Source: Myxococcales bacterium (lineage in GTDB: Bacteria > Myxococcota_A > Polyangia > Palsa-1104). From it: DNA of 64,000 nt. The stretch is taken from the NCBI GenBank assembly GCA_028287105.1, contig JAQBQH010000073.1, positions 1,963 through 65,962 on the forward strand. The letters run 5' to 3'. A program made the translations under genes and the position numbers. The notes beneath the pieces were generated by a model. That model was not told the origin of the DNA and did no database searches. It saw only the letters and a list, made by a program, of their open reading frames with translations. Shown one piece after another: positions 1-64,000 of the stretch (within the stretch, counting starts at the first letter, position 1; the number at the start of each line of letters is the position of its first letter).

Positions 1-2
1 TC

Positions 3-287
3 GCGCATCTGTTCAGCCGCTTCTACCATGCGACCGGCGACGCGGGCTTCGCCGAAGTGGCCCGCTTCTGGTATGGGCGTGCGTTGCGGTTCCGAATACC
101 GGGCAGCGGCCTGGCCGGCTTCCTCGCGCGCAACCCAACGCCTGACGGCGCAATGGCGTGGGTGCCGTCGTCTGGCTTCCTGACTGGAGTGGTCGGCATC
201 GGGCTCGGCCTGATCTCTGGCATCGCCCCAATCCTACCGGAATGGGATCGGGTACTGCTCTGCGCAATTCCGGCGCGGTCGTAGAAC
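3..287 (+). CDS. 3' fragment (C-terminus) of a possible LanC-like / lanthionine-synthetase-C-like domain protein; 5' end lies outside the window.
   Basis: The open frame runs from the window edge to a stop at 285-287. Its C-terminal residues (...FYHATGDAGFAEVARFWYGRAL...PSSGFLTGVVGIGLGLISG...) resemble the terminal GxxG-rich repeats of LanC-like alpha-toroid domains. The Zn-ligand Cys/His are absent, as in class III/IV cyclase domains. The call rests only on this weak motif resemblance. Confidence 0.25.
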
Positions 288-295
288 GGTCAGCC

Positions 296-940
296 TCAGA
301 ACAACACGCCGCGCGCCGCCGCCTGCGGTAGAACTCGGTCGCGACATTGTCGTCTCCGAACACGAGCTGCGCGGTGCCTTTGGCGTGCGCGACCGCGGCC
401 GGATCCCGCCACGCGAGTCGCTCCGCAAGAGCGCTGCAGAAGCGCGCGTGCCCGGCGGCGAGGCGCAGAGTCAACTCGGCGTCGATCGCTCCCATCACGC
501 CGAGTGCAGCTGCAAGCCCGATAGATTCCGTCTCGTACGTTCCTGAGATGTGCCTGCGCCTCTCGGCGGCCATCAGCTCGGTGCGTCCTCGGAGTGCCGC
601 GATCGCGAAGCCGTTGCCGAGTGCCTTGCCGACGGTGGTGAGATCGGGCGTGAGACCAGATCCCTCGCGACGTCTACGGCTTTGTTGGCGACTGTCGAGA
701 AAAGTTCAAAAGCGACCCGAAGCTCGGCTCCAGATACGAGCGTCTCGGCGCCTATCTCGACAAGCGTCGATACCTCTGGACGGACGTTCTCTAGCCCGCC
801 GCCATGAGCGCACTGCGCGCTTTCGGTGCGTGAGAACGGCGTTAACAGCGCGGCGGAACTTTCGCCATCGCGGGCGCTCCGCACGACGGCACGGGTGTCA
901 GCGATGGCGACGTCATTCGGCCCTGCTCGCAGGATCATTT
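296..940 (-). pseudogene. Class-III (HemL / GSA-aminotransferase-like) PLP aminotransferase, C-terminal half only, broken by frameshifts and lacking its 5' half.
   Basis: Minus-strand translation of ~666-480 gives EGSGLTPDLTTVGKALGNGFAIAALRGRTELMAAERRRHISGTYETESIGLAAALGVMGAID. This matches the HemL active-site Lys block (TPDLTxxGKxxGGG ... GTxSGNP ... AAG). The reading frame breaks upstream (stop at ~706-708) and near ~340. The N-terminal ~230 aa expected at coordinates above 940 are missing, replaced by repeat copy 1. Confidence 0.5.
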
Positions 941-1068
941 CGAGTGCCGTCGGAAACCGAAGCATGACCAGCGGTTCCGTCGGTCAGGCACTCGAAATGA
1001 TCAATTCTCCCGTCTGAGCTGTCTTCATACGCGTAAGGTTCTCAGTTCGATTCTGAGAGGAGCCACCA
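938..1068 (+). repeat. Copy 1 of a ~130-bp structured repeat ending in a tRNA-like T-arm + acceptor 3' strand + CCA.
   Basis: The 3' part reads CTCAG-TTCGATT-CTGAG (5-bp stem, canonical T-loop) followed by AGGAGCC-A-CCA. The 5' part forms a hairpin: TTTCGAGTGCC (938-948) pairs with GGCACTCGAAA (987-997). The element is ~85-90% identical to copies 2 and 3, with a variable ~18-nt central segment. Positions 1081-1123 carry a degenerate inverted copy of the repeat's first 24 nt. Confidence 0.8.
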
Positions 1069-1192
1069 GTACTCGGTAGATCGGTTTCCGTTCGGCATAC
1101 GAAACGGCACTCGAAATCATCACGGTCCGGCATTGTCACGCAGTCCGAAAAATCTGCGCTCGCCGTCCGGGCACGACGGCATAATCGCCGTC

Positions 1193-3427
1193 ATGCGTTC
1201 TCCAATGGTCGCCTTCACGATCGCGACCTTGTTCTGGCTCGGCTGCTCGCACCACGACATCGAATCGCACGACGCGTCCGACCTGGCCGCCATCCCCGAC
1301 GACGGCGGCGCCGATGTCGATTTCGGCAATGCTGACCTGGCGACGCCTCGCCAGTTGTCGTTCTCGCTGCGCGCAGCGCGCAGCTGGCCGATGGAGGGCA
1401 ACGCGGCCTGCGTTCGCCTCGGTGACCTCGACGGTGACGGGAAGATCGACATCGTCCTCGCGAACTACCAGTCGCGCGTCACGGTGCTGCACAACGAAGG
1501 CGGCGGCAAGTTCGCCAAGCCGGTGCACTACACCGTATCGTCGGGTACGCAAGCGGTCGCGCTCGGCGACTTCAACCACGACGGCAAGCTCGACGTCGTC
1601 GCCTCGGGTTTCGGCGGACCGACCAACCTGGTGAGCGTGCTCCTCAACAAGGGTGACGGCACGCTCGACGCGGCCGTCGACTACGCCATCGGCGACAACG
1701 GCGCCAATCCGTACGCGCTCGTCACCGGCGACCTCGACGGCAACGGCAGCGTCGACATCGCTGTCGCCAACCAGAGCGCCGGCAACCTCGGAATCCTCCT
1801 CAACAAGGGCGACGGCACGTTCGGCACCGCCACCAACGTCGCCGCCGGCGCGAGCCCTTCGGACATCGCGGCCGGTGACGTCGACGGCGACGGCAATATC
1901 GATCTCGCAGTGGCCAACGATGGCGATGGCACTGTCAGCGTCTTCCTCAACAGCGGCGGCGGCTCGTTCGCGCCGGCGGTGAATTACGCCGCAGCCGCCG
2001 GTCCCTCCGGCGTGGCGCTCGCCGACGTCGATGGGGACGGCGCGCTCGATCTCGTCACCGCCAACGACAGCGGCAGCGTCAGCGTCTTGCACAACCAGGG
2101 CAACGGCACCTTCGCCGCCGCGGCGACCCAGATGGTGCCAGGCGGGCACACGGCGCTCGCGGTCGGCAACGTCGTCGGTGACGCGCGCCCAGACGTCGTC
2201 GCCGTCGGGCCAGGCGGCGCCGCCGTGCTCGAGCGAGGCGCCATGGCGTTCGGCGTCGCCCTCGAGGCTGCGGGCGCGTCGCCGCGATCGGTCGCGCTCG
2301 CTGACCTCGACGGAGATGGCAAGCTCGACGCCGCCGTAGCCAACTACGACAGCTCGGACGTGAGCGTCTTCTTGTCCGACGGGCTCCGGCTCGTCGGAGC
2401 GGCCCAGGAGAGCTGGACCATCCCGGCCGGCGGCGCCCCGTTCGGCGTGGCGCTGCTCGACGTCGACGGCGATGGCTACCTCGATCTCGCTGCGCCCGAC
2501 GAAGGCAACGGCGCAGTGCTCGTCATGCACAACAAGGGCGACGGCACGTTCGACACGCCGCAGAGCTTCGCGGTCGGCTCGGCTCCGATCTCGATCACCG
2601 CCGGCGACGTCACCGGCGACGGCAAACCGGATCTGATCGTCGGCAGCGACGCCGCCGTGCGCGCCTACGTCCTCGTCAACGACGGCCACGGAGGCTTCAC
2701 CGCGGCGACCGCCTATCGCGGAGAGGCGTGCGCGATCCGCATCGACGACCTCAACGGCGACAAGCTCAACGACTTCGTCGTCGCCGACTGCCACACCGGC
2801 GGCGTCAGCGTCTACCTCAGCCTCGGTGGCGGCGCGTTCCAACCCGAGCGCTACTACTCGACGGCGAGCTCGCCGCAGACGATGGCCCTCGGCGACGTCG
2901 ACGGCGACGGCAAGCCGGACGTGGTCGTGGCGACGTACGAGCTGCTCGGCGGCCCGAGCCAGGTCGCCGTGCTGCACAACAACGGCGACGGCACGTTCGG
3001 CGCGCCGACTGCCTACGCGACCGGCAAGGATCCAGTCGCGATCGTCGTCGTCGACCTCGACGGCGATGGCTGGCGCGACATCGCGACCGTCGATCTCGTC
3101 AACGGTTACGACGATTCGCTGAGCCTGGTCATGAACAAGGGCGACGGCACGTTCGCGGCGCCGGTCAGCATTTCCGGGCTGGCCTCGCCAAAGGCGCTCG
3201 CGGCGGCGGATTTCGTCGGAGACGGTCGCATCGATCTCGCGGCGACGCGCTCTGGTGGGATCGACATCCTGCTCAACGCGGGCAAGGGAGCGTTCGCGCC
3301 CGCCGTGTCCTATAGCGCGGGCAAGTCGAACGCGATCGCGATCGGGGACGTCGACGGCGACCACCTTGCCGACCTGGTCGCCGCGAACTCTATCAGCGCC
3401 GCTCTGCTCCGCAACACGAGCCACTAG
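1193..3427 (+). CDS. FG-GAP / VCBS (integrin-alpha-like) repeat lipoprotein.
   Basis: More than ten tandem repeats of the D-x-D/N-G-D-G-x-x-D-(I/L) Ca-binding signature (DLDGDGKIDIVLAN, DFNHDGKLDVVAS and others). N-terminal signal with lipobox FWLGC. Strong GC3 bias. The TTG at 1133 is the ORF-track start, but ATG 1193 gives a cleaner signal peptide. The antisense 762-aa ORF is a shadow. Confidence 0.85.
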   Translation: MRSPMVAFTIATLFWLGCSHHDIESHDASDLAAIPDDGGADVDFGNADLATPRQLSFSLRAARSWPMEGNAACVRLGDLDGDGKIDIVLANYQSRVTVLHNEGGGKFAKPVHYTVSSGTQAVALGDFNHDGKLDVVASGFGGPTNLVSVLLNKGDGTLDAAVDYAIGDNGANPYALVTGDLDGNGSVDIAVANQSAGNLGILLNKGDGTFGTATNVAAGASPSDIAAGDVDGDGNIDLAVANDGDGTVSVFLNSGGGSFAPAVNYAAAAGPSGVALADVDGDGALDLVTANDSGSVSVLHNQGNGTFAAAATQMVPGGHTALAVGNVVGDARPDVVAVGPGGAAVLERGAMAFGVALEAAGASPRSVALADLDGDGKLDAAVANYDSSDVSVFLSDGLRLVGAAQESWTIPAGGAPFGVALLDVDGDGYLDLAAPDEGNGAVLVMHNKGDGTFDTPQSFAVGSAPISITAGDVTGDGKPDLIVGSDAAVRAYVLVNDGHGGFTAATAYRGEACAIRIDDLNGDKLNDFVVADCHTGGVSVYLSLGGGAFQPERYYSTASSPQTMALGDVDGDGKPDVVVATYELLGGPSQVAVLHNNGDGTFGAPTAYATGKDPVAIVVVDLDGDGWRDIATVDLVNGYDDSLSLVMNKGDGTFAAPVSISGLASPKALAAADFVGDGRIDLAATRSGGIDILLNAGKGAFAPAVSYSAGKSNAIAIGDVDGDHLADLVAANSISAALLRNTSH

Positions 3428-3459
3428 ACGTCGCGCGGCGCGTGCTACGGTCGTCGACC

Positions 3460-4494
3460 ATGGTGGCCACTAGACGCCTCGACTGCATCGCGCTGACGCT
3501 GCTTGCCCTCGCCGGCCCCGCGGCCGCGGACCCGCCGCAGCGGCCGGACGCGCGCGGCAAGGGCGTGGTCAAGGAGCGGCTCTTTCACTCGGACGCGCTC
3601 GGCGTCGACAAGCGCTATCAGGTCTATCTGCCTGCCGGCTACGATCAATCGAACACGCGATACCCGGTCATCTACCTCTTGCACGGGCTCGGTGGCGACG
3701 AGACGAACTGGGCAAAACAGGGCGCGCTCGCCGAGACCGCCGACGCGATGGCGCTCGCCGCCGTCGTGGTCATGCCCGACGGGGACGACGGCTGGTACGC
3801 GAACTGGGCCTCGCCCAAGATGGATTACGAAACGTGCCTCAAAGGGAGCCGCGGCTTCGGTTTCGAGACGGACATGCACACCTACTGCGTCAAGACGGCA
3901 AACTACGAGGACTACATCGTCAAGGATCTCGTGGCGCACGTCGACGCGACCTATCGAACGGTCCCCGAGCGGCGCGCGCGCGCGATCGGCGGGCTGTCGA
4001 TGGGCGGCTACGGCGCGCTGGCTCTCGGCCTCCGGCATGGCGATCTGTTCGCGGCGGTCTTCTCGCACTCGGGCGTCGATTCGCTGTTCTACAAGGGGCC
4101 GCACCCGTACGACGCGACGAAGGTGGAGATTGTCGACAACGCGTCCGTGCCGGCGCACTGGGGCGAGAACACCGGGGCGATTGGCGCCCTGGTGCGGACG
4201 GTCTTCGGCGCCGACCTCGCGAACTGGGAGGCGCACGATCCGGCGACGCTGGCGGCGAAGCTTCACGACGGCGACGTAGCGCTCTATCTCGACGTCGGCA
4301 CCGAGGACGACTTCGGCCTCGACGCGCAGGCGCATCACCTCGACTCGGTGCTCACCAAGGCCGGCGTGACGCACACGTTCTTCGCCGGCCCGGGACGGCA
4401 CAGCTTCTCGTTCTGGCGCGATCGTCTCGACGACAGCCTCGGCTTCTGCGCGGCGACGTTCAAGGGTGGTGCGCGGTCGCGCGTCAAGCGCTGA
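3460..4494 (+). CDS. Secreted esterase of the esterase D / S-formylglutathione hydrolase family (alpha/beta hydrolase).
   Basis: Signal peptide MVATRRLDCIALTLLALAGPAAA. Motifs YLLHGLGGDETNW and GLSMGGYGAL (GxSxG nucleophile elbow). ATG 3460 is preferred over GTG 3442. Confidence 0.8.
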   Translation: MVATRRLDCIALTLLALAGPAAADPPQRPDARGKGVVKERLFHSDALGVDKRYQVYLPAGYDQSNTRYPVIYLLHGLGGDETNWAKQGALAETADAMALAAVVVMPDGDDGWYANWASPKMDYETCLKGSRGFGFETDMHTYCVKTANYEDYIVKDLVAHVDATYRTVPERRARAIGGLSMGGYGALALGLRHGDLFAAVFSHSGVDSLFYKGPHPYDATKVEIVDNASVPAHWGENTGAIGALVRTVFGADLANWEAHDPATLAAKLHDGDVALYLDVGTEDDFGLDAQAHHLDSVLTKAGVTHTFFAGPGRHSFSFWRDRLDDSLGFCAATFKGGARSRVKR

Positions 4495-4509
4495 GCGTAC
4501 GCGCGGCGA

Positions 4510-6231
4510 CTACTTGAAGCGGTTGACCTGGCCGCTGAAGCCGACCAGCAGCGCCTCGCCATCCTTACCGACCCAGACCCCGACCATCGCCTGATTATTG
4601 GCGATGGGGCGCGAGGTCCAGGTGCCGCTGCCGTCTGAGTGAAGCACCTGGTTGCCGAGCGCGCCGACGGCGTAGAGGTCGAGCGTGGAGCCGCCCGGCA
4701 CGACGCGCCCGGCGACCGCGACCAGGTTGGACGTGACGCCGCCGGCCGTCTCGTGGCCGCAGCTCCAGGCGGTGCCCGTGGCGGTGCAGTGAAAGATGCC
4801 GACCGTGCCGGCGCCGGCATCGCCGACGACCCAGACGTTGTTGGCGTCGGACATCCAGCAGCCGCGGAGCGAGCCGGTGAAGGCGCCGAAGGGGTTGGGC
4901 ACCACGCTCAGCATGGCGCCGGTGGCGTCGGTGGCGAACAGCTGCGCATTGTCGGCCGCCCCGGGGCTGTCGCCACCGACGGCGACGACGCGCATGCCGG
5001 CGCCACAGACGGCGTTGAACGCGTGCGCTGCCGCCGCCGCGAGGACGTTGCTCCAGGTGCCGGCGGCGCTGCGCACGCCGACGGTCTTGCTGCTCAGTGT
5101 GGCGTACACGACGCTGCTGTCGCGCGCCCACAGGCCGGTGACGTTGCCGGTCAACGGCGAGTTGGGCAGCGTCTCCGCGGTCCAGCTCTGGCTGCCGTTG
5201 CTGAACGAGATGATCCCGTTCTGGCCACCGACCCAGATGTGCTGCGCATCGCTGCCGGTGACCGCGTACGTGACGGTGCCGAGCGGGTTGGTGCCCTGGA
5301 CCCATCGCTGCCAGTTGCCGCTGGCGTCGCCACGAAATACGGGGGGCGCGGTAGTGTCGTTGGCGGCGACGTAATAGTCGCCCGTGCCGGTGCCCCACAC
5401 GGCGTTGAGGCTCGGCGGCGGCGTCTGATTCATGTTGATGAACTCGCCCGACCAGGCCGGCATGCCGACGCCGGTGAACCTCAAGCTGGCGGTCTCGCCG
5501 TCGTTGAACTGCGCATCGAGCGTCATCATCAGACTGCCGCTCTTGTCGGGGACGAACTGGAATGAGAGCAAGCAGCTGGCGCCGGCCGCGAGCGAGATCG
5601 TGGCGCCCATTCCGTTGCCGGCGTCGAGGGCGAAGCAGGTGGTCATGCCCTCGAGCTGCCAGGCGTTGCCGTCGCCGGTCGGCATGGGCATGTTGGTGAG
5701 GTTGACGGTCTGCGTGGTGTTGTTGGTCAGCTTGACCGCGTGGATCTGGCCGAGCGAGCCGCGCGCGGTCTGCCCGAAGTCGGTGCTGCTCGGGTAGAAG
5801 CTGACCACGCCGGCGGGCGGCCCGTCGCTGCCGCCGCCGTTGGCCATGTCGAGATCGCCGCCACCAACGATGGCGCTGTCGAGGTGGAAGGTGAAGCTGG
5901 AGTGGCCGCCGCCGGTCAGCGGCACCGACTGCACGCCGCTCGTTGCGCGCACCGCGCCACCGGCGAGCCCGTCGACGGTGATCTGCGCGGGCGAGGTGAT
6001 GCCCTGCGGCAGCGCCAGCGCCACGCGCACCGGCAGGGTGATCGTGCCGCCCGGCGTCGAGCTCATCGGCGCCGGCTGCCCGGCGACGGTGATGCGCAAC
6101 GAGTCGATCCCCGTGACGTTGCCCTCGACGCGGGCGCTGACGCAGGTGCCGCCGACGCCGGCGCAGGGATCGGCCGCGGCGCAGCCGGTCAACACGACGG
6201 CGGCCAGGAGCGTGCCAGCGATGGCGCGCAT
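4510..6231 (-). CDS. Large secreted lipoprotein with Ig-like N-terminal region and BNR / Ycf48-like beta-propeller repeats.
   Basis: 573 aa. Signal and lipobox (LTGCAA). Repeated G-x-x-W-S and W-x-G motifs in the C-terminal half. High GC3. No enzymatic motif recognised. Confidence 0.6.
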   Translation of the reverse strand: MRAIAGTLLAAVVLTGCAAADPCAGVGGTCVSARVEGNVTGIDSLRITVAGQPAPMSSTPGGTITLPVRVALALPQGITSPAQITVDGLAGGAVRATSGVQSVPLTGGGHSSFTFHLDSAIVGGGDLDMANGGGSDGPPAGVVSFYPSSTDFGQTARGSLGQIHAVKLTNNTTQTVNLTNMPMPTGDGNAWQLEGMTTCFALDAGNGMGATISLAAGASCLLSFQFVPDKSGSLMMTLDAQFNDGETASLRFTGVGMPAWSGEFINMNQTPPPSLNAVWGTGTGDYYVAANDTTAPPVFRGDASGNWQRWVQGTNPLGTVTYAVTGSDAQHIWVGGQNGIISFSNGSQSWTAETLPNSPLTGNVTGLWARDSSVVYATLSSKTVGVRSAAGTWSNVLAAAAAHAFNAVCGAGMRVVAVGGDSPGAADNAQLFATDATGAMLSVVPNPFGAFTGSLRGCWMSDANNVWVVGDAGAGTVGIFHCTATGTAWSCGHETAGGVTSNLVAVAGRVVPGGSTLDLYAVGALGNQVLHSDGSGTWTSRPIANNQAMVGVWVGKDGEALLVGFSGQVNRFK

Positions 6232-6995
6232 TAGAAGCGCACCATCGGCAGGGTCTTGGTGGAATCGGCGCTGGTCGCCAGCACCACGCCGACGACGACA
6301 CCGGCGATCACCACCGCGCCGACGCCGCCGATGACGCCCCAGAACCAGCCGCGCCGGGTGATCGGCTTGCGGCTCGGAGCCGAGGCGGTCAGGTCACCGC
6401 GCATGCTGCCGGCGGCCGTGGCCGTGGCCGTGGCACTGGGCGCCGGCGTCGTCGCTGCGGTCGGCGTCGCCGTCGGCGGGTTCGTGGCCGGCGCCGTCGT
6501 TGCCACCGTCGGCGTCGCCGCGGCGGGCGGCGTCGTCACGGCCGGCTTGGGCTCACGCGGCGGCGTCGCGCTGTCGCCGGGTCGCGCGCGGCTGGGGTCG
6601 GCCTCGATGGTGCCGACCGGCGGCTGGCTGGCCGTCTTGGACTGCTGGTCGATCAGCTTGTTGAGCTGCGCGATGTGGCGCTCGACCTCGGCGCGGTTGC
6701 TCGCCTTCGGCTCCATGCGCAGGTACTTTTGGTAGAAGCCGAGCGCCTTCTCCGGCCGCTTCGACTGGCGGTAAGCCTGCGCGATGTTGTAGAGGAACTG
6801 CGGCACCGGCTTGATGAGGAAGCCGGCCTGCCACTCCTCGATCGCCTTGTCCCACTCCTCGAGCTGGAAGTGGGCCATGCCGGTCTCGTAGTGCAGCTTG
6901 GCCTGCTGGGCGCGATCGTCGACGGGGGCCGGCGTTTGCGCCCACGCGGGACTGACCACCAACATGAGGCAGACCAGAGCGGATACACGAGTCAT
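6231..6995 (-). CDS. TPR-repeat periplasmic protein with Pro/Thr/Ala-rich linker and C-terminal membrane anchor.
   Basis: Signal peptide MTRVSALVCLMLVVSPAWA. TPR-like W-x-x-A-x-x-Y helices (WDKAIEEWQAGF, YNIAQAYRQSKRPEKALGFYQKYL). PT-rich low-complexity region and a terminal hydrophobic helix. Its stop overlaps the start of the downstream gene by 1 nt. Confidence 0.7.
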   Translation of the reverse strand: MTRVSALVCLMLVVSPAWAQTPAPVDDRAQQAKLHYETGMAHFQLEEWDKAIEEWQAGFLIKPVPQFLYNIAQAYRQSKRPEKALGFYQKYLRMEPKASNRAEVERHIAQLNKLIDQQSKTASQPPVGTIEADPSRARPGDSATPPREPKPAVTTPPAAATPTVATTAPATNPPTATPTAATTPAPSATATATAAGSMRGDLTASAPSRKPITRRGWFWGVIGGVGAVVIAGVVVGVVLATSADSTKTLPMVRF

Positions 6996-7339
6996 CGTCT
7001 GGCATTTTATGCCACCCTGACGAGCACGTAAAGTGTTTGCGCAGTCGGTGCGCGCCGCCGTCGCTCACGCCAGCCGGCAGGCGTCCACCTCGCGTTCAAC
7101 AGCCCTGAGGGGTCACCGAGCGAGTCTCGAGTCGCCCCAGCGCTCCGATGCCCGCGAAGCCCGAAGGCAGCCCGCACAAGTAGCGGCCTCTAGCGACACT
7201 CGCACCCCGATGATCGACCTTGTCGCTGTTCGCGCCCTGCGCAGCGCACCTCGATGCCCCCCGGAAGCTTCGTCGCTTCGCCGCGCCGCGAACCACAAAG
7301 GCGACTCGATCAATTCTTGCGAGCGGATTCTTTAGATCG

Positions 7340-7469
7340 CTTCGAGTGCCGCCGGAAACTGAAGCATGACCAGCGGTTCCGTCGTTCAGGCACACGAAAC
7401 GATCAATTCCTCGTCGACGGTGCGCTCATACGCGTAAGGTTCTCAGTTCGATTCTGAGAGGAGCCACCA
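7340..7469 (+). repeat. Copy 2 of the tRNA-like-ended structured repeat.
   Basis: CTTCGAGTGCCGCCGGAAACTGAAGCATGACCAGCGGTTCCG...ATACGCGTAAGGTTCTCAGTTCGATTCTGAGAGGAGCCACCA. The variable centre is CTCGTCGACGGTGCGCTC. Confidence 0.8.
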
Positions 7470-7569
7470 GTAGTTACGAGGCTCGAAGTTCCAAAGAACA
7501 AGGAATGGAACAAGGAAATGGCGCCACCTCGGACGGTGATACCGCACCGGCTCGGATGGCGCCGCTCCA

Positions 7570-7836
7570 CTAGCCGGCCGAAGGGGGCGCGTCGCCGCCG
7601 CCTGGGGCCTTGGCTTCCTTGGAGCCGACGACGATAAGGTTCATGCCCACCTGCACCGAAACGTTCTTGCCGTCGACAGTGAGCTGGGCCTTGCCATTGA
7701 CGTACCAGCCGAAGCTGCCGGTAGAGAACTCGCGCGGCTCGGCGACCATGGGAAACCCGCCCACGTCGATCTTGAGCGGCTCCGCCTTGGCGAGGAAGTC
7801 GGCGCGTGAAATGGGACATATCGTCTTGGGCGGCAT
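7570..7836 (-). CDS. Small hypothetical protein (~88 aa).
   Basis: Strong GC3 bias over MPPKTICPISRADFLAKAEPLKIDVGGFPMVAEPREFSTGSFGWYVNGKAQLTVDGKNVSVQVGMNLIVVGSKE. No recognised family and no clear RBS. Confidence 0.4.
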   Translation of the reverse strand: MPPKTICPISRADFLAKAEPLKIDVGGFPMVAEPREFSTGSFGWYVNGKAQLTVDGKNVSVQVGMNLIVVGSKEAKAPGGGDAPPSAG

Positions 7837-8405
7837 ACCCGGCGTATAGCACAAACTGAAGGTGGGACGGACGACGGACCATTGATCTGACAGCCAGCGC
7901 GTAGACGGCGCATATTCGGTCGAAGCACGCTGCGTTGAAGTCCTTGATGTTCAACCTGCGCTTCATCAAATGGGCGTCGTACGTCGGCTTGGTGTTCGGG
8001 CGGTGAATGAGCGGTCAGCCGGTCGAGGAGTCGTGGTCAATACTGCAGGGCGATAAGGCCGGCAGCCCGAGGATGGGAACCACCGCGTCACGGCAGCGCG
8101 TATCCGCGGCGAGAAGACGATCCGAGGGTACGTGCCGATAAAAACGAAGCGCAGCTCGACTCGATGATATCGGACGTGACTGACAGCTGACGATGCTACT
8201 CCGATGTCACCGCGACGAAGAAGCGCGATGAGCGTCGCTTCGAGCTGCGCACCGACGTCAGGCACGACTTCTGCGACTCGAACATCGACACTTGCAAGTC
8301 GCGCAAAGCGGAGCAGAAGCGCCTTGGTGAACATGGACCGCATCGGGCGCGAATCGCCGAGGAAGAGGCGCTCTTGCGGAGCATTGTGAAGCGTCTAGGA
8401 GGATC

Positions 8406-9059
8406 GTGATGGGGCGCGACGCGTCCGAGCCACAGCGCTGTGAGTCGTTGTTCCGTAGCCTGATCGATCACGAGGGTGATGCGGACGCGAACGCCAATGA
8501 TCTGCTGAAGTGTTTCTTTCGCGGGTACCCGCTCGACAACCTCCGCGAGCTTTTGCGAAGCGACGATCCCGAGGTTGCCAAAGCCGGCGTGTGGATCGCT
8601 TCTGAACTGGGAGCGCGCGCGAAGGTGCTGCTCGACGACGTCGTTCCCATTCTGGGCAACCTTCTTCCCTATGCTCGGTTCTTCGCCATCGACGCGATAC
8701 TCGGCGCCAACGGCGACGACGCCGAGGCGGTCGCCAGTGTCATCCGACTCGTTGACGACGCCGACAGCGGCGTTCGCTGGAAGGTCGTCCAGTTCCTGAG
8801 CCGCGCCTCGCGGCAGCAGCTCGAAGCGGCAGCATCGCTCCTCGAAGATCCGCTCGCATCTGCGCTGCGCCGCTTCCTCGACGACAACGAGATCAAGGTG
8901 CTGCTCGAAAGCGAGTCCGGCGCCTTACGAAGGCTGGCGCTTGCCGCTGCGATTCGCGCCGCGCCGACCAACCTCGGCGCGCTGCGCGCGGTGGCGGCGT
9001 CGACGGACGAAGAGGTCAGCGCGTGGGCCGTCGAAGAGCTTGAACAGCGCGGCAATTGA
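8406..9059 (+). CDS. HEAT/ARM-like alpha-helical repeat protein in a lower-GC segment; function unknown.
   Basis: RBS AGGAGG 6 nt upstream of ATG. 217 aa of regular ~35-40-aa helical repeats (DDPEVAKAGVWIASELG..., ADSGVRWKVVQFLSRAS...). GC3 is moderate and clearly lower than in the flanking genes. Confidence 0.5.
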   Translation: MMGRDASEPQRCESLFRSLIDHEGDADANANDLLKCFFRGYPLDNLRELLRSDDPEVAKAGVWIASELGARAKVLLDDVVPILGNLLPYARFFAIDAILGANGDDAEAVASVIRLVDDADSGVRWKVVQFLSRASRQQLEAAASLLEDPLASALRRFLDDNEIKVLLESESGALRRLALAAAIRAAPTNLGALRAVAASTDEEVSAWAVEELEQRGN

Positions 9060-9457
9060 CTCCGACGGTTGTGCCTCGCTCGAGAACAAGGGCGACCACA
9101 AGCCGGCCAAGCCCGAGGGCAAGAATGTCCAGAAGCCAAGCCGAGCCCAAGACGACTTCGGCGAGGTTTTCATGTTCAGCCGCAAGAGCGCGCAGCGCGG
9201 TCGTAGCCGCCCATCTCAGACGTTCGTGAATAACTCATCACTACGCGTAAGGTGGCTGCCGCCGCCCGAAGCGCGCGCTTCCTCTCCAACCAATCGACCT
9301 GTCATCCCGAAAGGGCGCGCCGTCGCGACTCCTGAAAAGTTCAATTTGAAGCGGTCAAAAGAGTTGCAAGCGTATGCCGACGCGATCATCAGTACGATCC
9401 TGGAGCTCGAGTGAACGGTGGCAGCGATTGAGCGAACGCGAGGATTGGGCTGCAAGC

Positions 9458-10114
9458 ATGGCTGGTATTCACCACCGGTGCCGCGGTGGGGCGACTGCGC
9501 GTGTGAAGAGCGTGCTGCGACTGGTCTCCATATGGCTCGCGCTGCTCGCGGCGGACGGTGTGGCGCTGGCCGACGCGTCGACTCCGCAAGGAAGGCCGCA
9601 GCCGATGTCAGTCGAGCTTCACGCGTTGCTGGGTCCGTTTCGCTCTCCCGAAGACTATTTCGGCTGCCAACGGTTCGATTGTTTCTCCGGATGGATCGTG
9701 ACGGTCCGTGCGAATAAGCCGTCGGCGGCAGGCAGACCATACGGCGGCCAATACGTTAGTGTGCAGGCGCCGGCCGGATGGTTCGTTGACGCCAAAGCGA
9801 TCGACACTCATCTTTGCGCGCAGGATGTCGACTTGCCGGCGCGAAAATCGGCGGCGCACCTGTGGACCGTGCAGTTCTACGAATGCGACGTCGATCCGCC
9901 AGATGGCACATTCCTGGGAAAGCTCGCAGGTGTCGTGCTCTGCGATTTGTCATCGACGAAACCGTACTGCAGCGACTTCGTGCCGCTCGGCGGCTGGGAT
10001 GCGCACTTTGCCGACGTCGGATATGCGAAGCGGGCGCCGACGAAACGCATCGGCGACGACATCGTCGTCGTCGGCCAGCGATTTCGACTCGGTCGCCGAC
10101 TGCCCGCGCCGTAG
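9458..10114 (+). CDS. Secreted hypothetical protein (218 aa) with 8 Cys.
   Basis: Internal ATG gives the signal peptide MAGIHHRCRGGATARVKSVLRLVSIWLALLAADGVALA. The upstream part of the longer ORF (9374) is probably not translated. Sits in the lower-GC region. Confidence 0.45.
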   Translation: MAGIHHRCRGGATARVKSVLRLVSIWLALLAADGVALADASTPQGRPQPMSVELHALLGPFRSPEDYFGCQRFDCFSGWIVTVRANKPSAAGRPYGGQYVSVQAPAGWFVDAKAIDTHLCAQDVDLPARKSAAHLWTVQFYECDVDPPDGTFLGKLAGVVLCDLSSTKPYCSDFVPLGGWDAHFADVGYAKRAPTKRIGDDIVVVGQRFRLGRRLPAP

Positions 10115-10646
10115 TCGGCTGCGAGTAGGGATCCTCGACCGCTGCGGCTTCATGGCACGTTCCAACCGTGAGTGAGTTCAGTCGTGGAACGTGATGCCGC
10201 AGCCGGGGCAGTTGATCGGATAAGTCCTGCGCTAGGGGTAGCGATTGCAACGGGGGCAACGCCGCGGGGAGCATGATCGCGATCAGCGGTAGCTGGTGGC
10301 GAAAGCGGACCGTGGTCTCGAGATGGTGTTCGGGACCTGAACCTGCCAACCGGACTACAAAGGAAATTTCGCGATCGGCTCGTCACAGACGCAATCAAGG
10401 ATCGAAGCTCGCTCGACGGAAGATCCCTCGCGGTGGCGCGGCCGTCTTCGAATGTGAGCCGCACGACGGCAACCTCGCGATCCGGCAGGTCTGTCGACGG
10501 TTCGCGAGATGTACGAGCAGGTGCGACGCGCGACAGATTGCCGCAGGCCTCGGGACCGGCGCGTTTCGTACGATCGGCAGAGTTGAACGCTGGTACAGTG
10601 GATCGCGTTTGCTGGTGGGCATCCCGAACAGCACCGGAGGACCTGA

Positions 10647-11156
10647 ATGCGCTGTGCGATCTTGCTGATGGGAGCATGGGGAACCGTAGTTGCGGCCGGC
10701 TGTGGCGGCGCAGAATCAAAGTGCGGTCCAGGAACGGTCCTCGAGGGCAACGAGTGCGTTGTTGTGCCGTCGTGCGGCCCAGGAACGGCCCTCGAGGGCG
10801 ACAAGTGCGTTGTTGTGCCGTCGTGCGGCCCAGGAACGGAACTCGTGAGCGGTGAGTGTGTTGTTTCACAAGATCCGCTGGTGGGCGTCTGGATGGCGTC
10901 GCGCAGCGACGACCCGAGCTCTCAAGCCCAGTGCACCTTCGCGCCCGACCACACATGGGCGTGTACCTTGCTGCAGAACGGGTGGCCGTCGACATGGTCT
11001 CAAATCCAACCCAATAGTTACTTTCTTAACTACTCAAACAATGAAGGGTGTAACGGCAGCACAACCTTCTCCGACGACAACAGCACCGTGTCGATACTCA
11101 TTTCTGGGAACAGTATCTTCTCAGGGATGACGCTCTCAATGAGCCGCGTGCACTAG
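10647..11156 (+). CDS. Cys-repeat lipoprotein.
   Basis: RBS GGAGGA. Lipobox VVAAGC. Three tandem CGPGT-x-LEG-x-x-CVVVPS repeats encoded by three ~57-bp DNA repeats. Confidence 0.55.
   Translation: MRCAILLMGAWGTVVAAGCGGAESKCGPGTVLEGNECVVVPSCGPGTALEGDKCVVVPSCGPGTELVSGECVVSQDPLVGVWMASRSDDPSSQAQCTFAPDHTWACTLLQNGWPSTWSQIQPNSYFLNYSNNEGCNGSTTFSDDNSTVSILISGNSIFSGMTLSMSRVH
10717..10870 (+). repeat. Three tandem ~57-bp coding repeats inside the lipoprotein gene.
   Basis: GTGCGGTCCAGGAACGGTCCTCGAGGGCAACGAGTGCGTTGTTGTGCCGTC and two near-identical units follow head-to-tail. Confidence 0.7.
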
Positions 11157-11232
11157 ACGCAGTCGCCGCGCGGGGGTCCGCCCGCATAAGCAGATGACGA
11201 GGGCGCTTCGAACCGCACGATGCGAGATGTCG

Positions 11233-11362
11233 TTTCGAGTACCGCCGGAAACCGACGCCTGACCAGCGGTTCCGCCGTTCAGGTACTCGAAATGATCAAT
11301 TCTCCGTCGACGGTGCTCTCATACGCGTAAGGTTCTCAGTTCGATTCTGAGAGGAGCCTCCA
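11233..11362 (+). repeat. Copy 3 of the tRNA-like-ended structured repeat; here it ends ...GAGGAGCC-T-CCA.
   Basis: TTTCGAGTACC (11233-11243) pairs with GGTACTCGAAA (11282-11292). T-arm CTCAG-TTCGATT-CTGAG. It overlaps the last ~22 codons and the stop of the minus-strand mobA-like gene. Confidence 0.8.
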
Positions 11363-11943
11363 GGACTTAGCTGCTCGTAGTCGTCGGGGGTGTCGATGTC
11401 GAAGGCACCTTCGGGGAAGGGCAGCAGCACGGTCATGTCCCGGTGGCGCTGGATGATCGCCTTGGCTCCCGAATGCGGTGCCATTGCGCGCAGCTCGGCG
11501 AAGAGCGCGCGCGGGAAGAGCGCGGGCACGCCAACCACGTCGTCGTCGTAGCGCGAGGCAACGAGGCTGCCCGGGTGCTGCCGATGCGCCTCGACCAGCG
11601 CAGCCACGTGCTCGCTCGTCAGGAGCGGCTGATCGCAGACGGCGAGCAGGACCGCGTCAGGAGGTGGCTGCGCCGGCAACGCGCGCATGCCGGCGCCAAT
11701 CGAGCTGCCCATTCCGTGGCGCCAGTCGACGTTCTCCACGAAGTCGACGCCGTCGGCGTTTGCGTGCGCGCGGATCAGCGCGGCGTGCGCGCCGAGGACG
11801 ACGAGCACGCGCCGCACCGGCGCTGCCGAGACGGCGACGATCGCCCGCCCGAGCAGCGTCTGGCCGCGAAACGGAAGCAGTTGCTTGGGACGGCCGAGCC
11901 GCGTCGACGCGCCGGCCGCGAGGATGATCGCGTCCGTAATCAA
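11299..11943 (-). CDS. Molybdenum cofactor nucleotidyltransferase (MobA / MocA-like, NTP_transf_3).
   Basis: LITDAIILAAGASTRLGRPKQLLPFRGQTLLGRAIVAV... matches the MobA/MocA N-terminal nucleotide-binding motif. Probable TTG start at ~11943, forming a TTGA overlap with the xdhC stop. The C-terminal ~22 aa (GGSSQNRTENLTRMRAPSTEN) and the stop are encoded by repeat copy 3. Confidence 0.7.
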
Positions 11944-13067
11944 GGCGCCGCCAGCGCCTGGGGGCGCGGCTGCGTTTCGCCCAACGACGCTCCCGTGCGC
12001 CGCGCCAGCACCGACTGGATCTCGGCCACGATCGAAAGCGCGATCTCGACCGGCCCCTCGGCCCCGAGATCGAGCCCGATCGGACCGTGCAGCCGCGAGA
12101 GCCGCGCCGGCGTGGGCCGCACGCCCGCACGTCCCATGTCGTCGAGCAGCCGGTCGGTCCGCTTGCGTGGACCGAGGATGCCGACGTACGAAGCTGCCGA
12201 CGCGAGCGCACGCTTCAAGACGGCGAGATCGCGATCGTAGTTGTGGCTCATGATGACCACCGCGGTGCGCGCGTCGAGCGGTACACGGTCGAGCTCCGCC
12301 GCGGGGACCACCAGGATCCGATCCGCCGGGCGAAAGCGCTCGCGTGCGGCGAGCGAAGCGCGGCCCTCCACGACGGTCACGTGCCACCCGAGCCGCTTGG
12401 CCAGCTCCACCAGCGGAAGCACGTCGTAGCCGCTGCCGAAGATGACGAGCGGCCGCGCCGGCAGCAGCACCTCGATGAACAGCTCGATCGTCCCCGCCCC
12501 GTAAATGCGATGGCTCGACTGCTCCGCCGCCAGCGCCGCGCGTGCGTCCGCCACCACCGACGCCGCCAGCTCGCGGTCGGTCAGCGTGCAGCCGACGATC
12601 CCGTTCGCGCGCAAGAGCAGGCGTTCGCCGATGCGCGCGCCCGCGTCCGGCGTCGTGCGGATGACGGTCGCCATCACGCCCGCTTCGCGAGCCGCCTGGC
12701 ATCGTCGGACGAACGCGAGCGGGTTGGCGTCGCTCGCCGTCAGCCGCTCGAGCAATACGTCGAGCGTGCCGTTGCAGCCGAGGCCGAAGCCCCAGCGGAC
12801 CTCTTCGTCGTCGTCGGTGGTCGAGTCGTACCGGATCATCGCCGGGTCGCCGCCGGCGGTGCGCCACCAGGCTTTGCGCAAGAGATCGCCTTCGAGGCAG
12901 CCGCCGCTGATGGCGCCGGCGAGCCAGCGATCCTCGGTCATGAGCATGCGCGCGCCCGGCCGCCGATAGGTCGATCCCGAGACCTTGACCAGCGTCGCGA
13001 GCACCGCCTCGCCACCGCTCTCCTCGACGGGCCCCCACGCGCGCACCAGCTGCTGCAGCTCGTTCAT
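11940..13067 (-). CDS. xdhC: XdhC / CoxI / PaoD-family molybdoenzyme maturation chaperone.
   Basis: 375 aa with the two-domain XdhC architecture (MNELQQLVRAWGPVEESGGEAVLATLVKVSGSTYRRPGARM... and the Rossmann-like C-terminal half LVIFGSGYDVLPLVELAKRLGWHVTVVEGR). Confidence 0.8.
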   Translation of the reverse strand: MNELQQLVRAWGPVEESGGEAVLATLVKVSGSTYRRPGARMLMTEDRWLAGAISGGCLEGDLLRKAWWRTAGGDPAMIRYDSTTDDDEEVRWGFGLGCNGTLDVLLERLTASDANPLAFVRRCQAAREAGVMATVIRTTPDAGARIGERLLLRANGIVGCTLTDRELAASVVADARAALAAEQSSHRIYGAGTIELFIEVLLPARPLVIFGSGYDVLPLVELAKRLGWHVTVVEGRASLAARERFRPADRILVVPAAELDRVPLDARTAVVIMSHNYDRDLAVLKRALASAASYVGILGPRKRTDRLLDDMGRAGVRPTPARLSRLHGPIGLDLGAEGPVEIALSIVAEIQSVLARRTGASLGETQPRPQALAAP

Positions 13068-13077
13068 GACGCCTCCT

Positions 13078-15246
13078 TCACAGGAGCTTGTCGAGCGTGA
13101 TGGGCAGATCGCGAATGCGGCGGCCGGTGGCGTGGTAGACGGCGTTGGCGACAGCCGCGGCCATGCCGGTAATCCCGATCTCGCCCACGCCCTTGACTCC
13201 GATCTCGTTGACGTAGGGATCGTCTTCGGGGACGAAGAGGACGTCGATCGCCGGGATGTCCAGATTCACCGGCACGAGATACTCCGAGAGATCGTTGTTC
13301 ATGATTCGACCGAGCTTCGGGTCGTAGACGGTGTTCTCGTGAAGCGCCATGCTGATCCCCCAGATCATGCCGCCCAGCAACTGGCTGCGCGCCGTCTTGG
13401 CGTTCAGGATGCGCCCGGCGGCGAACGCGCCGACCGCGCGGCTGACCCGTACCTCGCCCAGCTCCGGGTCGACGCGCACCTCGACGAACTGGGCGCCGAA
13501 GGCCCGCATGGCGTAGCGGTCGCGCGTCTCCAGCTGCTTGGCGTCGTAACGCGCCTCGATGCGCTTCATACCGTGACGAGCGAGCTGCGCCGCGAACGGC
13601 TCGTCGACGGACGGATCGGCTCCGCCGCCATTGCCAAGCCGCGCCAACTTCTCACGCGCGCCGAGGCACGCCTGATGAACCGCCGATCCCACGCTGGCCG
13701 CGGTGCACGAGCCGCCCGAGGTCGGCGTCTCCGGCATGTCGGTGTCGCCCAGCTCGAAGCGGACCTTCTCGACGGGGAGCCCGAGCGCGTCCGCCGCGAC
13801 CTGGGTCATGACGGTGTACGTGCCGGTGCCGATGTCCTGCGTGCCCGCGCGCACCAGCGCCGTCCCGTCGGCGAACAGCGTCGCGATGGCCGAGGCGGGC
13901 CGCACGTTGGCGGGATAGGTGGCGGTGGCCATGCCCCAGCCGACGAGGAGCTTGCCGTCGACCATCGAGCGCGGCTGCGGTTTCTTGCGCGACCACCCGA
14001 ACTTCTCCGCCGCCGTCTGGTAGCACTGGCGCAGCGACTTGGACGACCACGGTCGCCCCGTCTCCGGATCGGTCTCGGCGTAATTGCGCAGCCGCAGCTC
14101 CAGCGGATCGATGGCGAGCTTGACGGCGAGCTCGTCGAGCGCCGACTCGAGCGCGAAGGTGCCGGTCACTTCGCCGGGCGCGCGCATCTGGCACGGCGTG
14201 GCGATGTCGAGCGACACCACGCGCTCGGTCGTGTCGAGGTTGGGGCACTTGTAGAGCGCGCGCGTCGGCGCGGTGAAGTGCTCGCAGAACTGATCGAACT
14301 GCGATACCGACGAGCGGCCCTCGTGCCGGATGGCCGCGAGCACGCCGTCGCGACCGGCGCCGATGACGACGCGCTGCTCGATCTGCGGCCGCGCACCGAC
14401 GGGCCCGAACATCTGCGGGCGCGACAGCACCAGCTTGACCGGACGTCCGACCTTTTGCGCCGCCATGGCCGCGAGCGGGACGTGCGACCACACCGCGCCC
14501 TTGGTTCCGAAGCCGCCGCCGATGTAATGCGAGATTACGCGCACGTTCTCGCGCGGCAGACCGAGCGACGCGGCCAGCTTGCGCTGATCCTCGAAGACGC
14601 CCTGGGTCGAGTCGTAGACGGTCAGGTGCGTGGGACCGTGCCACACCGCGATGGTGGCGTGCGGCTCCATCGGATTGTGGGTCTCGGCGGGGATCGTGTA
14701 GACCTCCTCGACGCGCACCGCTGCCGCCGCCAGCGCGGCCGCGACGTCGCCGCGCCGCGACTCGACGGGCAGCGTTTGCGCGACGGTCCCATGGTACGGC
14801 GGATGCGGCGCCCGTGCGGCTGTGCGCGTTCGCAGGAGGTCGACGTCGACGGGCGCGGCTTCGTAACGGACCGCGACCAGGTGGGCCGCGTGCTGGGCTC
14901 GTTCGAACGTGTCGGCGACCACGATGGCGATCGGCTGCCGGTTGTACAGAACGTGGTCGTCCTGCAACAGCTGCAGCACGTGATCGCCCTGCGAGGCCCG
15001 GGTCTCGCGCGTCGGCTGCGGCGGCAAGTGCATCGCGTTCTTGTGCGTGATCACGGCGAGCACGCCGGGCGCACGCTCGGCCTTGCCGGTGTCCATGCCG
15101 GTGATGCGCCCGCGCGCGATGGTGCTGAGGACCAGCACGGCGTGGGCGACGCGGGCCACGGGGACCTCCGCCGCGTAGCGCGCGCCGCCGGTGACCTTGA
15201 GCGGTCCGTCGACGCGGTCGACGGGAGGCCCGATCTTTTTCATCAC
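13078..15246 (-). CDS. Molybdopterin-binding large subunit of an aldehyde oxidoreductase / xanthine dehydrogenase-family enzyme (PaoC / CoxL-like).
   Basis: 722 aa. Ald_Xan_dh_C and molybdopterin-binding domain signatures (GGGFGTK, AVGEIGI-type C-terminal motif). Start is GTGATG. The ATG at 15241-15243 overlaps the upstream stop as ATGA. Confidence 0.85.
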   Translation of the reverse strand: MMKKIGPPVDRVDGPLKVTGGARYAAEVPVARVAHAVLVLSTIARGRITGMDTGKAERAPGVLAVITHKNAMHLPPQPTRETRASQGDHVLQLLQDDHVLYNRQPIAIVVADTFERAQHAAHLVAVRYEAAPVDVDLLRTRTAARAPHPPYHGTVAQTLPVESRRGDVAAALAAAAVRVEEVYTIPAETHNPMEPHATIAVWHGPTHLTVYDSTQGVFEDQRKLAASLGLPRENVRVISHYIGGGFGTKGAVWSHVPLAAMAAQKVGRPVKLVLSRPQMFGPVGARPQIEQRVVIGAGRDGVLAAIRHEGRSSVSQFDQFCEHFTAPTRALYKCPNLDTTERVVSLDIATPCQMRAPGEVTGTFALESALDELAVKLAIDPLELRLRNYAETDPETGRPWSSKSLRQCYQTAAEKFGWSRKKPQPRSMVDGKLLVGWGMATATYPANVRPASAIATLFADGTALVRAGTQDIGTGTYTVMTQVAADALGLPVEKVRFELGDTDMPETPTSGGSCTAASVGSAVHQACLGAREKLARLGNGGGADPSVDEPFAAQLARHGMKRIEARYDAKQLETRDRYAMRAFGAQFVEVRVDPELGEVRVSRAVGAFAAGRILNAKTARSQLLGGMIWGISMALHENTVYDPKLGRIMNNDLSEYLVPVNLDIPAIDVLFVPEDDPYVNEIGVKGVGEIGITGMAAAVANAVYHATGRRIRDLPITLDKLL

Positions 15247-16226
15247 GAGGCACCTCGGATCGTCGACAGCGCCCGCACCACCGCGCGTCGGGTCAGCTCC
15301 ACCTTGAACGCGTTGTGCGGCCGCGTCCGCGCCCCGCGAACCGTCTCTGCGGCGGCGAGCGTGAACGTCGCGCGGTTGGCGGGCTTACCGACGAGCGCCT
15401 GTTCGGCTTCGACGGCACGCCAGGGCTTGGTGCCGACGCCGCCCAGCGCGATGCGCGCGCCGCGGATGAGGTTGCCCTCGATGCGCAGCGCCGCGGCGAC
15501 TGCGCTGAGCGCGAAGGCGTAGGACGCCCGGTCGCGGATCTTGAGGTAGCGCGATTGTCGGAGGCCCGTCGGCGGGGGCAACGAGACGGCCGTGATCAGC
15601 TCGCCGTGCTGAAGGACGCTCTCGATCTCGGGGTGATCCCCCGGCAGACGATGGAATTCAGCGAACGGGATGTGCCGCTCGCCCCCCGGACCCTGCGTGT
15701 GCACGACGGCGTCGAGCGCCGCCAGGGCGACGCACATATCGGAGGCGTGCGTCGCGATGCAGTGATCGCTGGTGCCGAGGATCGCGTGGTTGCGGTTGTA
15801 GCCGTCGATGGCGGCGCAGCCGGAGCCGGGGTTGCGCTTGTTGCACGCCGTCGAGGGATCTCGATAGTAGTAGCAGCGCGTTCGCTGCAAGAGGTTGCCG
15901 CCGACGGTGGCCATGTTGCGGATCTGCGGGCTGGCGCCCGAGAGCAGCGCCTCCGACAAGAGCGGATAGCGCGCGGCGATCTCGGGGTGAAGAGCGAGAT
16001 CGCTGTTGCGCACCATCGATCCGATGCGCGCGCCGTCGTTGGATACCTCGATCTTCGTCAGTGGGATCGCGTTGACGTCGACGAGCTGCGCGAAGTTGAG
16101 CACCTCGAGCTTCATGAGATCGAGGAGCGAGGTGCCGCCGGCCAGGTAGGTGGCGTCGGTGTCGGCCTGCAGCGCGCGGATGGCCGGCCCCTCGGCAGCG
16201 ACTGAAAGATAACGGATCTCGCGCAT
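15243..16226 (-). CDS. FAD-binding medium subunit (PaoB / CoxM-like, FAD_binding_5 + CO_deh_flav_C).
   Basis: Real start is MREIRYLSVAAEG... (ATG ~16224-16226). The longer 682-aa ORF is an upstream read-through. Motif AGGTSLLDLMKL. Confidence 0.8.
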   Translation of the reverse strand: MREIRYLSVAAEGPAIRALQADTDATYLAGGTSLLDLMKLEVLNFAQLVDVNAIPLTKIEVSNDGARIGSMVRNSDLALHPEIAARYPLLSEALLSGASPQIRNMATVGGNLLQRTRCYYYRDPSTACNKRNPGSGCAAIDGYNRNHAILGTSDHCIATHASDMCVALAALDAVVHTQGPGGERHIPFAEFHRLPGDHPEIESVLQHGELITAVSLPPPTGLRQSRYLKIRDRASYAFALSAVAAALRIEGNLIRGARIALGGVGTKPWRAVEAEQALVGKPANRATFTLAAAETVRGARTRPHNAFKVELTRRAVVRALSTIRGAS

Positions 16227-16228
16227 GG

Positions 16229-17257
16229 CTACCCCTTCCCCATGACCGACGTGATGGCGGCGACGATGTTCGGATAGGCAGCGCAGCGGCAGAGGTTCCC
16301 GCTCATCTGTTCGCGAACATCGGATTCGGAGCGGACGCGGCCTTCCTCGAGCATCGCCACCGCCGACATGATCTGCCCCGGCGTGCAGTAGCCGCACTGG
16401 AAGGCGTCGTGCGCGACAAAGGCCGCCTGCATCCGATGCAGGCCGTTGCCATTGGCGAGGCCTTCGATGGTCGTGATCGGCTGCGTCTGGTGCATGATCG
16501 CCAGCGTCAAGCACGAGTCGATGCGGCGACCGCCCACCAGCACGGTGCAGGCGCCGCACTGGCCGTGATCGCAGCCCTTCTTCGTTCCGGTGAGGCCGAG
16601 CTGCTCGCGCAGCGCATCGAGCAGGGTCACGCGCGGCTCGACGTCGAGCTTGTGGGTGACCCCGTTGACCTGCAACGTGATGCTCGTCGTGGCGCCGGTG
16701 GGCGCCGGCGGCGCGGGCGAGCGCGCCCACCCGAGCCGTTCCAAGAACACGACCGAGAGCACGCCCGCCAGCGAGGTCACGATCATCTCGCGACGGTTGA
16801 AGAGCGGCTGCGCGGCGCTCGACGCCTCCTGGCGCAGCGTCGCGGCCCGGCGCAGCGCGGCGAGCAGCTCTTCGGTGTCGTCGGTGCCGGCGGAGGTGGC
16901 GATCTGTTGCCAGACGACGGCTTCGTCGCCGTCGACGACGAACAGGCCGAGCGGGTGAGCGCCGTCTGCGCCAGGTTTTACGCCGAAGTGCGCGAAGAGC
17001 GCGTCCGTCCCGCCGTCGCCCACCAGCTCGAGCGTCTCGACGTCGTCGTCGGGCGCCAACAGGGCGATCGTCTCGCGCGTGATGACGATCAGCGCCGCGC
17101 CGAGGCTGCGCAGCTCGCCGCGAAACTGGTCGCGCCGCGCTTCGAGATCGAGCCGGGATGCGAAGGCGATGAGGGTCGGGCGCCCGCGTACGTCGTGCAG
17201 CGAGACGAGACGGCCACGAGCATCGCGGAGCGGGAACGAGCGCACGCTTGAGTCCAC
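16229..17257 (-). CDS. [2Fe-2S] small subunit (PaoA / CoxS-like) carrying an in-frame ~150-aa N-terminal thioredoxin-fold (AhpC/TSA-like, Cys-less) extension and an internal Tat-signal-like segment.
   Basis: C-terminal 160 aa has both 2Fe-2S motifs (GCDHGQCGACTV; CGYCTPGQIMSA). Residues 153-185 (FNRREMIVTSLAGVLSVVFLERLGWARSPAPPAP) parallel the E. coli PaoA (YagT) Tat signal. The upstream 150 aa have strong GC3 and no stop. No alternative start codon lies between residues 140 and 157. Confidence 0.7.
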   Translation of the reverse strand: MDSSVRSFPLRDARGRLVSLHDVRGRPTLIAFASRLDLEARRDQFRGELRSLGAALIVITRETIALLAPDDDVETLELVGDGGTDALFAHFGVKPGADGAHPLGLFVVDGDEAVVWQQIATSAGTDDTEELLAALRRAATLRQEASSAAQPLFNRREMIVTSLAGVLSVVFLERLGWARSPAPPAPTGATTSITLQVNGVTHKLDVEPRVTLLDALREQLGLTGTKKGCDHGQCGACTVLVGGRRIDSCLTLAIMHQTQPITTIEGLANGNGLHRMQAAFVAHDAFQCGYCTPGQIMSAVAMLEEGRVRSESDVREQMSGNLCRCAAYPNIVAAITSVMGKG

Positions 17258-17356
17258 ACCAGCCAGTTATGCGCCGCCACGGTGCGCGCAATCAGGCGCC
17301 GCGAGTACCGCCTCCCGGAATGCGGGTTGCACGAGCTCAATCGAAGGAGGTCCGTG

Positions 17357-17920
17357 ATGAAATCGCGAATCGCGTGCTTGGCGGTAGGGGTGGGGGCGTT
17401 GGCGCTGGCTGGTGCTGCGAGCGCGCAGCAGCAAGAGGAGCAGCCGCAGACACGGCAGCCGTCGAGCCAGCCGGGCAATCTGGCGCCGGCCGATCGACAG
17501 TTCCTCCAACAGGCGTACAGCATCAACCAGGGGGAGGTGAAGCTGGGCGAGGTCGCAAAGCGCAAGGGCACGACGGACGAGGTGAAGAACTACGGTCAGC
17601 TCATGATGTCCGATCACACCCTGGCGCTGAAGGAGCTCCACCAGTTTGCGGACAAGGCGAACGCCAAGGTCCCGAGCCAACTGCTCCCCGAGCAGCAGCG
17701 TGCGTATGAGCAGATGTCGAAGCTCTCCGGCGCGGAATTCGACAAGGCCTATATCGACCACATGGTCACCGGACACGAGGCCGCGATTGGCGCCTTCAGC
17801 AAGGAGGCGCAGTTCGGAAAGAATCCGGTGCTGAAGGATTACGCGCAGAAGACGCTTCCGATGTTGCAGTCGCACGAAGGCATCGCGAAGTTCGATCAGT
17901 CTCACCCGAACGAGCCGTGA
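17357..17920 (+). CDS. DUF4142-family periplasmic protein.
   Basis: RBS GAAGGAGG. Signal peptide MKSRIACLAVGVGALALAGAASA. Paired DUF4142 helical repeats (LGEVAKRKGTTDEVKNYGQLMMSDH...; DKAYIDHMVTGHEAAIGAF). Confidence 0.7.
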   Translation: MKSRIACLAVGVGALALAGAASAQQQEEQPQTRQPSSQPGNLAPADRQFLQQAYSINQGEVKLGEVAKRKGTTDEVKNYGQLMMSDHTLALKELHQFADKANAKVPSQLLPEQQRAYEQMSKLSGAEFDKAYIDHMVTGHEAAIGAFSKEAQFGKNPVLKDYAQKTLPMLQSHEGIAKFDQSHPNEP

Positions 17921-18438
17921 GCCGCTCGGCTCCGACGCACGCGATGGCGGAGCAGCCGTTCGCGCCAGACAAAGAGCAGGATGCAGAGCGGCGGCAACGC
18001 CAGCGGCGGCCACTGCGCCAAGAACGGCGGCGGTGCCGACCCGACCGGCAGCTCACACGAGACCGTCGCGCTATCGCTTTGGTGTCGTACCGCGATGGTG
18101 AGCTGCCATGTGCCGGGGGCGGGCAGCTCGAGGAGCGCGGCCTGCAGGAGGCGGTTGCTTGCGGCGGCGTGGGACGGCGCCAGCATGCGCGTCGTTCCAT
18201 CGGGCGCGCGAACGCGCAGCTCTACCGTCGCGTCGAGCAGCACCGCGGCGGCGGCGCCACGCTCCAGCACCAGCACGCTCACTTCGGCGCTGCCGACGCG
18301 TAGCGGCTCGGGCGCGGTGAACAGGGCGATCACGAACGGGCCGGCCGCCCGCGTCAGGCGCAGCGTTCCGCCGTCGGCGAACGCGGGTGCTTCCGACTGC
18401 AAGAGAAGAGCGGCGAGCAGGATCGCCCGCCACCTCAC
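17902..18438 (-). CDS. Small periplasmic protein with C-terminal membrane anchor; possibly FixH / YtkA-like. Follows the CtaG-CcoG gene with a GTGA overlap.
   Basis: GTG start overlapping the upstream TGA stop. Signal peptide VRWRAILLAALLLQSEAPAFA. Beta-rich periplasmic domain (GTWQLTIAVRHQ), then a hydrophobic C-terminal helix and basic tail. The family assignment is a guess from genomic context. Confidence 0.45.
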   Translation of the reverse strand: MRWRAILLAALLLQSEAPAFADGGTLRLTRAAGPFVIALFTAPEPLRVGSAEVSVLVLERGAAAAVLLDATVELRVRAPDGTTRMLAPSHAAASNRLLQAALLELPAPGTWQLTIAVRHQSDSATVSCELPVGSAPPPFLAQWPPLALPPLCILLFVWRERLLRHRVRRSRAAHGSFG

Positions 18439-20645
18439 GTCGACATCCCGCGCATCTGCATCGGCGAAAGAAGGGTCCACACCCCCACGACCCACAGCGC
18501 GGCGGCGAAGGCTGCGAAGGGTAGATATCGCGGCGGTGTGCGCGCGATCTTCCAGCCGACGTACAGAGAGGCCAAGAGCCCGCCGTCGAGCAACAGCAGC
18601 TCGACGCTGACGAGTCGATCGGGTGCCACGCCCGCGCAGGCGAGCGACCACTGGGGATCGCCGAAGCGGAGCAGCCGTTGGACGACCGGCCATAGTGAGC
18701 GCCAACCCGTGGCCAGGTGAAACGCGAGATGCGCGGCCCACATGCCCATCCCGAGCGGTACCAGCGCCAGCGCGAGCCGGCAGAAGAGCGCGCGGCCGAG
18801 CGCCTTCCGGCCCGCCGCCAACAGCGCCGACGCGATCAGGAGGCCGACGAGGACGAGGCGCGCGGGCTGGGTCGAGCGGACCATGATCGCCGCGGTGCCG
18901 AAGGCGGCGATCACGACGACCAGTGCCAGGAGCGCCACGTCGAGCCGCTGCGACAAGCGGCCGAGGGAGGCGACGCCGTGGTCACGCATGAGGAGGCGGC
19001 CGGGCGCGACGGCTACGAGGCCGATGTTGTCGTGCGGACACGCCTTGACGCAGTCGAGACAGAAGGTGCAGTCGAGGTTGCCCACCTTGCGCGGCAGATA
19101 GAGGTCGAGCTCGCAGCCGCGCTGCCCTGCGTTGCCGCGCAGGCAGTCCTTGGTGTCACAGTCGGCGCAAACGACCGGCAGGCGCACCTTGACCTCGAGC
19201 GGCGAGAGGAGCGAGCCCACGAACTGGAGCTGGCCTACCGGGCAGACGTATTTGCAGAAGCTGGCGCCGCGCACCAACGAGTCGATCGCGAACGCGGCCA
19301 GGAAGTACGCGATCACCAGCATGGCGGTGGCGCGCGGCGAGTCCCACCAGCCGAACCATTCCTGGGCGACGAAGAAGGCGGCCAGGAGCCCGACGGCGAG
19401 CCATTTTCCGCGCAGCGCCCGCGGCCAGGTCCTCGTCGCCTGGCCGAAGCGCCGGCCGAGCTCGCGCGGCAGCGTGAACGGACACGCCATGCAGAAGAAG
19501 TTGCCGGTGGTGAGGAGCGCGACCACGGTGAGCGCGCGCCACCAGATCCACGGCACGATACCCGCCAGGTTCATCGGCGCTGCCCGTGGCCCATGCAGCC
19601 CGTCGACGATCACCAGGATCGCAACGGCCAGGCTCGCGGTCTGCAGCAGGCGACGGCCGTGGCGCGCGCGCAAGAGCCAACCCACCATCGGTGCGCGCAG
19701 AAGGTCGAATTGCTTGGGCGGCATGATCGCAGTCGAAGCCGCGCTCGGGCGCGCTCGGGCGGCCGCGGGCGGTGAGAGCCAGCGAACGCACAGCACGATC
19801 GCCGGCGCGAGAAACACGAGCGAGCCGGGGACCCACATGATCACGCCGGCGGCGATCTGGTCGTCGAGCGCCGCCATGTCGAACAGCCGCGGCACCGTCA
19901 GATACGACGCGTACAGGACGCGATCGGAGAACACGAGCAGCGCCGCGAGCGCGCTGTTCTGCAGGTCCGCCAGCAAGAGGCACGGTAGGATCGCCCAGCG
20001 CGGCTTGCGCGCGCTCATCACGGGCCACCAAAACAGCAGCGCTGCGCCGAAGAAGCTGGCGTGCTCGAGCCGATGCCACGCCGGCGAGCGCAGCGCCAAC
20101 TCGTAGCTCCGCGGCACGTGCCAGGCCCAGGTCGACGCCGAGAGCACGACCAACCCGACGAACGGACGCCGAAGCGCGCGCGCGATCCGGGCGAGCGCCG
20201 GCGACGCGAGAAACGGCCCCAGCAGCTCGCGCGCCAGCGACGGCGGCAGCCCACGCAATGACGCCCGCGCCGGCGCGCCGAGCAACAGTAGCGGCGGCGC
20301 GATGGCGAGCAACAGCAGATGCTGCACCATGTGCGCGCTGAGCAGAAACCGCGCGAGCGCGTCGATGGGAGAAGCCACCGCCAGCGTGAGCGCGCCGAGA
20401 CCAGCGACGAACGCGTAGAGCCGCCACGCCGGCCAACGGAGCCGACGCCAGCCGCGTGTGTAGACGATGGCCGCCGCGACCAGACCACCGGCGAGGCCCG
20501 GCGGAAACGACCAGGACGAAAGCAGCGCGCGCGCGACGCCCGACACGCGCGTCCTAGCGGCCCGGCGAAGCCGCGTTCCGGCCGGGCGAAGCCGCGCTCG
20601 GCGGGAGCGCTGCCTCGGCAGGATTGCGCGCAGGCGAGAGCCCAT
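18435..20645 (-). CDS. Fusion membrane protein: caa3-type cytochrome oxidase assembly factor CtaG / CopD-like N-terminal domain + polyferredoxin CcoG/FixG/NapH-like C-terminal domain.
   Basis: N-terminal ~300 aa carry HMVQHLLLLAIAPPLLLLG (Caa3_CtaG/CopD signature) and multiple TM helices. C-terminal ~430 aa carry CMACPF, CKYVCPVGQ and CTFCLDCVKACP (4Fe-4S ferredoxin motifs within membrane helices, as in CcoG/NapH). The true start is probably an internal GTG/ATG, because the first ~30 codons overlap the cytochrome b gene. Confidence 0.75.
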   Translation of the reverse strand: MGSRLRAILPRQRSRRARLRPAGTRLRRAARTRVSGVARALLSSWSFPPGLAGGLVAAAIVYTRGWRRLRWPAWRLYAFVAGLGALTLAVASPIDALARFLLSAHMVQHLLLLAIAPPLLLLGAPARASLRGLPPSLARELLGPFLASPALARIARALRRPFVGLVVLSASTWAWHVPRSYELALRSPAWHRLEHASFFGAALLFWWPVMSARKPRWAILPCLLLADLQNSALAALLVFSDRVLYASYLTVPRLFDMAALDDQIAAGVIMWVPGSLVFLAPAIVLCVRWLSPPAAARARPSAASTAIMPPKQFDLLRAPMVGWLLRARHGRRLLQTASLAVAILVIVDGLHGPRAAPMNLAGIVPWIWWRALTVVALLTTGNFFCMACPFTLPRELGRRFGQATRTWPRALRGKWLAVGLLAAFFVAQEWFGWWDSPRATAMLVIAYFLAAFAIDSLVRGASFCKYVCPVGQLQFVGSLLSPLEVKVRLPVVCADCDTKDCLRGNAGQRGCELDLYLPRKVGNLDCTFCLDCVKACPHDNIGLVAVAPGRLLMRDHGVASLGRLSQRLDVALLALVVVIAAFGTAAIMVRSTQPARLVLVGLLIASALLAAGRKALGRALFCRLALALVPLGMGMWAAHLAFHLATGWRSLWPVVQRLLRFGDPQWSLACAGVAPDRLVSVELLLLDGGLLASLYVGWKIARTPPRYLPFAAFAAALWVVGVWTLLSPMQMRGMST

Positions 20646-22071
20646 CTCCTCGCAGCGTCTCGAGGAACGACACCAGCGCCGTCACCTCGGGCGGGCTCAA
20701 GTTCTTTCCGTAGGCAGGCATGTTGCCGCCGCCCTGCAGCACCTGGCGGATCAGCTCGTCCACTGTGAGCCGCGACGCCACCTCGTCGAGCGCCGGGCCG
20801 CGCCGCCCCCCCATGCTGTCGAGCGCGTGGCAGTTGCGGCACTGCTTGTTTTGCAGCACCAGCGCGCCCTGTCGCTCGAGCGGCGAGCGCCCCTCGAGGT
20901 AGCGCGCCGGCACCGGGGCGCCGCTCCATGCGTTGGCGACCGGCGACCACGGCGTCGTCTGGCCCAGCCGGGTGAGCGCCGCGAACGAGACGCCGACCAG
21001 GAGCACGGTCAAGACGGCGAGCGGCCGCCGCCGCCAGCTCTTCTCGCCGAAGCCGGAGAGGAGCGGCAAGACGAAGAGGACCCCAATCCCGATCACCGGC
21101 GCCGTCAGGAGCAGCGGCGTCTCCAGGTTGCGCGGCAGCAAGGAGAGCGCGGCGTAGAGCCAGAGGAAGAAGAAGTCGGGCCGCGGCGTCGTTTGGATGA
21201 TCGTCGGATTGGGCGGCCCCGACGGGCCGAACGGTCCGAACAGCGCCGCGCAGCCCAGCACCGCCAGCACCGCCAAACCCGCGGCGACCAGATCGCGCTG
21301 GAAGGCATCGGGCACGAACGGGATGCCGTCCTTCTGCACCAGCTCTTCGTAGTCGTGCAGGTAGCGGTCGCGCGTGACCAGCCGCCCCGGCATGGGCCAC
21401 TCGTTGATGCCGAGCGTGAGCACCATGAGCACGTGCAGCCCGGCGAGCGCGAGCAGCAGACCCGGCACGATGAACACGTGCAGCGAGAAGAAATGCGACA
21501 GCGTGTCGCCGGCGATGATCGGTCCGCCGAGGAGCAGGTGCACCAGGCGCGCCCCGACGAGTGGCACGCGGCCCATGATCGAAGCGCCGATGCCGAGTCC
21601 CCAGTAGGCGTCCTGGTCGAAGCGCAGTACCTGCCCGGTGAACGCCATCCCGAGCGTGAGCAGGAGTAGCAGGACGCCGGTCATCCAGGTCAGCTCGCGC
21701 GGATACTTGAACGCGCCGAAGAGGAAGACCTGCACCATGTGAATGAGGACCAGCGCGACCATGAACGTCGAGCCCCAGCCATGCACCGCGCGCAGGAACC
21801 AGCCGCCGGGCTCGTCGTGGTTGAGCGTCTGCAAGCTGTTCCACGCCTCCGCCGCCGACGGGACGTACGAGAAGGCGAGCACGACGCCGGTGACGATCTG
21901 CAAGAGGAACAGCACGAAGGTGACGCTGCCGAACACGTAGAACCAGCTCGCCGTCGAGCGCGGTACGCGGTGGCGGGCCACCTCACGGATGGTGTCGGCG
22001 AGCTGCAGACGGCGATCGAGCCAGGCACCGAGGGCGCGAATCAGGCGCACGACGACCCCGCAGGGGGACAT
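20554..22071 (-). CDS. Cytochrome b subunit of a bc-type complex (b6 + subunit-IV-like) with a fused C-terminal mono-heme cytochrome c domain.
   Basis: Eight-plus TM helices with conserved His pairs (FMVALVLIHMVQVF; HFFSLHVFIVPG). PEWY-like region. C-terminal CRNCH heme-binding site plus a downstream Met ligand (GGNMPAYG). Confidence 0.8.
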   Translation of the reverse strand: MSPCGVVVRLIRALGAWLDRRLQLADTIREVARHRVPRSTASWFYVFGSVTFVLFLLQIVTGVVLAFSYVPSAAEAWNSLQTLNHDEPGGWFLRAVHGWGSTFMVALVLIHMVQVFLFGAFKYPRELTWMTGVLLLLLTLGMAFTGQVLRFDQDAYWGLGIGASIMGRVPLVGARLVHLLLGGPIIAGDTLSHFFSLHVFIVPGLLLALAGLHVLMVLTLGINEWPMPGRLVTRDRYLHDYEELVQKDGIPFVPDAFQRDLVAAGLAVLAVLGCAALFGPFGPSGPPNPTIIQTTPRPDFFFLWLYAALSLLPRNLETPLLLTAPVIGIGVLFVLPLLSGFGEKSWRRRPLAVLTVLLVGVSFAALTRLGQTTPWSPVANAWSGAPVPARYLEGRSPLERQGALVLQNKQCRNCHALDSMGGRRGPALDEVASRLTVDELIRQVLQGGGNMPAYGKNLSPPEVTALVSFLETLRGDGLSPARNPAEAALPPSAASPGRNAASPGR

Positions 22072-22670
22072 TCGCGACGCGCGGACTCCGACAGCGTCGG
22101 CAACCGGCCGGCGAGGATGACGAGCGCGCCGCGTTCAATCTTGTGGCGGTACTGCCACAGGCCGCGCGGCGGCGGACCGCCTGCGAGCGAGCCGTCCTCG
22201 TAGTAGACCCCACCATGGCAGGGGCACAAGAACAGGGCCGACTGGGCGAACCAGCGCACCGGACAGCCGAGGTGCGCGCAGTTGATCGCGAACACCTGGA
22301 ACTGATTGCCGCGGATGTGCCGCACCCAGCAGGGGATGTCGGCGGTCTCGCCGTCCCATGGGTGCCGGAACGGGTTGGTGAACGTCGCCAACCTCGTCTG
22401 TCCCTCGGGGAACTGCTCGAGCGGCCCGAGCGTGACCCACGCCTGGTCGGAGCGCATCGCTTGCTTGCGCGCGGGCGCGAGGAGGTAGCGCACCACCGGC
22501 GTGAGAAGAAGCGCCGCCGCCGCGCCGTTGATGAGAAGGCCCAGCCGGAGCAGCATGCCACGACGAGATGGGGGCCTTTCGTTCTCAGGTGAACGATCCA
22601 TGGCTCTTCTCCTCAGCGGCTGCGGGCATGGGGCCTCCCCGGAAATTCCTGGCGGTGCGAGATCAGCCAC
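22041..22670 (-). CDS. Rieske [2Fe-2S] iron-sulfur protein.
   Basis: CAHLGCPV ... CPCHGGVY boxes. N-terminal RR-containing TM/Tat-like anchor (SRRGMLLRLGLLINGAAAALLL). Confidence 0.8.
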   Translation of the reverse strand: MADLAPPGISGEAPCPQPLRRRAMDRSPENERPPSRRGMLLRLGLLINGAAAALLLTPVVRYLLAPARKQAMRSDQAWVTLGPLEQFPEGQTRLATFTNPFRHPWDGETADIPCWVRHIRGNQFQVFAINCAHLGCPVRWFAQSALFLCPCHGGVYYEDGSLAGGPPPRGLWQYRHKIERGALVILAGRLPTLSESARRECPPAGSSCA

Positions 22671-23338
22671 GCCACCACGTCGGCGATCTGTTGCGACGCG
22701 AGCGGACGGCCCGGCACGTCGCTGCGCCAGTCGGGTTGGCCGATCTCTGGCCGGCCGACGATCACCAGTGTGCGCAACGATTGAGCGCTCACGAGCGCGA
22801 GATAGGAGCCGTCGACGATGGAGCGCGACTTCGGCCCATCGCTGCCGTCGGAGCCGTGGCAGCTCGCGCAGAAGGTTGCGAACACGCCGGCGCCGCGTCG
22901 CGCCTCGCCGTCCGGACCGACGTAGGGCGGCGGCGTCTCCGAGAGCGTCTCGGCCCGCGCCCAGTGCGTGCGAATCCCGCGGGCGATGACGTCGACCTGA
23001 CGGTCGGTCAGCCCGCCGCCGGCGCTCTGGGCGAACGCCGGCATGCTGGTCCCTGCCACGCCGGTGGCGATGATCCGACGCAGGGTCTGGTCGTCGGCGA
23101 TCGCGAGATACACGACGTTGTCGAGGCCGAGCGCCGCGCCGCCGCGACCGTTCTCGCCGTGGCAGCCGGCGCAGCTCGACGCATAGAGCGCCGCGAAGTC
23201 CTCGACCTTCGACGGCTGTCCCTCGAGACTGACGCCCTTCGGCTGCCCCGGCAGCGTGCAGCCGCCGCCGCCCACAATAACGACGACGACGACGAAGGCG
23301 AGAGCCCCGACGACGACGATGGCCCGGGCGCGCGTCAT
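22613..23338 (-). CDS. Membrane-anchored diheme cytochrome c (QcrC / cytochrome cc-like).
   Basis: Real start is MTRARAIVVVGALAFVVVVVIVGGGGC (TM anchor). Two CxxCH sites (CAGCHG, CASCHG). The ATG overlaps the upstream stop as ATGA. The longer 522-aa ORF is read-through. Confidence 0.8.
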   Translation of the reverse strand: MTRARAIVVVGALAFVVVVVIVGGGGCTLPGQPKGVSLEGQPSKVEDFAALYASSCAGCHGENGRGGAALGLDNVVYLAIADDQTLRRIIATGVAGTSMPAFAQSAGGGLTDRQVDVIARGIRTHWARAETLSETPPPYVGPDGEARRGAGVFATFCASCHGSDGSDGPKSRSIVDGSYLALVSAQSLRTLVIVGRPEIGQPDWRSDVPGRPLASQQIADVVAWLISHRQEFPGRPHARSR

Positions 23339-24165
23339 GGCCGCCGGCCTGTTTCGAGGCCGATGCGCTCGGCGAACGGCTCGCTCTGGCGCGTGTGGAT
23401 GCGCAGGCTGCGCGACACCACCACGCCGGCCGCGAGGCCGAAGCCGATCTGCGAGACGAGGAACCAGCCCCAGTCGATTCGCCGGGCCAACACCGGATTG
23501 ATCATCCCGATGGTCGGATACAAGAGCGCCGACCACGCCAGCGGCGCCACCAGCCCACCGGCCAGCACTGGGCGGCGCGAGAACATCGGCAGCAGCATGC
23601 CGTAGAGCGTGCCGACGAGCAGCGACGTCACGCCGTGGATGAGCGTACCGAACAAGAGCGCCCAGCCGTCGAAGGCGCTCAGCTCCTCGGTGGTGGCCCT
23701 GAGCTCGGGCCTGTAAAACCCCGCGACCAGAATGTTGATCGGATACCAGACGCCATGGTGCGAGATGACGCCGTAGATGGCGGCGGTGAGCGCCATGACC
23801 ACGCCGCCGGCGATTCCGCCCTTGATGCCCGCGGAGACGGGAAAGATCTCGACCGGCAGCCGTGCGCGGTGCTCTCGCTCCGCGATGCGTGGGTGCGTCG
23901 TCGGAGGACGCGGCTCGATGCGCGGCTGCCCCTCGGGCTCGATCGGAATCCGGACGCTGCGCTCGACGGGCAGCACCACGCGGAACCAGCCGACTGCGCC
24001 GGCAACGAGCAGTACCGCGCCGAGCAGGCTCACCTCGCCCGCGGTCACCAGCCCGGCGCCCAGGAGCGTGGCGCCGAAGGCCATGGTGAGCGGCCAGGCC
24101 GTCGGCGCCGGCACCTCGATCTCTTCGGGGCCGCCCGTCGCTTCCGTGCGCTCCGTCGCCTCCAT
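23335..24165 (-). CDS. Hypothetical polytopic membrane protein (276 aa, ~6 TM) embedded in the oxidase/bc operon.
   Basis: Real start is MEATERTEATGG... The remainder of the 463-aa ORF is spurious. Hydrophobic helices (GATLLGAGLVTAGEVSLLGAVLLVAGAVGWF, GGIAGGVVMALTAAIYGVI, WALLFGTLIHGVTSLLVGTLYGMLLPMF and others). Start and stop are coupled to their neighbours by ATGA overlaps. No family recognised. Confidence 0.55.
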   Translation of the reverse strand: MEATERTEATGGPEEIEVPAPTAWPLTMAFGATLLGAGLVTAGEVSLLGAVLLVAGAVGWFRVVLPVERSVRIPIEPEGQPRIEPRPPTTHPRIAEREHRARLPVEIFPVSAGIKGGIAGGVVMALTAAIYGVISHHGVWYPINILVAGFYRPELRATTEELSAFDGWALLFGTLIHGVTSLLVGTLYGMLLPMFSRRPVLAGGLVAPLAWSALLYPTIGMINPVLARRIDWGWFLVSQIGFGLAAGVVVSRSLRIHTRQSEPFAERIGLETGRRP

Positions 24166-24170
24166 CGCCG

Positions 24171-24761
24171 TCACCGTCCAATCACGTAGACGACGCTGAA
24201 CACGACGATCCAGACGCAGTCGACGAAGTGCCAGTAGAGCGCGAGCACCTCGACGTGCTCGGTGTAGCGACGGTGCAGCTTGCCGAAGAGCGTGAGCATC
24301 AACACCGTCGTCAGAAGGACGAGCCCGACGGTCACGTGGAACGCGTGCAGCCCGACGAGCGAGTAGTAGGTCGTGCCGAACAGGTTGGTCGCCGGCGTGA
24401 GCCGCTCGTGGTGGACGAGCCGGGCCCACTCGCGGCCGGTGCCGGCGAGGAAGAGGGCACCCAGCGCCGCCGTGGCGCCCCACGCGACCGCGAACGTAGC
24501 CAGGCGTCCCCGGCGCAGCGCCCGCACGGCCCACGCGATGGTCCCGCTCGACGACAGGAGGCAGATGGTGTTCGCCACCGGCAGCGAGAGCGCCTGCTCG
24601 GGCGTCGGCCCGTAGGGGCTCTTTCCCAGATAGAACAGATACGCGACGACGAAGATGACGAACATCGCGCTCTCGGCGACGATGAAGCACACCATTCCGA
24701 CGCGATTGCGCGAGGGGAGCTCCCACCCGGCCTCGCCGGCGACGACGGCGGCTTGGTTCAT
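24171..24761 (-). CDS. ctaE: Cytochrome c oxidase subunit III.
   Basis: 196 aa from MNQAAVVAGEAGWELPSRNRVGMVCFIVAESAMFVIFVVAYLFYLG. Conserved subunit-III helices (ALYWHFVDCVWIVVFSVVYVIG). The ATG overlaps the ctaD stop (ATGA). The rest of the 729-aa ORF is a shadow. Confidence 0.8.
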   Translation of the reverse strand: MNQAAVVAGEAGWELPSRNRVGMVCFIVAESAMFVIFVVAYLFYLGKSPYGPTPEQALSLPVANTICLLSSSGTIAWAVRALRRGRLATFAVAWGATAALGALFLAGTGREWARLVHHERLTPATNLFGTTYYSLVGLHAFHVTVGLVLLTTVLMLTLFGKLHRRYTEHVEVLALYWHFVDCVWIVVFSVVYVIGR

Positions 24762-26455
24762 TCGTACACCCAGTCGGGATCTTCGGGATGCTTCAGATCC
24801 CACAACGGGCGCCGGCTGCGCACCGTCGGCACGACCGCGAAGTTGTATTCCGGCGGCGGCGACGACGTCGACCACTCGAGCGTCCACGCGTCCCACGGAT
24901 CGGGGCCCGCGAGCTTGCCCTTGTGCAGGCTGCGCACGAGGTTGACGAGGAAGCATGCGACGCCCGCGGCCTGGAAGAAGGCGCCGATGGTGATGACGAG
25001 GTTGAGGGTCTCCCAGCCCCGTCCCGGCTCGTAGGTGTAGATGCGGCGGGGCATGCCGAGCAGCCCCGGGATGTGCATCACGGTGAAGGTGAGATGGAAC
25101 CCGACCAGGAACAGCCAGAAATGCAGCTTGCCCAACTTCTCGTCGAGCATCCGACCCGTCACCTTGGGGAACCAGTAGTAGAAGGCGGCGAAGACGGTAA
25201 AGAGCAGCGACCCCACGAGCATGAAGTGGAAGTGCGCGACCACGAATGTGGAGTCGGTGAGCTGCCAGTTGAAGGGCACGGCCGCGAGCATGATCCCCGT
25301 CAGCCCGGCGATCAGGAACTGGCCGATGAACGCGATGCAAAACAGCATCGGTGTGGCCAGGCGGATCTTGCCGCCCCACATCGTGCCGATCCAGTTGAAG
25401 ATCTTGATCCCCGTCGGGATGCCGACCAGCAGCGTCGCGACCATGAAGAAGGTGTTCGCCGTCATCGACATCCCGACGGCAAACATGTGGTGCGCCCACA
25501 CGCTGAGGGAGACGAAGCCGATGGCGATCACCGCGCCGACGAGGACCGGGTAGCCGAAGATCGCCTTGCGCGAGAAGACCGGGATGATCTCGGAGGCGAA
25601 CGCCCAGCCGGGAATCATGAGGATGTAGACCTCGGGGTGGCCGAAGATCCAGAAGAAGTGCTGCCACAAGACGGCCGAGCCGCCGGCCTGGGTATCGAAG
25701 AAGTGGGCGCCGAGGAAACGATCGGCGAGCAGCATCAGCTGCGCCGCCGCCAGCGGCGGGACCCCAACCAGCACCAGCACCGAGTCGACGACGTAGAACC
25801 AACACAGAAGGGGCAGTTTGCCGAGCGTCATCCCAGGGCAGCGACGGCTGAGGACGGTGGTGATGATGTTGACGGCGGTCCCGATGGAGCCGACGCCGGA
25901 GAGGAAGATGGAGAGGATCCAGTAGTCCGTCGAGTGCCCGCGCGAAAACGCGCGCGAGGTCAGGGGCGCGTAGGCGAACCAGCCCACGTCGGGCGCACTG
26001 CCGGCGCCGTAGAGCCCCTCGGCGCCGAGAAAGCTGAAGTAGAGGAGGAGCCCGGCGAATGCGCTCATCCAGAAGCTGAACGCGTTGAGCCGGGGGAAGG
26101 CCATGTCGCGCGCACCGATCATGAGCGGCACGAGGTAGTTGGCGAAGCCGAAGATCAGCGGCATCCCGACGAAGAACACCATCGTCGTGCCGTGCAGCGT
26201 GAACAGTCGATTGAACGTCTGCGGCGCGAGCAGCGTATTGTGCGGCGCCACGAGCTGAAGCCGGATCAAGAGCGCCTCGCTGCCGCCGATGAGGAGGAAC
26301 AGGAGCGCGTAGAGCACGTACATCACGCCGAGGCGCTTGTGGTCGACGGTAACGATCCATTCGTGAAGCCGCTGCCAGAAGCGCGCCTCGACCTCGCGCG
26401 TCGTGACCGCGGCTTCGCCCGTCATGGCCGTCGTTCGTGGCGCTGGAACGCCCAT
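24758..26455 (-). CDS. ctaD: Cytochrome c oxidase subunit I (heme-copper oxidase catalytic subunit).
   Basis: 565 aa, 12+ TM helices. Ligand-bearing motifs (WFFGHPEVYILMIPGWA; HHMFAVGMS). Confidence 0.9.
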   Translation of the reverse strand: MGVPAPRTTAMTGEAAVTTREVEARFWQRLHEWIVTVDHKRLGVMYVLYALLFLLIGGSEALLIRLQLVAPHNTLLAPQTFNRLFTLHGTTMVFFVGMPLIFGFANYLVPLMIGARDMAFPRLNAFSFWMSAFAGLLLYFSFLGAEGLYGAGSAPDVGWFAYAPLTSRAFSRGHSTDYWILSIFLSGVGSIGTAVNIITTVLSRRCPGMTLGKLPLLCWFYVVDSVLVLVGVPPLAAAQLMLLADRFLGAHFFDTQAGGSAVLWQHFFWIFGHPEVYILMIPGWAFASEIIPVFSRKAIFGYPVLVGAVIAIGFVSLSVWAHHMFAVGMSMTANTFFMVATLLVGIPTGIKIFNWIGTMWGGKIRLATPMLFCIAFIGQFLIAGLTGIMLAAVPFNWQLTDSTFVVAHFHFMLVGSLLFTVFAAFYYWFPKVTGRMLDEKLGKLHFWLFLVGFHLTFTVMHIPGLLGMPRRIYTYEPGRGWETLNLVITIGAFFQAAGVACFLVNLVRSLHKGKLAGPDPWDAWTLEWSTSSPPPEYNFAVVPTVRSRRPLWDLKHPEDPDWVYE

Positions 26456-26474
26456 CGCTGCCTCTCTCTTCGTC

Positions 26475-27443
26475 TCAATGAAGCGTCAGGAGAAACTGGA
26501 CGAGTTGATCGATCTGTTGCTCGGTCAGCTTCATTGCCGGCATGTGCGCGCCCGGCTTGATGCCGTTGGGATCGCGAATCCAGGCACGCAACGTCTCCGG
26601 CGACAGCGGGGCGGCGCCCGCGGCGAGCGTCGCGCGGCTCATGAGGTGCGTGAGGTCCGGCCCGTATCGTCCGTTTCCGACGGTCCCTGCAACCGAGTGG
26701 CAGTTGATGCAGGCGTTGCTTTCGAACACGCGCCTGCCGGCTACCACCGCGTCCAGCTCGGACGGGACCTGCGGGTCGCCCTGCCTCTGCGCCTGCGCCC
26801 ATCGCTCGAACTCGTCGCGCGGGTGCACGTAGACGCGCAAGAGCATCTTGGCGTGCTGGGTGCCGCAGTACTCGGCGCACTGGCCCACGTAGACTCCCGG
26901 CGCGGTCGGCGCGATCCACATGTGATTGACGCGATTGGGAATGAGATCCGTCTTACCGGCGAGGCGCGGCACCCAGAAGCTGTGCGCGACGTCTGCCGAG
27001 AGCAGCGTGAGCCAGGTCGGCGTCGGCGCCAGTGGGTCCGAGACCGGCACGTGGAGCTCGTTGGCGGTCACGATTCCCAGCCCCGGATAGCGGAGCTCCC
27101 ACCACCACTGATGGCCGATCACGATGACGTCGATCGCGTTCGCCGGCCGCGTCACTCCCTGAATCGATTGAATGACTCGCGCCGTGGTGAGCGCGAGCAC
27201 CAGGACGATGAGGACGGGCACCACCGTCCACGCGGTTTCGAGCTGATTCGAGCCGTACACTTGCGGCGGCTCCCGTCCATCATCCGTGTCGCGGCGACGG
27301 AAGCGCACCACCGCAACGATGGTGAGGCCGAAGACGACGAAGAAGATGGCTCCGGTCACCGCGAGGACGAACAGCGATAGCTCGCTCGTCCGGCTCGCCG
27401 GTGCGGAGACTGCGGCGAATATATTGGCTGGCGCGTCCCCCAT
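26475..27443 (-). CDS. ctaC: Cytochrome c oxidase subunit II with fused C-terminal cytochrome c domain (caa3-type).
   Basis: Two N-terminal TM helices. CuA site VYVGQCAEYCGTQHAKM. C-terminal CINCHS (CxxCH) c-type heme domain. Confidence 0.85.
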   Translation of the reverse strand: MGDAPANIFAAVSAPASRTSELSLFVLAVTGAIFFVVFGLTIVAVVRFRRRDTDDGREPPQVYGSNQLETAWTVVPVLIVLVLALTTARVIQSIQGVTRPANAIDVIVIGHQWWWELRYPGLGIVTANELHVPVSDPLAPTPTWLTLLSADVAHSFWVPRLAGKTDLIPNRVNHMWIAPTAPGVYVGQCAEYCGTQHAKMLLRVYVHPRDEFERWAQAQRQGDPQVPSELDAVVAGRRVFESNACINCHSVAGTVGNGRYGPDLTHLMSRATLAAGAAPLSPETLRAWIRDPNGIKPGAHMPAMKLTEQQIDQLVQFLLTLH

Positions 27444-27582
27444 TCGTCCGGCGGAACGTCGGCACGATCGTGCGGCTACCTAGAACGCTCTTTCGTCGAC
27501 GCAGCGCTCGTAAGCGGGGAAAAGCGCAAATTCAGCTGGGTTCCGTCGAGGACTTCACCGACTCCGGACAAGGCGACAGGGG

Positions 27583-28704
27583 TCAGTATGTCGGTGTCGG
27601 TGTCGGCGTCGCTGTCGTCGTCGTCGGTGTCGCTGTCGTCGGTGTCGTCGTCGTCGGTGTTGCTGTTGCTGTCGTCGGTGTTGCTGTCGTCGCTGTCGCC
27701 GGCGTCCCCGCGTCCGCCGGCGTCGCCGTCCCGCCGCCGGACAGCGGCACCGTGAACAGGTCGTCCATCGCCTGCACCGACGCGCCCTGCGGGTTACACG
27801 GCAGCGTGTCGATTCCCAGAATGGTTTGCACCGTCTTCAAGAACGAGCTCGTGTCGTAGACGATCTTCGACTCGTAGCCCGGCTTCGCATTCGGCGAGAT
27901 GACAATGAACGGCGGATCGTCGCCGGTGGTGATACCGGCCGCCTGCCCCTCGTCCCACAAGAGGAAAAGCACGCCGCCCTTGTTGAACGCGTCGGAGCCG
28001 AGGATCTTCGGCACCTCGCGCGCCAGCCACTGATCGCCGGCGGCGATCGAGCCGTCGTGCATGTCGTTCTGCAGGTTCGGCGTGATGAACGCGTACCTGG
28101 GCAGCTTGCCCGCGGCCAGATCGGCGTCGAATTGCGAGTAGTCGACGATGTGGTCGGTGCAACGCTGGGTCACGTTCACCTTGGTGCCGTCCCAGCCGTT
28201 GATGTCGTCGAAATAGACGAATGGGTTGTGCTTGGCCGCGTAGTCGCCGTTCGAGCTCAGGCCGCATCCCGGCCCGAGGCTCTCCTGGTAGCTCTTCCAG
28301 CTCAGCCCGGCCGCCTCGAGCTGATCGGCCAGGTGCGACGCCGTGGCGATGTGGTTGGTCGCGCCCGGATCGTTGTCGTTGAGCACGCCGAAGTTCTCGC
28401 CGGCGACCATCCACAAGTAGTTCGGCTCGCTCGGGTGCACGTAGGAGTCGTGGTATGCCCCCGCCAGCGCGTTCTGCTTGATGAGCTGATTGATGAAGGG
28501 CGCACCGCCGTTGCCGCGAATCTGACCGAGGCCCTTGTTCTCCATGACAATGGTGAACACTGTTCCGCCCCAGTTGGGCGACGGCGACGCCTTGGTCGTG
28601 GTGAGCGCGCTGCAGGTGACCGCGGTGTTGCCGGAGGTGTTCTGACAACCGACGAGCGTGACCGCGAGAGCGATCTGCGGAACGAGGAGGGCGAGCTTCT
28701 TCAT
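27583..28704 (-). CDS. Phosphoesterase-family lipoprotein (phospholipase C / acid phosphatase AcpA-like, PF04185) with C-terminal Thr/Pro-rich tail.
   Basis: Real start is MKKLALLVPQIALAVTLVGC (lipobox). Motifs FTIVMENKG and HPSEPNYLWMVAGENFGV are typical of the family. The tail TPATATTATPTTATATPTTTTP is encoded by an imperfect GTCG/GTTG microsatellite-like tract. The upstream 174 codons of the 547-aa ORF are probably not translated. Confidence 0.7.
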   Translation of the reverse strand: MKKLALLVPQIALAVTLVGCQNTSGNTAVTCSALTTTKASPSPNWGGTVFTIVMENKGLGQIRGNGGAPFINQLIKQNALAGAYHDSYVHPSEPNYLWMVAGENFGVLNDNDPGATNHIATASHLADQLEAAGLSWKSYQESLGPGCGLSSNGDYAAKHNPFVYFDDINGWDGTKVNVTQRCTDHIVDYSQFDADLAAGKLPRYAFITPNLQNDMHDGSIAAGDQWLAREVPKILGSDAFNKGGVLFLLWDEGQAAGITTGDDPPFIVISPNAKPGYESKIVYDTSSFLKTVQTILGIDTLPCNPQGASVQAMDDLFTVPLSGGGTATPADAGTPATATTATPTTATATPTTTTPTTATPTTTTATPTPTPTY

Positions 28705-28902
28705 GCACCAACTGTGACCGGCCGACTGAAGCGCGCAACCCCGGCGTGCCGCCCGCTCGCTGCCATAGCGAGCTCGATGGTGAGCGCGCCCTTCGACGCG
28801 CTTCCGACGGCGCGCGTTGCCTCGCGCGCAATTGTGCGCGCAATCGGGAATTGATCGCCTACCGGTCCGTTGATCGTTCGAGTCACACGCGAAGGAGAAA
28901 TC

Positions 28903-29166
28903 ATGACCGAAGCGCAACTGCTCCGCCGATCGATCGAAAAGGCGCTCGCCGTGGCCAACGCCGCCGCCGACGAGCCGACCATCTATGGCATTCTCGAGGC
29001 CCAGAGCTACGCCGACCAGCTCCTGCCGCAACTCGGTTCGGTGCGCCCTGCGTCCTTCAGCCGCGCCGAAGCCCGCCGCGTGGTCGCCCTCGTCTGGCAG
29101 CTGCGCGCCGTCCTTCAGGCGCTCGATCGCTGGCTGCACCCACAGCCGCTGGCGCTCGCCAGCTGA
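28903..29166 (+). CDS. Small hypothetical protein (87 aa).
   Basis: RBS AAGGAG before ATG 28903. High GC3. Helical sequence MTEAQLLRRSIEKALAVANAAADEPTIYGILEAQSYADQLL... Confidence 0.45.
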   Translation: MTEAQLLRRSIEKALAVANAAADEPTIYGILEAQSYADQLLPQLGSVRPASFSRAEARRVVALVWQLRAVLQALDRWLHPQPLALAS

Positions 29167-29185
29167 GCGTCGCCAGCTCTGCCGC

Positions 29186-29959
29186 TCAGAAGATCGGGCT
29201 CGGCTCGCCGGAGTCCTCGTGGCCACCGACCGGACGGATTGCGTCGAGCGCGACGAGGGCAGTCAACACGACGATGGCCGCGGCGACGCTCTGTCGATGC
29301 CAGTATTCCACGGCGGCAAATCCGAGCGCGGCACCGAAAGCGTAGGCGGTCCACATCGCCGCCATCAGCGCGACGCGCCTCGACGATCGCTGTGACGACA
29401 GGCGGCCAGAGGCGCGGCCGCGCGCGCGATCGATCAACCAGAAGAGCGAGTGCGCCGCCTCGCGTGCCAGCCGCGTCAGGTTGCCGGTGACGTGCGTCGT
29501 GTAGACGCTGGAAGCGCCAACCCGAATCAAGGTCGCGTTCTGCAGCCCCATTGCGACCGCCAGAAGGCCCGTCGCCAGGTAGTAGTGGACACTTGCGGTC
29601 GAGGTAGCCGGCGGCCATGGCAGCGCCAACGCGAATGCCAGGGCGCCCGCTTCGAGGCCCAACGTCCAGCCGGCCCCCGACCGCCGCCCGCGCCGACGCG
29701 CGGCCTCGTACAGGATCTCGCTCGTGAAAACCCCAAGGCCGAAGGTCACGATCGGCCAGAGTCGCGCGGCGGCTTCACCCAGGTCGCGCTGGGCGACCCC
29801 CCTGCCGAGCGCAATCGTATTACCGGACATATTGGCGACGAACACGTGCGAGAGCAGGTCCCATCCGAGCGCATCGACGTACCCGGCGACCGCAGCGAGG
29901 ACCACCGCGAGCGCAGCGAGAGCGCGCTCGCTCAGCGTGCCGTCGCTCGCGTCGACCAT
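29186..29959 (-). CDS. DUF1275 / YoaK-family inner-membrane protein.
   Basis: Hallmark ANMSGNTI and THVTGNLT motifs within TM helices. Start at internal ATG (MVDASDG...). Confidence 0.7.
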   Translation of the reverse strand: MVDASDGTLSERALAALAVVLAAVAGYVDALGWDLLSHVFVANMSGNTIALGRGVAQRDLGEAAARLWPIVTFGLGVFTSEILYEAARRRGRRSGAGWTLGLEAGALAFALALPWPPATSTASVHYYLATGLLAVAMGLQNATLIRVGASSVYTTHVTGNLTRLAREAAHSLFWLIDRARGRASGRLSSQRSSRRVALMAAMWTAYAFGAALGFAAVEYWHRQSVAAAIVVLTALVALDAIRPVGGHEDSGEPSPIF

Positions 29960-30060
29960 CAGTGAACCAGGTCCATGAGCGCGAATATGCGCTTCCGGCT
30001 CGACCACGCCATCGTGGAGCGGATTGGTTGATGCAGGGCTCTGCTTCGAGGAGGAAGGCG

Positions 30061-30801
30061 ATGAGTAGACAGACTCTCGTAATGGCGTGCGGGCTCGCGA
30101 TGGCGGCGTGCGCGCCGAGCTACGTGTATCGGCCGGCCGAAAATGCGACGGCCACGATGAAAGGGCGAGTGGCGGCTGACTACCAGATTCCATCGACGGC
30201 GCCTCAAGGCGACGTGCGGCTCGCGTCGTTTGGGATGAGCAAGATCACGCCGAGCAAGAATCCCGACCAGAGCCAGAAGGCCGTGCACGTGCGGATGATC
30301 GTGAACGACAACAGTCAGGCGGCCTGGACCATGGATACGCGCCAGCAGGTCATCGTGTTACCGGGTGGTCAGCAAGTGGAGCCAGCTCTCGTCACGACGC
30401 GCGAGGGTCTGGCGGGCCTGCCCTCGGTCACGATTCCCGCTGGCGGCAAGCGGACCATCGATCTGTTCTATCCGCTTCCGGCCAATATGCAGTCAGCGGC
30501 GCAGGTCCCTGAGTTCGATGTCGTCTGGCACGTCAATACGCCCGAGCAGCAGGCGACCGAGCGAACGACCTTCGACCGGCTTCGCGTCGACCCGGAGGTC
30601 GCTTATGGCTACGGTCCCGAGTGGGGCGTCGGCGACGGCGGCTGGGGCGGCCCCTGGTACGGCGCCGGTTACCTCGGCTATGGCGGCGACTTTGTCGTCG
30701 GCGCGCCACACTGGGGCGGGTACGAAGAGGGAGGGGGCCACGAAGGACACGGTGGCTTCGGAGGGGGCCACGCCGGCGGCGGCGGACACGGCCCCCGCTG
30801 A
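30061..30801 (+). CDS. Lipoprotein with C-terminal Gly/His-rich tail.
   Basis: RBS GAGGAGGAAGG. Signal and lipobox MSRQTLVMACGLAMAAC. C-terminal GYGGDFVVGAPHWGGYEEGGGHEGHGGFGGGHAGGGGHG. Confidence 0.6.
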   Translation: MSRQTLVMACGLAMAACAPSYVYRPAENATATMKGRVAADYQIPSTAPQGDVRLASFGMSKITPSKNPDQSQKAVHVRMIVNDNSQAAWTMDTRQQVIVLPGGQQVEPALVTTREGLAGLPSVTIPAGGKRTIDLFYPLPANMQSAAQVPEFDVVWHVNTPEQQATERTTFDRLRVDPEVAYGYGPEWGVGDGGWGGPWYGAGYLGYGGDFVVGAPHWGGYEEGGGHEGHGGFGGGHAGGGGHGPR

Positions 30802-30843
30802 TCGGACCGGCGAGCGTTCGCCTGCGCGAGCGCCTCGCCGATG

Positions 30844-31329
30844 TCACTGTGGCGACGGGGTCGCTGTCGGCGCTCCGGACGATCCTTGCGGAGACATGCG
30901 CCCTCGCCTCGTCGCGGGGCGCAGCACCAGCTTGGCAAATTGAGCAGGCGTCAGCTCCTGCTGGAGCTCGGCGAGCTCCTGCGCGTCGACGGCTTCGACC
31001 TGTTGTCGACCGCTCGTCAGCTGGTTGGCCAACTGCGTGAGGCGAGCAGGATCCGGCTGCGCGGCGGCGAGCTCTTGTTGCAGCGCCTGCGCCGTCTGCT
31101 GCTCCGCTTGCCGAACGGGCTCGAGCTGGGCCCGATACTTCGCGAGCGTCTGCGCGACGGCTGACGCCGTCGTCGCGTCGAGGCCCAGGTGATTCGCGAT
31201 CGCGGTGGCCGCGTCGTTCGCAGAGCTCGCCTGGGTCGCCGTCGCCGGGTTGGTCGCTTCCGACGGTGAGGGCTGCGCCAACGCCGTGCTTCCTACCAAT
31301 AACGCCATCAAGGGCAGTGCAGTTTTCAT
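30844..31329 (-). CDS. Periplasmic Spy / CpxP-family (LTxxQ motif) chaperone-like protein.
   Basis: Strong RBS GGAGGTAA. Signal peptide MKTALPLMALLVGSTALA. Q/A-rich helices with LTPAQFAKL (LTxxQ). Confidence 0.65.
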   Translation of the reverse strand: MKTALPLMALLVGSTALAQPSPSEATNPATATQASSANDAATAIANHLGLDATTASAVAQTLAKYRAQLEPVRQAEQQTAQALQQELAAAQPDPARLTQLANQLTSGRQQVEAVDAQELAELQQELTPAQFAKLVLRPATRRGRMSPQGSSGAPTATPSPQ

Positions 31330-31458
31330 CTTGTTACCTCCAAACTGTACAACTCAGCTCCGCCGAGTCTGTTCCCCCAAAATCGATTCGCGAACACTTC
31401 TCGGCAAGCGTCGTGCCGGCAGTCACCACGCGACCAGGATGCGGTAGTGTGATCGCGC

Positions 31459-32811
31459 ATGCGGACCTTGCTCGGTTTCGCGCTCGTCGTCCTCGTCGCT
31501 GCTGCCGGTTGCGGCAAGCCCGTGACGGGCTGGCACGTCAGCGGCGGCTTTCTGCGCGCGCCCGACGGACGCGCGGTCATCTTGCGCGGCGTGAACCTCT
31601 CGGGCGCGCAGAAGAACGCGCCGTACCTCGACGACAAGGTCGCCGCCGACTATGACCGCGTCCGCGCCGAGTGGGGCATGAACGCCGTCCGCTTCGTCAT
31701 GACCTGGGCGGCGGTCGAGCCCGAACAAGGGCGCTACGACGACGCCTACCTCGACCACGTCGCCGCGCGGCTCGCCTGGGCGCAGGCCGCCGGTCTCTGG
31801 GTCGTCCTCGACATGCACGAGGATGTCTACGGCGAAGGCTTCGGCTTCGACGGCGCCCCGCGCTGGACGTGCGAGGCCGCGCGCTACGCCGCGTTCGTTC
31901 CGCAGATGCCGTGGTTCGTCAACACGCTCGACGCCAACGTGGTCGCGTGCGTCGACGGGTTCTACGCGCGCGCCGAGATGCAGCAGCACTTCGTCGACGC
32001 GTGGCGCCACGTCGCCGAACGACTCGCCGCCGAGCCCGCCGTCATCGGCTTCGACGTGCTCAACGAGCCGGAGTGGGGCTCGTACTCGATCTTCGACTTC
32101 GAAGAGGATCGGCTGAAGCCGCTCTACGCCGCCGTCGTCGCGGCGGTGCGCGGCAAGGCACCCGCCTGGGTCGCGTTCCTCGAACCGAGCTCCAGCCGCA
32201 ACGCCGGCATCGCGACGGGCCTGACCGCGTTCGACTTCCGCGACGTGATCTACGCGCCGCACTCGTACGATCAATCGGCCGAAGGCGGCGGCGGCTTCGA
32301 CCCGACGCACCGCCAGCAGATCCTCGACAATGTCGCCAAGCTCGCCGGAGAAGCGCGCGCCCTCGACGCCGGCCTGTGGATCGGCGAGTACGGCGGGATG
32401 GCGTCGGCGCCCGGCATCGTCGAGTACATGAGCGCGCAGTACGACGCCGCGGGGGCGGTCGCCGGCGGCACGATGTATTGGGCGTACGACAAGAGCGACG
32501 GCTACGGGATGCTGGCGCCCGATGGCAGCGAGAAGACCGTGCTCATCGACGCGCTGGTGCGGCCATTTCCCGAGCGCGTGGCCGGCAATCCCATCTCGTA
32601 CGCCTTCGACGCGGCGACCGCCACCTTCACCTTCCAGTACACCGCCGATCAGTCGTCGCCGCTGCCGACGGAGATCGTGGTGCCCGATCGCGCGTACCCG
32701 AACGGTTACACCGTCGACTGCGGCGGCTGCCGCTACGAAAAACGTAGCAACGCTCTGGTGCTCGACACGCCACCGCCGGGCAGCCCGGCGTCGGTCATCG
32801 TCTCGCCTTGA
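31459..32811 (+). CDS. Glycoside hydrolase family 5 lipoprotein.
   Basis: Lipobox VAAAGC. Acid/base box VIGFDVLNEPEWG and nucleophile box LWIGEYGG. Confidence 0.75.
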   Translation: MRTLLGFALVVLVAAAGCGKPVTGWHVSGGFLRAPDGRAVILRGVNLSGAQKNAPYLDDKVAADYDRVRAEWGMNAVRFVMTWAAVEPEQGRYDDAYLDHVAARLAWAQAAGLWVVLDMHEDVYGEGFGFDGAPRWTCEAARYAAFVPQMPWFVNTLDANVVACVDGFYARAEMQQHFVDAWRHVAERLAAEPAVIGFDVLNEPEWGSYSIFDFEEDRLKPLYAAVVAAVRGKAPAWVAFLEPSSSRNAGIATGLTAFDFRDVIYAPHSYDQSAEGGGGFDPTHRQQILDNVAKLAGEARALDAGLWIGEYGGMASAPGIVEYMSAQYDAAGAVAGGTMYWAYDKSDGYGMLAPDGSEKTVLIDALVRPFPERVAGNPISYAFDAATATFTFQYTADQSSPLPTEIVVPDRAYPNGYTVDCGGCRYEKRSNALVLDTPPPGSPASVIVSP

Positions 32812-32854
32812 AGGTCGCTCGCCGACGCGTGCTCGTTCGAGGTACGCTGTCGGG

Positions 32855-33358
32855 ATGCGGATGACTGGTGTTGCCATGGCGACCCTATTGGGGCTGCTGC
32901 TACTCGGAACGGCTGTTGCTCGGGCGTCGGATACGGCTGTCGCGGCAAAGCCCGGCGTCGTGGTCGACGAGGTCTTGCGTCGCGAAAAGGAGTGGGCGGC
33001 CGCGCTCATGACGCCCGAGCGCAGCAAGTTGGAGCAGATGCTGGGCGACGAGTTCACGCTCACGACCGCCGCCGGGACGACGCCGAGGGTCAAGTGGATG
33101 GCCACGGCCGACAAGTGGCAGACCAAAGCCGCCGAGCTGCGCGACGGATGGAGCGTGCAAGTCTATGGAGACGTCGCCATCGCGCGCGGCGTCTTCTTCT
33201 GGCACGTGCTCAAGGACGCGCCGGATCCGCGGACCGGGAGCAAAGAGGTCAAGAGCGACTTCTCGCTTCTCGACGTCTGGGTCAAGCGCGGCGGGCGCTG
33301 GCAGGTGGTGGCGCGCCACTCGATCCTGCTCGCCCCGCCGGCGACGCCCGGTCACTAG
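32855..33358 (+). CDS. Secreted SnoaL-like / NTF2-fold (DUF4440-like) protein.
   Basis: Signal peptide MRMTGVAMATLLGLLLLGTAVARA. ~140-aa cone-shaped NTF2-like pattern (...DVAIARGVFFWHV...GGRWQVVARHSIL). Confidence 0.55.
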   Translation: MRMTGVAMATLLGLLLLGTAVARASDTAVAAKPGVVVDEVLRREKEWAAALMTPERSKLEQMLGDEFTLTTAAGTTPRVKWMATADKWQTKAAELRDGWSVQVYGDVAIARGVFFWHVLKDAPDPRTGSKEVKSDFSLLDVWVKRGGRWQVVARHSILLAPPATPGH

Positions 33359-33366
33359 CGAGGATT

Positions 33367-34878
33367 CTAGCGATCGTCGCTGTCTTCGCTTTGCGACGCG
33401 GGGATGACGGGGAAGCCGGTGACGATGGGGCCGGCCAGCGCCCAGCCGCGCGTCGACGGGGCGAAGCGCGGCGCCAACAGCCCGTCGTTGAGCTCGCGCG
33501 TCACGGCGAAGCGGTTGAAGCTGCGCGGGATGAGATAGATGCAGGTGTTGTCCTTCTGCGGACAATTGGCGTTGGGGGTATCGATGTCGCCCTCCTCGGC
33601 GGAGATGATGCCGTCGTGGTTGGTGTCGACCAGCGCGATGGCGGCCTTGTAGCCATCGACCAGGCGCTGCCCGAGGTTGTGCTGTCCCGGCTCGAACGAG
33701 TGCAGCCGCTGAAAGACGTTGAGGAACACCTCGCGTGCAATCCCGCTCGGCACGAAGCGCTGGCGCGACTCGCGCTGGGTCGCCGGACCCTCGAAGCGAT
33801 CGGTGTCGCGCGGGCGATCGGGGTTGTCACCGAAGCGCACGGTCTCGCCGCGCTCGCGCACCTCGTTGAGCTCCTCGCCCGGGACCACCGACGAGAAGCG
33901 CCCGATCTCGCCGTCGCGATAGGTGTCGGCCGGCTGCGTCGCGGAGCGATCGGGAAAGCCGCCCGCGACGGGCAGCTCGTAGAGTGGATGGATCCAGTTG
34001 GTGGTGTAGTTGAACTCCCAATAGGCGTGCACGTCCGATTGCTGGAGCGCGTTGTACGCCCCCATGCTGAGTTGAATCGGCACCAGATTGCTGACGCGAT
34101 CGGGGAAGTGGTCACTGGGGCTGGGCAGGCGCGGCGCGTTGCCGTCGACGGTGAAGAAGCGTCCGGCGACGGCGTTGTTGCCCTGCCCCATGGCGGCGAG
34201 CAGCTTGGCATCCTCGGCCGTGATCATGCCGAAGGGGGCGCGGCCGCGTGAGCTCTTGGGGCCGACGGAGGCGACGCGCAGATCGTGGATCATCCACCCC
34301 TCGTACCAGCCGCTCTCGTTGTTGATGACGAAGAGGCTGCGGATGTCGGTGAACACGTCGATGAAGGCGCGCGGATCGTCGGGATCGACCGGGAGGCCCG
34401 CCTTGGGCTCGAGCGCCAGGCGCACGGCGCCGATGGTAGAGAGGTTGCAGTTGGCGCCCCATACCGTCTTCTGGGTTTCGGGGTCGTCGTTGAGCCCGGG
34501 GATCTTGGTGGTGAAGACGCTCGGTTGAAACGAGGTCGAGTCGAGGAGGTAGTACTGGAACAGCATGCTCCGTCCGGCGGCGCCCGGCGCCTCGGCGAAG
34601 ATGTTGACCGGCGCGACGCTGTGCGGGCTGCAGTCGAGGGTGACCAGTCGATTCTGCAAATTGGGGAGGGCGGAGAGCGGCGCGATGTCGCCCCGCGCGC
34701 AAAACCCGGGCGTGCACGCGCTCGGGTTGCACATCTTTCCGGTGTCGGGATCGGTCTGCGGCGGCACCGGCGTCGGCCCTCCCGCGCAGGTCTGATCGGC
34801 CGACGCCAGCGACGGCAGTAGCAGCAGCAGTCCCGCCATCCATACGCGCTCTTGAACAGTCTTCCGCTTCACGCCCAT
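33367..34878 (-). CDS. Secreted hypothetical protein (503 aa).
   Basis: RBS GGAGGAGG. Signal peptide MGVKRKTVQERVWMAGLLLLLPSLASA. Cys-containing N-terminal region. No family recognised. Confidence 0.55.
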   Translation of the reverse strand: MGVKRKTVQERVWMAGLLLLLPSLASADQTCAGGPTPVPPQTDPDTGKMCNPSACTPGFCARGDIAPLSALPNLQNRLVTLDCSPHSVAPVNIFAEAPGAAGRSMLFQYYLLDSTSFQPSVFTTKIPGLNDDPETQKTVWGANCNLSTIGAVRLALEPKAGLPVDPDDPRAFIDVFTDIRSLFVINNESGWYEGWMIHDLRVASVGPKSSRGRAPFGMITAEDAKLLAAMGQGNNAVAGRFFTVDGNAPRLPSPSDHFPDRVSNLVPIQLSMGAYNALQQSDVHAYWEFNYTTNWIHPLYELPVAGGFPDRSATQPADTYRDGEIGRFSSVVPGEELNEVRERGETVRFGDNPDRPRDTDRFEGPATQRESRQRFVPSGIAREVFLNVFQRLHSFEPGQHNLGQRLVDGYKAAIALVDTNHDGIISAEEGDIDTPNANCPQKDNTCIYLIPRSFNRFAVTRELNDGLLAPRFAPSTRGWALAGPIVTGFPVIPASQSEDSDDR

Positions 34879-35146
34879 GTCACGCCTCCTCCACGATCGC
34901 GCGATGCGACCGGCCGCATGCTTGTCGGTCGCGTCGAGCCAGGCGCAGTCGAGGCCCGCCCCTAATCTGGGCTCTGTCGAGTGGGGTAGTGGTTGGGGTC
35001 TCGTGAGTAGAACATGTTTCACTTGACAGCCGATGTCGGACTAGAACATGTTCCAGCGCGCACGGATCCCTGAGCGTGTCGTCGTGGCGATCGCAGGGAT
35101 TGCCGCGGACAGCTGGCGGGGAACAACAACGACAAGGGTGGCGAAC

Positions 35147-35635
35147 ATGACCAATCGAGTGGGACGTAGCTTCGCGTTTCTCGTCGGAGTCGCACTGATG
35201 TTCGCAGCGTGCGGTGGGGACAACGGCGGCGGTACGGGTGGCGGCGGCGGCAGCGGCGGAGGGGCCGGTGGTGTCGGCGGCAATGGCGTCGACATGGCGA
35301 CGGCCAGGAGCGGCGCCTGCACCAACGCGAATGACACCGCCATCGGCAAGCCGGCCATGGACTCGGCCGCCTCGGCGTGCGGCCTCGCCTGTTACGCCGA
35401 CAAAGACACGATGCCTCCGAAGTCGTGCGCCGACTGCCTGACGATGAAGATCATGGACGCGACCCAGAAGACGATCACCGCCAACTGCAACACCTGCTGG
35501 ACGACGGTGATCATCTGCGGCATCAACAACTGCTCGGCCCCCTGCCTGCAGAACGGCGCCACCAGTCCCGAGTGTCGCGACTGCACGCAAAAGGCCGGCT
35601 GCGACTCGGCCTTCACCACCTGCTCGGGGCTGTGA
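35147..35635 (+). CDS. Small Cys-rich lipoprotein (14 Cys after the lipobox).
   Basis: MTNRVGRSFAFLVGVALMFAAC lipobox. Gly-rich linker. Cys pattern CADCLTM...CNTCW...CGINNCSAPC...CRDCTQKAGC. Confidence 0.55.
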   Translation: MTNRVGRSFAFLVGVALMFAACGGDNGGGTGGGGGSGGGAGGVGGNGVDMATARSGACTNANDTAIGKPAMDSAASACGLACYADKDTMPPKSCADCLTMKIMDATQKTITANCNTCWTTVIICGINNCSAPCLQNGATSPECRDCTQKAGCDSAFTTCSGL

Positions 35636-35785
35636 GCTAGCCGCGCGCAGGCCCGTTGATTGCGAGCGTCCGTTATGGCGGACGCCGGTGGAGCTGTAAC
35701 CCTCGACGGTAGAATGAAATGTAGTTGACGCGTGGCGTCGTGTGCTGCTATCCGGGATGAATATCCGTTTTAACGGATACCGGAG

Positions 35786-37258
35786 ATGTTCATGCGCCAT
35801 TTCGCTTCCGCCTTGATCGTGCTCGTCTCCGCGGCTGCCGTCGCTCAGGAGCAGACGCCGGCCACCGTTGCCGCCCCCGCCGTTGCGCCCCCCGTTGTGC
35901 CGCCGCCCGAAGCTCCAGCGCTCTCCGCCGCCGAAGCCGGCGCGCTCCTCCGCCGCGTCGACGATCTAGAGCAGCAGCACCGCATCCTCGCCCGTCAGAT
36001 CGAGCGAGCCGCCGAGCAAGCCGCCGCCAAATCCAGGGACGCCGGCAGCGTCAGCTTCGGCGGCAAAGGCTTCATTCTGCGCAGCGCCGACGGCAAGACC
36101 CAGGTCGCCCTGCGCGGCCTCCTCCAGGCCGACGGCCGCGCCTTCTTCGACGATCACAAGTTCGCGCTCGCCGACACCTTCCTCCTGCGCCGCGTCCGCC
36201 CCATCCTCGACGCCACCTTCTTCGACCTGATCGACTTTCGCATCATGCCCGACTTCGGCAACAACCAGGTCATCCTCTACGACGCCTACGCCGAGCTCCG
36301 CCCGTGGCGGTTCTTCCGCATCCGCGCCGGCAAGTTCAAGCCGCCCGTCGGCCTCGAGCGCCTGCAGAGCGCCGGCAACCTGCACTTCAACGAGCGCGCC
36401 TTCCCCACCTCCCTCGTGCCCAACCGCGACGTTGGCGTGACGCTCAACGGCGACGTCGCCGGCGGCGCGCTCTCCTACGCCATCGGCTACTTCAACGGCG
36501 TCGTCGACGGCGCCGCCACGCCCGATCTCGACGTGCACGACGGCAAGGAGCTGGCGGTCCGTCTCTTCGCCCACCCGCTGCGTCCGCTGCGGGACAAGCT
36601 CTTCAACAATCTCGGCGTCGGCTTCGCCGCCACCTACGGCCAGGAGCGCGGCCGCACCGCCGCCCCCAACGTCCCCAGCTTCCGCACGCCCGGCCAGAAC
36701 GTCTTCTTCAGCTACCTCGCCGACCCCACCAAACCGGACGGCGTCACCTTCGCCGACGGCACGCGCTACCGGCTCACGCCGCAGCTCTACTGGTATGCCT
36801 GGCACTTCGGGCTGCTCGCCGAGTACGTCTACTCGTCGCAGGTGGTCACGCGCGGCTTCGACAACACCAGGCCGCTCGCCAACCAGGCCTGGCAGGTGCT
36901 GCTCTCGGTGGTGCTCACACCCGGCGATCGGGCCGCCTTCGACGGTGTCGTGCCGACGCGGCCCATCGACTTCAAGCATCCGCAGATCGGCGCCGTCGAG
37001 CTGGTGGCGCGCTATCACGAGCTGCGCGTCGATCCCGCCGCGTTCCCCGCCTTCGCCGATCCGACGAAGTCGGCCGAGCAGGCGCGCGCCTTTGGCGTCG
37101 GCTTCAACTGGTACCTGACCGCCAACGCCCGCTTCAACCTCGACTACGACCACACCGAGTTCTTCCACGGCGGCGCCCCCGACGGCACCAACGGCGGCGC
37201 GCCCACCAATCGCCCCACCGAGCATGCGCTCATCGGCCGCTTCCAGGTCGCACTGTAA
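35786..37258 (+). CDS. Outer-membrane porin of the phosphate-selective OprO/OprP family (Porin_O_P).
   Basis: Signal peptide. N-terminal coiled coil (LLRRVDDLEQQHRILARQIE). Then beta-strand-alternating sequence with the family block SFGGKGFILRSADG. Confidence 0.65.
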   Translation: MFMRHFASALIVLVSAAAVAQEQTPATVAAPAVAPPVVPPPEAPALSAAEAGALLRRVDDLEQQHRILARQIERAAEQAAAKSRDAGSVSFGGKGFILRSADGKTQVALRGLLQADGRAFFDDHKFALADTFLLRRVRPILDATFFDLIDFRIMPDFGNNQVILYDAYAELRPWRFFRIRAGKFKPPVGLERLQSAGNLHFNERAFPTSLVPNRDVGVTLNGDVAGGALSYAIGYFNGVVDGAATPDLDVHDGKELAVRLFAHPLRPLRDKLFNNLGVGFAATYGQERGRTAAPNVPSFRTPGQNVFFSYLADPTKPDGVTFADGTRYRLTPQLYWYAWHFGLLAEYVYSSQVVTRGFDNTRPLANQAWQVLLSVVLTPGDRAAFDGVVPTRPIDFKHPQIGAVELVARYHELRVDPAAFPAFADPTKSAEQARAFGVGFNWYLTANARFNLDYDHTEFFHGGAPDGTNGGAPTNRPTEHALIGRFQVAL

Positions 37259-37466
37259 GAAGACTCCATGCATCCGACTCGCCGCTACGGCCGTGAGCGT
37301 GGCGACGCCGGTGACGCCATCACCTTCGGCGGCGATGTTCCGCACGGCTACCGCAACCGCGGGCGCGAAGAGGCGGTCAGGTACCGGCTTCTGATCTACG
37401 TCGGAGCGGGCCCTGACGGGTCCTCGCCCGATCGCGCTCGAGCCGCGGGCGCTATCTTTGGCCGTC

Positions 37467-38138
37467 ATGGGAAAGAGACTGAAGGGTGTGCGCGTCGCCG
37501 TCCTCGCCGTGGACGGCGTCGAGCAGGTGGAGGCGACCTTGCCGATGCGGGCGCTGCGTAAGGCGGGCGCCGACGTGCGGCTGATCTCGCTCAGGCCCGG
37601 CAATATTCGCAGCGTCAACTTCATCTGGCGCGGCAAGAAGCTCGCGGTCGACGACACGGTGTTCCAGAGCGATCCCGAGGAATACGCCGCGCTGCTGCTG
37701 CCGGGCGGATTCGTCAATCCGGACCTATTGCGCCAGAGCGAGCGGGTGCTCGATTTCGTAAGCGAGTTCGATCGCGCCAAGAAGCCGATCGCGACGCTGT
37801 GCCACGGACCCGCGGTGCTCATCTCGGCCAACCTCATCGACGGGCGCCGCCTCGCCTCGTGGCCGGGCATCGCCGACGACGTGCGCAACGCGGGCGGCCA
37901 GTGGGAGGACAGCGAGGTCGTCCGCGACGACAACTGGGTGTCGAGCCGGAGCCCGCTCGATCTGCGCGCGTTCACCGCGGCGATGATCGAGCTCTTCGCC
38001 GAGCGGGCGCCGCGCGGGCTGCCGGTCCCGCCGCGTCGGGTACGCTGGGTGGCGACCGTCACGCGCCTCGCCAAGCTGGCCGCCATCGGCGGTGCGATCT
38101 ACGGCGCACGCCGCGCGCTCATCGCCGCCCGCGCCTAG
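37467..38138 (+). CDS. DJ-1 / PfpI-family (class I glutamine amidotransferase-like) protein.
   Basis: VAVLAVDGVEQVE...LLLPGGFVNPD...ATLCHGPAVL. Nucleophile-elbow Cys present. Confidence 0.75.
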   Translation: MGKRLKGVRVAVLAVDGVEQVEATLPMRALRKAGADVRLISLRPGNIRSVNFIWRGKKLAVDDTVFQSDPEEYAALLLPGGFVNPDLLRQSERVLDFVSEFDRAKKPIATLCHGPAVLISANLIDGRRLASWPGIADDVRNAGGQWEDSEVVRDDNWVSSRSPLDLRAFTAAMIELFAERAPRGLPVPPRRVRWVATVTRLAKLAAIGGAIYGARRALIAARA

Positions 38139-38205
38139 CCGCGCGCATCGGGCGTCGACCCTGCGCCTCGACAGGCGTGCCCCCGAGGCCGACTGGAGGT
38201 AAGCT

Positions 38206-40095
38206 ATGCGCGGGGTTGGCATGGGCGGGATCGACAGCGAACAGGCGCTGCGGATTTTAGAGGCGGTGGTCGTGCCGACACTCGTGGTCGGGCCCGACGG
38301 TGAGGTGCGCTGGGCCAACGCCGCGGCGGGGCGGCTGCTTGCCTGGCCGCGGGAGCGGCTGAGCGGCCAGCGACTCACGACGCTGGTGCCGGCTCGTTTT
38401 CACACCTTCGCCGGCGCGCCGCTGCACGTCTATCTCGGTGAGCATGTGCGCCACTCGCCGGAGCGCTCGTTCCGCGTCGCGACCTTGCGCTCCGACGGCG
38501 TCGAGATCGACGTCGATTGCACGCCCTCGCTCTTCGACACCGACGTCCTCATCCTGTCGCTGCACCGTCGGCCCGATACTTTCGCCGACACCGAGATCGA
38601 GGACACCGACACCGCCGAGTCGCGCTACCGCCTGGTGTTCGATCACGCGCCGGTTGGCATCTGGCACTTCGATCACCGCGGCGTCATCACCGCCTGCAAC
38701 GATCAGTTCGTGAGCGTCATGGGCTCGTCGAAGCGCGCCCTCATCGGTCTCAATCAGCTGACGCTCAAAGACACCTTCGTCGTCGAGTGCGTTCGCGAAG
38801 CGCTCGTCGGCGGGCGCGCGCACTTCGAGGGCGATTACCGCTCGGTCACCGCCAACAAGGTGACACCGCTGCGCGCCGACTTCGCCGCCATCCGCGACGA
38901 GGACGGCCGGCTCATCGGCGGCGTCGGCATCCTCGAGGACATCACGGCGCGAAAGCGCGCCGAAGAGGCGCTGCGCGAGAGCAACGCCACCTTGCGCGCC
39001 ATCTTCGAGTCATCGCCGCTGGCGATGTTTTCGATCGGCGCCGACCTCGCGGTCCGCACCTGGAATCCCGCGGCCGAGCAGATGTTCGGCTTCCGTGCCG
39101 CCGAAATCGTCGGTCAACGCTTGCCGATCGTCCCGCCTCACCGGCAGGCCGAGTTCGAGGTCAACGTTCCGCGTGTCTTCAGCGGCGAGTCGTTTCTCAA
39201 CGTCGAGACGACCTGCATGCGCCGCGACGGGACCGAGTTCGACGTCAGCGTCTCCGTGGCGCCGCTCGTGCAGATCGCCGGACAGGTGGCGGGCATCACC
39301 GTCGTGATCGCCGACATCACCGACCGCCTGCGCGCCCAGGCCGAGCGCGCGCAGCTGTTCGAGCAGGAGCACCACGCCCGGCGCGCCGCCGAGGAGGCGC
39401 TGCGCTCGCGCGACGAGTTCTTGTCGGTCGCGTCGCACGAGCTGCGCACGCCGGTGACGTCGCTGCGCCTGGCGATCCAGAATCTCGAGGAGATGGCGCT
39501 CCACGGCACGCTGGCGGAGGCGCCGCCGCAGGTGGTGGCGCGGGCGACCGCGACCGCGGTGCGACAGAGCCGCCATCTCGGTCGTCTCATCGACGCGCTT
39601 CTCGACATCTCGCGCATCCAGGCCGGCCGCTTCGAGCTGGCGCCCGTCGACGGCGTCGATCTCACCGAAGTGGCGCGCGCGACGGTGGCGCGGCTCGAAG
39701 GGGAGCTCGGCGTCGCCGGCTGCCCGGTGACCGTCGACGGCCAGCCGGTGGTGGGCCGCTGGGACGCCCCGCGCCTCGACCAGGTCGTGACGAACCTCCT
39801 CACCAACGCCATGAAGTTCGGCGGCCGTCATCCCATCGAGCTGCGCGTCCGCGGCGGCGCCGACACGGCGACGCTGTCGGTGACCGACCACGGCATCGGC
39901 ATCACGCCCGAGGCTCACGCGCGCATCTTCGAGCGCTTCGAGCGCGGAGTGTCGGCGCAGCACTATGGCGGCCTCGGTCTCGGGCTCTTCATCGTGCGTC
40001 AGATCGTCGACGCCCATGGCGGCACGGTGACCGTCACCTCGATCCCGGGGGAGGGCGCCACCTTCACCGTCGAGCTGCCGCGCCGGGCGAAGTGA
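38206..40095 (+). CDS. Multi-PAS sensor histidine kinase.
   Basis: RBS GGAGGTAAG. Three or four PAS/PAC modules. HisKA H-box SHELRTPVTSL. HATPase N/G boxes (LLTNAMKF; GGLGLGL). Confidence 0.85.
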   Translation: MRGVGMGGIDSEQALRILEAVVVPTLVVGPDGEVRWANAAAGRLLAWPRERLSGQRLTTLVPARFHTFAGAPLHVYLGEHVRHSPERSFRVATLRSDGVEIDVDCTPSLFDTDVLILSLHRRPDTFADTEIEDTDTAESRYRLVFDHAPVGIWHFDHRGVITACNDQFVSVMGSSKRALIGLNQLTLKDTFVVECVREALVGGRAHFEGDYRSVTANKVTPLRADFAAIRDEDGRLIGGVGILEDITARKRAEEALRESNATLRAIFESSPLAMFSIGADLAVRTWNPAAEQMFGFRAAEIVGQRLPIVPPHRQAEFEVNVPRVFSGESFLNVETTCMRRDGTEFDVSVSVAPLVQIAGQVAGITVVIADITDRLRAQAERAQLFEQEHHARRAAEEALRSRDEFLSVASHELRTPVTSLRLAIQNLEEMALHGTLAEAPPQVVARATATAVRQSRHLGRLIDALLDISRIQAGRFELAPVDGVDLTEVARATVARLEGELGVAGCPVTVDGQPVVGRWDAPRLDQVVTNLLTNAMKFGGRHPIELRVRGGADTATLSVTDHGIGITPEAHARIFERFERGVSAQHYGGLGLGLFIVRQIVDAHGGTVTVTSIPGEGATFTVELPRRAK

Positions 40096-40119
40096 TATAG
40101 TGCGCCCAGGACGAAACGC

Positions 40120-40506
40120 GTGAGCGACGAATCACCCTGCGTCATGGTCGTCGACGACGATGCGGACATCCGCGATTCGATCGGCGACATCCTCGAGCTG
40201 CGCGGCTACCGCGTCGCCCGCGTGTCCAATGGTCGCGAGGCGCTCGACCGCCTGCGCGACGGCACGCGCCCGTGCGTCATCCTGCTCGACCTCATGATGC
40301 CGGTCTTGAGCGGATGGGAATTTCGCGCCGAGCAGACCAAGGACGAGGCGCTCAAGGCGCTGCCGGTCGTGATCATCTCCGGCGACGGATCGACCGATCA
40401 GAAGGCCGCCGACGTCGGCGTGTCCGAGTACCTGCGCAAGCCGCTCGAGCTCTCGGCCATCCTCGAGGTCGTGCGCCGCCACTGCGGCGGCCGCGGCCGC
40501 ACCTGA
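40120..40506 (+). CDS. Single-domain response regulator (CheY-like receiver).
   Basis: VMVVDDDADIRDSI...ILLDLMMPVLSGWEF...VVIISG. Confidence 0.75.
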   Translation: MSDESPCVMVVDDDADIRDSIGDILELRGYRVARVSNGREALDRLRDGTRPCVILLDLMMPVLSGWEFRAEQTKDEALKALPVVIISGDGSTDQKAADVGVSEYLRKPLELSAILEVVRRHCGGRGRT

Positions 40507-40513
40507 GCGCGCG

Positions 40514-41431
40514 TTAGCGTCCGCGCAGGCCCTCGTCGTTGTCGACGACGATCTGCATCGGTGCGGCGCTGGGCCGGACGTTGGCGGCCGGGTCCCACGC
40601 CGGGCGGCCGGCCAGCCGCTCGAACTCGGTCGGATCGTGCGAGCAGAAGATCCGCACCTCGCTGCCCTGCTGCATCTTGAGCGCGCGCAGCCGCTTCTGG
40701 TTCCACAAGCGGGCGCCGCGATCCTTCTCCATCATCCATTGATACAGCCGCAGCCCGGGCGTGCAGTACGGGCGCTCGAGATCCATCTCGCGGTGGAAGA
40801 AGTAGGCGTCGCCGGTGAGGAGGATCCATCCGTGATCGCCTTCGATGGCCACGCCCGCATGGCCGAGCGTGTGGCCGATGAGCGGCAGCATCAAGATCTC
40901 CGGCGCCACCCCGTCGAGATCGCGGACGCAATCGAAGCCGAGCCACGGCTCGCCCTCGCCCGCCTGGTAGGCGTGCCAGTTCGCCGCGGTCAGGCCCCAC
41001 TGCTGCGGTCGGTAGCGCATGCGATCGAGCAGGGTGCGCTGCGCCACCGCCGCGTCACGCTCGAGGGCGAGCATGTGCACGGCCGCGTGCGGAAAGTCGT
41101 CGAGGCCGCCGGCGTGATCGAAATCGAGGTGCGTCAGGACGATGTTGCGCACGTCGCGCGGATCGAAGCCGAGTCGCTCGATCTGACGCACCGCGGTCAT
41201 CTCGCGGCGTAGCTCGGGGCTGTTGAGCGCCAGGAAGAAGCGACTCAGCCGCGTCCGCGGCGCTTCGACGTCGCGCAGACCGAAGCCGGTATCGACGAGC
41301 ACCAGCGAGGTCGCCGTCTCGACGAGCAGGCAGTGATTGACCAGGCGGCCGCGCAGGGCGTTGCTGCGATCGTCCATGAGCTTGCCGCCCAGCGGGCAGC
41401 TCGAGATGCAGTTGAGGTGATGAACGCGCAT
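40514..41431 (-). CDS. MBL-fold metallo-hydrolase.
   Basis: LTHLDFDHAGG (HxHxDH). Real start is MRVHHLNCISS (internal ATG). Confidence 0.7.
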   Translation of the reverse strand: MRVHHLNCISSCPLGGKLMDDRSNALRGRLVNHCLLVETATSLVLVDTGFGLRDVEAPRTRLSRFFLALNSPELRREMTAVRQIERLGFDPRDVRNIVLTHLDFDHAGGLDDFPHAAVHMLALERDAAVAQRTLLDRMRYRPQQWGLTAANWHAYQAGEGEPWLGFDCVRDLDGVAPEILMLPLIGHTLGHAGVAIEGDHGWILLTGDAYFFHREMDLERPYCTPGLRLYQWMMEKDRGARLWNQKRLRALKMQQGSEVRIFCSHDPTEFERLAGRPAWDPAANVRPSAAPMQIVVDNDEGLRGR

Positions 41432-41556
41432 GTAGAAATGCGCTGCATCGCACGCGCCACGATCGATGGGTCTGCGCGCTGACGACACGAGTCCCCGCTG
41501 AGGCCTGGCGGTCCACGCGGCGCCCGCGCTTTCGCGCGGTTGCCCCGAGCTGCAAC

Positions 41557-41572
41557 TGGCACATGGGTTGCT
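41557..41572 (+). promoter_or_regulatory. Candidate sigma-54 (RpoN) -24/-12 promoter.
   Basis: TGGCAC-ATGGG-TTGCT is a perfect match to TGGCAC-N5-TTGCW. It lies ~55 nt upstream of the probable start of the secreted-protein / ECF-sigma operon. Confidence 0.55.
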
Positions 41573-41628
41573 GGGTCTGGCCCATCGTGCTTGCGCGGAG
41601 GATCGGAGGCGCGGTAGGGCTGGCGGAA

Positions 41629-42762
41629 GTGTTCCGCGCCGCCGTAATCGCGATCGCGCTGACGTGGGGGGCGCCCGTACGCGCCGAGCTGCCCGCGCGG
41701 CTCGTCGTGGCCGGCGCCTCGGCGTGTCCGACGGCGGCGGCAGTGGCGCGTGCGATGGAGCGGCTCCATCCGCGACTGCGCATCGAGGTCGGCGAAGGCG
41801 CCGGCGAGCGGATCGAGATCGCCGACGACGGCGTCGGCTACGTCGTGCGCGCGGCGGGGCGCGAGCGCATGCTCAGCGACGACGCGCGACGGTGCAGCGA
41901 GCGCGCGACGGCGGCGGCAGTGGCGGCGACGCTGCTTCTGGATCCTCCCGTGGCACCGCCGCGCGACGAGCCGCCTGGACCGCTCGCGCCGCGGCCCACG
42001 ACGCCGAGACCGACGACGCCGGCGCCGACCCCGCCGCCGACGACGAGCGCTGCCGCCGAAACTGCGACATCCGCGTCGCGATCGGGCCCGGCTTCGTCGT
42101 CGGCTTCGTCGCCGGTCGCACTTCCGACGCCCACGACGACGCGCTCCTCCGCGCCAGCGCCAGGACGCGACGATGCGCCGCCGCTCACGGTCGCAACGGT
42201 CCGCCGCCGCTCGAGCCCACACAGCGCGGCGCTCTCGCGCCTGGAGCTGGAGCTGAGCGGTGTCGTCGACGGCGCGCCCGCCGTGGCCGACAGCGGCAGC
42301 ACCGTCACCGGCGGGGCCGCGCTGCGCCTCGCGCTCGGCGGCCGCTACGTCGCCGCCACCGTCGGAGTCGCCGGCCTGGCGCCGTCGAATCAGCGCACCC
42401 CGGGAACCACGGGCGTCGACGTCGGCGTCACGCGCGTCCCGTTCGACGCCGGCGTCCGCCTCGTCCTGCCGCGCGACCGCTTCGAAATCGGCGCCGACGT
42501 CGGCCTCGTCCTCGCCTTCTTGCGCCTCTCCGCCCCGTCGCTGAACAACGCAATCGCCTCGACGCGCCTCGACGTCGGCGCCCGCCTCGCGCCGTGGCTG
42601 CGGGTCTGGGTCCATCCGCGTCTCGCCATCCAGGCCGGCCTGGAGCTCGGCATTCCCTTCGCGGTCTACGACCTGGTCGTCGAGGGAACCGCGGCGGGCA
42701 AGATCGGGTCGAGCCCACGTCTCTGGGTCGGCGGCGCGCTGGGACTGACGGTGCGCCTGTGA
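41629..42762 (+). CDS. Secreted hypothetical protein with Pro/Thr-rich linker and beta-rich C-terminal domain.
   Basis: GTG start chosen downstream of the sigma-54 element. Signal peptide MFRAAVIAIALTWGAPVRA. The ORF-track start at 41563 overlaps the promoter. Confidence 0.5.
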   Translation: MFRAAVIAIALTWGAPVRAELPARLVVAGASACPTAAAVARAMERLHPRLRIEVGEGAGERIEIADDGVGYVVRAAGRERMLSDDARRCSERATAAAVAATLLLDPPVAPPRDEPPGPLAPRPTTPRPTTPAPTPPPTTSAAAETATSASRSGPASSSASSPVALPTPTTTRSSAPAPGRDDAPPLTVATVRRRSSPHSAALSRLELELSGVVDGAPAVADSGSTVTGGAALRLALGGRYVAATVGVAGLAPSNQRTPGTTGVDVGVTRVPFDAGVRLVLPRDRFEIGADVGLVLAFLRLSAPSLNNAIASTRLDVGARLAPWLRVWVHPRLAIQAGLELGIPFAVYDLVVEGTAAGKIGSSPRLWVGGALGLTVRL

Positions 42763-42791
42763 TTCTGACGATCTACAAATTCGTCAAAGCC

Positions 42792-43388
42792 ATGGAAGGT
42801 TCCGCCGACCGGCGCCCATCTACGGCAGTGGATCTACACGCGGCCGCCGAGGGGCTCGCCCAGGATCGGGAGCCGCTCGACTTCACGCGGGTCTACGAGG
42901 CGTGGTTCGAGCCCTGCCTGCGCTGGCTGCGCGCGCTCGGCATCCCCGACGCCGATCTCGAGGACGTCGGACAGGACGTCTTCCTCGTGGTCCGTCGCAA
43001 GCTCGGCGCCTTCGACGGGGAGCGGCTGGCGGCGTGGCTGTATCGCATCGCCTCGCATACGGCGAGCGATCATCGCCGCCGCGCCTGGTTCCGGCGGCTG
43101 TGGACGCGCGGCTCGCGCATCGATTTCGATCACCTGCCTTCCACCGCCGCGGGGCCCGTCGAGCAGCTCGAGCGGCGCGAGGCGCAGCGCCTCCTCGATC
43201 GCGTGCTGCGCACGATGAGCGACAAGCGCCGCGTCGCCTTTGCCCTGTTCGAGATCGAGGGATACTCGGGCGAGGAGATCGCCGCCATCCTCGACGTGCC
43301 GGTGGCGACCGTCTGGACCCGGCTCCATCACGCGCGCAAGGAGTTCCTGGCGCGCGTGGCGGCGCTCGGGGAAGAGGGGCGTCGATGA
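42792..43388 (+). CDS. ECF-subfamily RNA polymerase sigma-70 factor.
   Basis: Region 2 (DVGQDVFLVVRRKLGAFDGERLAAWLYRIASH) and region 4 (RRVAFALFEIEGYSGEEIAAILDVPVATVWTRLHHARKEF). Confidence 0.8.
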   Translation: MEGSADRRPSTAVDLHAAAEGLAQDREPLDFTRVYEAWFEPCLRWLRALGIPDADLEDVGQDVFLVVRRKLGAFDGERLAAWLYRIASHTASDHRRRAWFRRLWTRGSRIDFDHLPSTAAGPVEQLERREAQRLLDRVLRTMSDKRRVAFALFEIEGYSGEEIAAILDVPVATVWTRLHHARKEFLARVAALGEEGRR

Positions 43389-44149
43389 AGCGGCTGCGCG
43401 ATCAGCGAAGCGCCGAGGATGCGACGGTGGCACGCGCCGCCGAGCTGGTGTCGTCGCGTGGGCCGCTGGCCGACGACGTGGCGCGCAAGCAGCGCGTGCG
43501 CGGGCGGCTGCGACGGCGGAGGAGGGCGCCGATCGGCGCGTCGCTGGTGCGCTTCGCGCTGCTCGTCGCGGTCATCTGCAGCGTCGCGGTCGCGAGCGCG
43601 ATGATCGGCCGCGTGGCGCTTTCGATTCGCGCACGCCTCAAAGCGGCGCCGGCGGCGGAGACGCACGCCGCGTCGCATCGTCGCCGCCCGGCTGCGTCGG
43701 GTCGTTCTCCCGAGCCCGCCGCGCCGGCCGCGGAAGCCCCGCCGCCCGTCGCTGCGCCGCCGCCGCCGTCCGTCGTCGCGCCGGTCGCCGCGCCCGCGCG
43801 GTCCATCGTCGCGGCGTCCCCGCTCCATGCCGCGCCCTCGCACGCCGCCACGGCACGCACCGCCGCGTCGACGGCGCCTGCCGCCGTCGAGACTGAAGAG
43901 CAGCGCCTCCTCACCGCCGCCGTGCGCGCCCTTCGCCACGAGCATGACGCCGCGCGCGCCGCCGCGCTGCTCGGTCGCTACCTCGATCGCTACCCCGACG
44001 GCATCGCCGCCGAAGACGCCCTCGCCCTCGGCCTCGAGGCCACGCTCGGCCGCGATCGTCCGCGCGCCGCCGCCTTTGGTGCACGCTACCTCTCGCGCTA
44101 CCCGACCGGCCGCTGGGCGCCCCTGGCGCGCCGCGCGCTCGAGCCATGA
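43385..44149 (+). CDS. Anti-sigma factor (single-pass membrane protein, Pro/Ala-rich periplasmic part).
   Basis: ATGA overlap with the sigma gene. Cytoplasmic N-terminus, TM helix (LVRFALLVAVICSVAVASAMI), TPR-like C-terminal region. Confidence 0.6.
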   Translation: MKRLRDQRSAEDATVARAAELVSSRGPLADDVARKQRVRGRLRRRRRAPIGASLVRFALLVAVICSVAVASAMIGRVALSIRARLKAAPAAETHAASHRRRPAASGRSPEPAAPAAEAPPPVAAPPPPSVVAPVAAPARSIVAASPLHAAPSHAATARTAASTAPAAVETEEQRLLTAAVRALRHEHDAARAAALLGRYLDRYPDGIAAEDALALGLEATLGRDRPRAAAFGARYLSRYPTGRWAPLARRALEP

Positions 44150-44373
44150 AGCGTCTCCTCCTCGCGCTCCTCTTCGTCAGCGCCGGCTGCACGACCACGA
44201 CCGTCGTTCTCGGCACGCTCGCCCTCGACGGCGGCGCCGATCTCGGCGACATGCCCGGCTGCCACGGCTGCGACATGAGCTCGGATCCGACCGACCTCTC
44301 CGACACCGATTTCGGTGACGCCTTCTCGCCGTTCGACGCCTTCTCGCCGTTCGACGCCGCCACCGATCTCTGA
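44146..44373 (+). CDS. Small acidic lipoprotein (75 aa) with a CHGC motif and an FSPFDA x2 repeat.
   Basis: ATGA overlap with the anti-sigma gene. Lipobox LFVSAGC. Confidence 0.55.
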   Translation: MKRLLLALLFVSAGCTTTTVVLGTLALDGGADLGDMPGCHGCDMSSDPTDLSDTDFGDAFSPFDAFSPFDAATDL

Positions 44374-44437
44374 CGCATTCTCGCGCGCGGATGAAAGGTC
44401 CGCCGCCGCTCCGCCCATTGTCGCTCGGAGGTGGACA

Positions 44438-44716
44438 ATGCTTCGAGCAGTGCTGCTGGCGCTCTTTCTGTTCCCGATCGGCTGCGGTGTCACGCCGATC
44501 GATTCGACGAGCCAACGCGAAGGCAACAAGGTCACGCACGACGCCGGCGGTCCCGTCGATGCCGGCGGATGCGGTGGCCCGCACGACGGCTTCCTCGTCG
44601 ACATCGGCGGCCAGCCCTTCGACGGAGGCGGCTATCCGGTCGACATCGGCGGCCAGCCCTTCGACGGTGGACAAAGCCCAACCGACTTCGGGCATACCGA
44701 CCTCGCCCACTTCTGA
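44438..44716 (+). CDS. Small acidic lipoprotein (92 aa) with tandem VDIGGQPFDGG repeats.
   Basis: RBS GGAGGTGG. Lipobox LFPIGCG. Confidence 0.55.
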   Translation: MLRAVLLALFLFPIGCGVTPIDSTSQREGNKVTHDAGGPVDAGGCGGPHDGFLVDIGGQPFDGGGYPVDIGGQPFDGGQSPTDFGHTDLAHF

Positions 44717-44741
44717 GCGCCCGCAGGCGCACGCTCGCGGC

Positions 44742-45950
44742 TTAGCGCGGGCAGCGCGCGTCGGTGAGCGCGGCGCGCCGGCGCTTGAACGCCGCGACCC
44801 AATCGTCGACGGTGACCGCGCGCGGCTTGCCGCCGTCGAACGCGTAGCTCTCCCCGAGCGACTCCACCCGCGCCACCGTGAACAGATCACGCAGCTGCCT
44901 GTCGCCGAGCACCGCCAGCCGCGCCGCCAGGAGCGCGCGTCCCGCTTCACCGATGGTCGGGTTCGCCGGCGACGCGCGCGTCAGCCAGTGCACGCGGCAG
45001 CTGGCCGCGTCCTCCCACATCGGCAGCGACGACCAGGACGCGAAGTGCGGGCGGGCGTCGCGATCGATGATGCCGAACACGCGCGACGCTCCACGCCCGA
45101 AGGTCGATCCGAGGTCCGCTACCAGGAGCCGCGGCGCCGTGCAGTGCCCGGCCGCATCGATGGCGCCGAACGGACAGACCAGCCGCTGATTGGCCGCCTT
45201 GTCGTCGCCGTGCGCGATGAAGGCGGCGAGCAGGCGCAGCGCATCGACCTCCGCCCGCGAAGCGCCACCGACCGACGCGTCGACGATGTCGAGCTCCGCA
45301 AAGGTCCAGCCCTGTTCGTCGCGCGCCGCGACGCAGCGGCCGCCGTCGGCGCGCAGGCACTCCTCGATGGGCACGCCGGGAAAGAGCCGCTGGATGACGG
45401 CGTCCTCGATCATGCGAGTCTTGCGCTCGGTCAGATCGGGCTTCGGATAGTCGCGGTAGGCGAGCCACGGCTCGGCCGGACAGTCGTGGCAGCGCACGCG
45501 CACCGGATAGTTGCGGTCGGTCGCCATCCCGAGCGCCCACAGGAGTCGCGAGCCGAGCACCTCACCAACGGTCTCGGGATTGTCGCTGCCGTACTTGACC
45601 TTGACGTCGGCGCGCCCGCGCTCGCGCTTGAGCGCACAGAAGAACTTCTTGGTCGTGCCGCCGATGGGAACGCGATCTCGACGCGGCTCGATGAAGTGAC
45701 ACGAGACCCGCTCGCCGAAGACGAAGGCGAAGGCGCGGGCGTCGGCGGGCCCCGCCATCAGATCGCGTGGCGCCGTCACCTCGTCGAAGATGCGGGCCCG
45801 CCGTAGATACTCGCTTCGATCGGCGGCGCTCACCGGCGCCAGCGGCTTGTGCGCCTCTTCGGCCAGCGCGCGCGCCGCGTCGAGCGTACCGCGTGAATGG
45901 CCGCACCCCGTCGCCGTCAGCAACGTGGTGACGACGACGACGGCGCGCAT
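44742..45950 (-). CDS. Hypothetical lipoprotein (402 aa).
   Basis: Real start is MRAVVVVTTLLTATGCGH (lipobox). Coding-like GC3. The upstream part of the 472-aa ORF is probably not translated. No family recognised. Confidence 0.55.
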   Translation of the reverse strand: MRAVVVVTTLLTATGCGHSRGTLDAARALAEEAHKPLAPVSAADRSEYLRRARIFDEVTAPRDLMAGPADARAFAFVFGERVSCHFIEPRRDRVPIGGTTKKFFCALKRERGRADVKVKYGSDNPETVGEVLGSRLLWALGMATDRNYPVRVRCHDCPAEPWLAYRDYPKPDLTERKTRMIEDAVIQRLFPGVPIEECLRADGGRCVAARDEQGWTFAELDIVDASVGGASRAEVDALRLLAAFIAHGDDKAANQRLVCPFGAIDAAGHCTAPRLLVADLGSTFGRGASRVFGIIDRDARPHFASWSSLPMWEDAASCRVHWLTRASPANPTIGEAGRALLAARLAVLGDRQLRDLFTVARVESLGESYAFDGGKPRAVTVDDWVAAFKRRRAALTDARCPR

Positions 45951-47647
45951 CAAGCGTCGGCCGGCTTCAGCTCGCGAACGCTCCACACCCGTCCGATGAT
46001 GTTGCCCTCGACGCGCTGCGGAGTCGAGCGCGCCTCCAGTTGGCGGCCGTCGATGAGCCTGAGCATATCGACGCTGCTCTGGTCCGCCGCGAGCGCGCGC
46101 ATCCGCTCCATGAACGGGCGCGGCGCCGCCAGCTGCGACTCGAGCCACCCGAGGAGCCACGCCGAGTCCTGCTTCGCAGTCAGCTCGGCCGGCAGGGCGA
46201 AGAGCGCGACGAAGCGCTCGTTGAACGTCACCACCTGTCCGTTCTCGTCGACCACGAGCAGCCCATCGCTGGTCACCTGCAGCGTCGCTTCGAGCAGCGC
46301 CACCGTGCGCGTGAGCTGCTCGGTCGTGGTGTGCAGCTCGGTCACATCCCAGCAGCTGCCGACCAGCCGCGCCACCTTGTCACCGACGAGAATGGCCTCG
46401 CCGCGCGTGTGCAGCATGCGGATGCTGCCGTCCGGTCGCACGATGCGATGGTCGTAGGCGAAGGGCGTCCCCGCCGCCAGCGCCTGACCGATGACCTGCT
46501 TGGTCTGCTCGCTGTCGTCGCGATGCACGCGCGCGAGGAAGCCTTCGTAGCCCTCGAGCCGGGTGCCGATCGCGACGCCGTAGATGCGATAGAGCTCGTC
46601 CGACCAGAGCACGGAGTTCGCGGCGACGTCCCACTCCCAGCTGCCGACATGGGCCACCCTCTGCGCTTCGATCAGCCGCGCGCGACTCATCTGGAGCGCC
46701 TGCTCTGCGCGCCTGCGTTCGGTGATCTCGGTGAAGAAGACCGAGATCCCCTCCGGCGACGGATAGATGCGGTTCTCGAACCAGCGCCCCCACGGCTCGT
46801 AGCACGCCTCGAGCGTGATCGCGACCTGCTCGCTCATCGCCCGTTCGTACGCGGCGTGAAACGGCTGCCCGACCCCTTCCGGGAACTCGGTCCAGATGTG
46901 CTTGCCGACGAGACCAGCGGGCGTGCGACCGAAAAGCTCGGCGGCGCGCTCGTTGACGTAGATGTAGCTCCAGTTGCGATCGAGCGCGATGAACGCATCG
47001 CCGATCCGCTCGAGTAGTTGGCGCGTTCGACGGTGCGCCTCTTCGACCTCGCGCGTGCGCAGCTCGACGCGCGCCTTGAGATCGTTCTGCGCGGCCAGGA
47101 GCGCTTCGACCGCCTCTTGGCGCAGCGCCTCGGAGCGGCGCAGCTCGAGCAGCTCGCGCCGCGTCTCGAACAGCTCCATCACCTCGTCGCGCATCATCTG
47201 CAGCGTGCGCGCCTGAAGATCGCTCAGCGAGCGCGGCGCGTAGTCGAGGACGCACAGCGTGCCGAGCGCGTGACCGAGCGGCGTGCGCAACGGTGCCCCC
47301 GCGTAGAAGCGCACGCGCGGCCACGCGGCCACCAGCGCCTCGGTGGAGAAGCGGCTGTCGGCGGCCGTGTCCTCGGAGATCAGCAGCGTCGACTGATGGA
47401 GCGCGAGATTGCAGAACGAGCTGTCGATCGGCGACTCGTTCGGATGCTCGGCGGGCAGCCCCCAGCGCGCGACCAGCCGCTGCGAGCGTTCGCCCACGAA
47501 CGTGATCGCTGCCAGCGGGGTCTCGCACAGCCGCGCCGCCAGCTCCACGAGTCGCACGAGCGCGGCGTCTCCCTCGTCGAAGAGCTGGTACCGCCGCAGC
47601 TCATCGAGTCGCTGACTCTCGTCGCCCGTCATCGCGCTCGCGAGCAT
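45950..47647 (-). CDS. GAF + triple-PAS sensor protein without a recognisable output domain.
   Basis: The GAF block (RFSTEALVAAWPRVRFYAGAPLRTPLGHALGTLCVLDYAPR) is followed by three PAS/PAC modules. No HisKA/HATPase, GGDEF or other output domain. Confidence 0.75.
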   Translation of the reverse strand: MLASAMTGDESQRLDELRRYQLFDEGDAALVRLVELAARLCETPLAAITFVGERSQRLVARWGLPAEHPNESPIDSSFCNLALHQSTLLISEDTAADSRFSTEALVAAWPRVRFYAGAPLRTPLGHALGTLCVLDYAPRSLSDLQARTLQMMRDEVMELFETRRELLELRRSEALRQEAVEALLAAQNDLKARVELRTREVEEAHRRTRQLLERIGDAFIALDRNWSYIYVNERAAELFGRTPAGLVGKHIWTEFPEGVGQPFHAAYERAMSEQVAITLEACYEPWGRWFENRIYPSPEGISVFFTEITERRRAEQALQMSRARLIEAQRVAHVGSWEWDVAANSVLWSDELYRIYGVAIGTRLEGYEGFLARVHRDDSEQTKQVIGQALAAGTPFAYDHRIVRPDGSIRMLHTRGEAILVGDKVARLVGSCWDVTELHTTTEQLTRTVALLEATLQVTSDGLLVVDENGQVVTFNERFVALFALPAELTAKQDSAWLLGWLESQLAAPRPFMERMRALAADQSSVDMLRLIDGRQLEARSTPQRVEGNIIGRVWSVRELKPADA

Positions 47648-47709
47648 ATCCGATTCCGCTGGCGCGGGTGCGGGTCGCGAGTTCACAATGCGCCGGTGGA
47701 GGTGGGGGC

Positions 47710-49887
47710 GTGGACGCGCGGCTGAGCGAGCTGTGCGAGGGTTTGCCGATGGGCGTCTTCGTCGTCGACGACGAAGGTGGGCTCGCGTACGGCAACGCTT
47801 CCTGGCGTCGGATGGTCGGCGAGCGCTCGCTCGTCGAGTGGCTCGCCGCGCTTCCGCCCGACAGCAGCGCCGAAGCGACCGCCTGCTGGCAAGCGTGTCG
47901 TCGGGACGGCACCCCGTTCGCGCTGATGATCTCCTTGCCCGGCCCCGCGCCGGTGTGGCTGCGCTGGCGTGGGCTGCGCCTCGCCGACGGACGCATCGGG
48001 GGAACACTCGATGACGTCACCGCGCTACAGCGGTCGGGCGAAGAGGCCGAAGCCGCCAGCCGCGCCAAGAGCGAATTCCTCGCCAACATGAGCCACGAGA
48101 TCCGCACACCGATGAACGCCATCATCGGCATGTCGGATCTCTTGTGGGAGACCGCGCTCGATAGCATGCAGAGGCGGTACGTCGGCATCCTGCGCGACGC
48201 GGGCGAGCACCTCCTCGGGCTCCTCAACGACATCCTCGACCTGTCGAAGATCGAGGCGGGCGAGCTGCGCCTCGAGCGCCACGACCTCAGCGTGCGCGAG
48301 CAGATCGAGAAGGCGACCGAGCTCATCGCCGGTCGCGCGCGCACCAAGGGCATCGAGTTCGCCGCCGACATCGCCGCCGACGTGCCGCCGCGCGTAGTCG
48401 GCGACTCGTTGCGCCTGCGTCAGGTGCTCATGAACCTGTTGTCGAACGCGGTCAAGTTCACCGACAAGGGCGAGATCGCGCTGCGCGTCGCGCGCGGCGC
48501 CGGCCCCGACGTGCTGCGCTTCACCGTGCACGACAGCGGCATCGGCATCGCCGGCGAAAAACAGAAGCGCCTCTTCCACCCGTTCATGCAGCTCGCCGAT
48601 CCGTCGGGACAGCGCGCGCCCGGCACTGGTCTCGGCCTCAGCATCTCGCGCCGCCTCGTCGAGATGATGGGCGGGCGCATCTGGTTCGAGAGCGTCGAGG
48701 GGAGCGGCTCCACTTTCGTGTTCGAGCTGCCGCTGCCCGCACCCGAGGCCGGACAGACGCGACCGAGCGGCATCTCGGTGAACCTGCGCGGCATGCGCGC
48801 GCTCGTGGCGGATGCCAACCCCACCGGTCGGTTGATCCTGCGCGAGATGTTGGGAGGATGGGGCGCCGCCGTCGAGGAGATGAGCGATCCGGACGCGTTG
48901 CGCTCGCGGCTGCCGGCGCCCTTCGACATCCTGGTGCTGGCGCGCAACCTCAACGAGGGCGGCGCGGAGCTGGTGCGCCACGTGCGCGAGCGCTTCGAGC
49001 CGTCGCAGCTGATCATCATCCTCGTCGTGTCCGACGTCGCCCGCGACGACGACGCGGCCCGCAAGGAGCTCGGCATCTCCGCGCTCGTCATGAAGCCGGT
49101 CAAGCGGCGCGACCTCATGGAAGCGCTCTCCAGCGCGCTCTCGGGCGAGTATCGCGCCGACCGCGTGCGCGGGGCCGCGCCCGAGCCCGCGCCGCCACGT
49201 CGGCTGCGCATCCTGCTCGCCGACGACAGCGAGGACAACCGACTCCTGGTGCGCGCCTTCTTGGCGGACAGCGGCCACAACCTCGACGTCGCCGTCGATG
49301 GCCAGCAGGCGGTCGAGCTGGCCGGCAACATCAACTACGATCTCATTCTCATGGACCTCGAGATGCCGGTCATGAGCGGCTTCACGGCCACGCGCGAGAT
49401 CCGCCGTCGCGAGCGCGAGCACAGCCTCTTGCCGACGCCGATCCTGGCGCTGACGGCGCACACGCTGCCCGAGCAGATCGAGCGCAGCCTGGAAGCGGGC
49501 GTCAACGGCCACCTGCACAAGCCGCTGCGCAAGGCGGAGCTGGTCGCAGCCGTCAATGGCGCCGTCGCCGCGCCGGCTGCCTCCGGTCCGCGCCTCCACG
49601 TCGCGGTCACTCCGACGGTGGCGCCGCTGGTTCCGACGTTCCTGGCCAACCGCCGAAAGGACGTCGCCAACGCGCGCGCGGCACTCGAGCGCCGCGACTA
49701 CCACTCGTTGTGGGTGCTGGCCCATACGATGAAGGGCCTCGGCGCCAGCTACGGCTTCGACGGCATCAGCGACATCGGCGTCGAGATGGAGCGCGCCGCG
49801 CTCTCACGCGAACAGGCGGCCCTTTCACGCGCCGTCGATGCGCTCGAGCGCTATCTCGGCCAGGTCGACTTCTCGGTCGCTTCCTAG
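47710..49887 (+). CDS. Hybrid sensor histidine kinase: PAS - HisKA - HATPase - (pseudo)receiver - receiver - Hpt.
   Basis: H-box MSHEIRTPMNAIIGM. G-boxes (GTGLGLSI). Receiver ILLADDSEDNRLL...LILMDLEMPVMSGF. Hpt motif AHTMKGLGASYGF. GTG start with RBS GGAGGTG. Confidence 0.85.
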   Translation: MDARLSELCEGLPMGVFVVDDEGGLAYGNASWRRMVGERSLVEWLAALPPDSSAEATACWQACRRDGTPFALMISLPGPAPVWLRWRGLRLADGRIGGTLDDVTALQRSGEEAEAASRAKSEFLANMSHEIRTPMNAIIGMSDLLWETALDSMQRRYVGILRDAGEHLLGLLNDILDLSKIEAGELRLERHDLSVREQIEKATELIAGRARTKGIEFAADIAADVPPRVVGDSLRLRQVLMNLLSNAVKFTDKGEIALRVARGAGPDVLRFTVHDSGIGIAGEKQKRLFHPFMQLADPSGQRAPGTGLGLSISRRLVEMMGGRIWFESVEGSGSTFVFELPLPAPEAGQTRPSGISVNLRGMRALVADANPTGRLILREMLGGWGAAVEEMSDPDALRSRLPAPFDILVLARNLNEGGAELVRHVRERFEPSQLIIILVVSDVARDDDAARKELGISALVMKPVKRRDLMEALSSALSGEYRADRVRGAAPEPAPPRRLRILLADDSEDNRLLVRAFLADSGHNLDVAVDGQQAVELAGNINYDLILMDLEMPVMSGFTATREIRRREREHSLLPTPILALTAHTLPEQIERSLEAGVNGHLHKPLRKAELVAAVNGAVAAPAASGPRLHVAVTPTVAPLVPTFLANRRKDVANARAALERRDYHSLWVLAHTMKGLGASYGFDGISDIGVEMERAALSREQAALSRAVDALERYLGQVDFSVAS

Positions 49888-49958
49888 CAAAAGGTGGCAG
49901 CGGCGCGGGCCTCCGACTGGGGGGGGATCCGATCGGAAGCCACACGCCGCCGCCATAA

Positions 49959-50396
49959 TCAGTCTTGGTTCCTGGTTCGCGCGTCGTCCCTCATCGCCGC
50001 GAGCAGCTGCGCCGGCTCGAGCGGACCCTGCAGCACCGCATGCGCCGCGTCCTCGGTGATCGGTGCGGCCGCCATCGCCGCGCGTCCGCGTCGCGCATGC
50101 TTGAAGAGGATCCGGCGCACGTGCGGATGCTCGCGCGCCACCATCGCCAACAGCGCGTCGCCGCGATACGGAGGCATCTCGAAGGCCGCGACGATCACGT
50201 CCGGAACGCGCTTGGACACCTCGTGAACCGCTTCGCGCAGACCGACCGCGATGCGTACCAGGTGTCTCTGCCTGAGCACCCGCGCCACCGCGCAAGCGTC
50301 CCCCACGTCATCATCCACCACCAACACGTCGAGCGATTTGAGCACTTCGGATCCCCTGCCGGGCCCATGTGCAGCGTGCGTGCCGATGTGACGCAC
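49959..50396 (-). CDS. Stand-alone response-regulator receiver domain protein.
   Basis: LDVLVVDDDVGD...VIVAAFEMPPYRGDALL. Confidence 0.6.
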   Translation of the reverse strand: MRHIGTHAAHGPGRGSEVLKSLDVLVVDDDVGDACAVARVLRQRHLVRIAVGLREAVHEVSKRVPDVIVAAFEMPPYRGDALLAMVAREHPHVRRILFKHARRGRAAMAAAPITEDAAHAVLQGPLEPAQLLAAMRDDARTRNQD

Positions 50397-50473
50397 GCTC
50401 TCACTGCGCTTACGCGAGGACGACGCGGGGCGAAACGCCCGCGTGTGGCAAAAAGGGGCGCCCTGGGCGCGGG

Positions 50474-51838
<1,365 letters not shown>

Positions 51839-51846
51839 GCGCGCCC

Positions 51847-52395
51847 CTAGGCGGACATGGCCGCGCGAACGCGTGGGCGTGTAAAGAAGGCGATGAGCAG
51901 GATGGGGTAGGGCGAGTAGAAGAAGACCATCATGCCGGCGTAGACCGCGCCGAACAGCGTGCCGACCTGCTTGGCGCCCGCCGCCGCCTCGGGGTTCGTC
52001 TGCGCCAGCGCGCTGAAGAAGGTGCCGCTGCTGAACATCCGCGACATGAGGATCGCCATGACCACCACGCAGCCGAGCGCGACGACACTCCAGCGCACCG
52101 TCCACACGGCGGCCCAAGCGCGGTAGCGCAGCTGGCCGATGCCGAGCGCCAACAGCGTCGACGACATGACGAGCAGGATGGCGCTCATGGCGCCCATCAC
52201 GAGGTACATGTGCGAGAGCATCTCGAGCGCTTGGCGGTCCGCCGCGCGGCCCGGCGGCGCGTGTCGCAGCATGAGTGGCACGAGCAGCCCCAGCACGCCG
52301 AACAGGCTGCCGAAGAGCACGATGCTCGCGAAGATGATCGAGAGGATTCCCAGCGTACGCGGAGCCCGCGTCACACCCACCACCGGCTGCACCAT
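51847..52395 (-). CDS. Hypothetical 4-TM membrane protein.
   Basis: Four hydrophobic helices. Positioned directly after the NtrC-family gene. Confidence 0.5.
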   Translation of the reverse strand: MVQPVVGVTRAPRTLGILSIIFASIVLFGSLFGVLGLLVPLMLRHAPPGRAADRQALEMLSHMYLVMGAMSAILLVMSSTLLALGIGQLRYRAWAAVWTVRWSVVALGCVVVMAILMSRMFSSGTFFSALAQTNPEAAAGAKQVGTLFGAVYAGMMVFFYSPYPILLIAFFTRPRVRAAMSA

Positions 52396-52440
52396 AGAGC
52401 GAATACTACTCCGTTGCGGGGCGGCGTAAAGCCGTGCCGA

Positions 52441-53505
52441 TCAGCCGATCGGGGGGCAGCCGTAGATGGCGGTGACCATCGTGATGACGCCCTTCTGCAG
52501 CGCGTCGCAGGCCATGCCGTAGAAGTTGATCGACAGGTTGTTCGGACCGTAGTCCCACCCGTTCATGTGGGTCTTGTCGCGCGGAATGATCATGCCGTTG
52601 CCGTCGATCTCGACGAGGTCGGGATTGGCGGGCGCCTTCTGCAGGGCGTACGAGCAGGAGACGAGCTGGCCGGTGACCTTGTTGAGCACGTTGACGAGGT
52701 CGGTGCTCGTCGACGCTTCGTAATACGGCTTCTGTCCGGCCGTCATGTTCGGGACGCCGCCGGCGTTGGCCATCGCGGTCAGCGTCGCGTCGGCGCCGGT
52801 ATTGGCGATGCCGACGACGAAGACCTTGATGCCGTTCGACACCGCGTTGGTGATGGCGGCGACGGTGGTGTTCTGGTCGTCGTTGCAGGTCGGCTCGCCG
52901 TCGGTGGCGACGAGGAGGTAGTGGGTGTGACCGTTGGCCAGGCCCTTCAAGTACGTGACGGCGGACTTGATGGCCTCGCCGGTCGGCGTGCCGCCGCCGG
53001 GCATGGCGTTGGTGAGCGCCGTCGAGATGGCGCCGGCGCTGGTCGCCGAAATGGCGACGTCAGGCATGGTCGGGACGGAGCAGGTGTTGAACCCGCCGCC
53101 GTTCGCGTCGGGGAACATGAGCAGGCCCCACTCGACCGTGGAGACCGCGCTGACGACCTGCTTGAGGGCGGTCGTCATCGACGTCCACTTCGACGGCGTC
53201 GTGTTGCCGCCGCTGGCGTCCATCGACATCGAGCCGGAGCGATCCTGGATGAGGAGGAGGTCGGGCGTGCCGCCCTTGGTGAGCATGAAGTCCTGAACGC
53301 CGCAGTTGTTGCCGGTGCCGCCGCCGCCGCCGCCTGAGCCGCCGCCACCGGAGCCGCCCGTGCCGCCGTTGCCGCCGGTTCCCGAGCCACCGCCGCCGCC
53401 GGTTCCGCCGGAGCCGCCCGTGCCGCCGTGGTTGATGTTGGGACTTCCGCAGCCGGCGACGACGGCCGTTGCGAGCGCGAACATAATCGAGGCGAAAGAC
53501 TTCAT
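52441..53505 (-). CDS. von Willebrand factor type A (vWA) domain lipoprotein with N-terminal poly-Gly/Ser/Thr linker.
   Basis: RBS GGAGG. Lipobox VVAGCG. MIDAS motif LIQDRSGSM with downstream T and D residues. Confidence 0.7.
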   Translation of the reverse strand: MKSFASIMFALATAVVAGCGSPNINHGGTGGSGGTGGGGGSGTGGNGGTGGSGGGGSGGGGGGTGNNCGVQDFMLTKGGTPDLLLIQDRSGSMSMDASGGNTTPSKWTSMTTALKQVVSAVSTVEWGLLMFPDANGGGFNTCSVPTMPDVAISATSAGAISTALTNAMPGGGTPTGEAIKSAVTYLKGLANGHTHYLLVATDGEPTCNDDQNTTVAAITNAVSNGIKVFVVGIANTGADATLTAMANAGGVPNMTAGQKPYYEASTSTDLVNVLNKVTGQLVSCSYALQKAPANPDLVEIDGNGMIIPRDKTHMNGWDYGPNNLSINFYGMACDALQKGVITMVTAIYGCPPIG

Positions 53506-53752
53506 GGGAACCTCCGCAGCGTGCACCTAGCAATCCGAGGACCGTGCGATTGGTCGGACCATGAGCCCACGTACGCGTGTGTAGGTGCGAGGCAAATGCG
53601 CGCGAAGGTTCCAGGACTTTCCGCTGCACACGGCGGTGATCAGCGGCGGGGAGAACATGTTCCAGGGCGGAGTGCCGCAGCGACCGTGGGAAAATGGGTC
53701 GCAACTCGCACTGCGCAGATCGGTGCTACTGTTTCCGCCTCTGGAGGTTCGC

Positions 53753-55237
53753 ATGGGCGCGCTCGCCACCGTCGACGCCGACAAACGCGACGTCATCGTC
53801 TCTCGCAATCCGCTCACCGGCGCCGTTCTCGGCGAGCTTCGCGAGTCGACCGCCGTCGAAATTCGCGACGCCGTCTCGCGCGCACGCGGCGCCCAGGGAG
53901 CGTGGGGCAAGCTGAGCGTCAAGGAGCGTTGCAGCCGGGTCGCGCGCTTCCGCGATGCCGTGGTCGCGCGTGCCGAGGAGCTCTGCGACCTCATCTCCGC
54001 CGAGACCGGCAAGACGCCCGCCGAGGCGCTCTCGATGGAGGTGATGGTCATCGCCGATCTGGCGACCTACTTCATCAAGCGCGCGCCCAAGATCCTGGCG
54101 CCCGAATCGATCTCGCTGCACCTCCTGAAAAATCGCGGCAGCTATCTGCATTTTCAACCGCGCGGTGTCGTCGGCATCATCTCGCCGTGGAACTTCCCGT
54201 TCGGCATCGCCACCGGGGAAGTGATCATGGCGCTCCTCGCCGGCAACGGCGTGGTGCTCAAGCCCTCGGAGGTCACGCCGCTCATCGCGCTCAAGACCAA
54301 GGAGCTCTACGACGCCTCGGGCATGCCGACCGAGCTCTTCCAGGTCGTGCCCGGTCGCGGTCCCGCCGGCGCGGCGCTCATCGACAGCGGCATCGACTAC
54401 TGCATCTTCACCGGCTCGACGGCGACGGGAAAAAAGGTCGGCGCCGCCTGCGGCGAGCGGCTCATTCCGGTGGCGCTGGAGCTCGGCGGCAAGGCGCCCG
54501 CGATCGTCTGCGCCGACGCCGATCTCGATCGCACCGCCAAGGCGCTCGTCTGGGGCGCGTTCGCCAACCAGGGACAGGTCTGCGTCTCGGTCGAGCGCGT
54601 CTACGCGCATCAGGCGGTGCACGACGAGCTGGTGCAGAAGATCTGCGCCGAGGTCGACAAGCTCCGGCCCAACGACGACACCGGCTCGATGACCTGGGAG
54701 CGCCAGACCGAGATCGTCGAGGAGCGCATCGCGTCGGCGGTCGCCGCCGGCGCCAAGGTGCGCACCGGCGGCAAGCGGCGCGGCACCGGGCTGGCGTTCG
54801 CGCCGACGGTGCTGACCGAGTGCCGTCAGGACATGGACGTCATGCGCAAGGAGATCTTCGGACCGGTCATGCCGATCATGAAGGTGCGCGACGAGGAAGA
54901 GGCCATGACGCTGGCCAACGACTCGCAGCTCGGGCTCATGGGTTACGTCTTCACGGCGGACCGGCAGAAGGGTAAGCGACTGGCCGAGAAGCTCGAGACC
55001 GGCACCGCCATGGTCAACGATTGTCTGTTGACGTTCGGCGCGCCCGAGACGCCCTGGGGCGGCGTCAAGCAGTCGGGCGTCGGCGTGACGCACTCGGCGC
55101 ACGGCCTCCGCGACCTGTGCCAGTCGCGGCACGTCAATTACGATCGCATCGCCTTGAAAAAGGAATTGTGGTGGTATCCGTACTCGGACAAGGTCTACAA
55201 GCAGACGCTCAAAATGATGCGGTGGATATTCCGATGA
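53753..55237 (+). CDS. NAD(P)-dependent aldehyde dehydrogenase family protein.
   Basis: GSTATG, ELGGKAP and GQVCVSVER catalytic boxes. RBS GGAGG before ATG 53753. Confidence 0.85.
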   Translation: MGALATVDADKRDVIVSRNPLTGAVLGELRESTAVEIRDAVSRARGAQGAWGKLSVKERCSRVARFRDAVVARAEELCDLISAETGKTPAEALSMEVMVIADLATYFIKRAPKILAPESISLHLLKNRGSYLHFQPRGVVGIISPWNFPFGIATGEVIMALLAGNGVVLKPSEVTPLIALKTKELYDASGMPTELFQVVPGRGPAGAALIDSGIDYCIFTGSTATGKKVGAACGERLIPVALELGGKAPAIVCADADLDRTAKALVWGAFANQGQVCVSVERVYAHQAVHDELVQKICAEVDKLRPNDDTGSMTWERQTEIVEERIASAVAAGAKVRTGGKRRGTGLAFAPTVLTECRQDMDVMRKEIFGPVMPIMKVRDEEEAMTLANDSQLGLMGYVFTADRQKGKRLAEKLETGTAMVNDCLLTFGAPETPWGGVKQSGVGVTHSAHGLRDLCQSRHVNYDRIALKKELWWYPYSDKVYKQTLKMMRWIFR

Positions 55238-55596
55238 GCCCGAAGATTGTCGAAAAGCCCTGGGGTAACGAGCTGATTTGGGCGGTGACCGACCGCTACG
55301 TCGGTAAGATCCTGCATATCAAGAAGGGGCACTCGCTGTCGCTCCAGTACCATAACCAGAAAGACGAAACGGTTATGGTTCTGACCGGCAAAATGGAGTT
55401 TGTTCATTATCGCGAAGGCGAGGAGCCGAGCTCCACGGTCCTCTTGCCGCGCCAGCCCTTCCACGTCACGCCGCTCTTGCGCCATCGCATGATCGCGCTC
55501 GAGGACACCGACGTCGTCGAGGTATCGACGACGGAGCTCGATGACGTGGTCCGCCTGGAGGACAAGTACGGCCGCGAGGGAACCTCGAAGGCGTAG
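55234..55596 (+). CDS. Cupin-domain protein (120 aa).
   Basis: ATGA overlap with the aldehyde dehydrogenase stop. Cupin motifs (HSLSLQYHNQKDETVMVLTGKMEF; PLLRHRMIAL). Noticeably lower GC. Confidence 0.6.
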   Translation: MSPKIVEKPWGNELIWAVTDRYVGKILHIKKGHSLSLQYHNQKDETVMVLTGKMEFVHYREGEEPSSTVLLPRQPFHVTPLLRHRMIALEDTDVVEVSTTELDDVVRLEDKYGREGTSKA

Positions 55597-55611
55597 CGCG
55601 CGGTCGCGGCG

Positions 55612-56112
55612 ACTAGGGCTGTCCCTAATCTGTTCGCGGTCTGCCGGCGGTATGTGGTTGTGCCACCGACGGCGGCACGCAGTGGGGCCGCTCCCGCCGT
55701 CGGAATCCGTCGCAGTCGCCGCTTCGCGGCGTGCTCCTCCATCGTTCGGCCTTACGTCGCGCTGCGCGCGACGAGCCTCACTCTACGCCGTCGGGATCGG
55801 CCCCACTGCGTCCCGCCTCTTTGCCGAGGTCAGGCGCCTCGTCGCGGCGAGCACATCAGCTGAGCCACAGCCAGGTGCAGGCGACTTCCACCATGCCCAG
55901 ATCGTTGACTGCCGTTTTGTCATAGCGGCTGGCGACGGCGCGGAAGCGCCAGTCTTCGCGCGGTATAGCACCGCATCGACGAATTCGCGGTCGCCGATCT
56001 TGGATCGCGGACCGAACTTCGGCTTCGGAAGGAACAAACTCTCTCTGCCGCTCGAACGCGCAAACGATCGAAATGATCGCGCTTTCAGAAACGCCCGATT
56101 AGGGACAGCCCG
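55612..56112 (-). mobile_element. Internally deleted IS5-family insertion-sequence remnant (MITE-like, ~500 bp) bounded by 15-bp terminal inverted repeats.
   Basis: TIRs TAGGGCTGTCCCTAATC (55614-55630) and GATTAGGGACAGCCC (56096-56110). The minus-strand translation contains KFGPRSKIGDREFVDAVLYRAKTGA, resembling the N-terminal region of IS5/IS1031-group DDE transposases, followed by frameshift. No DDE core is present. Confidence 0.55.
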
Positions 56113-56140
56113 ACAGCCCCTAAGGCGGTGCGTATCGGCG

Positions 56141-57721
56141 CTACGGCAGCGGACTCGTGCTCGTGCCGTTCGTCGGCGACCAGCCGCCGGCGCTGTACTG
56201 CCACCACAGCTTGCTCGCATTCTCCTGCCAGATCGCGCCGCCGACGTAGGCGAGCGCGATGACGCCGGCGCTGTAGCCCGCGGGCTCGCCGTTGATCGTC
56301 ACGACGCCGCCGCTCGTGACCGCCCAGCCGTTACCGGCGCCATCGCACAGCGTGCTGCCGCCGGGGGTCACGACCGTGGCGCTCGGCGACGCGCTGCAGT
56401 CGGCGCCGGGGAGGGGACGCGTGCTCGTGCCGGCGGTCGGGGTCCAGCTGCCGCCGGACCAGCGCCACCACATGCGGTCCGCATTCTGTTGCCAGAGGGC
56501 GCCGTCGACGGACGCGATCTCGATGACGTTGGCGCTGTAGCCGGCGGCGGCGCCGTTGAGCGTGACGGTGCCGCCGCTGGTGAGCGCCCAGGCGTTGCCG
56601 CTGCCGTCGCACAAGGTCGGCCCGGTCGTGGTCACGACGCTGTGGTTCGGCGATGCGGCGCAGCCGGGAGATGGCTGGACCGGCCCCGAGCCAGCGGCGA
56701 TGAACGCAGCCACCGTCGTTCCGTACGGCGACGTCACGTTGCCGTTGCCGTCGGTGAGGTTGTCTTGCTGCGCGTACGACCAGAAGTGCCACGCGGTCGA
56801 GCCGAAGCCGCTCTGCTCGACACCGTAGACCACCTGCATGCCGTTGGCGTCCAGATCGCTTCCGTTGGTCGAGTTGCCGTATTCGCCGATGAGGATCGGC
56901 ACCGTGCCGTCGGCGCTCGTAATCTGCTGCGTGCTGGCCGCGTGCGCGGCGATGTCATGGTTGACGGTATTCTGGTCGACCGCGAAATTGGTCAACCAGC
57001 CGTAGTAATGCATGTCCCAAACCATATTCACCATTCCCGAATATAACGAGCGCGTATATCCGGCGCCGCAGCTATTCGGGTCGGACCCGCAATTCATTTC
57101 GACCATGACGATATTCTGATTTCCGGTATTTCGAATCGCGTCGTAGGTCTGCTTCTGCCAGGTCGACAGCGCCGCCGCCGACGGATTTTCGGACGGCTCG
57201 TTGTCGGTGCCGAACCAGACATACGGATTGTTCGCGTATGCGCGCGCGATCGCCGAATACCAGTTCAGCTCGTCGGTGAGCAGCTGGCCCGTGTATACCG
57301 TACCGGCGCCGCCGCCCGCATTGCCGCCATTGTTCGTATGGTCCTCGAGCTCCACGACGATGCCGCGCGAGGTCAGCGCGTCGACGAAGCCCTGGTACGC
57401 CGACGGGTCCTGATACGAGAAGCACGCCAGGCGCACCATATTGAGCTTCGGAAACAGCGTCAGAAGCGGCGTGCAGTCGGCGCCGGAGCACACCGACGAC
57501 ATCTGCCCATCGTACAGGTTGAGGCCGCGCGCCTGAAACGAGTTGCCGTCGGGGCCGATGATCTGGCCATTGCGCACGGAGAAGCTGCCACCGATCTGCG
57601 TCGGCGCGACGGTGATGGGCTTGTTGTTCTCGACGCGGCCGCCGCAGCCGCACAAGGCCGCGGCCATGGTGGTCGCCAAGATTAGATGGTCGAGCTTCAC
57701 GGGTCCTCCACGGATCAGCAT
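56141..57721 (-). CDS. Glycoside hydrolase family 5 lipoprotein with two C-terminal ~85-aa tandem repeat domains (possible carbohydrate-binding modules).
   Basis: Lipobox ALCGC. VWFGTDNEPSE acid/base box and ILIGEYG nucleophile box. The repeats C-x-ASP-x-x-VVTT-GPTLCDGSGN-W-A-L-TSGG-V-T-L-NG...WW.W occur twice. Part of the gene is AT-richer. Confidence 0.75.
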   Translation of the reverse strand: MLIRGGPVKLDHLILATTMAAALCGCGGRVENNKPITVAPTQIGGSFSVRNGQIIGPDGNSFQARGLNLYDGQMSSVCSGADCTPLLTLFPKLNMVRLACFSYQDPSAYQGFVDALTSRGIVVELEDHTNNGGNAGGGAGTVYTGQLLTDELNWYSAIARAYANNPYVWFGTDNEPSENPSAAALSTWQKQTYDAIRNTGNQNIVMVEMNCGSDPNSCGAGYTRSLYSGMVNMVWDMHYYGWLTNFAVDQNTVNHDIAAHAASTQQITSADGTVPILIGEYGNSTNGSDLDANGMQVVYGVEQSGFGSTAWHFWSYAQQDNLTDGNGNVTSPYGTTVAAFIAAGSGPVQPSPGCAASPNHSVVTTTGPTLCDGSGNAWALTSGGTVTLNGAAAGYSANVIEIASVDGALWQQNADRMWWRWSGGSWTPTAGTSTRPLPGADCSASPSATVVTPGGSTLCDGAGNGWAVTSGGVVTINGEPAGYSAGVIALAYVGGAIWQENASKLWWQYSAGGWSPTNGTSTSPLP

Positions 57722-57849
57722 GCGGGGGGCATGTTGCAACCGGAGGACCAGCGCGCCGCCCGCGAGGTCCGCGGAGGGCGCGGCCGCTGGACGGCGGCAG
57801 CGTGTTCTCGAGAACACAGATTGGGGACTGGCCGCCCCGCGGCGTTACA

Positions 57850-58257
57850 TCAGTTTGACGTACGGCATCCGTCGCCATCACAGCGGCAGACATGGTTGAC
57901 GCAAGACGCCGTGATAGACGGAGGCGCGCAGGGCCGGCAATCCTGACTGGCGGTTGGACACTCGAGCGCCCACTCCGCGCTCAACCCGTCCAGTTGGAGC
58001 TTCGCCGAACCGCGCACAGCGACGCCGCACGCACCTGCGAGCCCGCACCCGGTGTGGGGATACACGATGCAGTCCGCGTTGACCTCGCATCCCGCCCACG
58101 TCGCGGTCAATTGCGAGATCTGCACGGCGATGGTCGTGCACGCAGGATTGTCGGATCTTCCGCTCGCGCAAGCCATCAGTCCGCACAAGAGGATGCTGGC
58201 GAGCCCCGCGATCCCAAGGTGACTCCAGCGTGCCCAGCGTCGTTGGCCGTTGCTCAT
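57850..58257 (-). CDS. Small Cys-rich lipoprotein.
   Basis: Lipobox LLCGLMAC. About 16 Cys in ~110 mature residues. Confidence 0.5.
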   Translation of the reverse strand: MSNGQRRWARWSHLGIAGLASILLCGLMACASGRSDNPACTTIAVQISQLTATWAGCEVNADCIVYPHTGCGLAGACGVAVRGSAKLQLDGLSAEWALECPTASQDCRPCAPPSITASCVNHVCRCDGDGCRTSN

Positions 58258-58485
58258 CGAGCACCTCGTAGAGCTCCTCTGTCGCATCGGCCCGCGACCA
58301 GAACATAAGGCGTGGCAGGCGCCGTCACTAGTCCGCAGCGATTGGGGACCGATGCGCTAACGACCAGCCGGCGCGCACTTCCGGGCGCGCCACCCGGTGA
58401 TCGACTTCGCGTTTCAAACTAATATGGAGCGATGCTCGCCGATTGCGCTTGCCCGAACCGTGCGTTCTCGACGTTACTTCGGGTG

Positions 58486-59199
58486 ATGAACGCCGCTCGC
58501 TTCGGACGTGTTGCAACCTGCCTGCTGCTCGCCGCCGCGATCGTCGGAGGCGCCACCAACGCCCGCGCCGACGACGGCGACTGGGAGCAGGTGAGCAACA
58601 AGGATGGCATCCTCGTGCAGCGACGCACGGTCAGCGGCTTCAAGCTCAAGGAGTTCCGCGGGCGCGGCATTGTCCAGGCGCCCATCGGCCGCGTGCTCGC
58701 CGTTCTCCTCGACGCCAGCCGCCGCGCTGAGTGGATGCCGAGCTGCGCCGACGAGCATCTCGTCGAGCAGGACCTGGCCGCGCGCACGCAGATCTCCTAC
58801 CACCGCACGAAGGCGCCCTGGCCCGTGTCCGACCGCGACTCGGTCAACCGCGCCTCGATGATCGTCGAGGCCGACAAGCACCGTGTGGTGCTCCCGTTCG
58901 AGGCGATCCCGTTCTCCAAGATCCCGCCGGTCAAGGGCGTCGTCCGCATGCCCTTCATGCGCGGCCATTGGATCCTCATCCCCGTCGACGGTGGGCGCGC
59001 CACCGATACCGACTATCAAGTGTTTGCCGATCCGGGCGGCAGCCTTCCCGACTGGCTGGCGAACCTCGCGTCGAAGACCCTGCCGCGCGAGACCATCGCC
59101 GGGCTGCGCAAACAAGCGAGCAAGGTCGAGTACACCGCCTTCGAGGCCCAGATCGCCGCCGCGCCCGAAACCAAAGCGCTCCTCGAAACCGCGCGCTAG
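58486..59199 (+). CDS. Secreted START / SRPBCC (lipid-binding) domain protein.
   Basis: Signal peptide MNAARFGRVATCLLLAAAIVGGATNARA. START-like ~200-aa helix-grip pattern (WEQVSNKDGILVQRRTV...WMPSCADEHLV...). Confidence 0.6.
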   Translation: MNAARFGRVATCLLLAAAIVGGATNARADDGDWEQVSNKDGILVQRRTVSGFKLKEFRGRGIVQAPIGRVLAVLLDASRRAEWMPSCADEHLVEQDLAARTQISYHRTKAPWPVSDRDSVNRASMIVEADKHRVVLPFEAIPFSKIPPVKGVVRMPFMRGHWILIPVDGGRATDTDYQVFADPGGSLPDWLANLASKTLPRETIAGLRKQASKVEYTAFEAQIAAAPETKALLETAR

Positions 59200-59423
59200 C
59201 TCGCCGTCGCGCCTGCCCGTCGCGCGCGAGGCCTTCGGCTGCTCCGCGGTCGCCCACTGCTCGCTGCAGGACCGTCCTTGCGGCGCGGCGATCCCTCCGA
59301 TAACCTTCACGACCATGGTACGCCCCGGCTTCAGCTGACGCGCGCGCTCGAATCGCGTGTCGATTTCCCACTCTTCCGTCTGTTAGAGCTCCGCGCCCCG
59401 CGCGGGGCGAAAGGAGCTTTCCC

Positions 59424-60599
59424 ATGCCGCATCCGTACGCTCTCGATGACAAATCGGCAGCACTGACCACCAGGACCGCCACGCTCGCCGACGACGTCGT
59501 CGCGCGCCACTCGGCGGAGGTCGATCGCAACGCTCGCTTCCCCGTCGAGAGCGTCGCCGCGCTCGGCTCCGCCGGTCTCCTCGGCCTCTGTGTGCCGTCC
59601 GATCTCGGCGGCCTCGGTCAGGGTCCGCGGGCGTTCTGCGCCGTCGCCGAGGAGCTCGGACGCGCGTGCGCTTCGACGGCGATGGTGTTCGTGATGCACA
59701 CCAGCGCAACCCAGGCGATCATCTCGTCGCAGTCTCTCGGCGATCGCGACGCGCTGCTCGCTGAGATCGCCAAGGGCGCGCACCTGACTACGCTCGCGCT
59801 GTCGGAAAAGGGATCCCGCTCGCAGTTCTGGGCGCCCGTGTCGAAGCTGACCGCCAGGGGCGAAGGCTTCGTCACCAATGCTGCCAAGTCATGGGTGACG
59901 TCAGCCAACCATGCCGACTCCTATGTGACCAGCGCGCAGATGCCCGACGCGAAGTCGCCGCTGGAGTCCACGATCTATCTGGCGCACACCGCGGCCAATG
60001 AGATTCGCCCGCAGCCCGGCTTCGACGGGCTCGGCCTGCGCGGCAACGACTCGGCACCGGTCAGCATCGAGAACCTGACCGTCGCCCGGCGCGATCTCGT
60101 GAGCGAGCTTGGCAAGGGCGCCGACACCATGCTGCAGGTCATCCTGCCCTGGTTCGCCATCGGCACCGCCGCGATGGCGCATGGATTGTGCCGCGCCGCG
60201 GTTGGCGCGACCGCCCATCATCTGTCGTCGACGGGCTTCGAGCACACCGGCACGTCGCTGCGCGATCTGCCGCAGCTGCGGGCGCGGCTGGCGCAGATGA
60301 GCGTGCGCACCGAAGCCTCGCGCGCGCTCCTCGGACGGGCGCTCGCCGAGATCGAAGCGGGCACGCCGGAGGCACCACTGTTCGTGCTCTCGACCCGCAA
60401 GGCGGCGCTGGAAGCGGCCCTGGAGGTGACCGATCTGGCGCTCAAGGCGTGCGGCGGGGCGGCATTCTCGCGTCAGATGCCGAGCGCGCCCATCGAGCGG
60501 CTGTTTCGCGACGCGCGCGCCGGCTGGGTGATGGCGCCCACTGTCGATCATCTGGATGACTTCATCGGCAAGGCCCTCACCGGGCTGCCGCTCTTCTAA
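59424..60599 (+). CDS. Acyl-CoA dehydrogenase-family flavoprotein.
   Basis: RBS AAAGGAG. Three-domain ACAD pattern with a C-terminal helical domain (RLFRDARAGWVMAPTVDHLDDFIGKAL). Confidence 0.75.
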   Translation: MPHPYALDDKSAALTTRTATLADDVVARHSAEVDRNARFPVESVAALGSAGLLGLCVPSDLGGLGQGPRAFCAVAEELGRACASTAMVFVMHTSATQAIISSQSLGDRDALLAEIAKGAHLTTLALSEKGSRSQFWAPVSKLTARGEGFVTNAAKSWVTSANHADSYVTSAQMPDAKSPLESTIYLAHTAANEIRPQPGFDGLGLRGNDSAPVSIENLTVARRDLVSELGKGADTMLQVILPWFAIGTAAMAHGLCRAAVGATAHHLSSTGFEHTGTSLRDLPQLRARLAQMSVRTEASRALLGRALAEIEAGTPEAPLFVLSTRKAALEAALEVTDLALKACGGAAFSRQMPSAPIERLFRDARAGWVMAPTVDHLDDFIGKALTGLPLF

Positions 60600-60610
60600 A
60601 GGAGGCGATC

Positions 60611-61417
60611 ATGTCCGAGTCGATCTTGCTGGGCGCCGTCGCCTACGATCCGAAAGTCGTCACCATCTGGGAAGGTATCCGCGAATATTTTCGTGCCGAA
60701 GGCGTGGACCTCGACTTCGCGCTCTTCTCCAACTACGAGCGGCAGGTCGCCACGCTGCTGGCCGGCCACATCGACATCGCGTGGAACACGCCGCTCGGCC
60801 ACGTGCGCGTGCAGCGCCGTACCGAAGGACGCGCGCGCTCGCTCGGCATGCGCGACACCGATCGCGATTTCCACGCGAAGATCGTCGTCCGCCGCGACGC
60901 CGGCATTCGCACGCTCGCCGATCTGCCGGGCAAGATCTTGGCGGTCGGCAGTCGCGACTCGACGCAGGCACGCATCCTGCCGCTCCACTTCTTGCGCAAA
61001 GAAGGCGTGGCGCTCGACCGCGTTCAGCTCCTGCCGTTCGACACGGATCTCGGCAAACATGGCGACACCGGGGCGAGCGAGCTCGACGTGCTGCGCGCGC
61101 TCGCGGACGGGCGCGCACATGCTGGCGCCGTCGGCGATCTCGTCTGGATCAACGAGCAGTCTGCCGGTCGTATCGACCCGCAGCTCGTCGATGTGCTGTA
61201 TACGACGCCCGGCTTCGATCACTGCATGTTCGACGCGTTGCCCTCGCTGTCGGAAGCGAAGGTCGAGGCGTTCCAGCGCGCGCTGTTCGCGATGCGGTGG
61301 GAGGAGCCGGCGCACCGACGGTTGCTGGAGCTCGAAGGACTGCGCGAATGGATGCCGCCGCGCGAAGAGGGTTACGACAGCCTGCGGCGCGCGCTCGAAG
61401 AGACCGCCGAGTGGTGA
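60611..61417 (+). CDS. PhnD/SsuA-type periplasmic-binding-protein-fold protein lacking any signal peptide (predicted cytoplasmic).
   Basis: RBS AGGAGG. PhnD-family blocks (GHIDIAWNTPLGHV; DLPGKILAVGSRDSTQARILPLHFL; ADGRAHAGAVGD). The N-terminus begins directly with the mature-domain sequence. Confidence 0.65.
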   Translation: MSESILLGAVAYDPKVVTIWEGIREYFRAEGVDLDFALFSNYERQVATLLAGHIDIAWNTPLGHVRVQRRTEGRARSLGMRDTDRDFHAKIVVRRDAGIRTLADLPGKILAVGSRDSTQARILPLHFLRKEGVALDRVQLLPFDTDLGKHGDTGASELDVLRALADGRAHAGAVGDLVWINEQSAGRIDPQLVDVLYTTPGFDHCMFDALPSLSEAKVEAFQRALFAMRWEEPAHRRLLELEGLREWMPPREEGYDSLRRALEETAEW

Positions 61418-62598
61418 GCCGCGCGGGCGCGGTCGCGATCAACGGCGGCGACCTGGCGCTCGGCGGCGGTCTGTTGGCGCTCCTACGGCCGGCATTGGAC
61501 CTACTCGCGCCCGGCGGTGTCGTCGCACTCCGCTCGTCGAGCGCGGGCGTGCGCCACGATCTACCGTCCTGGTGTCGCTTCGAGCGTCACACCTATCTCG
61601 AGTGCGAGCCGCAGTCGGACGGCAGCGACCTGCACCTCGTCGGCCGCGGACGGTTCGCCGTTGCGTACGCGACGGACGCCGCGACCGGCGAGGCCGATCC
61701 GCACACGGGCTTCGCACCTCTCGGCGCGCGAGTCGAGCGTGGTGGGCCTCGCTATCCCTTCACGATCAATCGGCGAGATTCGGCGCCGCCACCACAAACG
61801 ACGCGCCAGCTCTACGACCAGGCGACCCTGGCGCAGTGGGACGCGGCGCGTGACATTCCCTGGGATCGCGTGCAACCGCTCTCCCCCATCGTCGAGCGCG
61901 CCGTCGGCCAGGTGATGACGTTCCTGGCGGAGAACGAGCTGTCTGCGCTCTACGTGCCCTCCAAGTTCGTGGCGCGCTTGCATCCCGCGTACGCGGAGAC
62001 GGCGATGTTCCTGGCCACGCAAATGATGGACGAGGCACGCCACATCGATGTGTTCTTGCGGCGCGCGCGGGCCGGCGGCGGTGCGCTCGGCGTTTCTAGC
62101 GTCACGACGTCGCGTTCGCTCTTGTCCCTACTGGAGCTCGAAGACTTCACGGAGGCCGCGTTTCTATTGTCGGTCCTCGGTGAAGGCACGTTCCTCGATC
62201 TGCTGCGCTACATCGAACGCCATGCGCCCGACGAGGTAACGGCGGAAATCGCTCGGCGCACGCGCGCGGACGAGTCGCGTCATGTTCACTTCGGCGTGAT
62301 GCATGTACGTCAGGCGCTCGGCTGCGACGCCGCGCTGGCGCGACGTCTCGAAGAGACAGTCCGCCAACGCGCCGCGACGCTTCATGGTGTCTCGGGCGTC
62401 CCCGCTCCGATCCAGGATGCGTTGACCATCCTTGCCGCAGGCAGTGACGAGCCTGGAGCTGTGGCACGGGGTCATGAAGCATTCCGCGAGCTGTTGTCGG
62501 ACATGCATGCGGGCCGGCTGAAGCGGCTCGTGCACGCCGGGTTCACACCGGCGCAGGCGCAGTTGCTGTCGGAGCTGCACACCCCGAACTTCATGTAA
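61414..62598 (+). CDS. Fusion of a degenerate TusA-like domain (no CPxP Cys) and a ferritin-like diiron-carboxylate domain (AurF / R2lox / Coq7-like).
   Basis: GTG start overlapping the upstream TGA (GTGA). The N-terminus LLAPGGVVALRSSSAGVRHDLPSWCRFERHTYLECE parallels the TusA core LKPGEVLEVLSTDPGSKRDIPAWCRQTGHELL. The C-terminus carries two E...ExxH boxes (MDEARHIDVF, ADESRHVHFG). Confidence 0.55.
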   Translation: MSRAGAVAINGGDLALGGGLLALLRPALDLLAPGGVVALRSSSAGVRHDLPSWCRFERHTYLECEPQSDGSDLHLVGRGRFAVAYATDAATGEADPHTGFAPLGARVERGGPRYPFTINRRDSAPPPQTTRQLYDQATLAQWDAARDIPWDRVQPLSPIVERAVGQVMTFLAENELSALYVPSKFVARLHPAYAETAMFLATQMMDEARHIDVFLRRARAGGGALGVSSVTTSRSLLSLLELEDFTEAAFLLSVLGEGTFLDLLRYIERHAPDEVTAEIARRTRADESRHVHFGVMHVRQALGCDAALARRLEETVRQRAATLHGVSGVPAPIQDALTILAAGSDEPGAVARGHEAFRELLSDMHAGRLKRLVHAGFTPAQAQLLSELHTPNFM

Positions 62599-62828
62599 CG
62601 AGTCTGCCCGAGAGCGCCGAGATCCTGACGTAGCGGATCGTGCCGGTACACGCCAGTCACGGCGACGAGCTTCTTCACATTCTTGCAGCGCCCGACGACG
62701 AATTACGGGAACCATCCGACTTCGGACAGGGCGCGACGTCCCCATCTACGTCGAGAGGTCGGTCACATGCCGGCCAATGCGGCGAAACATCGGCCGTGAG
62801 CAGGTCAACTGGAGCGGGAGGCGCAAGC

Positions 62829-64000
62829 ATGAAGACGCTGATGCGAACTGTCCGGTGTCATCGACCAACGTTGGTCGCCCTCGTGAAAACGGGGACCGCG
62901 CTCTTGATCCTTGGCCCACTCGGGTGCGGCAACAGCAACACCACGCGGCAGGGTCCCGAGATCCCGCAGCCGACCATGTGCCAGCAGGTGAACATCGGAT
63001 CGATCTTGCCGGGCGGGGCGAACATCGATCCCGACGTGGTGCAAATCAACGCCTCGATAAGTGCCACCGAGGCCGCCGCCCTCGCGCAAGCGACGACCTC
63101 CGCCTCGCTCGACTTCTATCACCAGATCACGCTGCTCGGAAAGATCGAGATCTATGACGTGAATCTCTCGGTGAACAAGAACGTCGCCTGCGCCACTTGC
63201 CATGTTCCTGACGCCGGTTTCACGGGTGGCAGTTCTTTTATCAACCAGACCATCGTTGCGCAGCCCGGCTCGGTTGCCATCACCAATGCGACCGGAATGG
63301 GGCCGAACGCACGCGTTTCCGCGCGGAAACCGCAGACCTATAGCTATGCACCGTTTGCGCCCATCCTTCACTACAATGCGACCCAGCAGGACTTCTACGG
63401 CGGCAACTTCTGGGATATGCGGGCGACGGGAATCCGGCTGGACAACGGAGCCGCCGAGCAGGCCCAGGGACCTCCCGTCAATCCCCTGGAGATGGGACTT
63501 CCTGATACTACGTGTGCGGTTTATCGAGTGTCACAGGGTCCATATAGAGCCTTTTTCGAACAGATCTGGGGTACCCAGTCCTTCGCCATCAACTGGCCTG
63601 CGAATATCGCGCAACTGTGCTCGACGCCGTCTTCGGCAAGCGTGCCCGCCGGTACGACCCTACCGCCACAGAACGGTACGCTTCCGGTTCCGTTGAGCGA
63701 TCTCGACCGGGGACGGTCCAATGACACCTATGACAACATGGTGCTGGCCATCGCTTCGTATGAAGCGGGGCCCGAGGTCAGTCCGTTCTCGTCGAAGTTC
63801 GACTTCTTCCTGGCCGGCGCCGCCCAACTGACCGCACAGGAGCAGAACGGCTGGGCGCTCTTTCACGGCAAGGCACATTGCAATGAATGCCACCTCGATG
63901 GAACCGAGGCCAATGCGCCCGGGAAGGTCACGCCCGCAGACGTCGCGCCGCTGTTCAGCGACTTCACGTCGAACAACATCGGCGTTCCAGCAAATCCCTG
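62829..64000 (+). CDS. Di-heme cytochrome c peroxidase-family lipoprotein (CCP/MauG family); 3' end beyond the window.
   Basis: Lipobox LGCG. CATCHVPDAGFTGG (heme 1). CNECH (heme 2). The frame is open to the window end. AT-richer than its neighbours. Confidence 0.7.
   Translation, partial: MKTLMRTVRCHRPTLVALVKTGTALLILGPLGCGNSNTTRQGPEIPQPTMCQQVNIGSILPGGANIDPDVVQINASISATEAAALAQATTSASLDFYHQITLLGKIEIYDVNLSVNKNVACATCHVPDAGFTGGSSFINQTIVAQPGSVAITNATGMGPNARVSARKPQTYSYAPFAPILHYNATQQDFYGGNFWDMRATGIRLDNGAAEQAQGPPVNPLEMGLPDTTCAVYRVSQGPYRAFFEQIWGTQSFAINWPANIAQLCSTPSSASVPAGTTLPPQNGTLPVPLSDLDRGRSNDTYDNMVLAIASYEAGPEVSPFSSKFDFFLAGAAQLTAQEQNGWALFHGKAHCNECHLDGTEANAPGKVTPADVAPLFSDFTSNNIGVPANP

Follow-up and report, generated by a model that had tools for sequence, protein, structure and literature searches.

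Lambda-type (heterobivalent) tyrosine integrases, such as those of P4/P22-like elements and mycobacteriophage L5, target the anticodon-loop sublocation of tRNA genes. Sublocations of integration within tRNA genes were reportedly classified by Williams in 2002. Streptococcus ICESt/CIME elements are cis-mobilizable elements with accretion, and in the phage Mx8, attP sits inside the int gene of the phage itself. At the Dehalococcoides ssrA gene, tandem islands, some of which lack integration modules, are bounded by tmRNA 3'-end repeats of 20 bp and depend on a serine integrase, DsiB (PMC3146451). Tycheposons of Prochlorococcus are tandem islands bounded by tRNA 3'-end repeats (bioRxiv 10.1101/2020.12.28.424599). 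Mx8 and Mx9, which infect Myxococcus xanthus, are temperate phages that have tyrosine integrases and integrate at a chromosomal attB (PMC11610982).

The 64-kb stretch of DNA analysed here (the window) carries three copies of a repeat which are very likely the junctions left as related elements, resembling temperate phages, integrated one after another into a single tRNA-Met(CAU) gene located upstream of the window. Scars of att sites at tRNA genes are well known; the phage integrase family involved here is undescribed. As in lambda-type systems, attP measures ~200 bp or more and has a core identical to the 3' part of the tRNA, which integration would regenerate; repeated arm-type sites flank the core on both sides, the integrase gene adjoins attP, and a displaced tRNA 3' half marks attR. 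In contrast to these systems, the integrase belongs to a family far from the characterised ones, the P arm features an inverted arm-site pair forming a 16-bp dyad, and the arms are putatively bound by the N-terminal domain. Similar to the Dehalococcoides ssrA islands and ICESt/CIME, the islands form a same-strand array downstream of a tRNA or tmRNA gene, each is bounded by direct 3'-end repeats, and many are cargo-only, with no integration module. Unlike at ssrA, the enzyme is a tyrosine integrase, a 45-bp core is accompanied by conserved arms of ~90 and 50 bp, and the autonomous partners are phages rather than mobilizable islands. Features shared with tycheposons are the entry of tyrosine-recombinase elements into tRNA genes, the displacement of older elements deeper into the island by later integrations, and the scattering of partial tRNAs and degenerate remnants across it. 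However, host phylum, integrase family and target tRNA differ, the autonomous elements carry tailed-phage gene sets, and no typical tycheposon replication module was seen in them. Mx8 and Mx9 are also temperate myxobacterial phages with tyrosine integrases and a chromosomal attB, but the hosts here are Polyangia instead of Myxococcus, the target is tRNA-Met and, unlike in Mx8, attP lies downstream of int. No similarity to any GenBank phage record was detected. Integron cassette arrays likewise consist of short cargo units in the same orientation, devoid of their own recombinase, with structured, imperfectly palindromic sites served by a tyrosine recombinase. Here, however, insertion takes place at a tRNA gene, with no fixed intI/attI platform; rather than attC, the sites resemble attP and comprise arm motifs around a 45-bp core of tRNA origin; nothing indicates that the substrates are folded single strands; and blocks often contain several genes, each block having its own orientation and promoters.

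The 28-nt T-arm/acceptor core GGTTCTCAGTTCGATTCTGAGAGGAGCC has exactly three matches in the window (1037, 7438 and 11331), versus none expected in shuffles, in agreement with the original prediction of three same-strand copies at these places. The copies share 87-89% pairwise identity over ~140 nt, close to the ~85-90% anticipated, and their 3' ~45 nt are invariant except for the discriminator of copy 3. No fourth copy was found within the 64 kb by sensitive blastn with seven junction queries. The repeat had been described as a ~130-bp unit; the repeat is real, but this length is too short, as, in copies 1 and 2, conservation extends ~50 nt beyond CCA and takes in two direct repeats (Table 1). 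ARAGORN found neither tRNA nor tmRNA in the window, and the 5' acceptor strand is missing, confirming that the copies are not tRNA genes. Rfam yielded no match at the gathering threshold and, at E ≤ 1, a sole, meaningless hairpin alignment to a miRNA model.

Table 1 Coordinates of junctions, blocks and genes in the window.
Feature	Position	Strand	Remarks
Block 0	1-932		Decayed genes; cut by window start
Copy 1 junction	933-1116	+	Same-strand repeat
Copy 1 P arm	933-1022	+	Inverted GGCACTCGAAA pair (938-948, minus; 987-997, plus), conserved box, core-proximal segment
Copy 1 core	1023-1068	+	Identical to positions 31-76 of Polyangia tRNA-Met(CAU)
Copy 1 P' arm	1069-1116	+	Direct motifs GGCATACGAAA (1094-1104) and GGCACTCGAAA (1106-1116)
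Block 1	1117-7334		6.2-kb islet without integrase
FG-GAP lipoprotein	1193-3427	+	Block 1
Esterase	3442-4494	+	Block 1
573-aa secreted protein	4510-6231	-	Block 1; no Pfam match
TPR protein	6231-6995	-	Block 1
Copy 2 junction	7335-7518	+	Same-strand repeat
Copy 2 P arm	7335-7425	+	GGCAC-type motifs, one mismatch each (7340-7350, minus; 7389-7399, plus)
Copy 2 core	7426-7469	+	tRNA-Met 3' half, U33 to CCA
Copy 2 P' arm	7470-7563	+	Specificity unlike own P arm; GAACAAGGAA twice (7496-7505, 7508-7517), then hairpin (7520-7563)
Block 2	7564-11229		3.7-kb islet of lower GC (~62%)
94-aa ORF	7570-7854	-	Block 2
HEAT-repeat protein	8406-9059	+	Block 2
Cys-repeat ORF	10647-11156	+	Block 2; three 51-nt tandem repeats
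Copy 3 junction	11230-11377	+	Same-strand repeat
Copy 3 P arm	11230-11318	+	GGTACTCGAAA (11233-11243, minus; 11282-11292, plus)
Copy 3 core	11319-11362	+	Discriminator A to T at 11359
Copy 3 P' remnant	11363-11377	+	P' arm start GGACTTAGCTGCTCG; L010 counterpart GGACTTAGCAGCTCG
MobA-like NTP transferase gene	11296-11970	-	Right-hand chromosomal flank of array

A genome scan with the 28-mer, covering 185,579 species genomes, revealed 12 loci in Polyangia/Myxococcales MAGs. Nine of these carry an intact 75-77-nt tRNA-Met(CAU) gene, preceded by a TTGACA box, the 3' half of which is identical to the repeat core. Repeat and tRNA become identical within the anticodon loop (positions 31-33) and remain so until just past CCA; core boundaries were set against the intact tRNAs in L002, L003, L005 and L007-L012. 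The core of the repeats is thus derived from the 3' half of tRNA-Met(CAU) and, in copy 1, spans the anticodon loop, the 3' anticodon stem, the variable loop, the T arm, the 3' acceptor strand, the discriminator and CCA. That the copies are attL/attR-type duplications of a tRNA 3' end produced by serial integrations, as had been suggested, is supported both by these tRNAs, which share the 3' 45 nt, and by phage attP and lysogen attL sites of like architecture beside a tyrosine integrase.

In the L022 lysogen, the chromosomal tRNA-Met is followed by P', an intact integrase gene and phage genes. In L010, tRNA and P' precede a 5'-truncated integrase gene, and in L012, tRNA and P' are followed by 4.3 kb of DNA and then by P, the core and a native terminator-like flank. 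The longer array in the MAG contig CAWFMP010000004.1 starts from a tRNA at ~844.1 kb and includes at least five same-strand junctions, at 842.8, 835.8, 833.0, 813.5 (decayed) and 811.8 kb. MAG synteny is kept on the 5' side of the tRNA and lost ~90 nt beyond its 3' end. Two orphan copies (L001) lie in the MAG 710 kb away from the array, a position that counts against serial integration at the tRNA. They adjoin a 99%-identical copy of an IS present at the array end, which points to a rearrangement; IS-mediated inversion is a candidate account.

The P-core-P' unit lies directly downstream of a gene encoding a ~365-aa tyrosine integrase in the uncultured phage contigs L013, L018, L019, L021 and L023. 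In the viral contig L013, the P hairpin, core and P' are immediately followed by a convergent integrase gene (PF00589, E 5e-7; phrog_1, E 4e-26), the product of which has 79 homologue clusters; phage exonuclease and SbcC-like genes are also present. The contigs that encode these homologues, L018, L019/L020, L021 and L023, represent phage genomes (ERF, ParB, PDDEXK, RecT, amidase, baseplate), in each of which the att architecture is found ~0.1-0.6 kb from the integrase stop codon. Taken with the chromosomal loci, these contigs establish the attP, attL and attR architectures and their linkage to the integrase. This integrase family is distant from all characterised ones. Its best PDB match is IntI4 (E 1e-4 over 60 residues), NCBIfam scores are far under cut-offs, and tblastn found no match among 50,697 GenBank phage records. 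Box II reads H-x-L-K in place of H-x-x-R in all 22 aligned members.

An 11-nt motif forms the inverted pair around the conserved box of the P arm, and two further direct copies, ~30 nt past CCA, make up the P' arm. Between elements, the four copies of the motif vary together, giving rise to types GGCACTCGAAA, GTTACTCGA and GAACAAGGAA. For instance, GTTACTCGA occurs four times in L013, always at att, and the same positions are occupied by GAACAAGGAA-type sites in L019, GTACTAGGAAA in L023 and GAACCACGAAA in L024. In the window, GGYACTCGAAA (up to one mismatch) is found seven times, all within junctions, against 1.5 expected, and GAACAAGGAA is confined to the P' arm of copy 2 (0.02 occurrences expected by chance). 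The copy 1 motifs enclose the box AAGCATGACCAG, followed by a core-proximal segment, CCCGTCTGAGCTGT, which matches attP of L021; the copy 1 P' arm is 91% identical to the P' located between tRNA-Met and the truncated integrase gene in L010. The G-to-A and C-to-T changes that distinguish the P arm of copy 3 from that of copy 1 are compensatory. In copy 2, the P arm is of the GGCAC type but the P' arm has two GAACAAGGAA sites (GAACAAGG-type) laid out as in the attP of L019; this junction is therefore a hybrid, as tandem or serial integration predicts. Similarity among copies breaks off abruptly at the outer P-arm edge of each, and just past the second P' site, beyond which unrelated cargo is found. 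The sharpness of the outer edge counts against the integration reading, not being obviously expected from random decay of related prophages.

The genes in the window blocks are of varied type and state. Block 0 contains a class-III aminotransferase fragment (~453-657, minus strand), which matches only positions 248-317 of the PF00202 profile and has a flat codon-position GC, consistent with the pseudogene assigned to the left flank, and a weak LanC-like C-terminal fragment (3-284, plus strand); it is probably the end of another islet. In block 1, GC3 is host-like (0.89-0.94), and the left P' and the right P share one arm type (GGCAC). Block 2 contains no integrase and no PHROG matches, and is probably composite because its P' (GAACAAGG) and P (GGTAC) types disagree; this mismatch counts against simple serial integration and calls for a further step, for example the joining of two elements by an internal deletion. 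A search of blocks 0-2 found no integrase or phage-gene remnants, an observation that counts against phage integration and leaves the phage origin of these blocks putative.

In the proposed model, each element would carry a ~200-220-bp attP adjoining the 3' end of its integrase gene. Because the attP core duplicates the 3' half of the tRNA (anticodon loop through CCA), recombination would rebuild an intact tRNA at attL and displace the old 3' half downstream, to attR. A further element entering the rebuilt tRNA would place its P arm and core next to the P' arm of the previous one, and repeated integration would yield a same-strand array of P-core-P' junctions. The distal end of this array has been lost through a deletion that reaches into the MobA-like gene at its 3' end. 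The 11-nt motifs (both direct in P', but with one of the two inverted in P) are putative arm-type sites most probably bound by the N-terminal domain of the integrase, possibly with an excision factor, which would account for their changing together within an element. We infer a crossover within the anticodon loop, as well as the order of integrations; any remaining mobility of the islets is putative. Since the window holds no intact tRNA-Met, the anchor of the array is expected upstream, by analogy with L007/L004/L006, L012 and L022. The window islets feature only cargo-like or decayed genes, with no integrase or phage genes, and we therefore propose that they are deletion remnants or integrase-less cis-mobilizable islets.

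It is conceivable, albeit unlikely, that the blocks are a working cassette system, in which cargo-only islets with complete P' and P arms are mobilised in trans by phage integrases, forming an integron-like gene-capture array at tRNA-Met; the closest named concept is that of cis-mobilizable elements with accretion. None of the chromosomal junction-bounded blocks examined (window blocks 1 and 2; 1.1, 6.8, 2.6 and 1.5 kb in CAWFMP010000004.1; 4.3 kb in L012; 0.5 kb in L001) carries an intact integrase or phage gene, while every phage contig has one. The exact limits of copy similarity also favour cassettes, as do blocks with one or few genes, such as that encoding a PG_binding_1 protein between the two L006 junctions. 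Matching arms are required for a coherent excisable unit, and P' and P types agree in window block 1, in L012 and in the first CAWFMP010000004.1 block, although not in window block 2. The CIME interpretation has a precedent (PMC3146451). However, no block recurred at another position or in another genome, which leaves movement unsupported, and some junctions are decaying: the T stem is mutated in L006, the T loop is mutated and the P hairpin lost in L016 and L017, and copy 3 has an altered discriminator and has lost most of P'. The sample is small, comprising about a dozen blocks and leaving out 16 kb of the longest array.

Two other readings in the original prediction found no support. A tRNA-derived SINE/MITE-like repeat, spread by transposition independently of site-specific integration, would fit a short unit (~130-200 bp) with an inverted repeat, several copies per genome and the two L001 copies distant from the tRNA array. 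This is most improbable, since the unit is an attP beside the integrase in phage genomes, array copies all lie downstream of the tRNA and on its strand, and neither terminal inverted repeats bounding the unit nor target-site duplications are found; moreover, there are only three copies in 64 kb and 12 loci among the genomes scanned, and the L001 copies adjoin the IS. There is equally little chance that the copies are a small tRNA-like ncRNA family, the transcript comprising a 5' hairpin, T arm, acceptor strand and CCA, with possible processing by RNase P or the CCA-adding enzyme. Copy 1 folds better than shuffles (z = -4.1), but copies 2 and 3 do not (z about -1.2), copy 1 has no promoter-like or terminator-like site, unlike the intact tRNAs with their upstream box, and the invariant portion is simply the tRNA-Met 3' half, with the 5' acceptor strand missing and ARAGORN and Rfam negative. 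The dyad symmetry of the hairpin is indeed preserved by compensatory changes (12 of 24 pairs changed on both sides, a value attained in 0 of 500 shuffles), yet the motif also co-varies at the two P' sites, which are unpaired and outside any such RNA; this fits protein recognition rather than RNA pairing. Initially read as a segment of a structured RNA, the 5' hairpin belongs to a phage attP, in which it forms the P arm.

At the right-hand end of the array, the P' remnant of copy 3 is fused onto the 3' end of a gene. The fusion had been predicted, with the gene named mobA. Its product is a MobA-like molybdenum-cofactor NTP transferase (PF12804, E 3e-37), encoded next to xdhC; the gene is not a mobilisation gene. 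The ORF continues into copy 3, through the P' remnant and the core and partway into the P arm, up to its stop codon at 11296-11298 and, by reading through the junction, gains the tail ...SPGGSSQNRTENLTRMRAPSTEN.

The three repeat copies lie on the same strand, align over about 140 columns and have identical 3' ends. The window has exactly three occurrences of the 28-nt T-arm/acceptor core, always on the + strand, and 100 shuffled sequences have none. A sensitive blastn search of the 64 kb with seven junction queries revealed no additional copy. Alignment and 28-mer count thus agree with the original prediction of three copies, except in length: the unit had been put at ~130 bp, but conservation runs ~50 nt past the CCA in copies 1 and 2. 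The view that the copies are not tRNA genes also held. ARAGORN found neither tRNA nor tmRNA genes in the window, no Rfam model matched the window at the gathering threshold, and the copies hold only tRNA positions 31/33–76, i.e., no complete cloverleaf. The sole Rfam result for copy 1 at E ≤ 1 was a miRNA model, matched by chance through its hairpin shape.

A scan with the 28-mer, taking one genome per species, identified 12 loci, every one in Polyangia/Myxococcales MAGs. An intact tRNA-Met(CAU) gene (GGCTCCTTAGCTCAAYTGGTTAGAGCAGACGCTTCATACGCGTAAGGTTCTCAGTTCGATTCTGAGAGGAGCCACCA) is present in nine of these loci, so that the search for an intact tRNA sharing the 3' end was successful; the nine genes have the same 3' 45 nt. 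Since the repeats are identical to the 3' part of this tRNA, from position 31–33 in the anticodon loop to CCA, the invariant 3' end is, on sequence identity, the 3' half of tRNA-Met(CAU). The 5' strand GGCTCCT, correctly reported as missing from the copies, belongs to the 5' half of this gene. Five additional copies of the non-tRNA 5' part joined to the tRNA half were found in the same MAGs (L001, L004, L006, L007 and L012), and are 83–94% identical to the window copies. A metagenome scan with a P-arm plus core pattern returned only two near-identical decayed copies (L016 and L017).

Phages and islands are established to enter tRNA genes and to leave 3'-half repeats, a mechanism found in textbooks. 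Corresponding attP sites, consisting of a P arm, the tRNA-Met core and a P' arm, adjoin an integrase gene in phage contigs L013, L018, L019/L020, L021 and L023. In L013, the att site is followed by a convergent gene for a 381-aa tyrosine integrase (PF00589, 30 bits; phrog_1, E 4e-26), beyond which phage exonuclease and SbcC-like genes are located. Matches of the integrases to PF00589 score 30–38 bits (cut-off 27.1 bits). The family comprises 79 homologue clusters with members of ~365 aa. Contigs fetched for six clusters are phage genomes encoding ERF or RecT, ParB, a PDDEXK nuclease, dUTPase and SSB, as well as amidase or CHAP lysins and baseplate proteins. The P-core-P' site is found within ~0.1–0.6 kb of the integrase stop codon in every phage contig with sequence there.

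The catalytic residues R231, K256, H322, H348 and Y358 (P0001 numbering) are invariant in 22 aligned members (P0001–P0076). In the full set that marks the tyrosine recombinase superfamily (R, K, H-x-x-R, H/W and Y), however, the second arginine is replaced by lysine, and the family is a putative member: box II reads H-x-L-K in 22/22 members (K325 in P0001) instead of the usual H-x-x-R. An invariant lysine at the second catalytic arginine is unusual for tyrosine recombinases. The N-terminal domain features the conserved pattern MPRR..E.ARVLGP...WR. Neither the integrase family nor the junction had a match among GenBank phages (50,697 records searched for the integrase), and integrase matches in PDB and NCBIfam were marginal only. 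The novelty lies in membership, as this is an undescribed integrase family the hosts of which are Polyangia.

The P arm carries an 11-nt motif as an inverted pair, TTTCGAGTGCC ... GGCACTCGAAA, around the conserved box AAGCATGACCAG. Aligned copies also share a core-proximal segment of ~25 nt and two further direct copies of the motif ~30 nt beyond the CCA. Allowing up to one mismatch, GGYACTCGAAA occurs seven times in the window (1.5 expected), and all seven occurrences are within junctions. Other contigs feature other motifs at the same places. For instance, all four sites of viral contig L013 are GTTACTCGA, a 9-mer otherwise absent from its 14 kb, and the four sites of L019 are of the GAACAAGGAA type, while arm sites are GTACTAGGAAA in L023 and GAACCACGAAA in L024. 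The motifs thus occur in junctions only, and the four positions change together, with at least five specificities represented. Four sites that co-vary and keep their spacing from an invariant core look like attP arm-type sites, putatively bound by protein. Their co-evolution is a clean natural experiment, in which the 45-bp core stays the same and arms of five or more specificities occupy fixed positions. The box in the P-arm loop is near-constant even where arm motifs differ completely, as in L019; in copy 3, the box is slightly different (ACGCCTGACCAG). A viral scan with CTCGAAATGATCAATTC gave only two chance matches in AT-rich contigs (L014 and L015).

Integrated forms were identified at several loci. 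L022 is a lysogen end, in which the chromosomal tRNA promoter region and an intact tRNA-Met are followed by a P' arm, a small gene, an intact integrase gene and genes for RecT, YqaJ and DnaB. In L010, tRNA and P' arm precede an integrase cut to its C-terminal 205 residues. L012 carries the tRNA and a P' arm, 4.3 kb of DNA at 61% GC, a P arm plus core and a terminator-like native flank, and is, from this layout, an attL/attR pair. In L002, L005, L009 and L011, sequence downstream of the tRNA is unrelated, and therefore the site is unoccupied. Synteny among the MAGs is kept 5' of the tRNA and lost ~90 nt beyond its 3' end. The longest array is found in the 2.4-Mb MAG contig CAWFMP010000004.1, where the tRNA is at ~844.1 kb on the minus strand, and junctions on the same strand, each with P arm, core and P' arm, are at 842.8, 835.8, 833.0, 813.5 (T stem mutated) and 811.8 kb. 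Two orphan junctions, 675 nt apart and on the opposite strand, lie 710 kb from this array (L001, 96–104 kb). They are flanked by a DDE_5 IS, 99% identical to an IS just past the last junction of the array (L006, 1652–2942), and look like a part of the array split off by an IS-mediated inversion. Two 390-aa ORFs beside junctions in L004 and L006, considered as integrases, encode a peroxidase-like protein and a PG-binding protein.

By likeness to L022, L012 and the CAWFMP010000004.1 array, the window is taken to hold an integrated form, the attL of which would lie outside the window. Features of the locus are listed in the table.

Features of the window locus and further repeats in the window
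Feature	Position	Strand	Description
Block 0	1-932		Flat codon-position GC
Aminotransferase fragment (block 0)		-	Class III, PF00202 profile positions 248-317
LanC-like fragment (block 0)	3-284	+	Weak match to C-terminal part, E 0.037
Copy 1	933-1116	+	P-arm loop box at 962-973
Block 1	1117-7334		FG-GAP lipoprotein, esterase, secreted protein without Pfam match, TPR protein; GC3 0.89-0.94
FG-GAP lipoprotein	1133/1193-3427	+	744-764 aa; 13 FG-GAP/VCBS-type repeats (PF13517, E 1e-111)
Copy 2	7335-7518	+	P-arm loop box at 7364-7375; GAACAAGGAA sites at 7496-7505 and 7508-7517
Block 2	7564-11229		HEAT-repeat protein and small ORFs; GC ~62%
P' arm at start of block 2	7496-7517		GAACAAGG type
Cys-repeat ORF (block 2)	10647-11156	+	Three in-frame tandem 51-nt repeats (10721-10873) encoding a 17-aa Cys repeat, CGPGTVLEGNECVVVPS
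P arm at end of block 2	11233-11292		GGTAC type
Copy 3	11230-11377	+	P-arm loop box at 11257-11268
mobA-like ORF, fused end	11296-11377 region	-	Runs through the core, stops inside the P arm of copy 3
Low-complexity region	53290-53440		Long GCC/GCCGCC-type 9-nt periodic repeats; probably Gly- or Ala-rich coding sequence
Sequence near the low-complexity region	53870-55584		~71% identical to genes flanking tRNA-Met in L005 and L011
Tandem repeat	56145-56667		~260-nt unit in two copies, 74% identical; probably a domain repeated within coding sequence

Sequences to the left of copy 1 (1–705) are decayed genes, and the aminotransferase pseudogene reported there was confirmed. The P' arm of copy 1 and its L010 counterpart share 91% identity, a match that reaches as far as the site of the integrase stop codon. 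The FG-GAP gene is the first after the P' arm of copy 1, the place of the integrase in phages. Serial integration into a regenerated tRNA should set the P arm and core of a newcomer against the P' arm of the previous element, and copy 2 provides a direct test. Its P arm is of the GGCAC type, but its P' arm carries two GAACAAGGAA sites 12 nt apart, the only ones in the window, followed by a hairpin as in the attP of phage L019. Having arms of two specificities, copy 2 is therefore not a copied unit but a recombination product of two elements. The arms bounding block 2 differ in type, and block 2 is therefore not one coherent element. The Cys-repeat ORF in this block has neither Pfam nor PHROG matches.

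In copy 3, ~15 nt of the P' arm are left (GGACTTAGCTGCTCG), followed by the 3' end of the mobA-like gene. As the mobA-like ORF is fused through copy 3, the distal end of the array has been deleted into mobA. The predicted fusion is real, but the gene encodes, rather than a plasmid mobilisation protein, a MobA-like molybdenum-cofactor nucleotidyltransferase (PF12804, E 3e-37) and is located by xdhC and a xanthine-dehydrogenase-family gene.

No remnant of an integrase or of a phage gene was detected in the window. For the integrase, tblastn with 79 family members gave only read-through artefacts over the att core. An alternate-frame integrase match at 7340–7762 was discarded, as DNA similarity to L019 ends at 7518. 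A tblastn comparison of all ORFs from four phage loci, run against the window plus eight chromosomal loci, matched nothing but att regions and, in L010, the truncated integrase. Eight window ORFs compared to PHROGs yielded one weak hydrolase match.

The original prediction had offered three readings of the copies, and the first, att-type duplication of a tRNA 3' end by serial integration, is borne out by the attP, attL, attR and hybrid junctions. It had left the source of the 3' end open between tRNA and tmRNA. A two-piece tmRNA was considered first because T arm and CCA are present without the 5' strand. However, AGGAGCC has G at position 70, excluding the G3:U70 pair of a tmRNA 3' fragment, permuted forms included; moreover, the intact matching gene is tRNA-Met(CAU), and ARAGORN found no tmRNA in the window. 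The source is thus the tRNA. A SINE/MITE-like family was rejected, as units have no TIRs at their ends and no TSDs, and the copies, only three in 64 kb, are collinear downstream of a tRNA rather than dispersed on both strands.

The third reading, a tRNA-like ncRNA family, might draw on the dyad symmetry of the P arm, in which both-sided changes were observed in 12/24 pairs over 13 copies, a result equalled by 0/500 shuffles. These compensatory changes are not evidence for RNA because two unpaired downstream sites, in the P' arm, change along with the hairpin arms; this reading was dismissed as well. A mini-cloverleaf in which P-arm CTCC pairs with acceptor GGAG is not conserved, CCTC being shifted in copy 2 and L004b. 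The copies are neither a new RNA nor a new repeat class.

Evidence for the att reading consists of the core being a tRNA 3' half, attP next to the integrase gene, attL, attR and hybrid junctions, empty sites and arm co-variation. Lambda Int and tRNA-targeting families are heterobivalent tyrosine integrases; the latter families were reportedly classified by Williams in 2002. From the biology of such enzymes, we infer that the catalytic domain would recombine attP with attB inside the 45 bp common to both. As identity starts in the anticodon loop, this is the probable place of crossover. The N-terminal domain would bind the arm motifs, and the P-arm loop box is a possible site for an accessory factor. 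Every integration would rebuild the tRNA and displace the previous 3' half. If this holds, an intact tRNA-Met(CAU) (GGCTCCTTAGCTCAA...CCA) and then a P' arm should precede window position 1 on the + strand, and junction copies should not occur elsewhere, save at other tRNA-Met loci or after rearrangements.

The nature of the blocks is the least certain part of this explanation. They could be prophages that lost all but cargo. Alternatively, blocks may be active cassettes, namely integrase-less islets (CIMEs) moved in trans by phage integrases. In favour of islets, about a dozen chromosomal blocks were examined and neither an intact integrase nor phage genes were present in any, copy-to-copy similarity ends sharply at arm boundaries, and the arms are of one type in window block 1, in L012 and in the first CAWFMP010000004.1 block. 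However, no block was found in two places, the arms of block 2 are mismatched and several junctions are visibly decaying. Active cassettes seem unlikely. The wider proposal that the Polyangia tRNA-Met locus is a gene-capture platform, in which cargo-only islets of 0.5–7 kb, each with complete P' and P arms, are shuffled in trans by phage integrases, is in our judgement quite improbable. If true, integrases of co-resident temperate phages would excise, shuffle and re-insert islets, the arm-motif type (GGCAC, GTTAC, GAACAAGG or others) would set which phage mobilises which islet, and the locus would work as an analogue of the integron, with a heterobivalent phage integrase and a tRNA gene as its basis.

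Comparable arrays are known. In Dehalococcoides, a 20-bp repeat borders tandem islands downstream of ssrA; of these islands, 15 have no integration module and were discussed as CIMEs (PMC3146451). Tycheposons of Prochlorococcus enter at tRNAs and pile up, with partial tRNAs and remnants left behind (bioRxiv 10.1101/2020.12.28.424599). Window block 1, L012 and the CAWFMP010000004.1 blocks, which lack an integrase and have intact flanking arms, are candidate CIMEs of an accretion array, and their mobilisation in trans by the integrase of a related element is putative. An integron cassette array was rejected, as there is no integrase gene in or beside the window array. Moreover, in contrast to integrons, the window sites are attP-like with a tRNA core, not attC, and homology of the integrase family to IntI is marginal.

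The tRNA-Met locus is a hot spot of genome plasticity that gathers integrase-less cargo islets, and where the 3' end of a molybdenum-cofactor gene has been altered. For uncultured temperate phages of Polyangia (Sorangium relatives), attP, attB, attL and attR could be defined from DNA sequence alone. As site-specific tools for myxobacteria, a review names only the Mx8 and Mx9 systems, derived from Myxococcus phages (PMC11610982), whereas the hosts of the present family are Polyangia. Polyangia are natural-product producers, and a ~220-bp attP and a ~365-aa integrase acting at a conserved tRNA-Met are a candidate integration vector.

Minus-strand read-through of the att core yields the peptide ...GGSSQNRTENLTRM..., and the mobA-like gene gains a 23-residue tail in this way. 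Similarly, P0026, a 415-aa database "integrase", is lengthened by minus-strand read-through of the att core.

Follow-up and report, generated by a model that had tools for sequence, protein, structure and literature searches.

Nine genes on the minus strand, between positions 17902 and 27443 of the 64-kb stretch of DNA that was analysed here (the window), form a strongly conserved operon for a respiratory chain that is complete from quinol to oxygen. The gene order is ctaC, ctaD, ctaE, a gene for a membrane protein of 276 aa (g4), a gene for a diheme cytochrome c (g5), the genes for a Rieske protein and a cytochrome b, a ctaG fusion gene (g8), and g9. We lean, if only slightly, towards explaining this locus as a conserved superoperon for the whole quinol-to-oxygen branch, linked through g4, in which the enzymes form a physical supercomplex.

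Neither the operon type nor the idea of one supercomplex is a discovery of this work, since both have been published before for soil Acidobacteria. The "bc1-A1 caa3 superoperon" was described there as co-expressed, and a supercomplex was proposed (Trojan et al. 2021, mSystems, PMC8407424); the g4 protein, the diheme lipoprotein, and CtaG are not discussed in the main text of that paper. New here are the match of the g4 hairpin, the g4::diheme fusions, the diheme lipoprotein and its closeness to CcoP, the features of cytochrome b, and the domain labels of g8 and g9.

Gene order, junctions, and conservation

The nine genes, their order, and their strand, which an earlier note on this DNA had listed, were borne out by Pfam and NCBIfam assignments, with g4 belonging to no family and g9 giving no hit at default thresholds. 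Family assignments and synteny also agree with that note in that the operon encodes an A1-type caa3 oxidase, a Rieske/cytochrome b complex, and copper-insertion genes. Relatives keep the operon in one piece: the order from ctaC through ctaG holds in all 84 related loci, mostly from Acidobacteriota, scored wherever the contig was long enough. This conserved order covers the first eight genes, the eighth by its CtaG part (g1-g8N). The window lineage, labelled Myxococcales at NCBI and either myxobacterial or a high-GC relative of the Acidobacteriota, is a separate 70%-GC clade that is 57–62% identical to the Terriglobia versions; its operon proteins are about equally distant (57–62% identity) from all sampled lineages except L004, the closest relative of the window locus.

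The genes are tightly packed; the earlier description of nearly every junction as an overlap of 1–4 nt was overstated. As read from the sequence, three of the eight junctions are of that type, each with a 4-nt overlap (ATGA at ctaD/ctaE and at g4/g5; GTGA at g8/g9); one is a 10-nt overlap (Rieske/cytochrome b, counted from GTG 22050; 31 nt when counted from the annotated ATG 22071); and four are gaps of 5–19 nt (ctaC/ctaD, 19 nt; ctaE/g4, 5 nt; g5/Rieske, 11 nt; cytochrome b/g8, 7 nt, with g8 starting at GTG 20546). Across the related loci the tightest junctions are g4/g5, g5/Rieske, and Rieske/cytochrome b, which overlap in 74 of 81, 53 of 73, and 68 of 71 loci, respectively; the gap between ctaC and ctaD exceeds 15 nt in 48 of 63.

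Both flanks are unrelated to the operon, with a phosphoesterase gene upstream and, downstream, a convergent DUF4142 gene and a xanthine-dehydrogenase-family cluster. Scans of the locus for sigma-70 promoters and terminators were uninformative, with no promoters returned and with terminator-like hairpins that lie inside genes. The operon had been credited with three c-type domains; three proteins do carry such domains, but the number of CxxCH sites is four (CINCH in CtaC, CAGCH and CASCH in the g5 protein, CRNCH in cytochrome b). No other CxxCH proteins are encoded within the 64-kb window.

The caa3 oxidase

The first gene, ctaC (26475..27443, minus strand), encodes an oxidase subunit II of 322 aa with two transmembrane helices and a C-terminal cytochrome c, as is typical of the caa3 type. 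CtaC scores 177.8 bits against TIGR02866 CoxB (cutoff 147.7) and matches Pfam COX2_TM, COX2, and Cytochrom_C, the last at residues 234–321; the CuA motif CAEYCGTQHAKM and the heme site CINCH can be read in the sequence. The start of ctaD (24758..26455, minus strand) lies 19 nt past the ctaC stop and is preceded by the Shine-Dalgarno-like stretch AGAGAGAGG. Its product, an A1-type subunit I of 565 aa, scores 695.5 bits against TIGR02891 (cutoff 670.75) and matches Pfam COX1 at E 5e-155. The helix VI glutamate motif GHPEV, which distinguishes A1 from A2 oxidases, is present within FWIFGHPEVYILMIPG (GHPEVY). By score, by motif, and by the fused cytochrome c and CuA site, the oxidase is an A1-type heme-copper cytochrome c oxidase of the caa3 form.

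Subunit III, encoded by ctaE (24171..24761, minus strand), is of a short form with 196 aa. It matches Pfam COX3 at E 2.5e-20, covering only positions 77–257 of the 258 in the profile, and shows about five helices by hydropathy; the canonical helices 1–2 are missing.

The Rieske/cytochrome b complex and the diheme cytochrome

The Rieske iron-sulfur subunit (22041..22601, minus strand; 186 aa; Pfam Rieske, E 2e-6) has a twin-arginine N-terminus (SRRGML) and the cluster boxes CAHLGC and CPCHGG; its nearest NCBIfam models are b6f iron-sulfur subunits, at 53 bits and below cutoff. Cytochrome b (20554..22071, minus strand), with seven helices, consists of a b6-like N-terminal half and a fused subunit-IV-like half, followed by a C-terminal monoheme cytochrome c (CRNCH), and matches Pfam Cytochrome_B, Cytochrom_B_C, and Cytochrome_CBB3. 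Its true start is likely GTG 22050, in agreement with the L004 gene. The CxHxGC and CxCH boxes of the Rieske protein and two histidine pairs in helices B and D of cytochrome b identify a Rieske/cytochrome b complex.

The closest solved structures to cytochrome b are those of cytochrome b6 (E 1e-43). Residues 16–223, through helix D, align to b6 with no gap, and this stretch includes both heme-ligand helices (B and D); the additional residue that separates the two histidines of helix D, a mark of the b6-type N-terminal half, is present. The heme ci cysteine (b6 Cys35) is absent, a valine in FYVFGS being aligned to the cysteine of FYCLGG. The protein is a single polypeptide of 505 aa rather than a split b6/subunit IV pair (NF002990, 194.9 bits; cutoff 325). 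The Qo motif is a variant, PDFF, where PEWY or PDWY is canonical, and is found as PDFF in 96 of 120 homologues; the CxxCH site is kept in 119 of the 120.

The diheme class I c-type cytochrome (g5; 22613..23338, minus strand; 241 aa; CAGCH and CASCH) gives two matches each to Pfam Cytochrome_CBB3 and Cytochrom_C. Its signal peptide ends in Cys27, and the protein is therefore a predicted lipoprotein; this lipobox-like cysteine after the signal peptide is conserved in orthologues and invariant in the family alignment (A3). A specific relationship with QcrC is not supported. The profile built from A3 aligns full-length with actinobacterial QcrC, with E 5e-10 to 8e-7 against QcrC chains, but matches CcoP at E 1e-14 and is thus at least as close to the latter; the label of a QcrC orthologue is rejected for g5. 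These matches show general diheme class I homology only.

The 276-aa membrane protein g4

The g4 protein (23335..24165, minus strand; 276 aa) has an N-terminal hairpin (residues ~13–67) and a domain of four to five helices (residues ~100–260). As a single sequence it has no hit in Pfam, NCBIfam, or PDB; its family counts 1834 cluster representatives and corresponds to no Pfam family. In PDB, a profile of the hairpin finds the N-termini of COX3 (helices 1–2; E 0.0014, 0.012, and 0.18) and the C-terminal helices of QoxB, the equivalent of COX3 helices 1–2 (E 0.027); the matched COX3 helices come from four species. The Pfam family Cyt_c_ox_IV (CtaF, PF12270) weakly matches 20 of 25 g4 members, at best with E 1.4e-4; the window protein is matched at E 3.2 and one relative (P0269) at 26.8 bits, just under the cutoff of 26.9. 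The hairpins share a motif, P-x-P-(T/S)-x-W-P-L ... G-L-V ... W-(F/W)-R-x-V, which is sequence-specific and more than a matter of hydrophobicity.

These similarities are weak, and their credibility comes mainly from independent hits that all point to a single structural element: the hairpin is the counterpart of COX3 helices 1–2, exactly those absent from the 5-helix CtaE. The N-terminal hairpin of g4 thus appears to be related to helices 1–2 of oxidase subunit III and to actinobacterial CtaF, and g4 is a candidate oxidase subunit and a possible bridge to the diheme cytochrome and the bc complex.

Relaxing the threshold to E 10 brought up no PDB hit for the C-terminal domain, which matches DUF6789 and DUF1440 weakly; it contains His177, which is invariant among 25 close relatives. 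A Foldseek search with the whole AF2 model (pLDDT 81) gave no significant match. Natural fusions of g4 with the diheme cytochrome exist in some lineages and are located between COX3 and Rieske, as found by exact-sequence look-up; in one locus (L087) the fusion adjoins Rieske, with the upstream region cut off by the start of the contig. A metagenome scan for the context of the fusion P0313 yielded nothing useful.

Copper-delivery genes

The g8 protein (18435..20546, minus strand) joins a Caa3_CtaG domain (residues ~1–280; Pfam E 9e-55), a putative CuB insertion factor, to a membrane polyferredoxin of the NapH/MauN type (residues ~283–703). The cysteine clusters of the ferredoxin part are CMACP, CKYVCP, CADCDTKDC, and CTFCLDCVKACP; its best model is NapH/MauN (TIGR02163; E 6e-8 to 2e-7, ~31 bits), far below the cutoff of 213, as it is far below every family cutoff. 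The label CcoG, given to this part earlier, is not supported: the window protein has no hit to TIGR02745 (CcoG/FixG), which weakly matches one relative only (L041; 18.8 bits, cutoff 316.7). The CtaG-ferredoxin fusion occurs in only four of the 84 loci (L004, L023, L041, and L083).

The last gene, g9 (17902..18438, minus strand; GTGA overlap with g8), encodes a protein of 178 aa in which a YtkA-like beta-sandwich lies between a signal peptide and a membrane helix at the C-terminus. It had been called FixH-like, which is roughly right as to fold class, but YtkA-like fits better: PF13115 (YtkA) matches 16 of 24 relatives (best E 1e-7) and PF05751 (FixH) six of 24. The window protein itself matches YtkA weakly (E 0.02, 16 bits; cutoff 25.9), and a Solibacter homologue carries the UniRef name 'YtkA-like'. 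The best solved fold for its AF2 model (pLDDT 89) is copper-binding CrdA (TM 0.78, E 6e-5), followed by FetP/P19; no invariant His, Met, or Cys for copper binding is present in the g9 family. On the strength of the modelled fold, g9 is a candidate periplasmic copper-handling partner of g8. The roles of CtaG and CtaK are described elsewhere (PMC9145763).

A putative bc-caa3 supercomplex

Read as one chain, the operon would work as follows. Menaquinol would be oxidised at the Qo site, with electrons passing to the Rieske [2Fe-2S] cluster and on to the cytochrome c domain of cytochrome b, then through the two hemes of the lipoprotein to the cytochrome c of CtaC, CuA, heme a, heme a3/CuB, and oxygen; the order of the four c hemes along this path is assumed. 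As all four c hemes are membrane-tethered, no soluble carrier would be needed. The g4 protein would complete the split subunit III, like CtaF in mycobacteria, and would keep the diheme cytochrome beside the oxidase, at the side where complex III is bound in known supercomplexes. In M. smegmatis, CtaE and CtaF together are the equivalent of subunit III and make up the III-IV interface (PMC8361435). Contact between ACIII and oxidase likewise runs through a subunit III of five helices (PMC8361435). With this role of g4 in subunit III and this placement of the diheme cytochrome, both enzymes would most likely form a physical supercomplex; judged from the genes, a bc-caa3 supercomplex of the operon products is plausible. 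For assembly, the CtaG part of g8 would insert CuB, its NapH-like ferredoxin would, in a role analogous to that of CcoG, reduce Cu(II) to Cu(I), and the YtkA-like g9 would act analogously to CtaK and pass on copper in the periplasm.

The same genes could also serve two enzymes that are co-regulated and physically separate, a reading that we find rather doubtful but take seriously. The operon would then ensure matched expression only, the diheme lipoprotein would diffuse along the membrane as a shuttle, as the membrane-anchored c550 and c551 do in Bacillus, and g4 would be a fourth subunit of the oxidase. Lipid-anchored shuttling c cytochromes are established in Gram-positive bacteria (PMC8361435), and no sequence feature of the operon demands stable contact. 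The longer gaps between the oxidase genes, as at ctaC/ctaD, fit this reading as well, as do the branched chains of the carriers: cultured Acidobacteria with the operon also possess other oxidases (Trojan et al. 2021, PMC8407424), which also need a bc complex, and the bc complex may therefore serve other acceptors too. Free diffusion is, however, hard to reconcile with g4, which is translationally coupled to the diheme cytochrome and fused with it in some lineages, a fusion that would tether the cytochrome to an oxidase subunit and so prevent diffusion. Matched expression of separate enzymes also sits uneasily with an oxidase-then-bc order that is invariant over 84 loci at only 57–62% identity, and with the combination of a 5-helix CtaE and a CtaF-like protein, which is the architecture of known III-IV interfaces.

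That g4 belongs to the bc complex instead seems improbable to us. It would then be an accessory membrane subunit, comparable to the additional small subunits found in bc complexes of other bacteria, that anchors the diheme cytochrome as a QcrC-like c1 equivalent, and the likeness of its hairpin to subunit III helices would be a chance effect of composition, both hairpins being hydrophobic. Against chance stands the convergence of two profiles and two libraries on COX3 helices 1–2, the C-terminal helices of QoxB, and the C-terminal hairpin of CtaF, together with the sequence specificity of the common motif and a CtaE that lacks exactly those two helices; cytochrome b, moreover, already has its own c domain at the c1-equivalent position. 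The hairpin E-values are nonetheless marginal and the whole-model fold search is insignificant, and a place in the bc complex would agree with the tightest coupling running from g4 through g5 and Rieske to cytochrome b, with the full-length alignment of the diheme profile to actinobacterial QcrC, and with the truncated locus in which the g4::diheme fusion stands beside Rieske.

Returning to the physical supercomplex, we tentatively propose that it could represent a third architectural type of bacterial III-IV supercomplex, next to the actinobacterial bcc-aa3 type and the ACIII-aa3 type. Here g4 would be the bridge, with its hairpin completing subunit III and its helix domain docking cytochrome b and holding the diheme lipoprotein, and a fixed wire of four c hemes would lead from Rieske to CuA. 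The operon is carried mainly by Terriglobia; its carriers rank with the most abundant bacteria of soil, and their caa3 oxidases are reported to sustain respiration down to nanomolar oxygen. If oxidase and bc complex are hard-wired via g4 and the diheme lipoprotein, this would help to account for how electrons are delivered efficiently when no soluble carrier takes part, and would offer a new supercomplex design to set beside the mycobacterial drug target. The proposal also gives a concrete, testable role to the widespread and unannotated g4 family.

Comparison with known systems

The earlier note had drawn a parallel with the actinobacterial ctaE-qcrCAB operon. The order ctaE, diheme c, Rieske, cytochrome b stands, and the parallel is better than that note knew, as supported by the 5-helix CtaE and by the next gene supplying a helix 1–2/CtaF-like hairpin; membership of the bcc family is not supported, as the models for QcrA (22 bits, cutoff 275), QcrB (133 bits, cutoff 500), and QcrC (34 bits, cutoff 200) all stay far below cutoff. 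Like the actinobacterial bcc-aa3 obligate supercomplex (ctaE-qcrCAB, ctaC-ctaF, ctaD), the window has a separate protein that supplies the equivalent of subunit III helices 1–2, a diheme cytochrome c as link, and a probably menaquinol-type Rieske protein (CPCHGG) with a PD-type Qo motif. It differs in its b6-like cytochrome b, which includes subunit IV in the same chain and has a c heme of its own; in a caa3 oxidase with an extra c heme on CtaC; in a diheme protein that is a predicted lipoprotein and not C-terminally helix-anchored; in a CtaF-like hairpin that bears an additional domain of four to five helices; and in the placement of all genes in one operon.

With QcrABC and CtaCDEFG of Bacillus and Geobacillus PS3 the window shares a cytochrome b of b6-like type, a cytochrome c domain fused behind the part that resembles subunit IV, an oxidase of the caa3 form, a Caa3_CtaG factor, a YtkA/CtaK-type protein, and c hemes that are all membrane-bound; a bc-caa3 supercomplex has been isolated from PS3 (PMC8361435). 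In the window, by contrast, cytochrome b is one polypeptide that lacks the heme ci cysteine and has PDFF as its Qo motif; g4 and a diheme lipoprotein come in addition, and everything is in one operon. In the ACIII-aa3 system of Flavobacterium johnsoniae, genes of a complex III-type module and an oxidase are likewise adjacent and a 5-helix subunit III makes the contact (PMC8361435), but ACIII takes the place of Rieske/cytochrome b as the quinol module, and a protein of the g4 type is absent. In a published type of cytochrome b, the C-terminus likewise bears a fused cytochrome c of class I; the string PDFF, which prevails in the window family, is absent from the main text of that paper.

In the acidobacterial bc1-A1 caa3 superoperon, the A1 caa3 genes immediately precede the bc genes and share their strand, as in the window, with a synteny that is consistent across strains (PMC8407424). 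For its first eight genes the window equals the Terriglobia loci gene for gene; its difference is the minority ending, with the CtaG-ferredoxin fusion and the YtkA-like protein, that it shares with the few loci named above.

Organization of the operon

The nine genes described in the earlier note are real, with corrections from gene calls and Pfam and NCBIfam assignments, and are tightly packed on the minus strand of the window (17902–27443; G+C content of the window about 69%). The product of ctaC (26475–27443) contains COX2_TM, COX2, and cytochrome c domains and scores above the CoxB equivalog cutoff; that of ctaD (24758–26455) reaches 695.5 bits with the CtaD equivalog (cutoff 670.75) and is of the A1 type, as indicated by its helix VI motif GHPEVY; in that of ctaE (24171–24761) the COX3 profile match is confined to positions 77–257 of 258, and the protein is therefore the five-helix form. 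These are followed by g4 (23335–24165), encoding 276 aa without family; g5 (22613–23338), with two class I cytochrome c domains; the Rieske gene (22041–22601), with boxes CAHLGC and CPCHGG; the cytochrome b gene (20554–22071), with Cytochrome_B, Cytochrom_B_C, and a C-terminal cytochrome c domain; g8 (18435–20546), with Caa3_CtaG and then a NapH/MauN-like polyferredoxin; and g9 (17902–18438), encoding 178 aa that default thresholds assign to no family.

Although the genes lie close together, the claim that nearly every junction is a 1–4-nt overlap was overstated: 4-nt overlaps occur in three of the eight junctions, ctaD|ctaE (ATGA), g4|g5 (ATGA), and g8|g9 (GTGA). If cytochrome b begins at GTG 22050, the start used by its closest relative, its gene overlaps the Rieske gene by 10 nt; the annotated ATG would extend this overlap to 31 nt. 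At the remaining four junctions the genes are separated by 19, 5, 11, and 7 nt.

The flanking genes are unrelated to the operon. Upstream lies a Phosphoesterase-family (PF04185) gene (27583–29226, minus strand), whose product has a long Thr/Pro/Ala-rich low-complexity end, encoded in ACC/GAC-rich repeated DNA (approximately 27590–27700). Downstream, a convergent gene for a secreted DUF4142 protein (17282–17920, plus strand) shares its last 19 nt with the 3′ end of g9, and a xanthine-dehydrogenase/CO-dehydrogenase-family cluster (11940–17257, minus strand) encodes XdhC and molybdopterin large, FAD, and 2Fe-2S small subunits; the first ~180 residues of this small subunit gave no Pfam match.

Cytochrome b, Rieske protein, and c-type cytochromes

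Over its N-terminal half, cytochrome b gives a gapless alignment with cytochrome b6 (E 1e-43), in which Val replaces the heme ci Cys of b6. Of 120 homologues, 96 share its Qo-site motif PDFF (window 21150–21190, residues ~296–305), and PDYF and PDFY occur as minor variants; PDFF differs from canonical PEWY/PDWY at both aromatic positions. The site for heme c is present in 119 of the 120. Rieske box II reads CPCHGG, and replacement of Ser by Gly in this box accompanies lower-potential, menaquinol-oxidizing enzymes.

Nearly all orthologues of the diheme protein g5 have a signal peptide ending in Cys, followed by xPGxP; this Cys is invariant in the alignment, which predicts g5 to be a lipoprotein. 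The g5 profile matches actinobacterial QcrC over the full length (5e-10 to 8e-7) and CcoP at 1e-14, so that its kinship to QcrC is no more than the general relation among diheme class I cytochromes. Three membrane-tethered proteins of the operon together carry four c hemes; no further CxxCH protein is encoded outside it in the 64-kb window.

The membrane protein g4

As a single sequence g4 had no match in Pfam, NCBIfam, or PDB; its family comprises 1834 representatives at 50% identity. With a profile from 25 relatives, residues 13–67 align to helices 1–2 of mouse COX3. A more diverse, hairpin-only profile retrieves N-terminal COX3 segments from four species, mouse (E 0.0014), sheep (0.012), human (0.18), and yeast (1.9), and matches subunit I of Bacillus aa3-600 in its C-terminal helices (E 0.027). 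Independently, the C-terminal hairpin of Pfam Cyt_c_ox_IV (actinobacterial CtaF) gives a weak match in 20 of 25 members, one distant member reaching 26.8 bits (cutoff 26.9). Weak as each of these matches is, they converge on a single structural element, precisely that missing from the five-helix CtaE. For the other four to five helices no relative was detectable in fold and profile searches.

In some distant members g4 and the diheme cytochrome form a single polypeptide, in one case encoded between a five-helix COX3 gene and a Rieske gene. The topology of g4 is consistent with such a fusion: with six helices g4 would end on the inner side, from which the former signal peptide would carry the cytochrome domain outside. 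At another locus of a relative (L087, 32–2448), a 625-aa protein (P0280) combines N-terminal zinc-ribbon-like repeats, a g4 domain, and a diheme cytochrome; a Rieske gene follows, but the same strand has no cytochrome b gene after it.

Putative copper-related genes

Caa3_CtaG is a proposed CuB insertion factor in Bacillus, where YtkA is CtaK, a CuA assembly lipoprotein (PMC9145763). The second half of g8, labeled CcoG in the earlier note, is closest to NapH/MauN ferredoxins; similarity to CcoG was not detectable with family models. The "FixH-like" label of g9 holds in part, FixH matching 6 of 24 family members but YtkA-like 16. The predicted g9 model is confident (pLDDT 89) and most resembles copper-binding CrdA, then FetP/P19; the family alignment contains no invariant His, Met, or Cys. 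Among the 84 loci, just 4 have the CtaG-ferredoxin fusion together with g9. In one relative (L023, 13527–16790) an apparently separate 326-aa ORF, which may be a second, stand-alone CtaG, lies between cytochrome b and a long CtaG-ferredoxin fusion.

Conservation and lineage

The order ctaC-ctaD-ctaE-unknown-diheme-Rieske-cyt b/c-CtaG is common to the three relatives examined, and the first eight genes keep an identical order throughout 84 loci wherever the contig is long enough; none of these loci is split. With start codons picked by a heuristic favoring short gaps, coupling is tightest at g4|g5 (overlaps in 74 of 81), g5|Rieske (53 of 73), and Rieske|cytochrome b (68 of 71), and ctaC|ctaD mostly shows a gap above 15 nt.

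Relatives of g4 are encoded in at least 566 genomes, mostly Acidobacteriota (g4-alignment scan of species-representative genomes). Cytochrome b has thousands of relatives at ~70% identity, those with names being Terriglobia. Together with the locus of the nearest g4 relative (L004), the window constitutes a lineage of its own at 70% G+C, only 57–62% identical to all other loci (median G+C 57%). The source genome is listed at NCBI as "Myxococcales bacterium" and L004 as "Polyangia bacterium"; the next-nearest operons are all from Acidobacteriota. This mismatch between label and operon kinship could reflect mislabeling, horizontal transfer, or a distinct lineage.

Comparison with known systems

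The evidence for functional coupling of the oxidase and bc complex is very strong; a physical supercomplex, as put forward in the earlier note, is plausible though unproven, and its case is strengthened by the g4 evidence. Membership of the actinobacterial bcc family is rejected, the QcrA, QcrB, and QcrC models all scoring far below cutoff. In Mycobacterium smegmatis, CtaE and CtaF together make up subunit III, helices 1–2 coming from CtaF, and the III–IV interface consists of CtaE, CtaF, and QcrB; in the ACIII-oxidase supercomplex contact is made via a five-helix subunit III (PMC8361435).

No paper on, or solved structure of, a complex of the present type was found in the literature or among solved structures. 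The supercomplex idea is sound but not new: for the acidobacterial "bc1-A1 caa3 superoperon", Trojan et al. (2021; PMC8407424) showed expression of the genes and suggested respiratory supercomplexes bypassing soluble carriers, and Kao & Hunte (2014) described cytochrome b clades that carry a class I cytochrome c at the C-terminus, Acidobacteria included. The operon belongs to the published superoperon type; particular to it are its distinct high-GC lineage and a minority copper-module ending.

Follow-up and report, generated by a model that had tools for sequence, protein, structure and literature searches.

The fusion gene and its operon

The window, the whole 64,000-nucleotide stretch of DNA analysed here, carries on its reverse strand an oxidase operon that ends in two genes of particular interest: one encoding a large membrane protein in which a CtaG domain is joined to a membrane polyferredoxin, and one encoding a small secreted protein (Table 1). 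The initial annotation had placed this fusion in an aa3-type oxidase operon. In CoxB the CuA motif CAEYCGTQHAKM is accompanied by a haem c CINCH motif; the oxidase is therefore of the caa3 type, and the assignment is confirmed in this narrower form. None of ccoN, ccoH, ccoI or ccoS is present at the fusion locus, where the context is coxBAC and Rieske/cytochrome b genes, and family searches of the operon found no NapG- or NapC-type partners. Unrelated genes flank the operon in the window, as they do in Acidobacteriaceae KBS 96.

Table 1. Features of the fusion operon; positions are those of the window, residues those of the fusion protein.
Feature	Position	Strand	Description
Small downstream gene	17902..18438	-	178 codons; signal peptide, YtkA-like beta-sandwich, C-terminal TM anchor
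CtaG–polyferredoxin fusion gene	18435..20546	-	703 codons and TGA stop; likely GTG start
Five-TM bundle	18438..18944	-	residues 535-703; absent from CcoG, NapH and YccM
P695-M696-x-M698-R699-G700	18447-18464	-	invariant; predicted periplasmic tail
H606-x3-H610	18717-18731	-	invariant; TM14
M555	18882-18884	-	invariant; predicted periplasmic loop
Ferredoxin-like domain	18945..19241	-	residues 436-534; 8 invariant Cys; predicted cytoplasmic
C493-x2-C496-x2-C499-x3-C503-P	19035-19070	-	invariant; canonical
C460-x2-C463-x4-C468-x9-C478	19113-19169	-	invariant
C431-x3-C435-P	19239-19256	-	invariant; membrane-proximal, predicted cytoplasm-facing
Four-TM polyferredoxin core	19242..19685	-	residues 288-435; NapH/MauN model match over 343-508
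C352-x2-C355-P	19479-19493	-	invariant; membrane-proximal, predicted cytoplasm-facing
Arg-rich linker	19686..19775	-	residues 258-287; cytoplasmic; low model confidence
Caa3_CtaG domain	19776..20546	-	residues 1-257; 7 predicted TM helices; Pfam E=9e-55
D229 Q230	19857-19862	-	invariant in homologue alignment
H158 E161 H162	20061-20075	-	invariant in homologue alignment
W142 H143	20118-20123	-	invariant in homologue alignment
H72 M73 Q75 H76	20319-20333	-	invariant in homologue alignment
Upstream genes of the operon	20554..27443	-
Cytochrome b fused to cytochrome c domain	20554-22071	-
Rieske protein	22041-~22601	-
Dihaem cytochrome c	22613-23338	-
6-TM protein	23335-24165	-	no assignment
coxC	24171-24761	-
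coxA	24758-26455	-
coxB	26475-27443	-	CuA and haem c

The open reading frame of the fusion extends from 18435 to an ATG at 20645. The likely start is the GTG at 20546, which lies 7 nt past the stop of the upstream cytochrome b/c gene and agrees with the N-termini of aligned homologues; a 703-residue database protein is 100% identical to the product of this start. We rejected the ATG at 20645, which would overlap the upstream gene by 92 nt, while the homologues begin at the equivalent of 20546.

The description of the fusion as a single polypeptide holds. The third-position GC content of the reading frame is 0.80-0.98 right through the junction between the two domains, and an uninterrupted reading frame of 666-794 residues with all four cysteine motifs is found in every one of 79 complete related loci, which were taken from at least 578 genome stretches matched in a collection with one genome per species. 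A check of prevalence in the databases gave more than 4148 homologues, the best 120 of which are near full-length. The proposal that a frameshift or assembly error merged two genes is thus refuted by the 79 independent single reading frames and the unbroken periodicity at the junction, together with an alignment that continues across a linker of variable sequence and length (insertions of up to ~45 residues among the homologues displayed), and we regard its chances as negligible. Automatic annotation already labels the protein "CtaG/polyferredoxin".

The fusion is usually the eighth gene of a nine-gene operon for a caa3 oxidase and a Rieske/cytochrome b complex, and in 56-61 of 80 loci, representing at least four phyla, it is the last gene but one of a syntenic coxBAC-bc operon. 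The related loci come from the Verrucomicrobiota, Acidobacteriota, Planctomycetota and Binatia; cultured examples include Acidobacteriaceae KBS 96 and Gemmata. In Terrimicrobiaceae the gene lies amid housekeeping genes, with neither cox genes nor the small reading frame beside it.

Domains of the fusion protein

The N-terminal domain was assigned to CtaG in the initial annotation, and the domain search bears this out. The Pfam Caa3_CtaG model (PF09678) matches residues 28-257 of the 703-residue protein with 186.1 bits against a cut-off of 27.7, spans profile positions 2-235 of 237, and also matches all 47 fusion homologues; the CtaG equivalog model (NCBIfam TIGR02737) stays below its curated cut-off (53.7 vs 279.35 bits). 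From these profiles we are confident that the domain is a true member of the Caa3_CtaG family. The HMVQH motif, an instance of the HMxQH pattern first reported, is present at the checked coordinates. Topology prediction and the AlphaFold2 (AF2) model, with pLDDT mostly 84-96 in this part, place the invariant residues of the domain at periplasmic helix ends, in agreement with the published placement of the conserved histidines and invariant aspartate of the CtaG family on the outer side of the membrane (PMC8239418, PMC9145763). The domain resembles Caa3_CtaG of Bacillus subtilis in Pfam family, in its seven transmembrane helices, in its outer-side histidines and invariant aspartate, and in having its gene at the end of a caa3 oxidase cluster; it differs in the ~445 further residues attached to it.

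The C-terminal ~415 residues include a membrane polyferredoxin of the NapH/MauN/NosR/YccM/CcoG superfamily, with the expected COG0348-type layout of a four-helix core, two Cx(2-3)CP motifs and a following di-cluster ferredoxin domain. The CMACP, CKYVCP and CTFCLDCVKACP motifs quoted originally are all found at the checked coordinates, along with an additional CxxCx4Cx9C motif. All 12 cysteines are invariant in 47 fusions and 38 standalone homologues, are preserved in an alignment with Escherichia coli NapH and YccM, and are arranged as expected for a CcoG-type protein. The expectation of ferredoxin spacing is borne out for one cluster motif, C493-x2-C496-x2-C499-x3-C503-P, which is canonical; the spacing of C460-x2-C463-x4-C468-x9-C478 is non-canonical. 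The eight cysteines of the ferredoxin-like domain would suffice for the two predicted [4Fe-4S] clusters, and the low pLDDT of the cluster loops is as expected for a model built without cofactors.

The original labelling of this module as CcoG-type is correct at the level of the superfamily and does not extend to orthology. For the comparison with CcoG we used NCBIfam and Pfam models together with the E. coli proteins YccM and NapH. NapH/MauN models give the most consistent matches (47/47 fusion members, best E 3e-12), followed by the NosR model (30/47) and the CcoG model TIGR02745, whose matches are weak and sub-threshold (25/47, best E 1.2e-5). The window protein itself has no match to TIGR02745 (CcoG/RdxA/FixG) at E<=1, and it remains below the cut-offs of the NapH/MauN models TIGR02163 and NF007013 (32.5 vs 213 and 19.7 vs 234 bits). 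Pfam Fer4_5 matches 38 of the 47 members below threshold, and the module clears no curated family cut-off. No FixG_C Ig-like domain was matched by Pfam among the 47 fusion members at E<=1, and tblastn found no FixG/CcoG gene among the 32 plasmid records matched. By these scores the module is nearer to NapH/MauN than to CcoG, and its standing as a CcoG orthologue is not supported.

The protein ends in a five-helix bundle that has no match in Pfam or NCBIfam. The full-length AF2 model is of moderate confidence only (pLDDT 77.6, pTM 0.56); a Foldseek search of this model against the PDB gave nothing significant, and a profile search of PDB sequences gave no match. The predicted topology places the iron-sulfur domain and cysteine motifs in the cytoplasm and the CtaG ligands in the periplasm. 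A simple, direct hand-off of copper is consequently not evident, and coupling between the two faces would need copper to cross the membrane.

The YtkA-like partner and standalone relatives

The GTG start of the small downstream gene overlaps the TGA stop of the fusion gene (GTGA), which suggests that the two are translationally coupled. A YtkA-like gene lies downstream of the fusion in 58 of 79 loci, and in 27 of these 58 its start is offset by -4 from the end of the fusion reading frame, overlapping the stop codon. The small protein starts with a signal peptide that looks cleavable and has its transmembrane helix at the C-terminus; its beta-sandwich is modelled with a pLDDT of 89.7, and the nearest solved folds are the copper proteins CrdA (the nearest) and FetP/P19, with few classical copper ligands conserved. 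Pfam YtkA (PF13115) matches 26 of 36 members of the small-protein family at E<=1 (best E 8.9e-9), while the window copy alone scores 16 bits against a cut-off of 25.9; two members carry a precomputed YtkA domain. FixH (PF05751) matches just 9 of the 36 (best E 0.0038), and FixH has an N-terminal membrane anchor where the present protein is anchored C-terminally. The gene product, previously likened to FixH and YtkA, is a secreted, anchored protein of the YtkA/FixH-like beta-sandwich class and probably of YtkA/CtaK type; membership of the FixH family itself is not supported. Copper supply to oxidases in B. subtilis involves YtkA/CtaK as well as the YtkA domain of YcnJ (PMC13344008).

The polyferredoxin module groups with a separate family of standalone proteins of ~450 residues, in one of which Pfam Fer4_5 is above threshold (E 1.8e-10). 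A small secreted gene always precedes the standalone gene; one such locus has a weak P19-family neighbour, and a multicopper oxidase, or a P-type ATPase with an HMA protein, lies nearby in two of five contexts examined. Standalone homologues are also found in strict anaerobes that lack oxidases, and the module is therefore not specific to oxidase assembly. This separate, uncharacterised polyferredoxin subfamily has conserved candidate metal ligands on both sides of the membrane. A candidate split CtaG beside a Deinococcus polyferredoxin was rejected, the upstream gene encoding a secreted His-rich protein.

A candidate copper-handling assembly factor with a built-in reductase

The proposal first made for this locus, a fused machine for Cu(II) reduction and Cu(I) insertion, is a reasonable hypothesis, and the joining of the two domains suggests a physical coupling between the reduction of copper and its delivery to the oxidase. 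The architecture of the fusion, its conservation, its predicted topology, its operon context and its gene pairing are the observations to be explained. The reading that we place first, and hold at about even confidence, is that the fusion is a copper-handling assembly factor of the caa3 oxidase with a built-in reductase, acting with the YtkA-like protein. A three-module inner-membrane protein of ~16 helices would serve the caa3-type cytochrome c oxidase encoded upstream and cooperate with its translationally coupled periplasmic partner. The Caa3_CtaG domain would handle copper through His, Asp and Glu ligands at the periplasmic face. The NapH/YccM/CcoG-superfamily polyferredoxin would contribute two cytoplasmic [4Fe-4S] clusters and the CxxCP and CxxxCP motifs, which by analogy with CcoG are most likely the sites of copper binding and of Cu(II) reduction to Cu(I). 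The five-helix bundle, with its transmembrane HxxxH and periplasmic methionines, could bind copper or carry it across the membrane. We infer iron-sulfur binding, copper binding and cupric reductase activity for the fusion, and likewise only infer the electron donor, the direction of copper movement and the choice of CuA or CuB as the target.

Several known systems are close to the fusion in one respect or another. CcoG/FixG/RdxA of Rhodobacter capsulatus is the cupric reductase for the cbb3 oxidase, with two [4Fe-4S] clusters and two copper sites, and YccM has been described as its homologue (PMC7558416). CcoG and the fusion are both membrane polyferredoxins with eight cysteines, enough for two [4Fe-4S] clusters, and two further cysteine motifs near the membrane, co-encoded with a haem-copper oxidase and associated with an Ig-like or FixH-like periplasmic element. 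The fusion differs in lacking FixG_C, in its five additional helices with HxxxH and the PMxMR tail, in being joined to CtaG, and in its association with a caa3 rather than a cbb3 oxidase, with ccoHIS not nearby. NapH/MauN and E. coli YccM can be aligned with the fusion over the four-helix core, its two Cx(2-3)CP motifs and the C-terminal di-cluster domain; the fusion is set apart by the insertion in its first cluster motif and by the extra bundle, and from NapH/MauN also by the absence of Nap or Mau partners. CtiP of Corynebacterium glutamicum, a CopD-CtaG fusion, is a precedent for joining CtaG/CopD domains to copper modules, as is B. subtilis YcnJ (CopC-CopD-YtkA) with CtaK/YtkA, which includes a YtkA-like domain; unlike the fusion, none of these has an iron-sulfur reductase module, and the YtkA-like protein of the present system is separate and C-terminally anchored, unlike that of YcnJ. 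The FtrABCD iron uptake system is similar in layout, combining a periplasmic metal-binding beta-sandwich (FtrA/P19, with a fold like that of our small protein, which resembles P19/FetP) with the membrane polyferredoxin FtrD; the fusion system has no Ftr1 permease or cupredoxin partner. In Archaeoglobus fulgidus CopZ a copper-trafficking protein is fused to a Cu(II)-reducing iron-sulfur domain (PMC7558416), although CopZ is a soluble cytosolic protein with unrelated folds.

Two other explanations are both unlikely in our estimation. In the first, to which we give a minor share of our confidence, the polyferredoxin works as a NapH-type module for electron transfer, has a link to quinol or a cytoplasmic donor, and serves a purpose other than Cu(II) reduction: it might keep CuA-site or chaperone thiols reduced, or maintain the oxidase as NosR does N2O reductase, with CtaG merely anchoring it at the assembly site. 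The ranking of NapH/MauN and NosR ahead of CcoG and the anaerobic standalone relatives agree with this idea; the operon lacks NapG/NapC-type partners, however, and with the clusters predicted to be cytoplasmic and one HxxxH pair at most as a transmembrane redox cofactor site, periplasmic thiols would be beyond direct reach.

The second, improbable to a similar degree, is that the fusion is a device for copper uptake and homeostasis rather than a dedicated assembly factor, its CopD-related CtaG domain importing copper that the polyferredoxin reduces in the cytoplasm to supply chaperones and efflux pumps, and its operon position reflecting co-regulation with the main copper consumer. Loss of CcoG also alters copper tolerance (PMC7558416), CtaG has been proposed to support YcnJ-dependent import (PMC13344008), the Terrimicrobiaceae fusion sits outside cox operons, and standalone modules occur near the multicopper oxidase or P-type ATPase genes noted above. 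Against this, the gene keeps tight synteny with coxBAC and the bc complex in most lineages, the boundaries of the operon are conserved, and caa3 activity in B. subtilis has a specific requirement for Caa3_CtaG (PMC9145763). It is very unlikely that the fusion is instead a structural or redox subunit of a bc-caa3 supercomplex: it is usually the eighth gene of a structural operon, alongside another conserved membrane protein of unknown role, but CtaG is known as an assembly-factor family, the iron-sulfur domain is predicted to face the cytoplasm, away from the c-type cytochromes, and in some lineages the gene stands apart from the operon.

As a candidate assembly factor with a built-in reductase, the fusion bears on two unsettled matters, the source of reduced copper for aa3/caa3 oxidases and the role of Caa3_CtaG. 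The YcnJ/CtaG route is not known to have a reductase, and Firmicutes such as B. subtilis lack a CcoG homologue (PMC13344008). The joining of CtaG to a CcoG-superfamily polyferredoxin in several phyla, coupled to a YtkA-like protein, constitutes a 'Rosetta stone' link, which predicts that copper delivery to A-type oxidases includes a redox step that is local and dedicated. Our literature search, which did not extend to the family survey of Marckmann et al. (2019), found no description of a CtaG-polyferredoxin fusion; an earlier systematic survey of CtaG took only proteins of 6-9 transmembrane helices (PMC8239418), and fusions of ~16 helices would therefore fall outside it.

A bolder form of the reductase reading, which we consider quite unlikely, sees the fusion as a self-contained redox shuttle for copper, bypassing the usual chaperone/P-type ATPase route by capturing Cu(II), reducing it and returning Cu(I). 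Cu(II) would be taken at the periplasmic CtaG and YtkA sites and passed to the cytoplasmic face, where the two [4Fe-4S] clusters would reduce it at the CxxCP and CxxxCP motifs; Cu(I) would then travel back through the HxxxH helix, reach the Met/His site on the periplasmic side (M555 and the PMxMR tail) and be inserted into the caa3 oxidase. If this were true, the standalone pair of a YtkA-like protein and an eight-helix polyferredoxin would represent a general, unrecognised class of membrane metal reductase or translocase; the pair occurs in many phyla, anaerobic Firmicutes included.

The fusion gene and its distribution

The CtaG-polyferredoxin fusion is genuine. The initial annotation placed both domains in one ORF, and in 79 of 79 loci with a complete gene it runs unbroken as a single ORF of 666-794 codons in which all four Cys motifs are present. 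Codon periodicity is kept across the junction, with GC3 at 0.80-0.98 in the ORF frame over the whole gene. The probable start is the GTG at 20546, 7 nt past the cytochrome b/c stop, which gives 703 residues and an N-terminus that agrees with homologues. The architecture is also widespread: more than 4148 relatives came out of a search of 5.8 billion protein clusters, and the top 120 among them are almost full-length, at 49-100% identity. Scanning one genome per species gave at least 578 matching genome stretches, from Verrucomicrobiota, Acidobacteriota (including the cultured KBS 96), Planctomycetota (including Gemmata), Binatia and others.

These abundant sequences are machine-annotated. Many carry the JGI label 'cytochrome c oxidase assembly factor CtaG/polyferredoxin', and the identical NCBI protein (MDB4965783.1) is named '4Fe-4S ferredoxin, iron-sulfur binding domain protein [Myxococcales bacterium]'. 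No paper on the architecture was found in our literature search, which did not extend to Marckmann et al. 2019. The systematic CtaG phylogeny took in only proteins with 6-9 TM helices (PMC8239418), a criterion by which the fusions would be left out, and the sole fusion mentioned in a review of oxidase assembly factors is the CopD-CtaG fusion CtiP (PMC9145763).

Positions of the features discussed (window nucleotides, fusion residues, or nucleotides of loci from relatives)
Feature	Position	Strand	Remarks
Metal_resist-like small ORF	30844-31329	-	~3.4 kb upstream of the oxidase operon
Compact gene series	27443-17902	-	coxB, coxA, coxC, unknown membrane protein, dihaem cytochrome c, Rieske protein, cytochrome b/c, fusion, small gene
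~276-aa multi-TM protein	23335-24165	-	between coxC and the dihaem cytochrome c gene
Dihaem cytochrome c	22613-23338	-	separate gene
Cytochrome b/c	20554-22071	-	cytochrome b (N- and C-terminal parts) with a monohaem cytochrome c domain fused at its C-terminus
Fusion, mechanical ORF	18435-20645	-
Fusion, from probable start	18435-20546	-	703 residues
Small YtkA-like gene	17902-18438	-
[2Fe-2S] small subunit	16229-17257	-
Molybdoenzyme cluster	11.3-17.3 kb
CtaG module	residues 28-257		Pfam Caa3_CtaG, E=9e-55
Linker	residues 258-287		variable, Arg-rich
Polyferredoxin core			four TM helices; C352xxC355P and C431xxxC435P
~100-residue domain after the core			C460xxC463xxxxC468x9C478 and canonical C493xxC496xxC499xxxC503P
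C-terminal bundle			five further TM helices; invariant M555, H606xxxH610
C-terminal tail			P695-M696-x-M698-R699-G700
Standalone pair, D. ficus pDFI1 (L081)	4967-7248		partner gene at 4967-5893
Other standalone pairs	L085 5446-7395; L089 602-3099; L084 5594-7407; L087 5264-7368

Modules of the fusion protein

The Pfam match bears out the proposed N-terminal CtaG domain, in which H72, M73, Q75, H76, W142, H143, H158, E161, H162, D229, Q230, M237 and W238 are invariant across an alignment of 47 fusions. The AlphaFold model has a mean pLDDT of 77.6; the CtaG part scores high, and low values are confined to the linker and cluster-binding loops. Its helices, combined with K/R counts across the alignment, predict a consistently alternating topology with the N-terminus outside. 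The CtaG ligands are predicted at the periplasmic helix ends, in agreement with published CtaG models (PMC8239418), which place the putative Cu ligands on the outer face of the membrane. The predicted cytoplasmic parts are the linker, the two Cx(2-3)CP motifs and the Fe-S domain; the Met-rich tail is predicted to be periplasmic.

The C-terminal module passed no curated NCBIfam or Pfam model in any of the 47 fusions. Below the cutoffs, NCBIfam NapH/MauN (best E 3e-12) and NapH (best E 1.4e-10) matched all 47, NosR 30 and CcoG/RdxA/FixG 25 (best E 1.2e-5), while sub-threshold Pfam matches were to Fer4_5 (38/47) and Fer4_18 (27/47). Every motif cysteine lines up with E. coli NapH and YccM, and the C493 motif has canonical 4Fe-4S spacing. 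The first cluster motif has an insertion relative to CxxCxxCxxxCP. Among 32 matching records in a tblastn search of 72,556 plasmids there was no FixG/CcoG gene; the best match, a standalone 452-aa protein of Deinococcus ficus annotated as '4Fe-4S binding protein', aligns to fusion residues 270-669 (E=2e-28), extra C-terminal helices included. When 47 fusion C-termini are aligned together with 38 standalone proteins, all 12 Cys, H606, H610, M555 and a P-M-x-(M/H)-R tail are invariant in both. On the model scores, the NapH/YccM alignment and these shared invariants, the module is a distinct subfamily of the NapH/YccM/CcoG superfamily. The 'CcoG-type' label thus stands at superfamily level; orthology with CcoG is rejected, since the module passes no curated model, lacks the periplasmic Ig-like domain and has an added five-helix bundle.

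The oxidase operon and a proposed role in copper handling

The coxB product carries the CuA motif CAEYCGTQHAKM and a haem c CINCH motif, which identify the oxidase as caa3-type. The nine-gene order is kept in 56-61 of 80 loci, across phyla. No gene of the nine other than the fusion and the small gene is of assembly type. An unrelated phosphoesterase gene lies upstream of coxB and a convergent DUF4142 gene downstream of the small gene; in neither the window nor strain KBS 96 are the flanking genes related to the unit. Overlaps of 4 nt (ATGA/GTGA) at several junctions suggest translational coupling along the operon. The ~276-aa multi-TM protein has no Pfam or NCBIfam match. It is conserved at this place in the operon in 58 of 80 related loci and may serve the bc-caa3 unit as an unrecognised subunit or assembly factor. 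Further upstream, the Metal_resist-like ORF has a weak, sub-threshold Pfam match (heavy-metal resistance, E=6e-4). On the other side lies a xanthine-dehydrogenase-family molybdoenzyme cluster with XdhC- and MobA-like genes, whose [2Fe-2S] small subunit seems, from its translation, to have a ~170-aa N-terminal extension.

The GTG start of the small gene overlaps the TGA stop of the fusion. A family profile places the small gene immediately after the fusion in 58 of 79 loci; in 27 of these it lies at offset -4 from the fusion ORF end. Its product is modelled (pLDDT 89.7) as a beta-sandwich between a signal peptide and a C-terminal TM helix. The initial annotation called it FixH/YtkA-reminiscent. 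Of 36 family members, 26 match Pfam YtkA (best E 8.9e-9) and 9 match FixH; the window copy scores below threshold on its own. The nearest solved fold is Helicobacter CrdA (copper resistance; TM-score 0.73-0.80 normalised to target), followed by DUF4426 and the copper-containing FetP/P19/FtrA proteins. Copper binding is uncertain, because few classical Cu ligands are conserved.

The most economical reading makes the fusion a putative assembly factor of the caa3 oxidase, one that would handle copper and include its own redox module. Published functions support this: CcoG, which has two [4Fe-4S] clusters and two Cu sites, acts as a cupric reductase, and its YccM-type homologues lack the Ig domain (PMC7558416); caa3 activity requires CtaG (PMC9145763); and YtkA/CtaK has a role in oxidase copper supply (PMC13344008). 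The predicted topology is a complication, as reductase chemistry would be cytoplasmic and the CtaG ligands periplasmic, so that coupling would need transmembrane copper passage. Copper might cross through the CopD-related CtaG domain or the C-terminal bundle. The nearly invariant M602 sits four residues before the i/i+4 pair H606/H610; together with the bundle's periplasmic Met ligands, these resemble the MxxxM and HxxxM transport motifs described for CcoA (PMC6362234). We infer, rather than observe, copper passage and reduction by the fusion.

Three rival readings bear on this. The polyferredoxin could be a NapH-like electron module with another acceptor. The fusion could instead have a general copper uptake or homeostasis role; in Terrimicrobiaceae it stands alone among housekeeping genes (in L017: Usp, purF-like and AIR synthase-related), and nine Terrimicrobiaceae/Spartobacteria loci (L004, L006-L008, L015, L017, L023, L026, L037) have a full-length fusion that does not adjoin cox or bc genes and has no detected YtkA-like ORF downstream. 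Finally, it could be a supercomplex subunit. The fusion offers a lead, open to testing, on how copper is reduced for A-type oxidases.

Standalone polyferredoxins and their partner genes

The D. ficus protein's family (1550 hits) occurs in Deinococcus, Symbiobacteriaceae, Clostridium, Paenibacillus, Chloroflexota and Desulfobulbus. With the C-terminal 418 residues as query, 1744 representative clusters matched at E<=1e-3 in a full HMMER scan, comprising ~700-850-aa fusions and ~420-500-aa standalone forms. In all five contexts examined a small secreted gene precedes the standalone polyferredoxin, which looks like an uncharacterised two-gene module. The partner is a YtkA-domain protein in Clostridium coskatii and a soil contig, an unannotated small protein in Paenibacillus and Symbiobacteriaceae, and, in D. 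ficus, a secreted protein that is rich in His and ends in a hydrophobic C-terminal anchor; one kind of partner is weakly P19-like. Copper genes lie near the pair in two of the five contexts, a multicopper oxidase in Paenibacillus and a P-type ATPase with an HMA protein in Symbiobacteriaceae. Before its anchor, the D. ficus partner has a long His/Asp/Pro-rich insertion with many H-x-x-H-like repeats, a composition that suggests a high-capacity metal-binding region.
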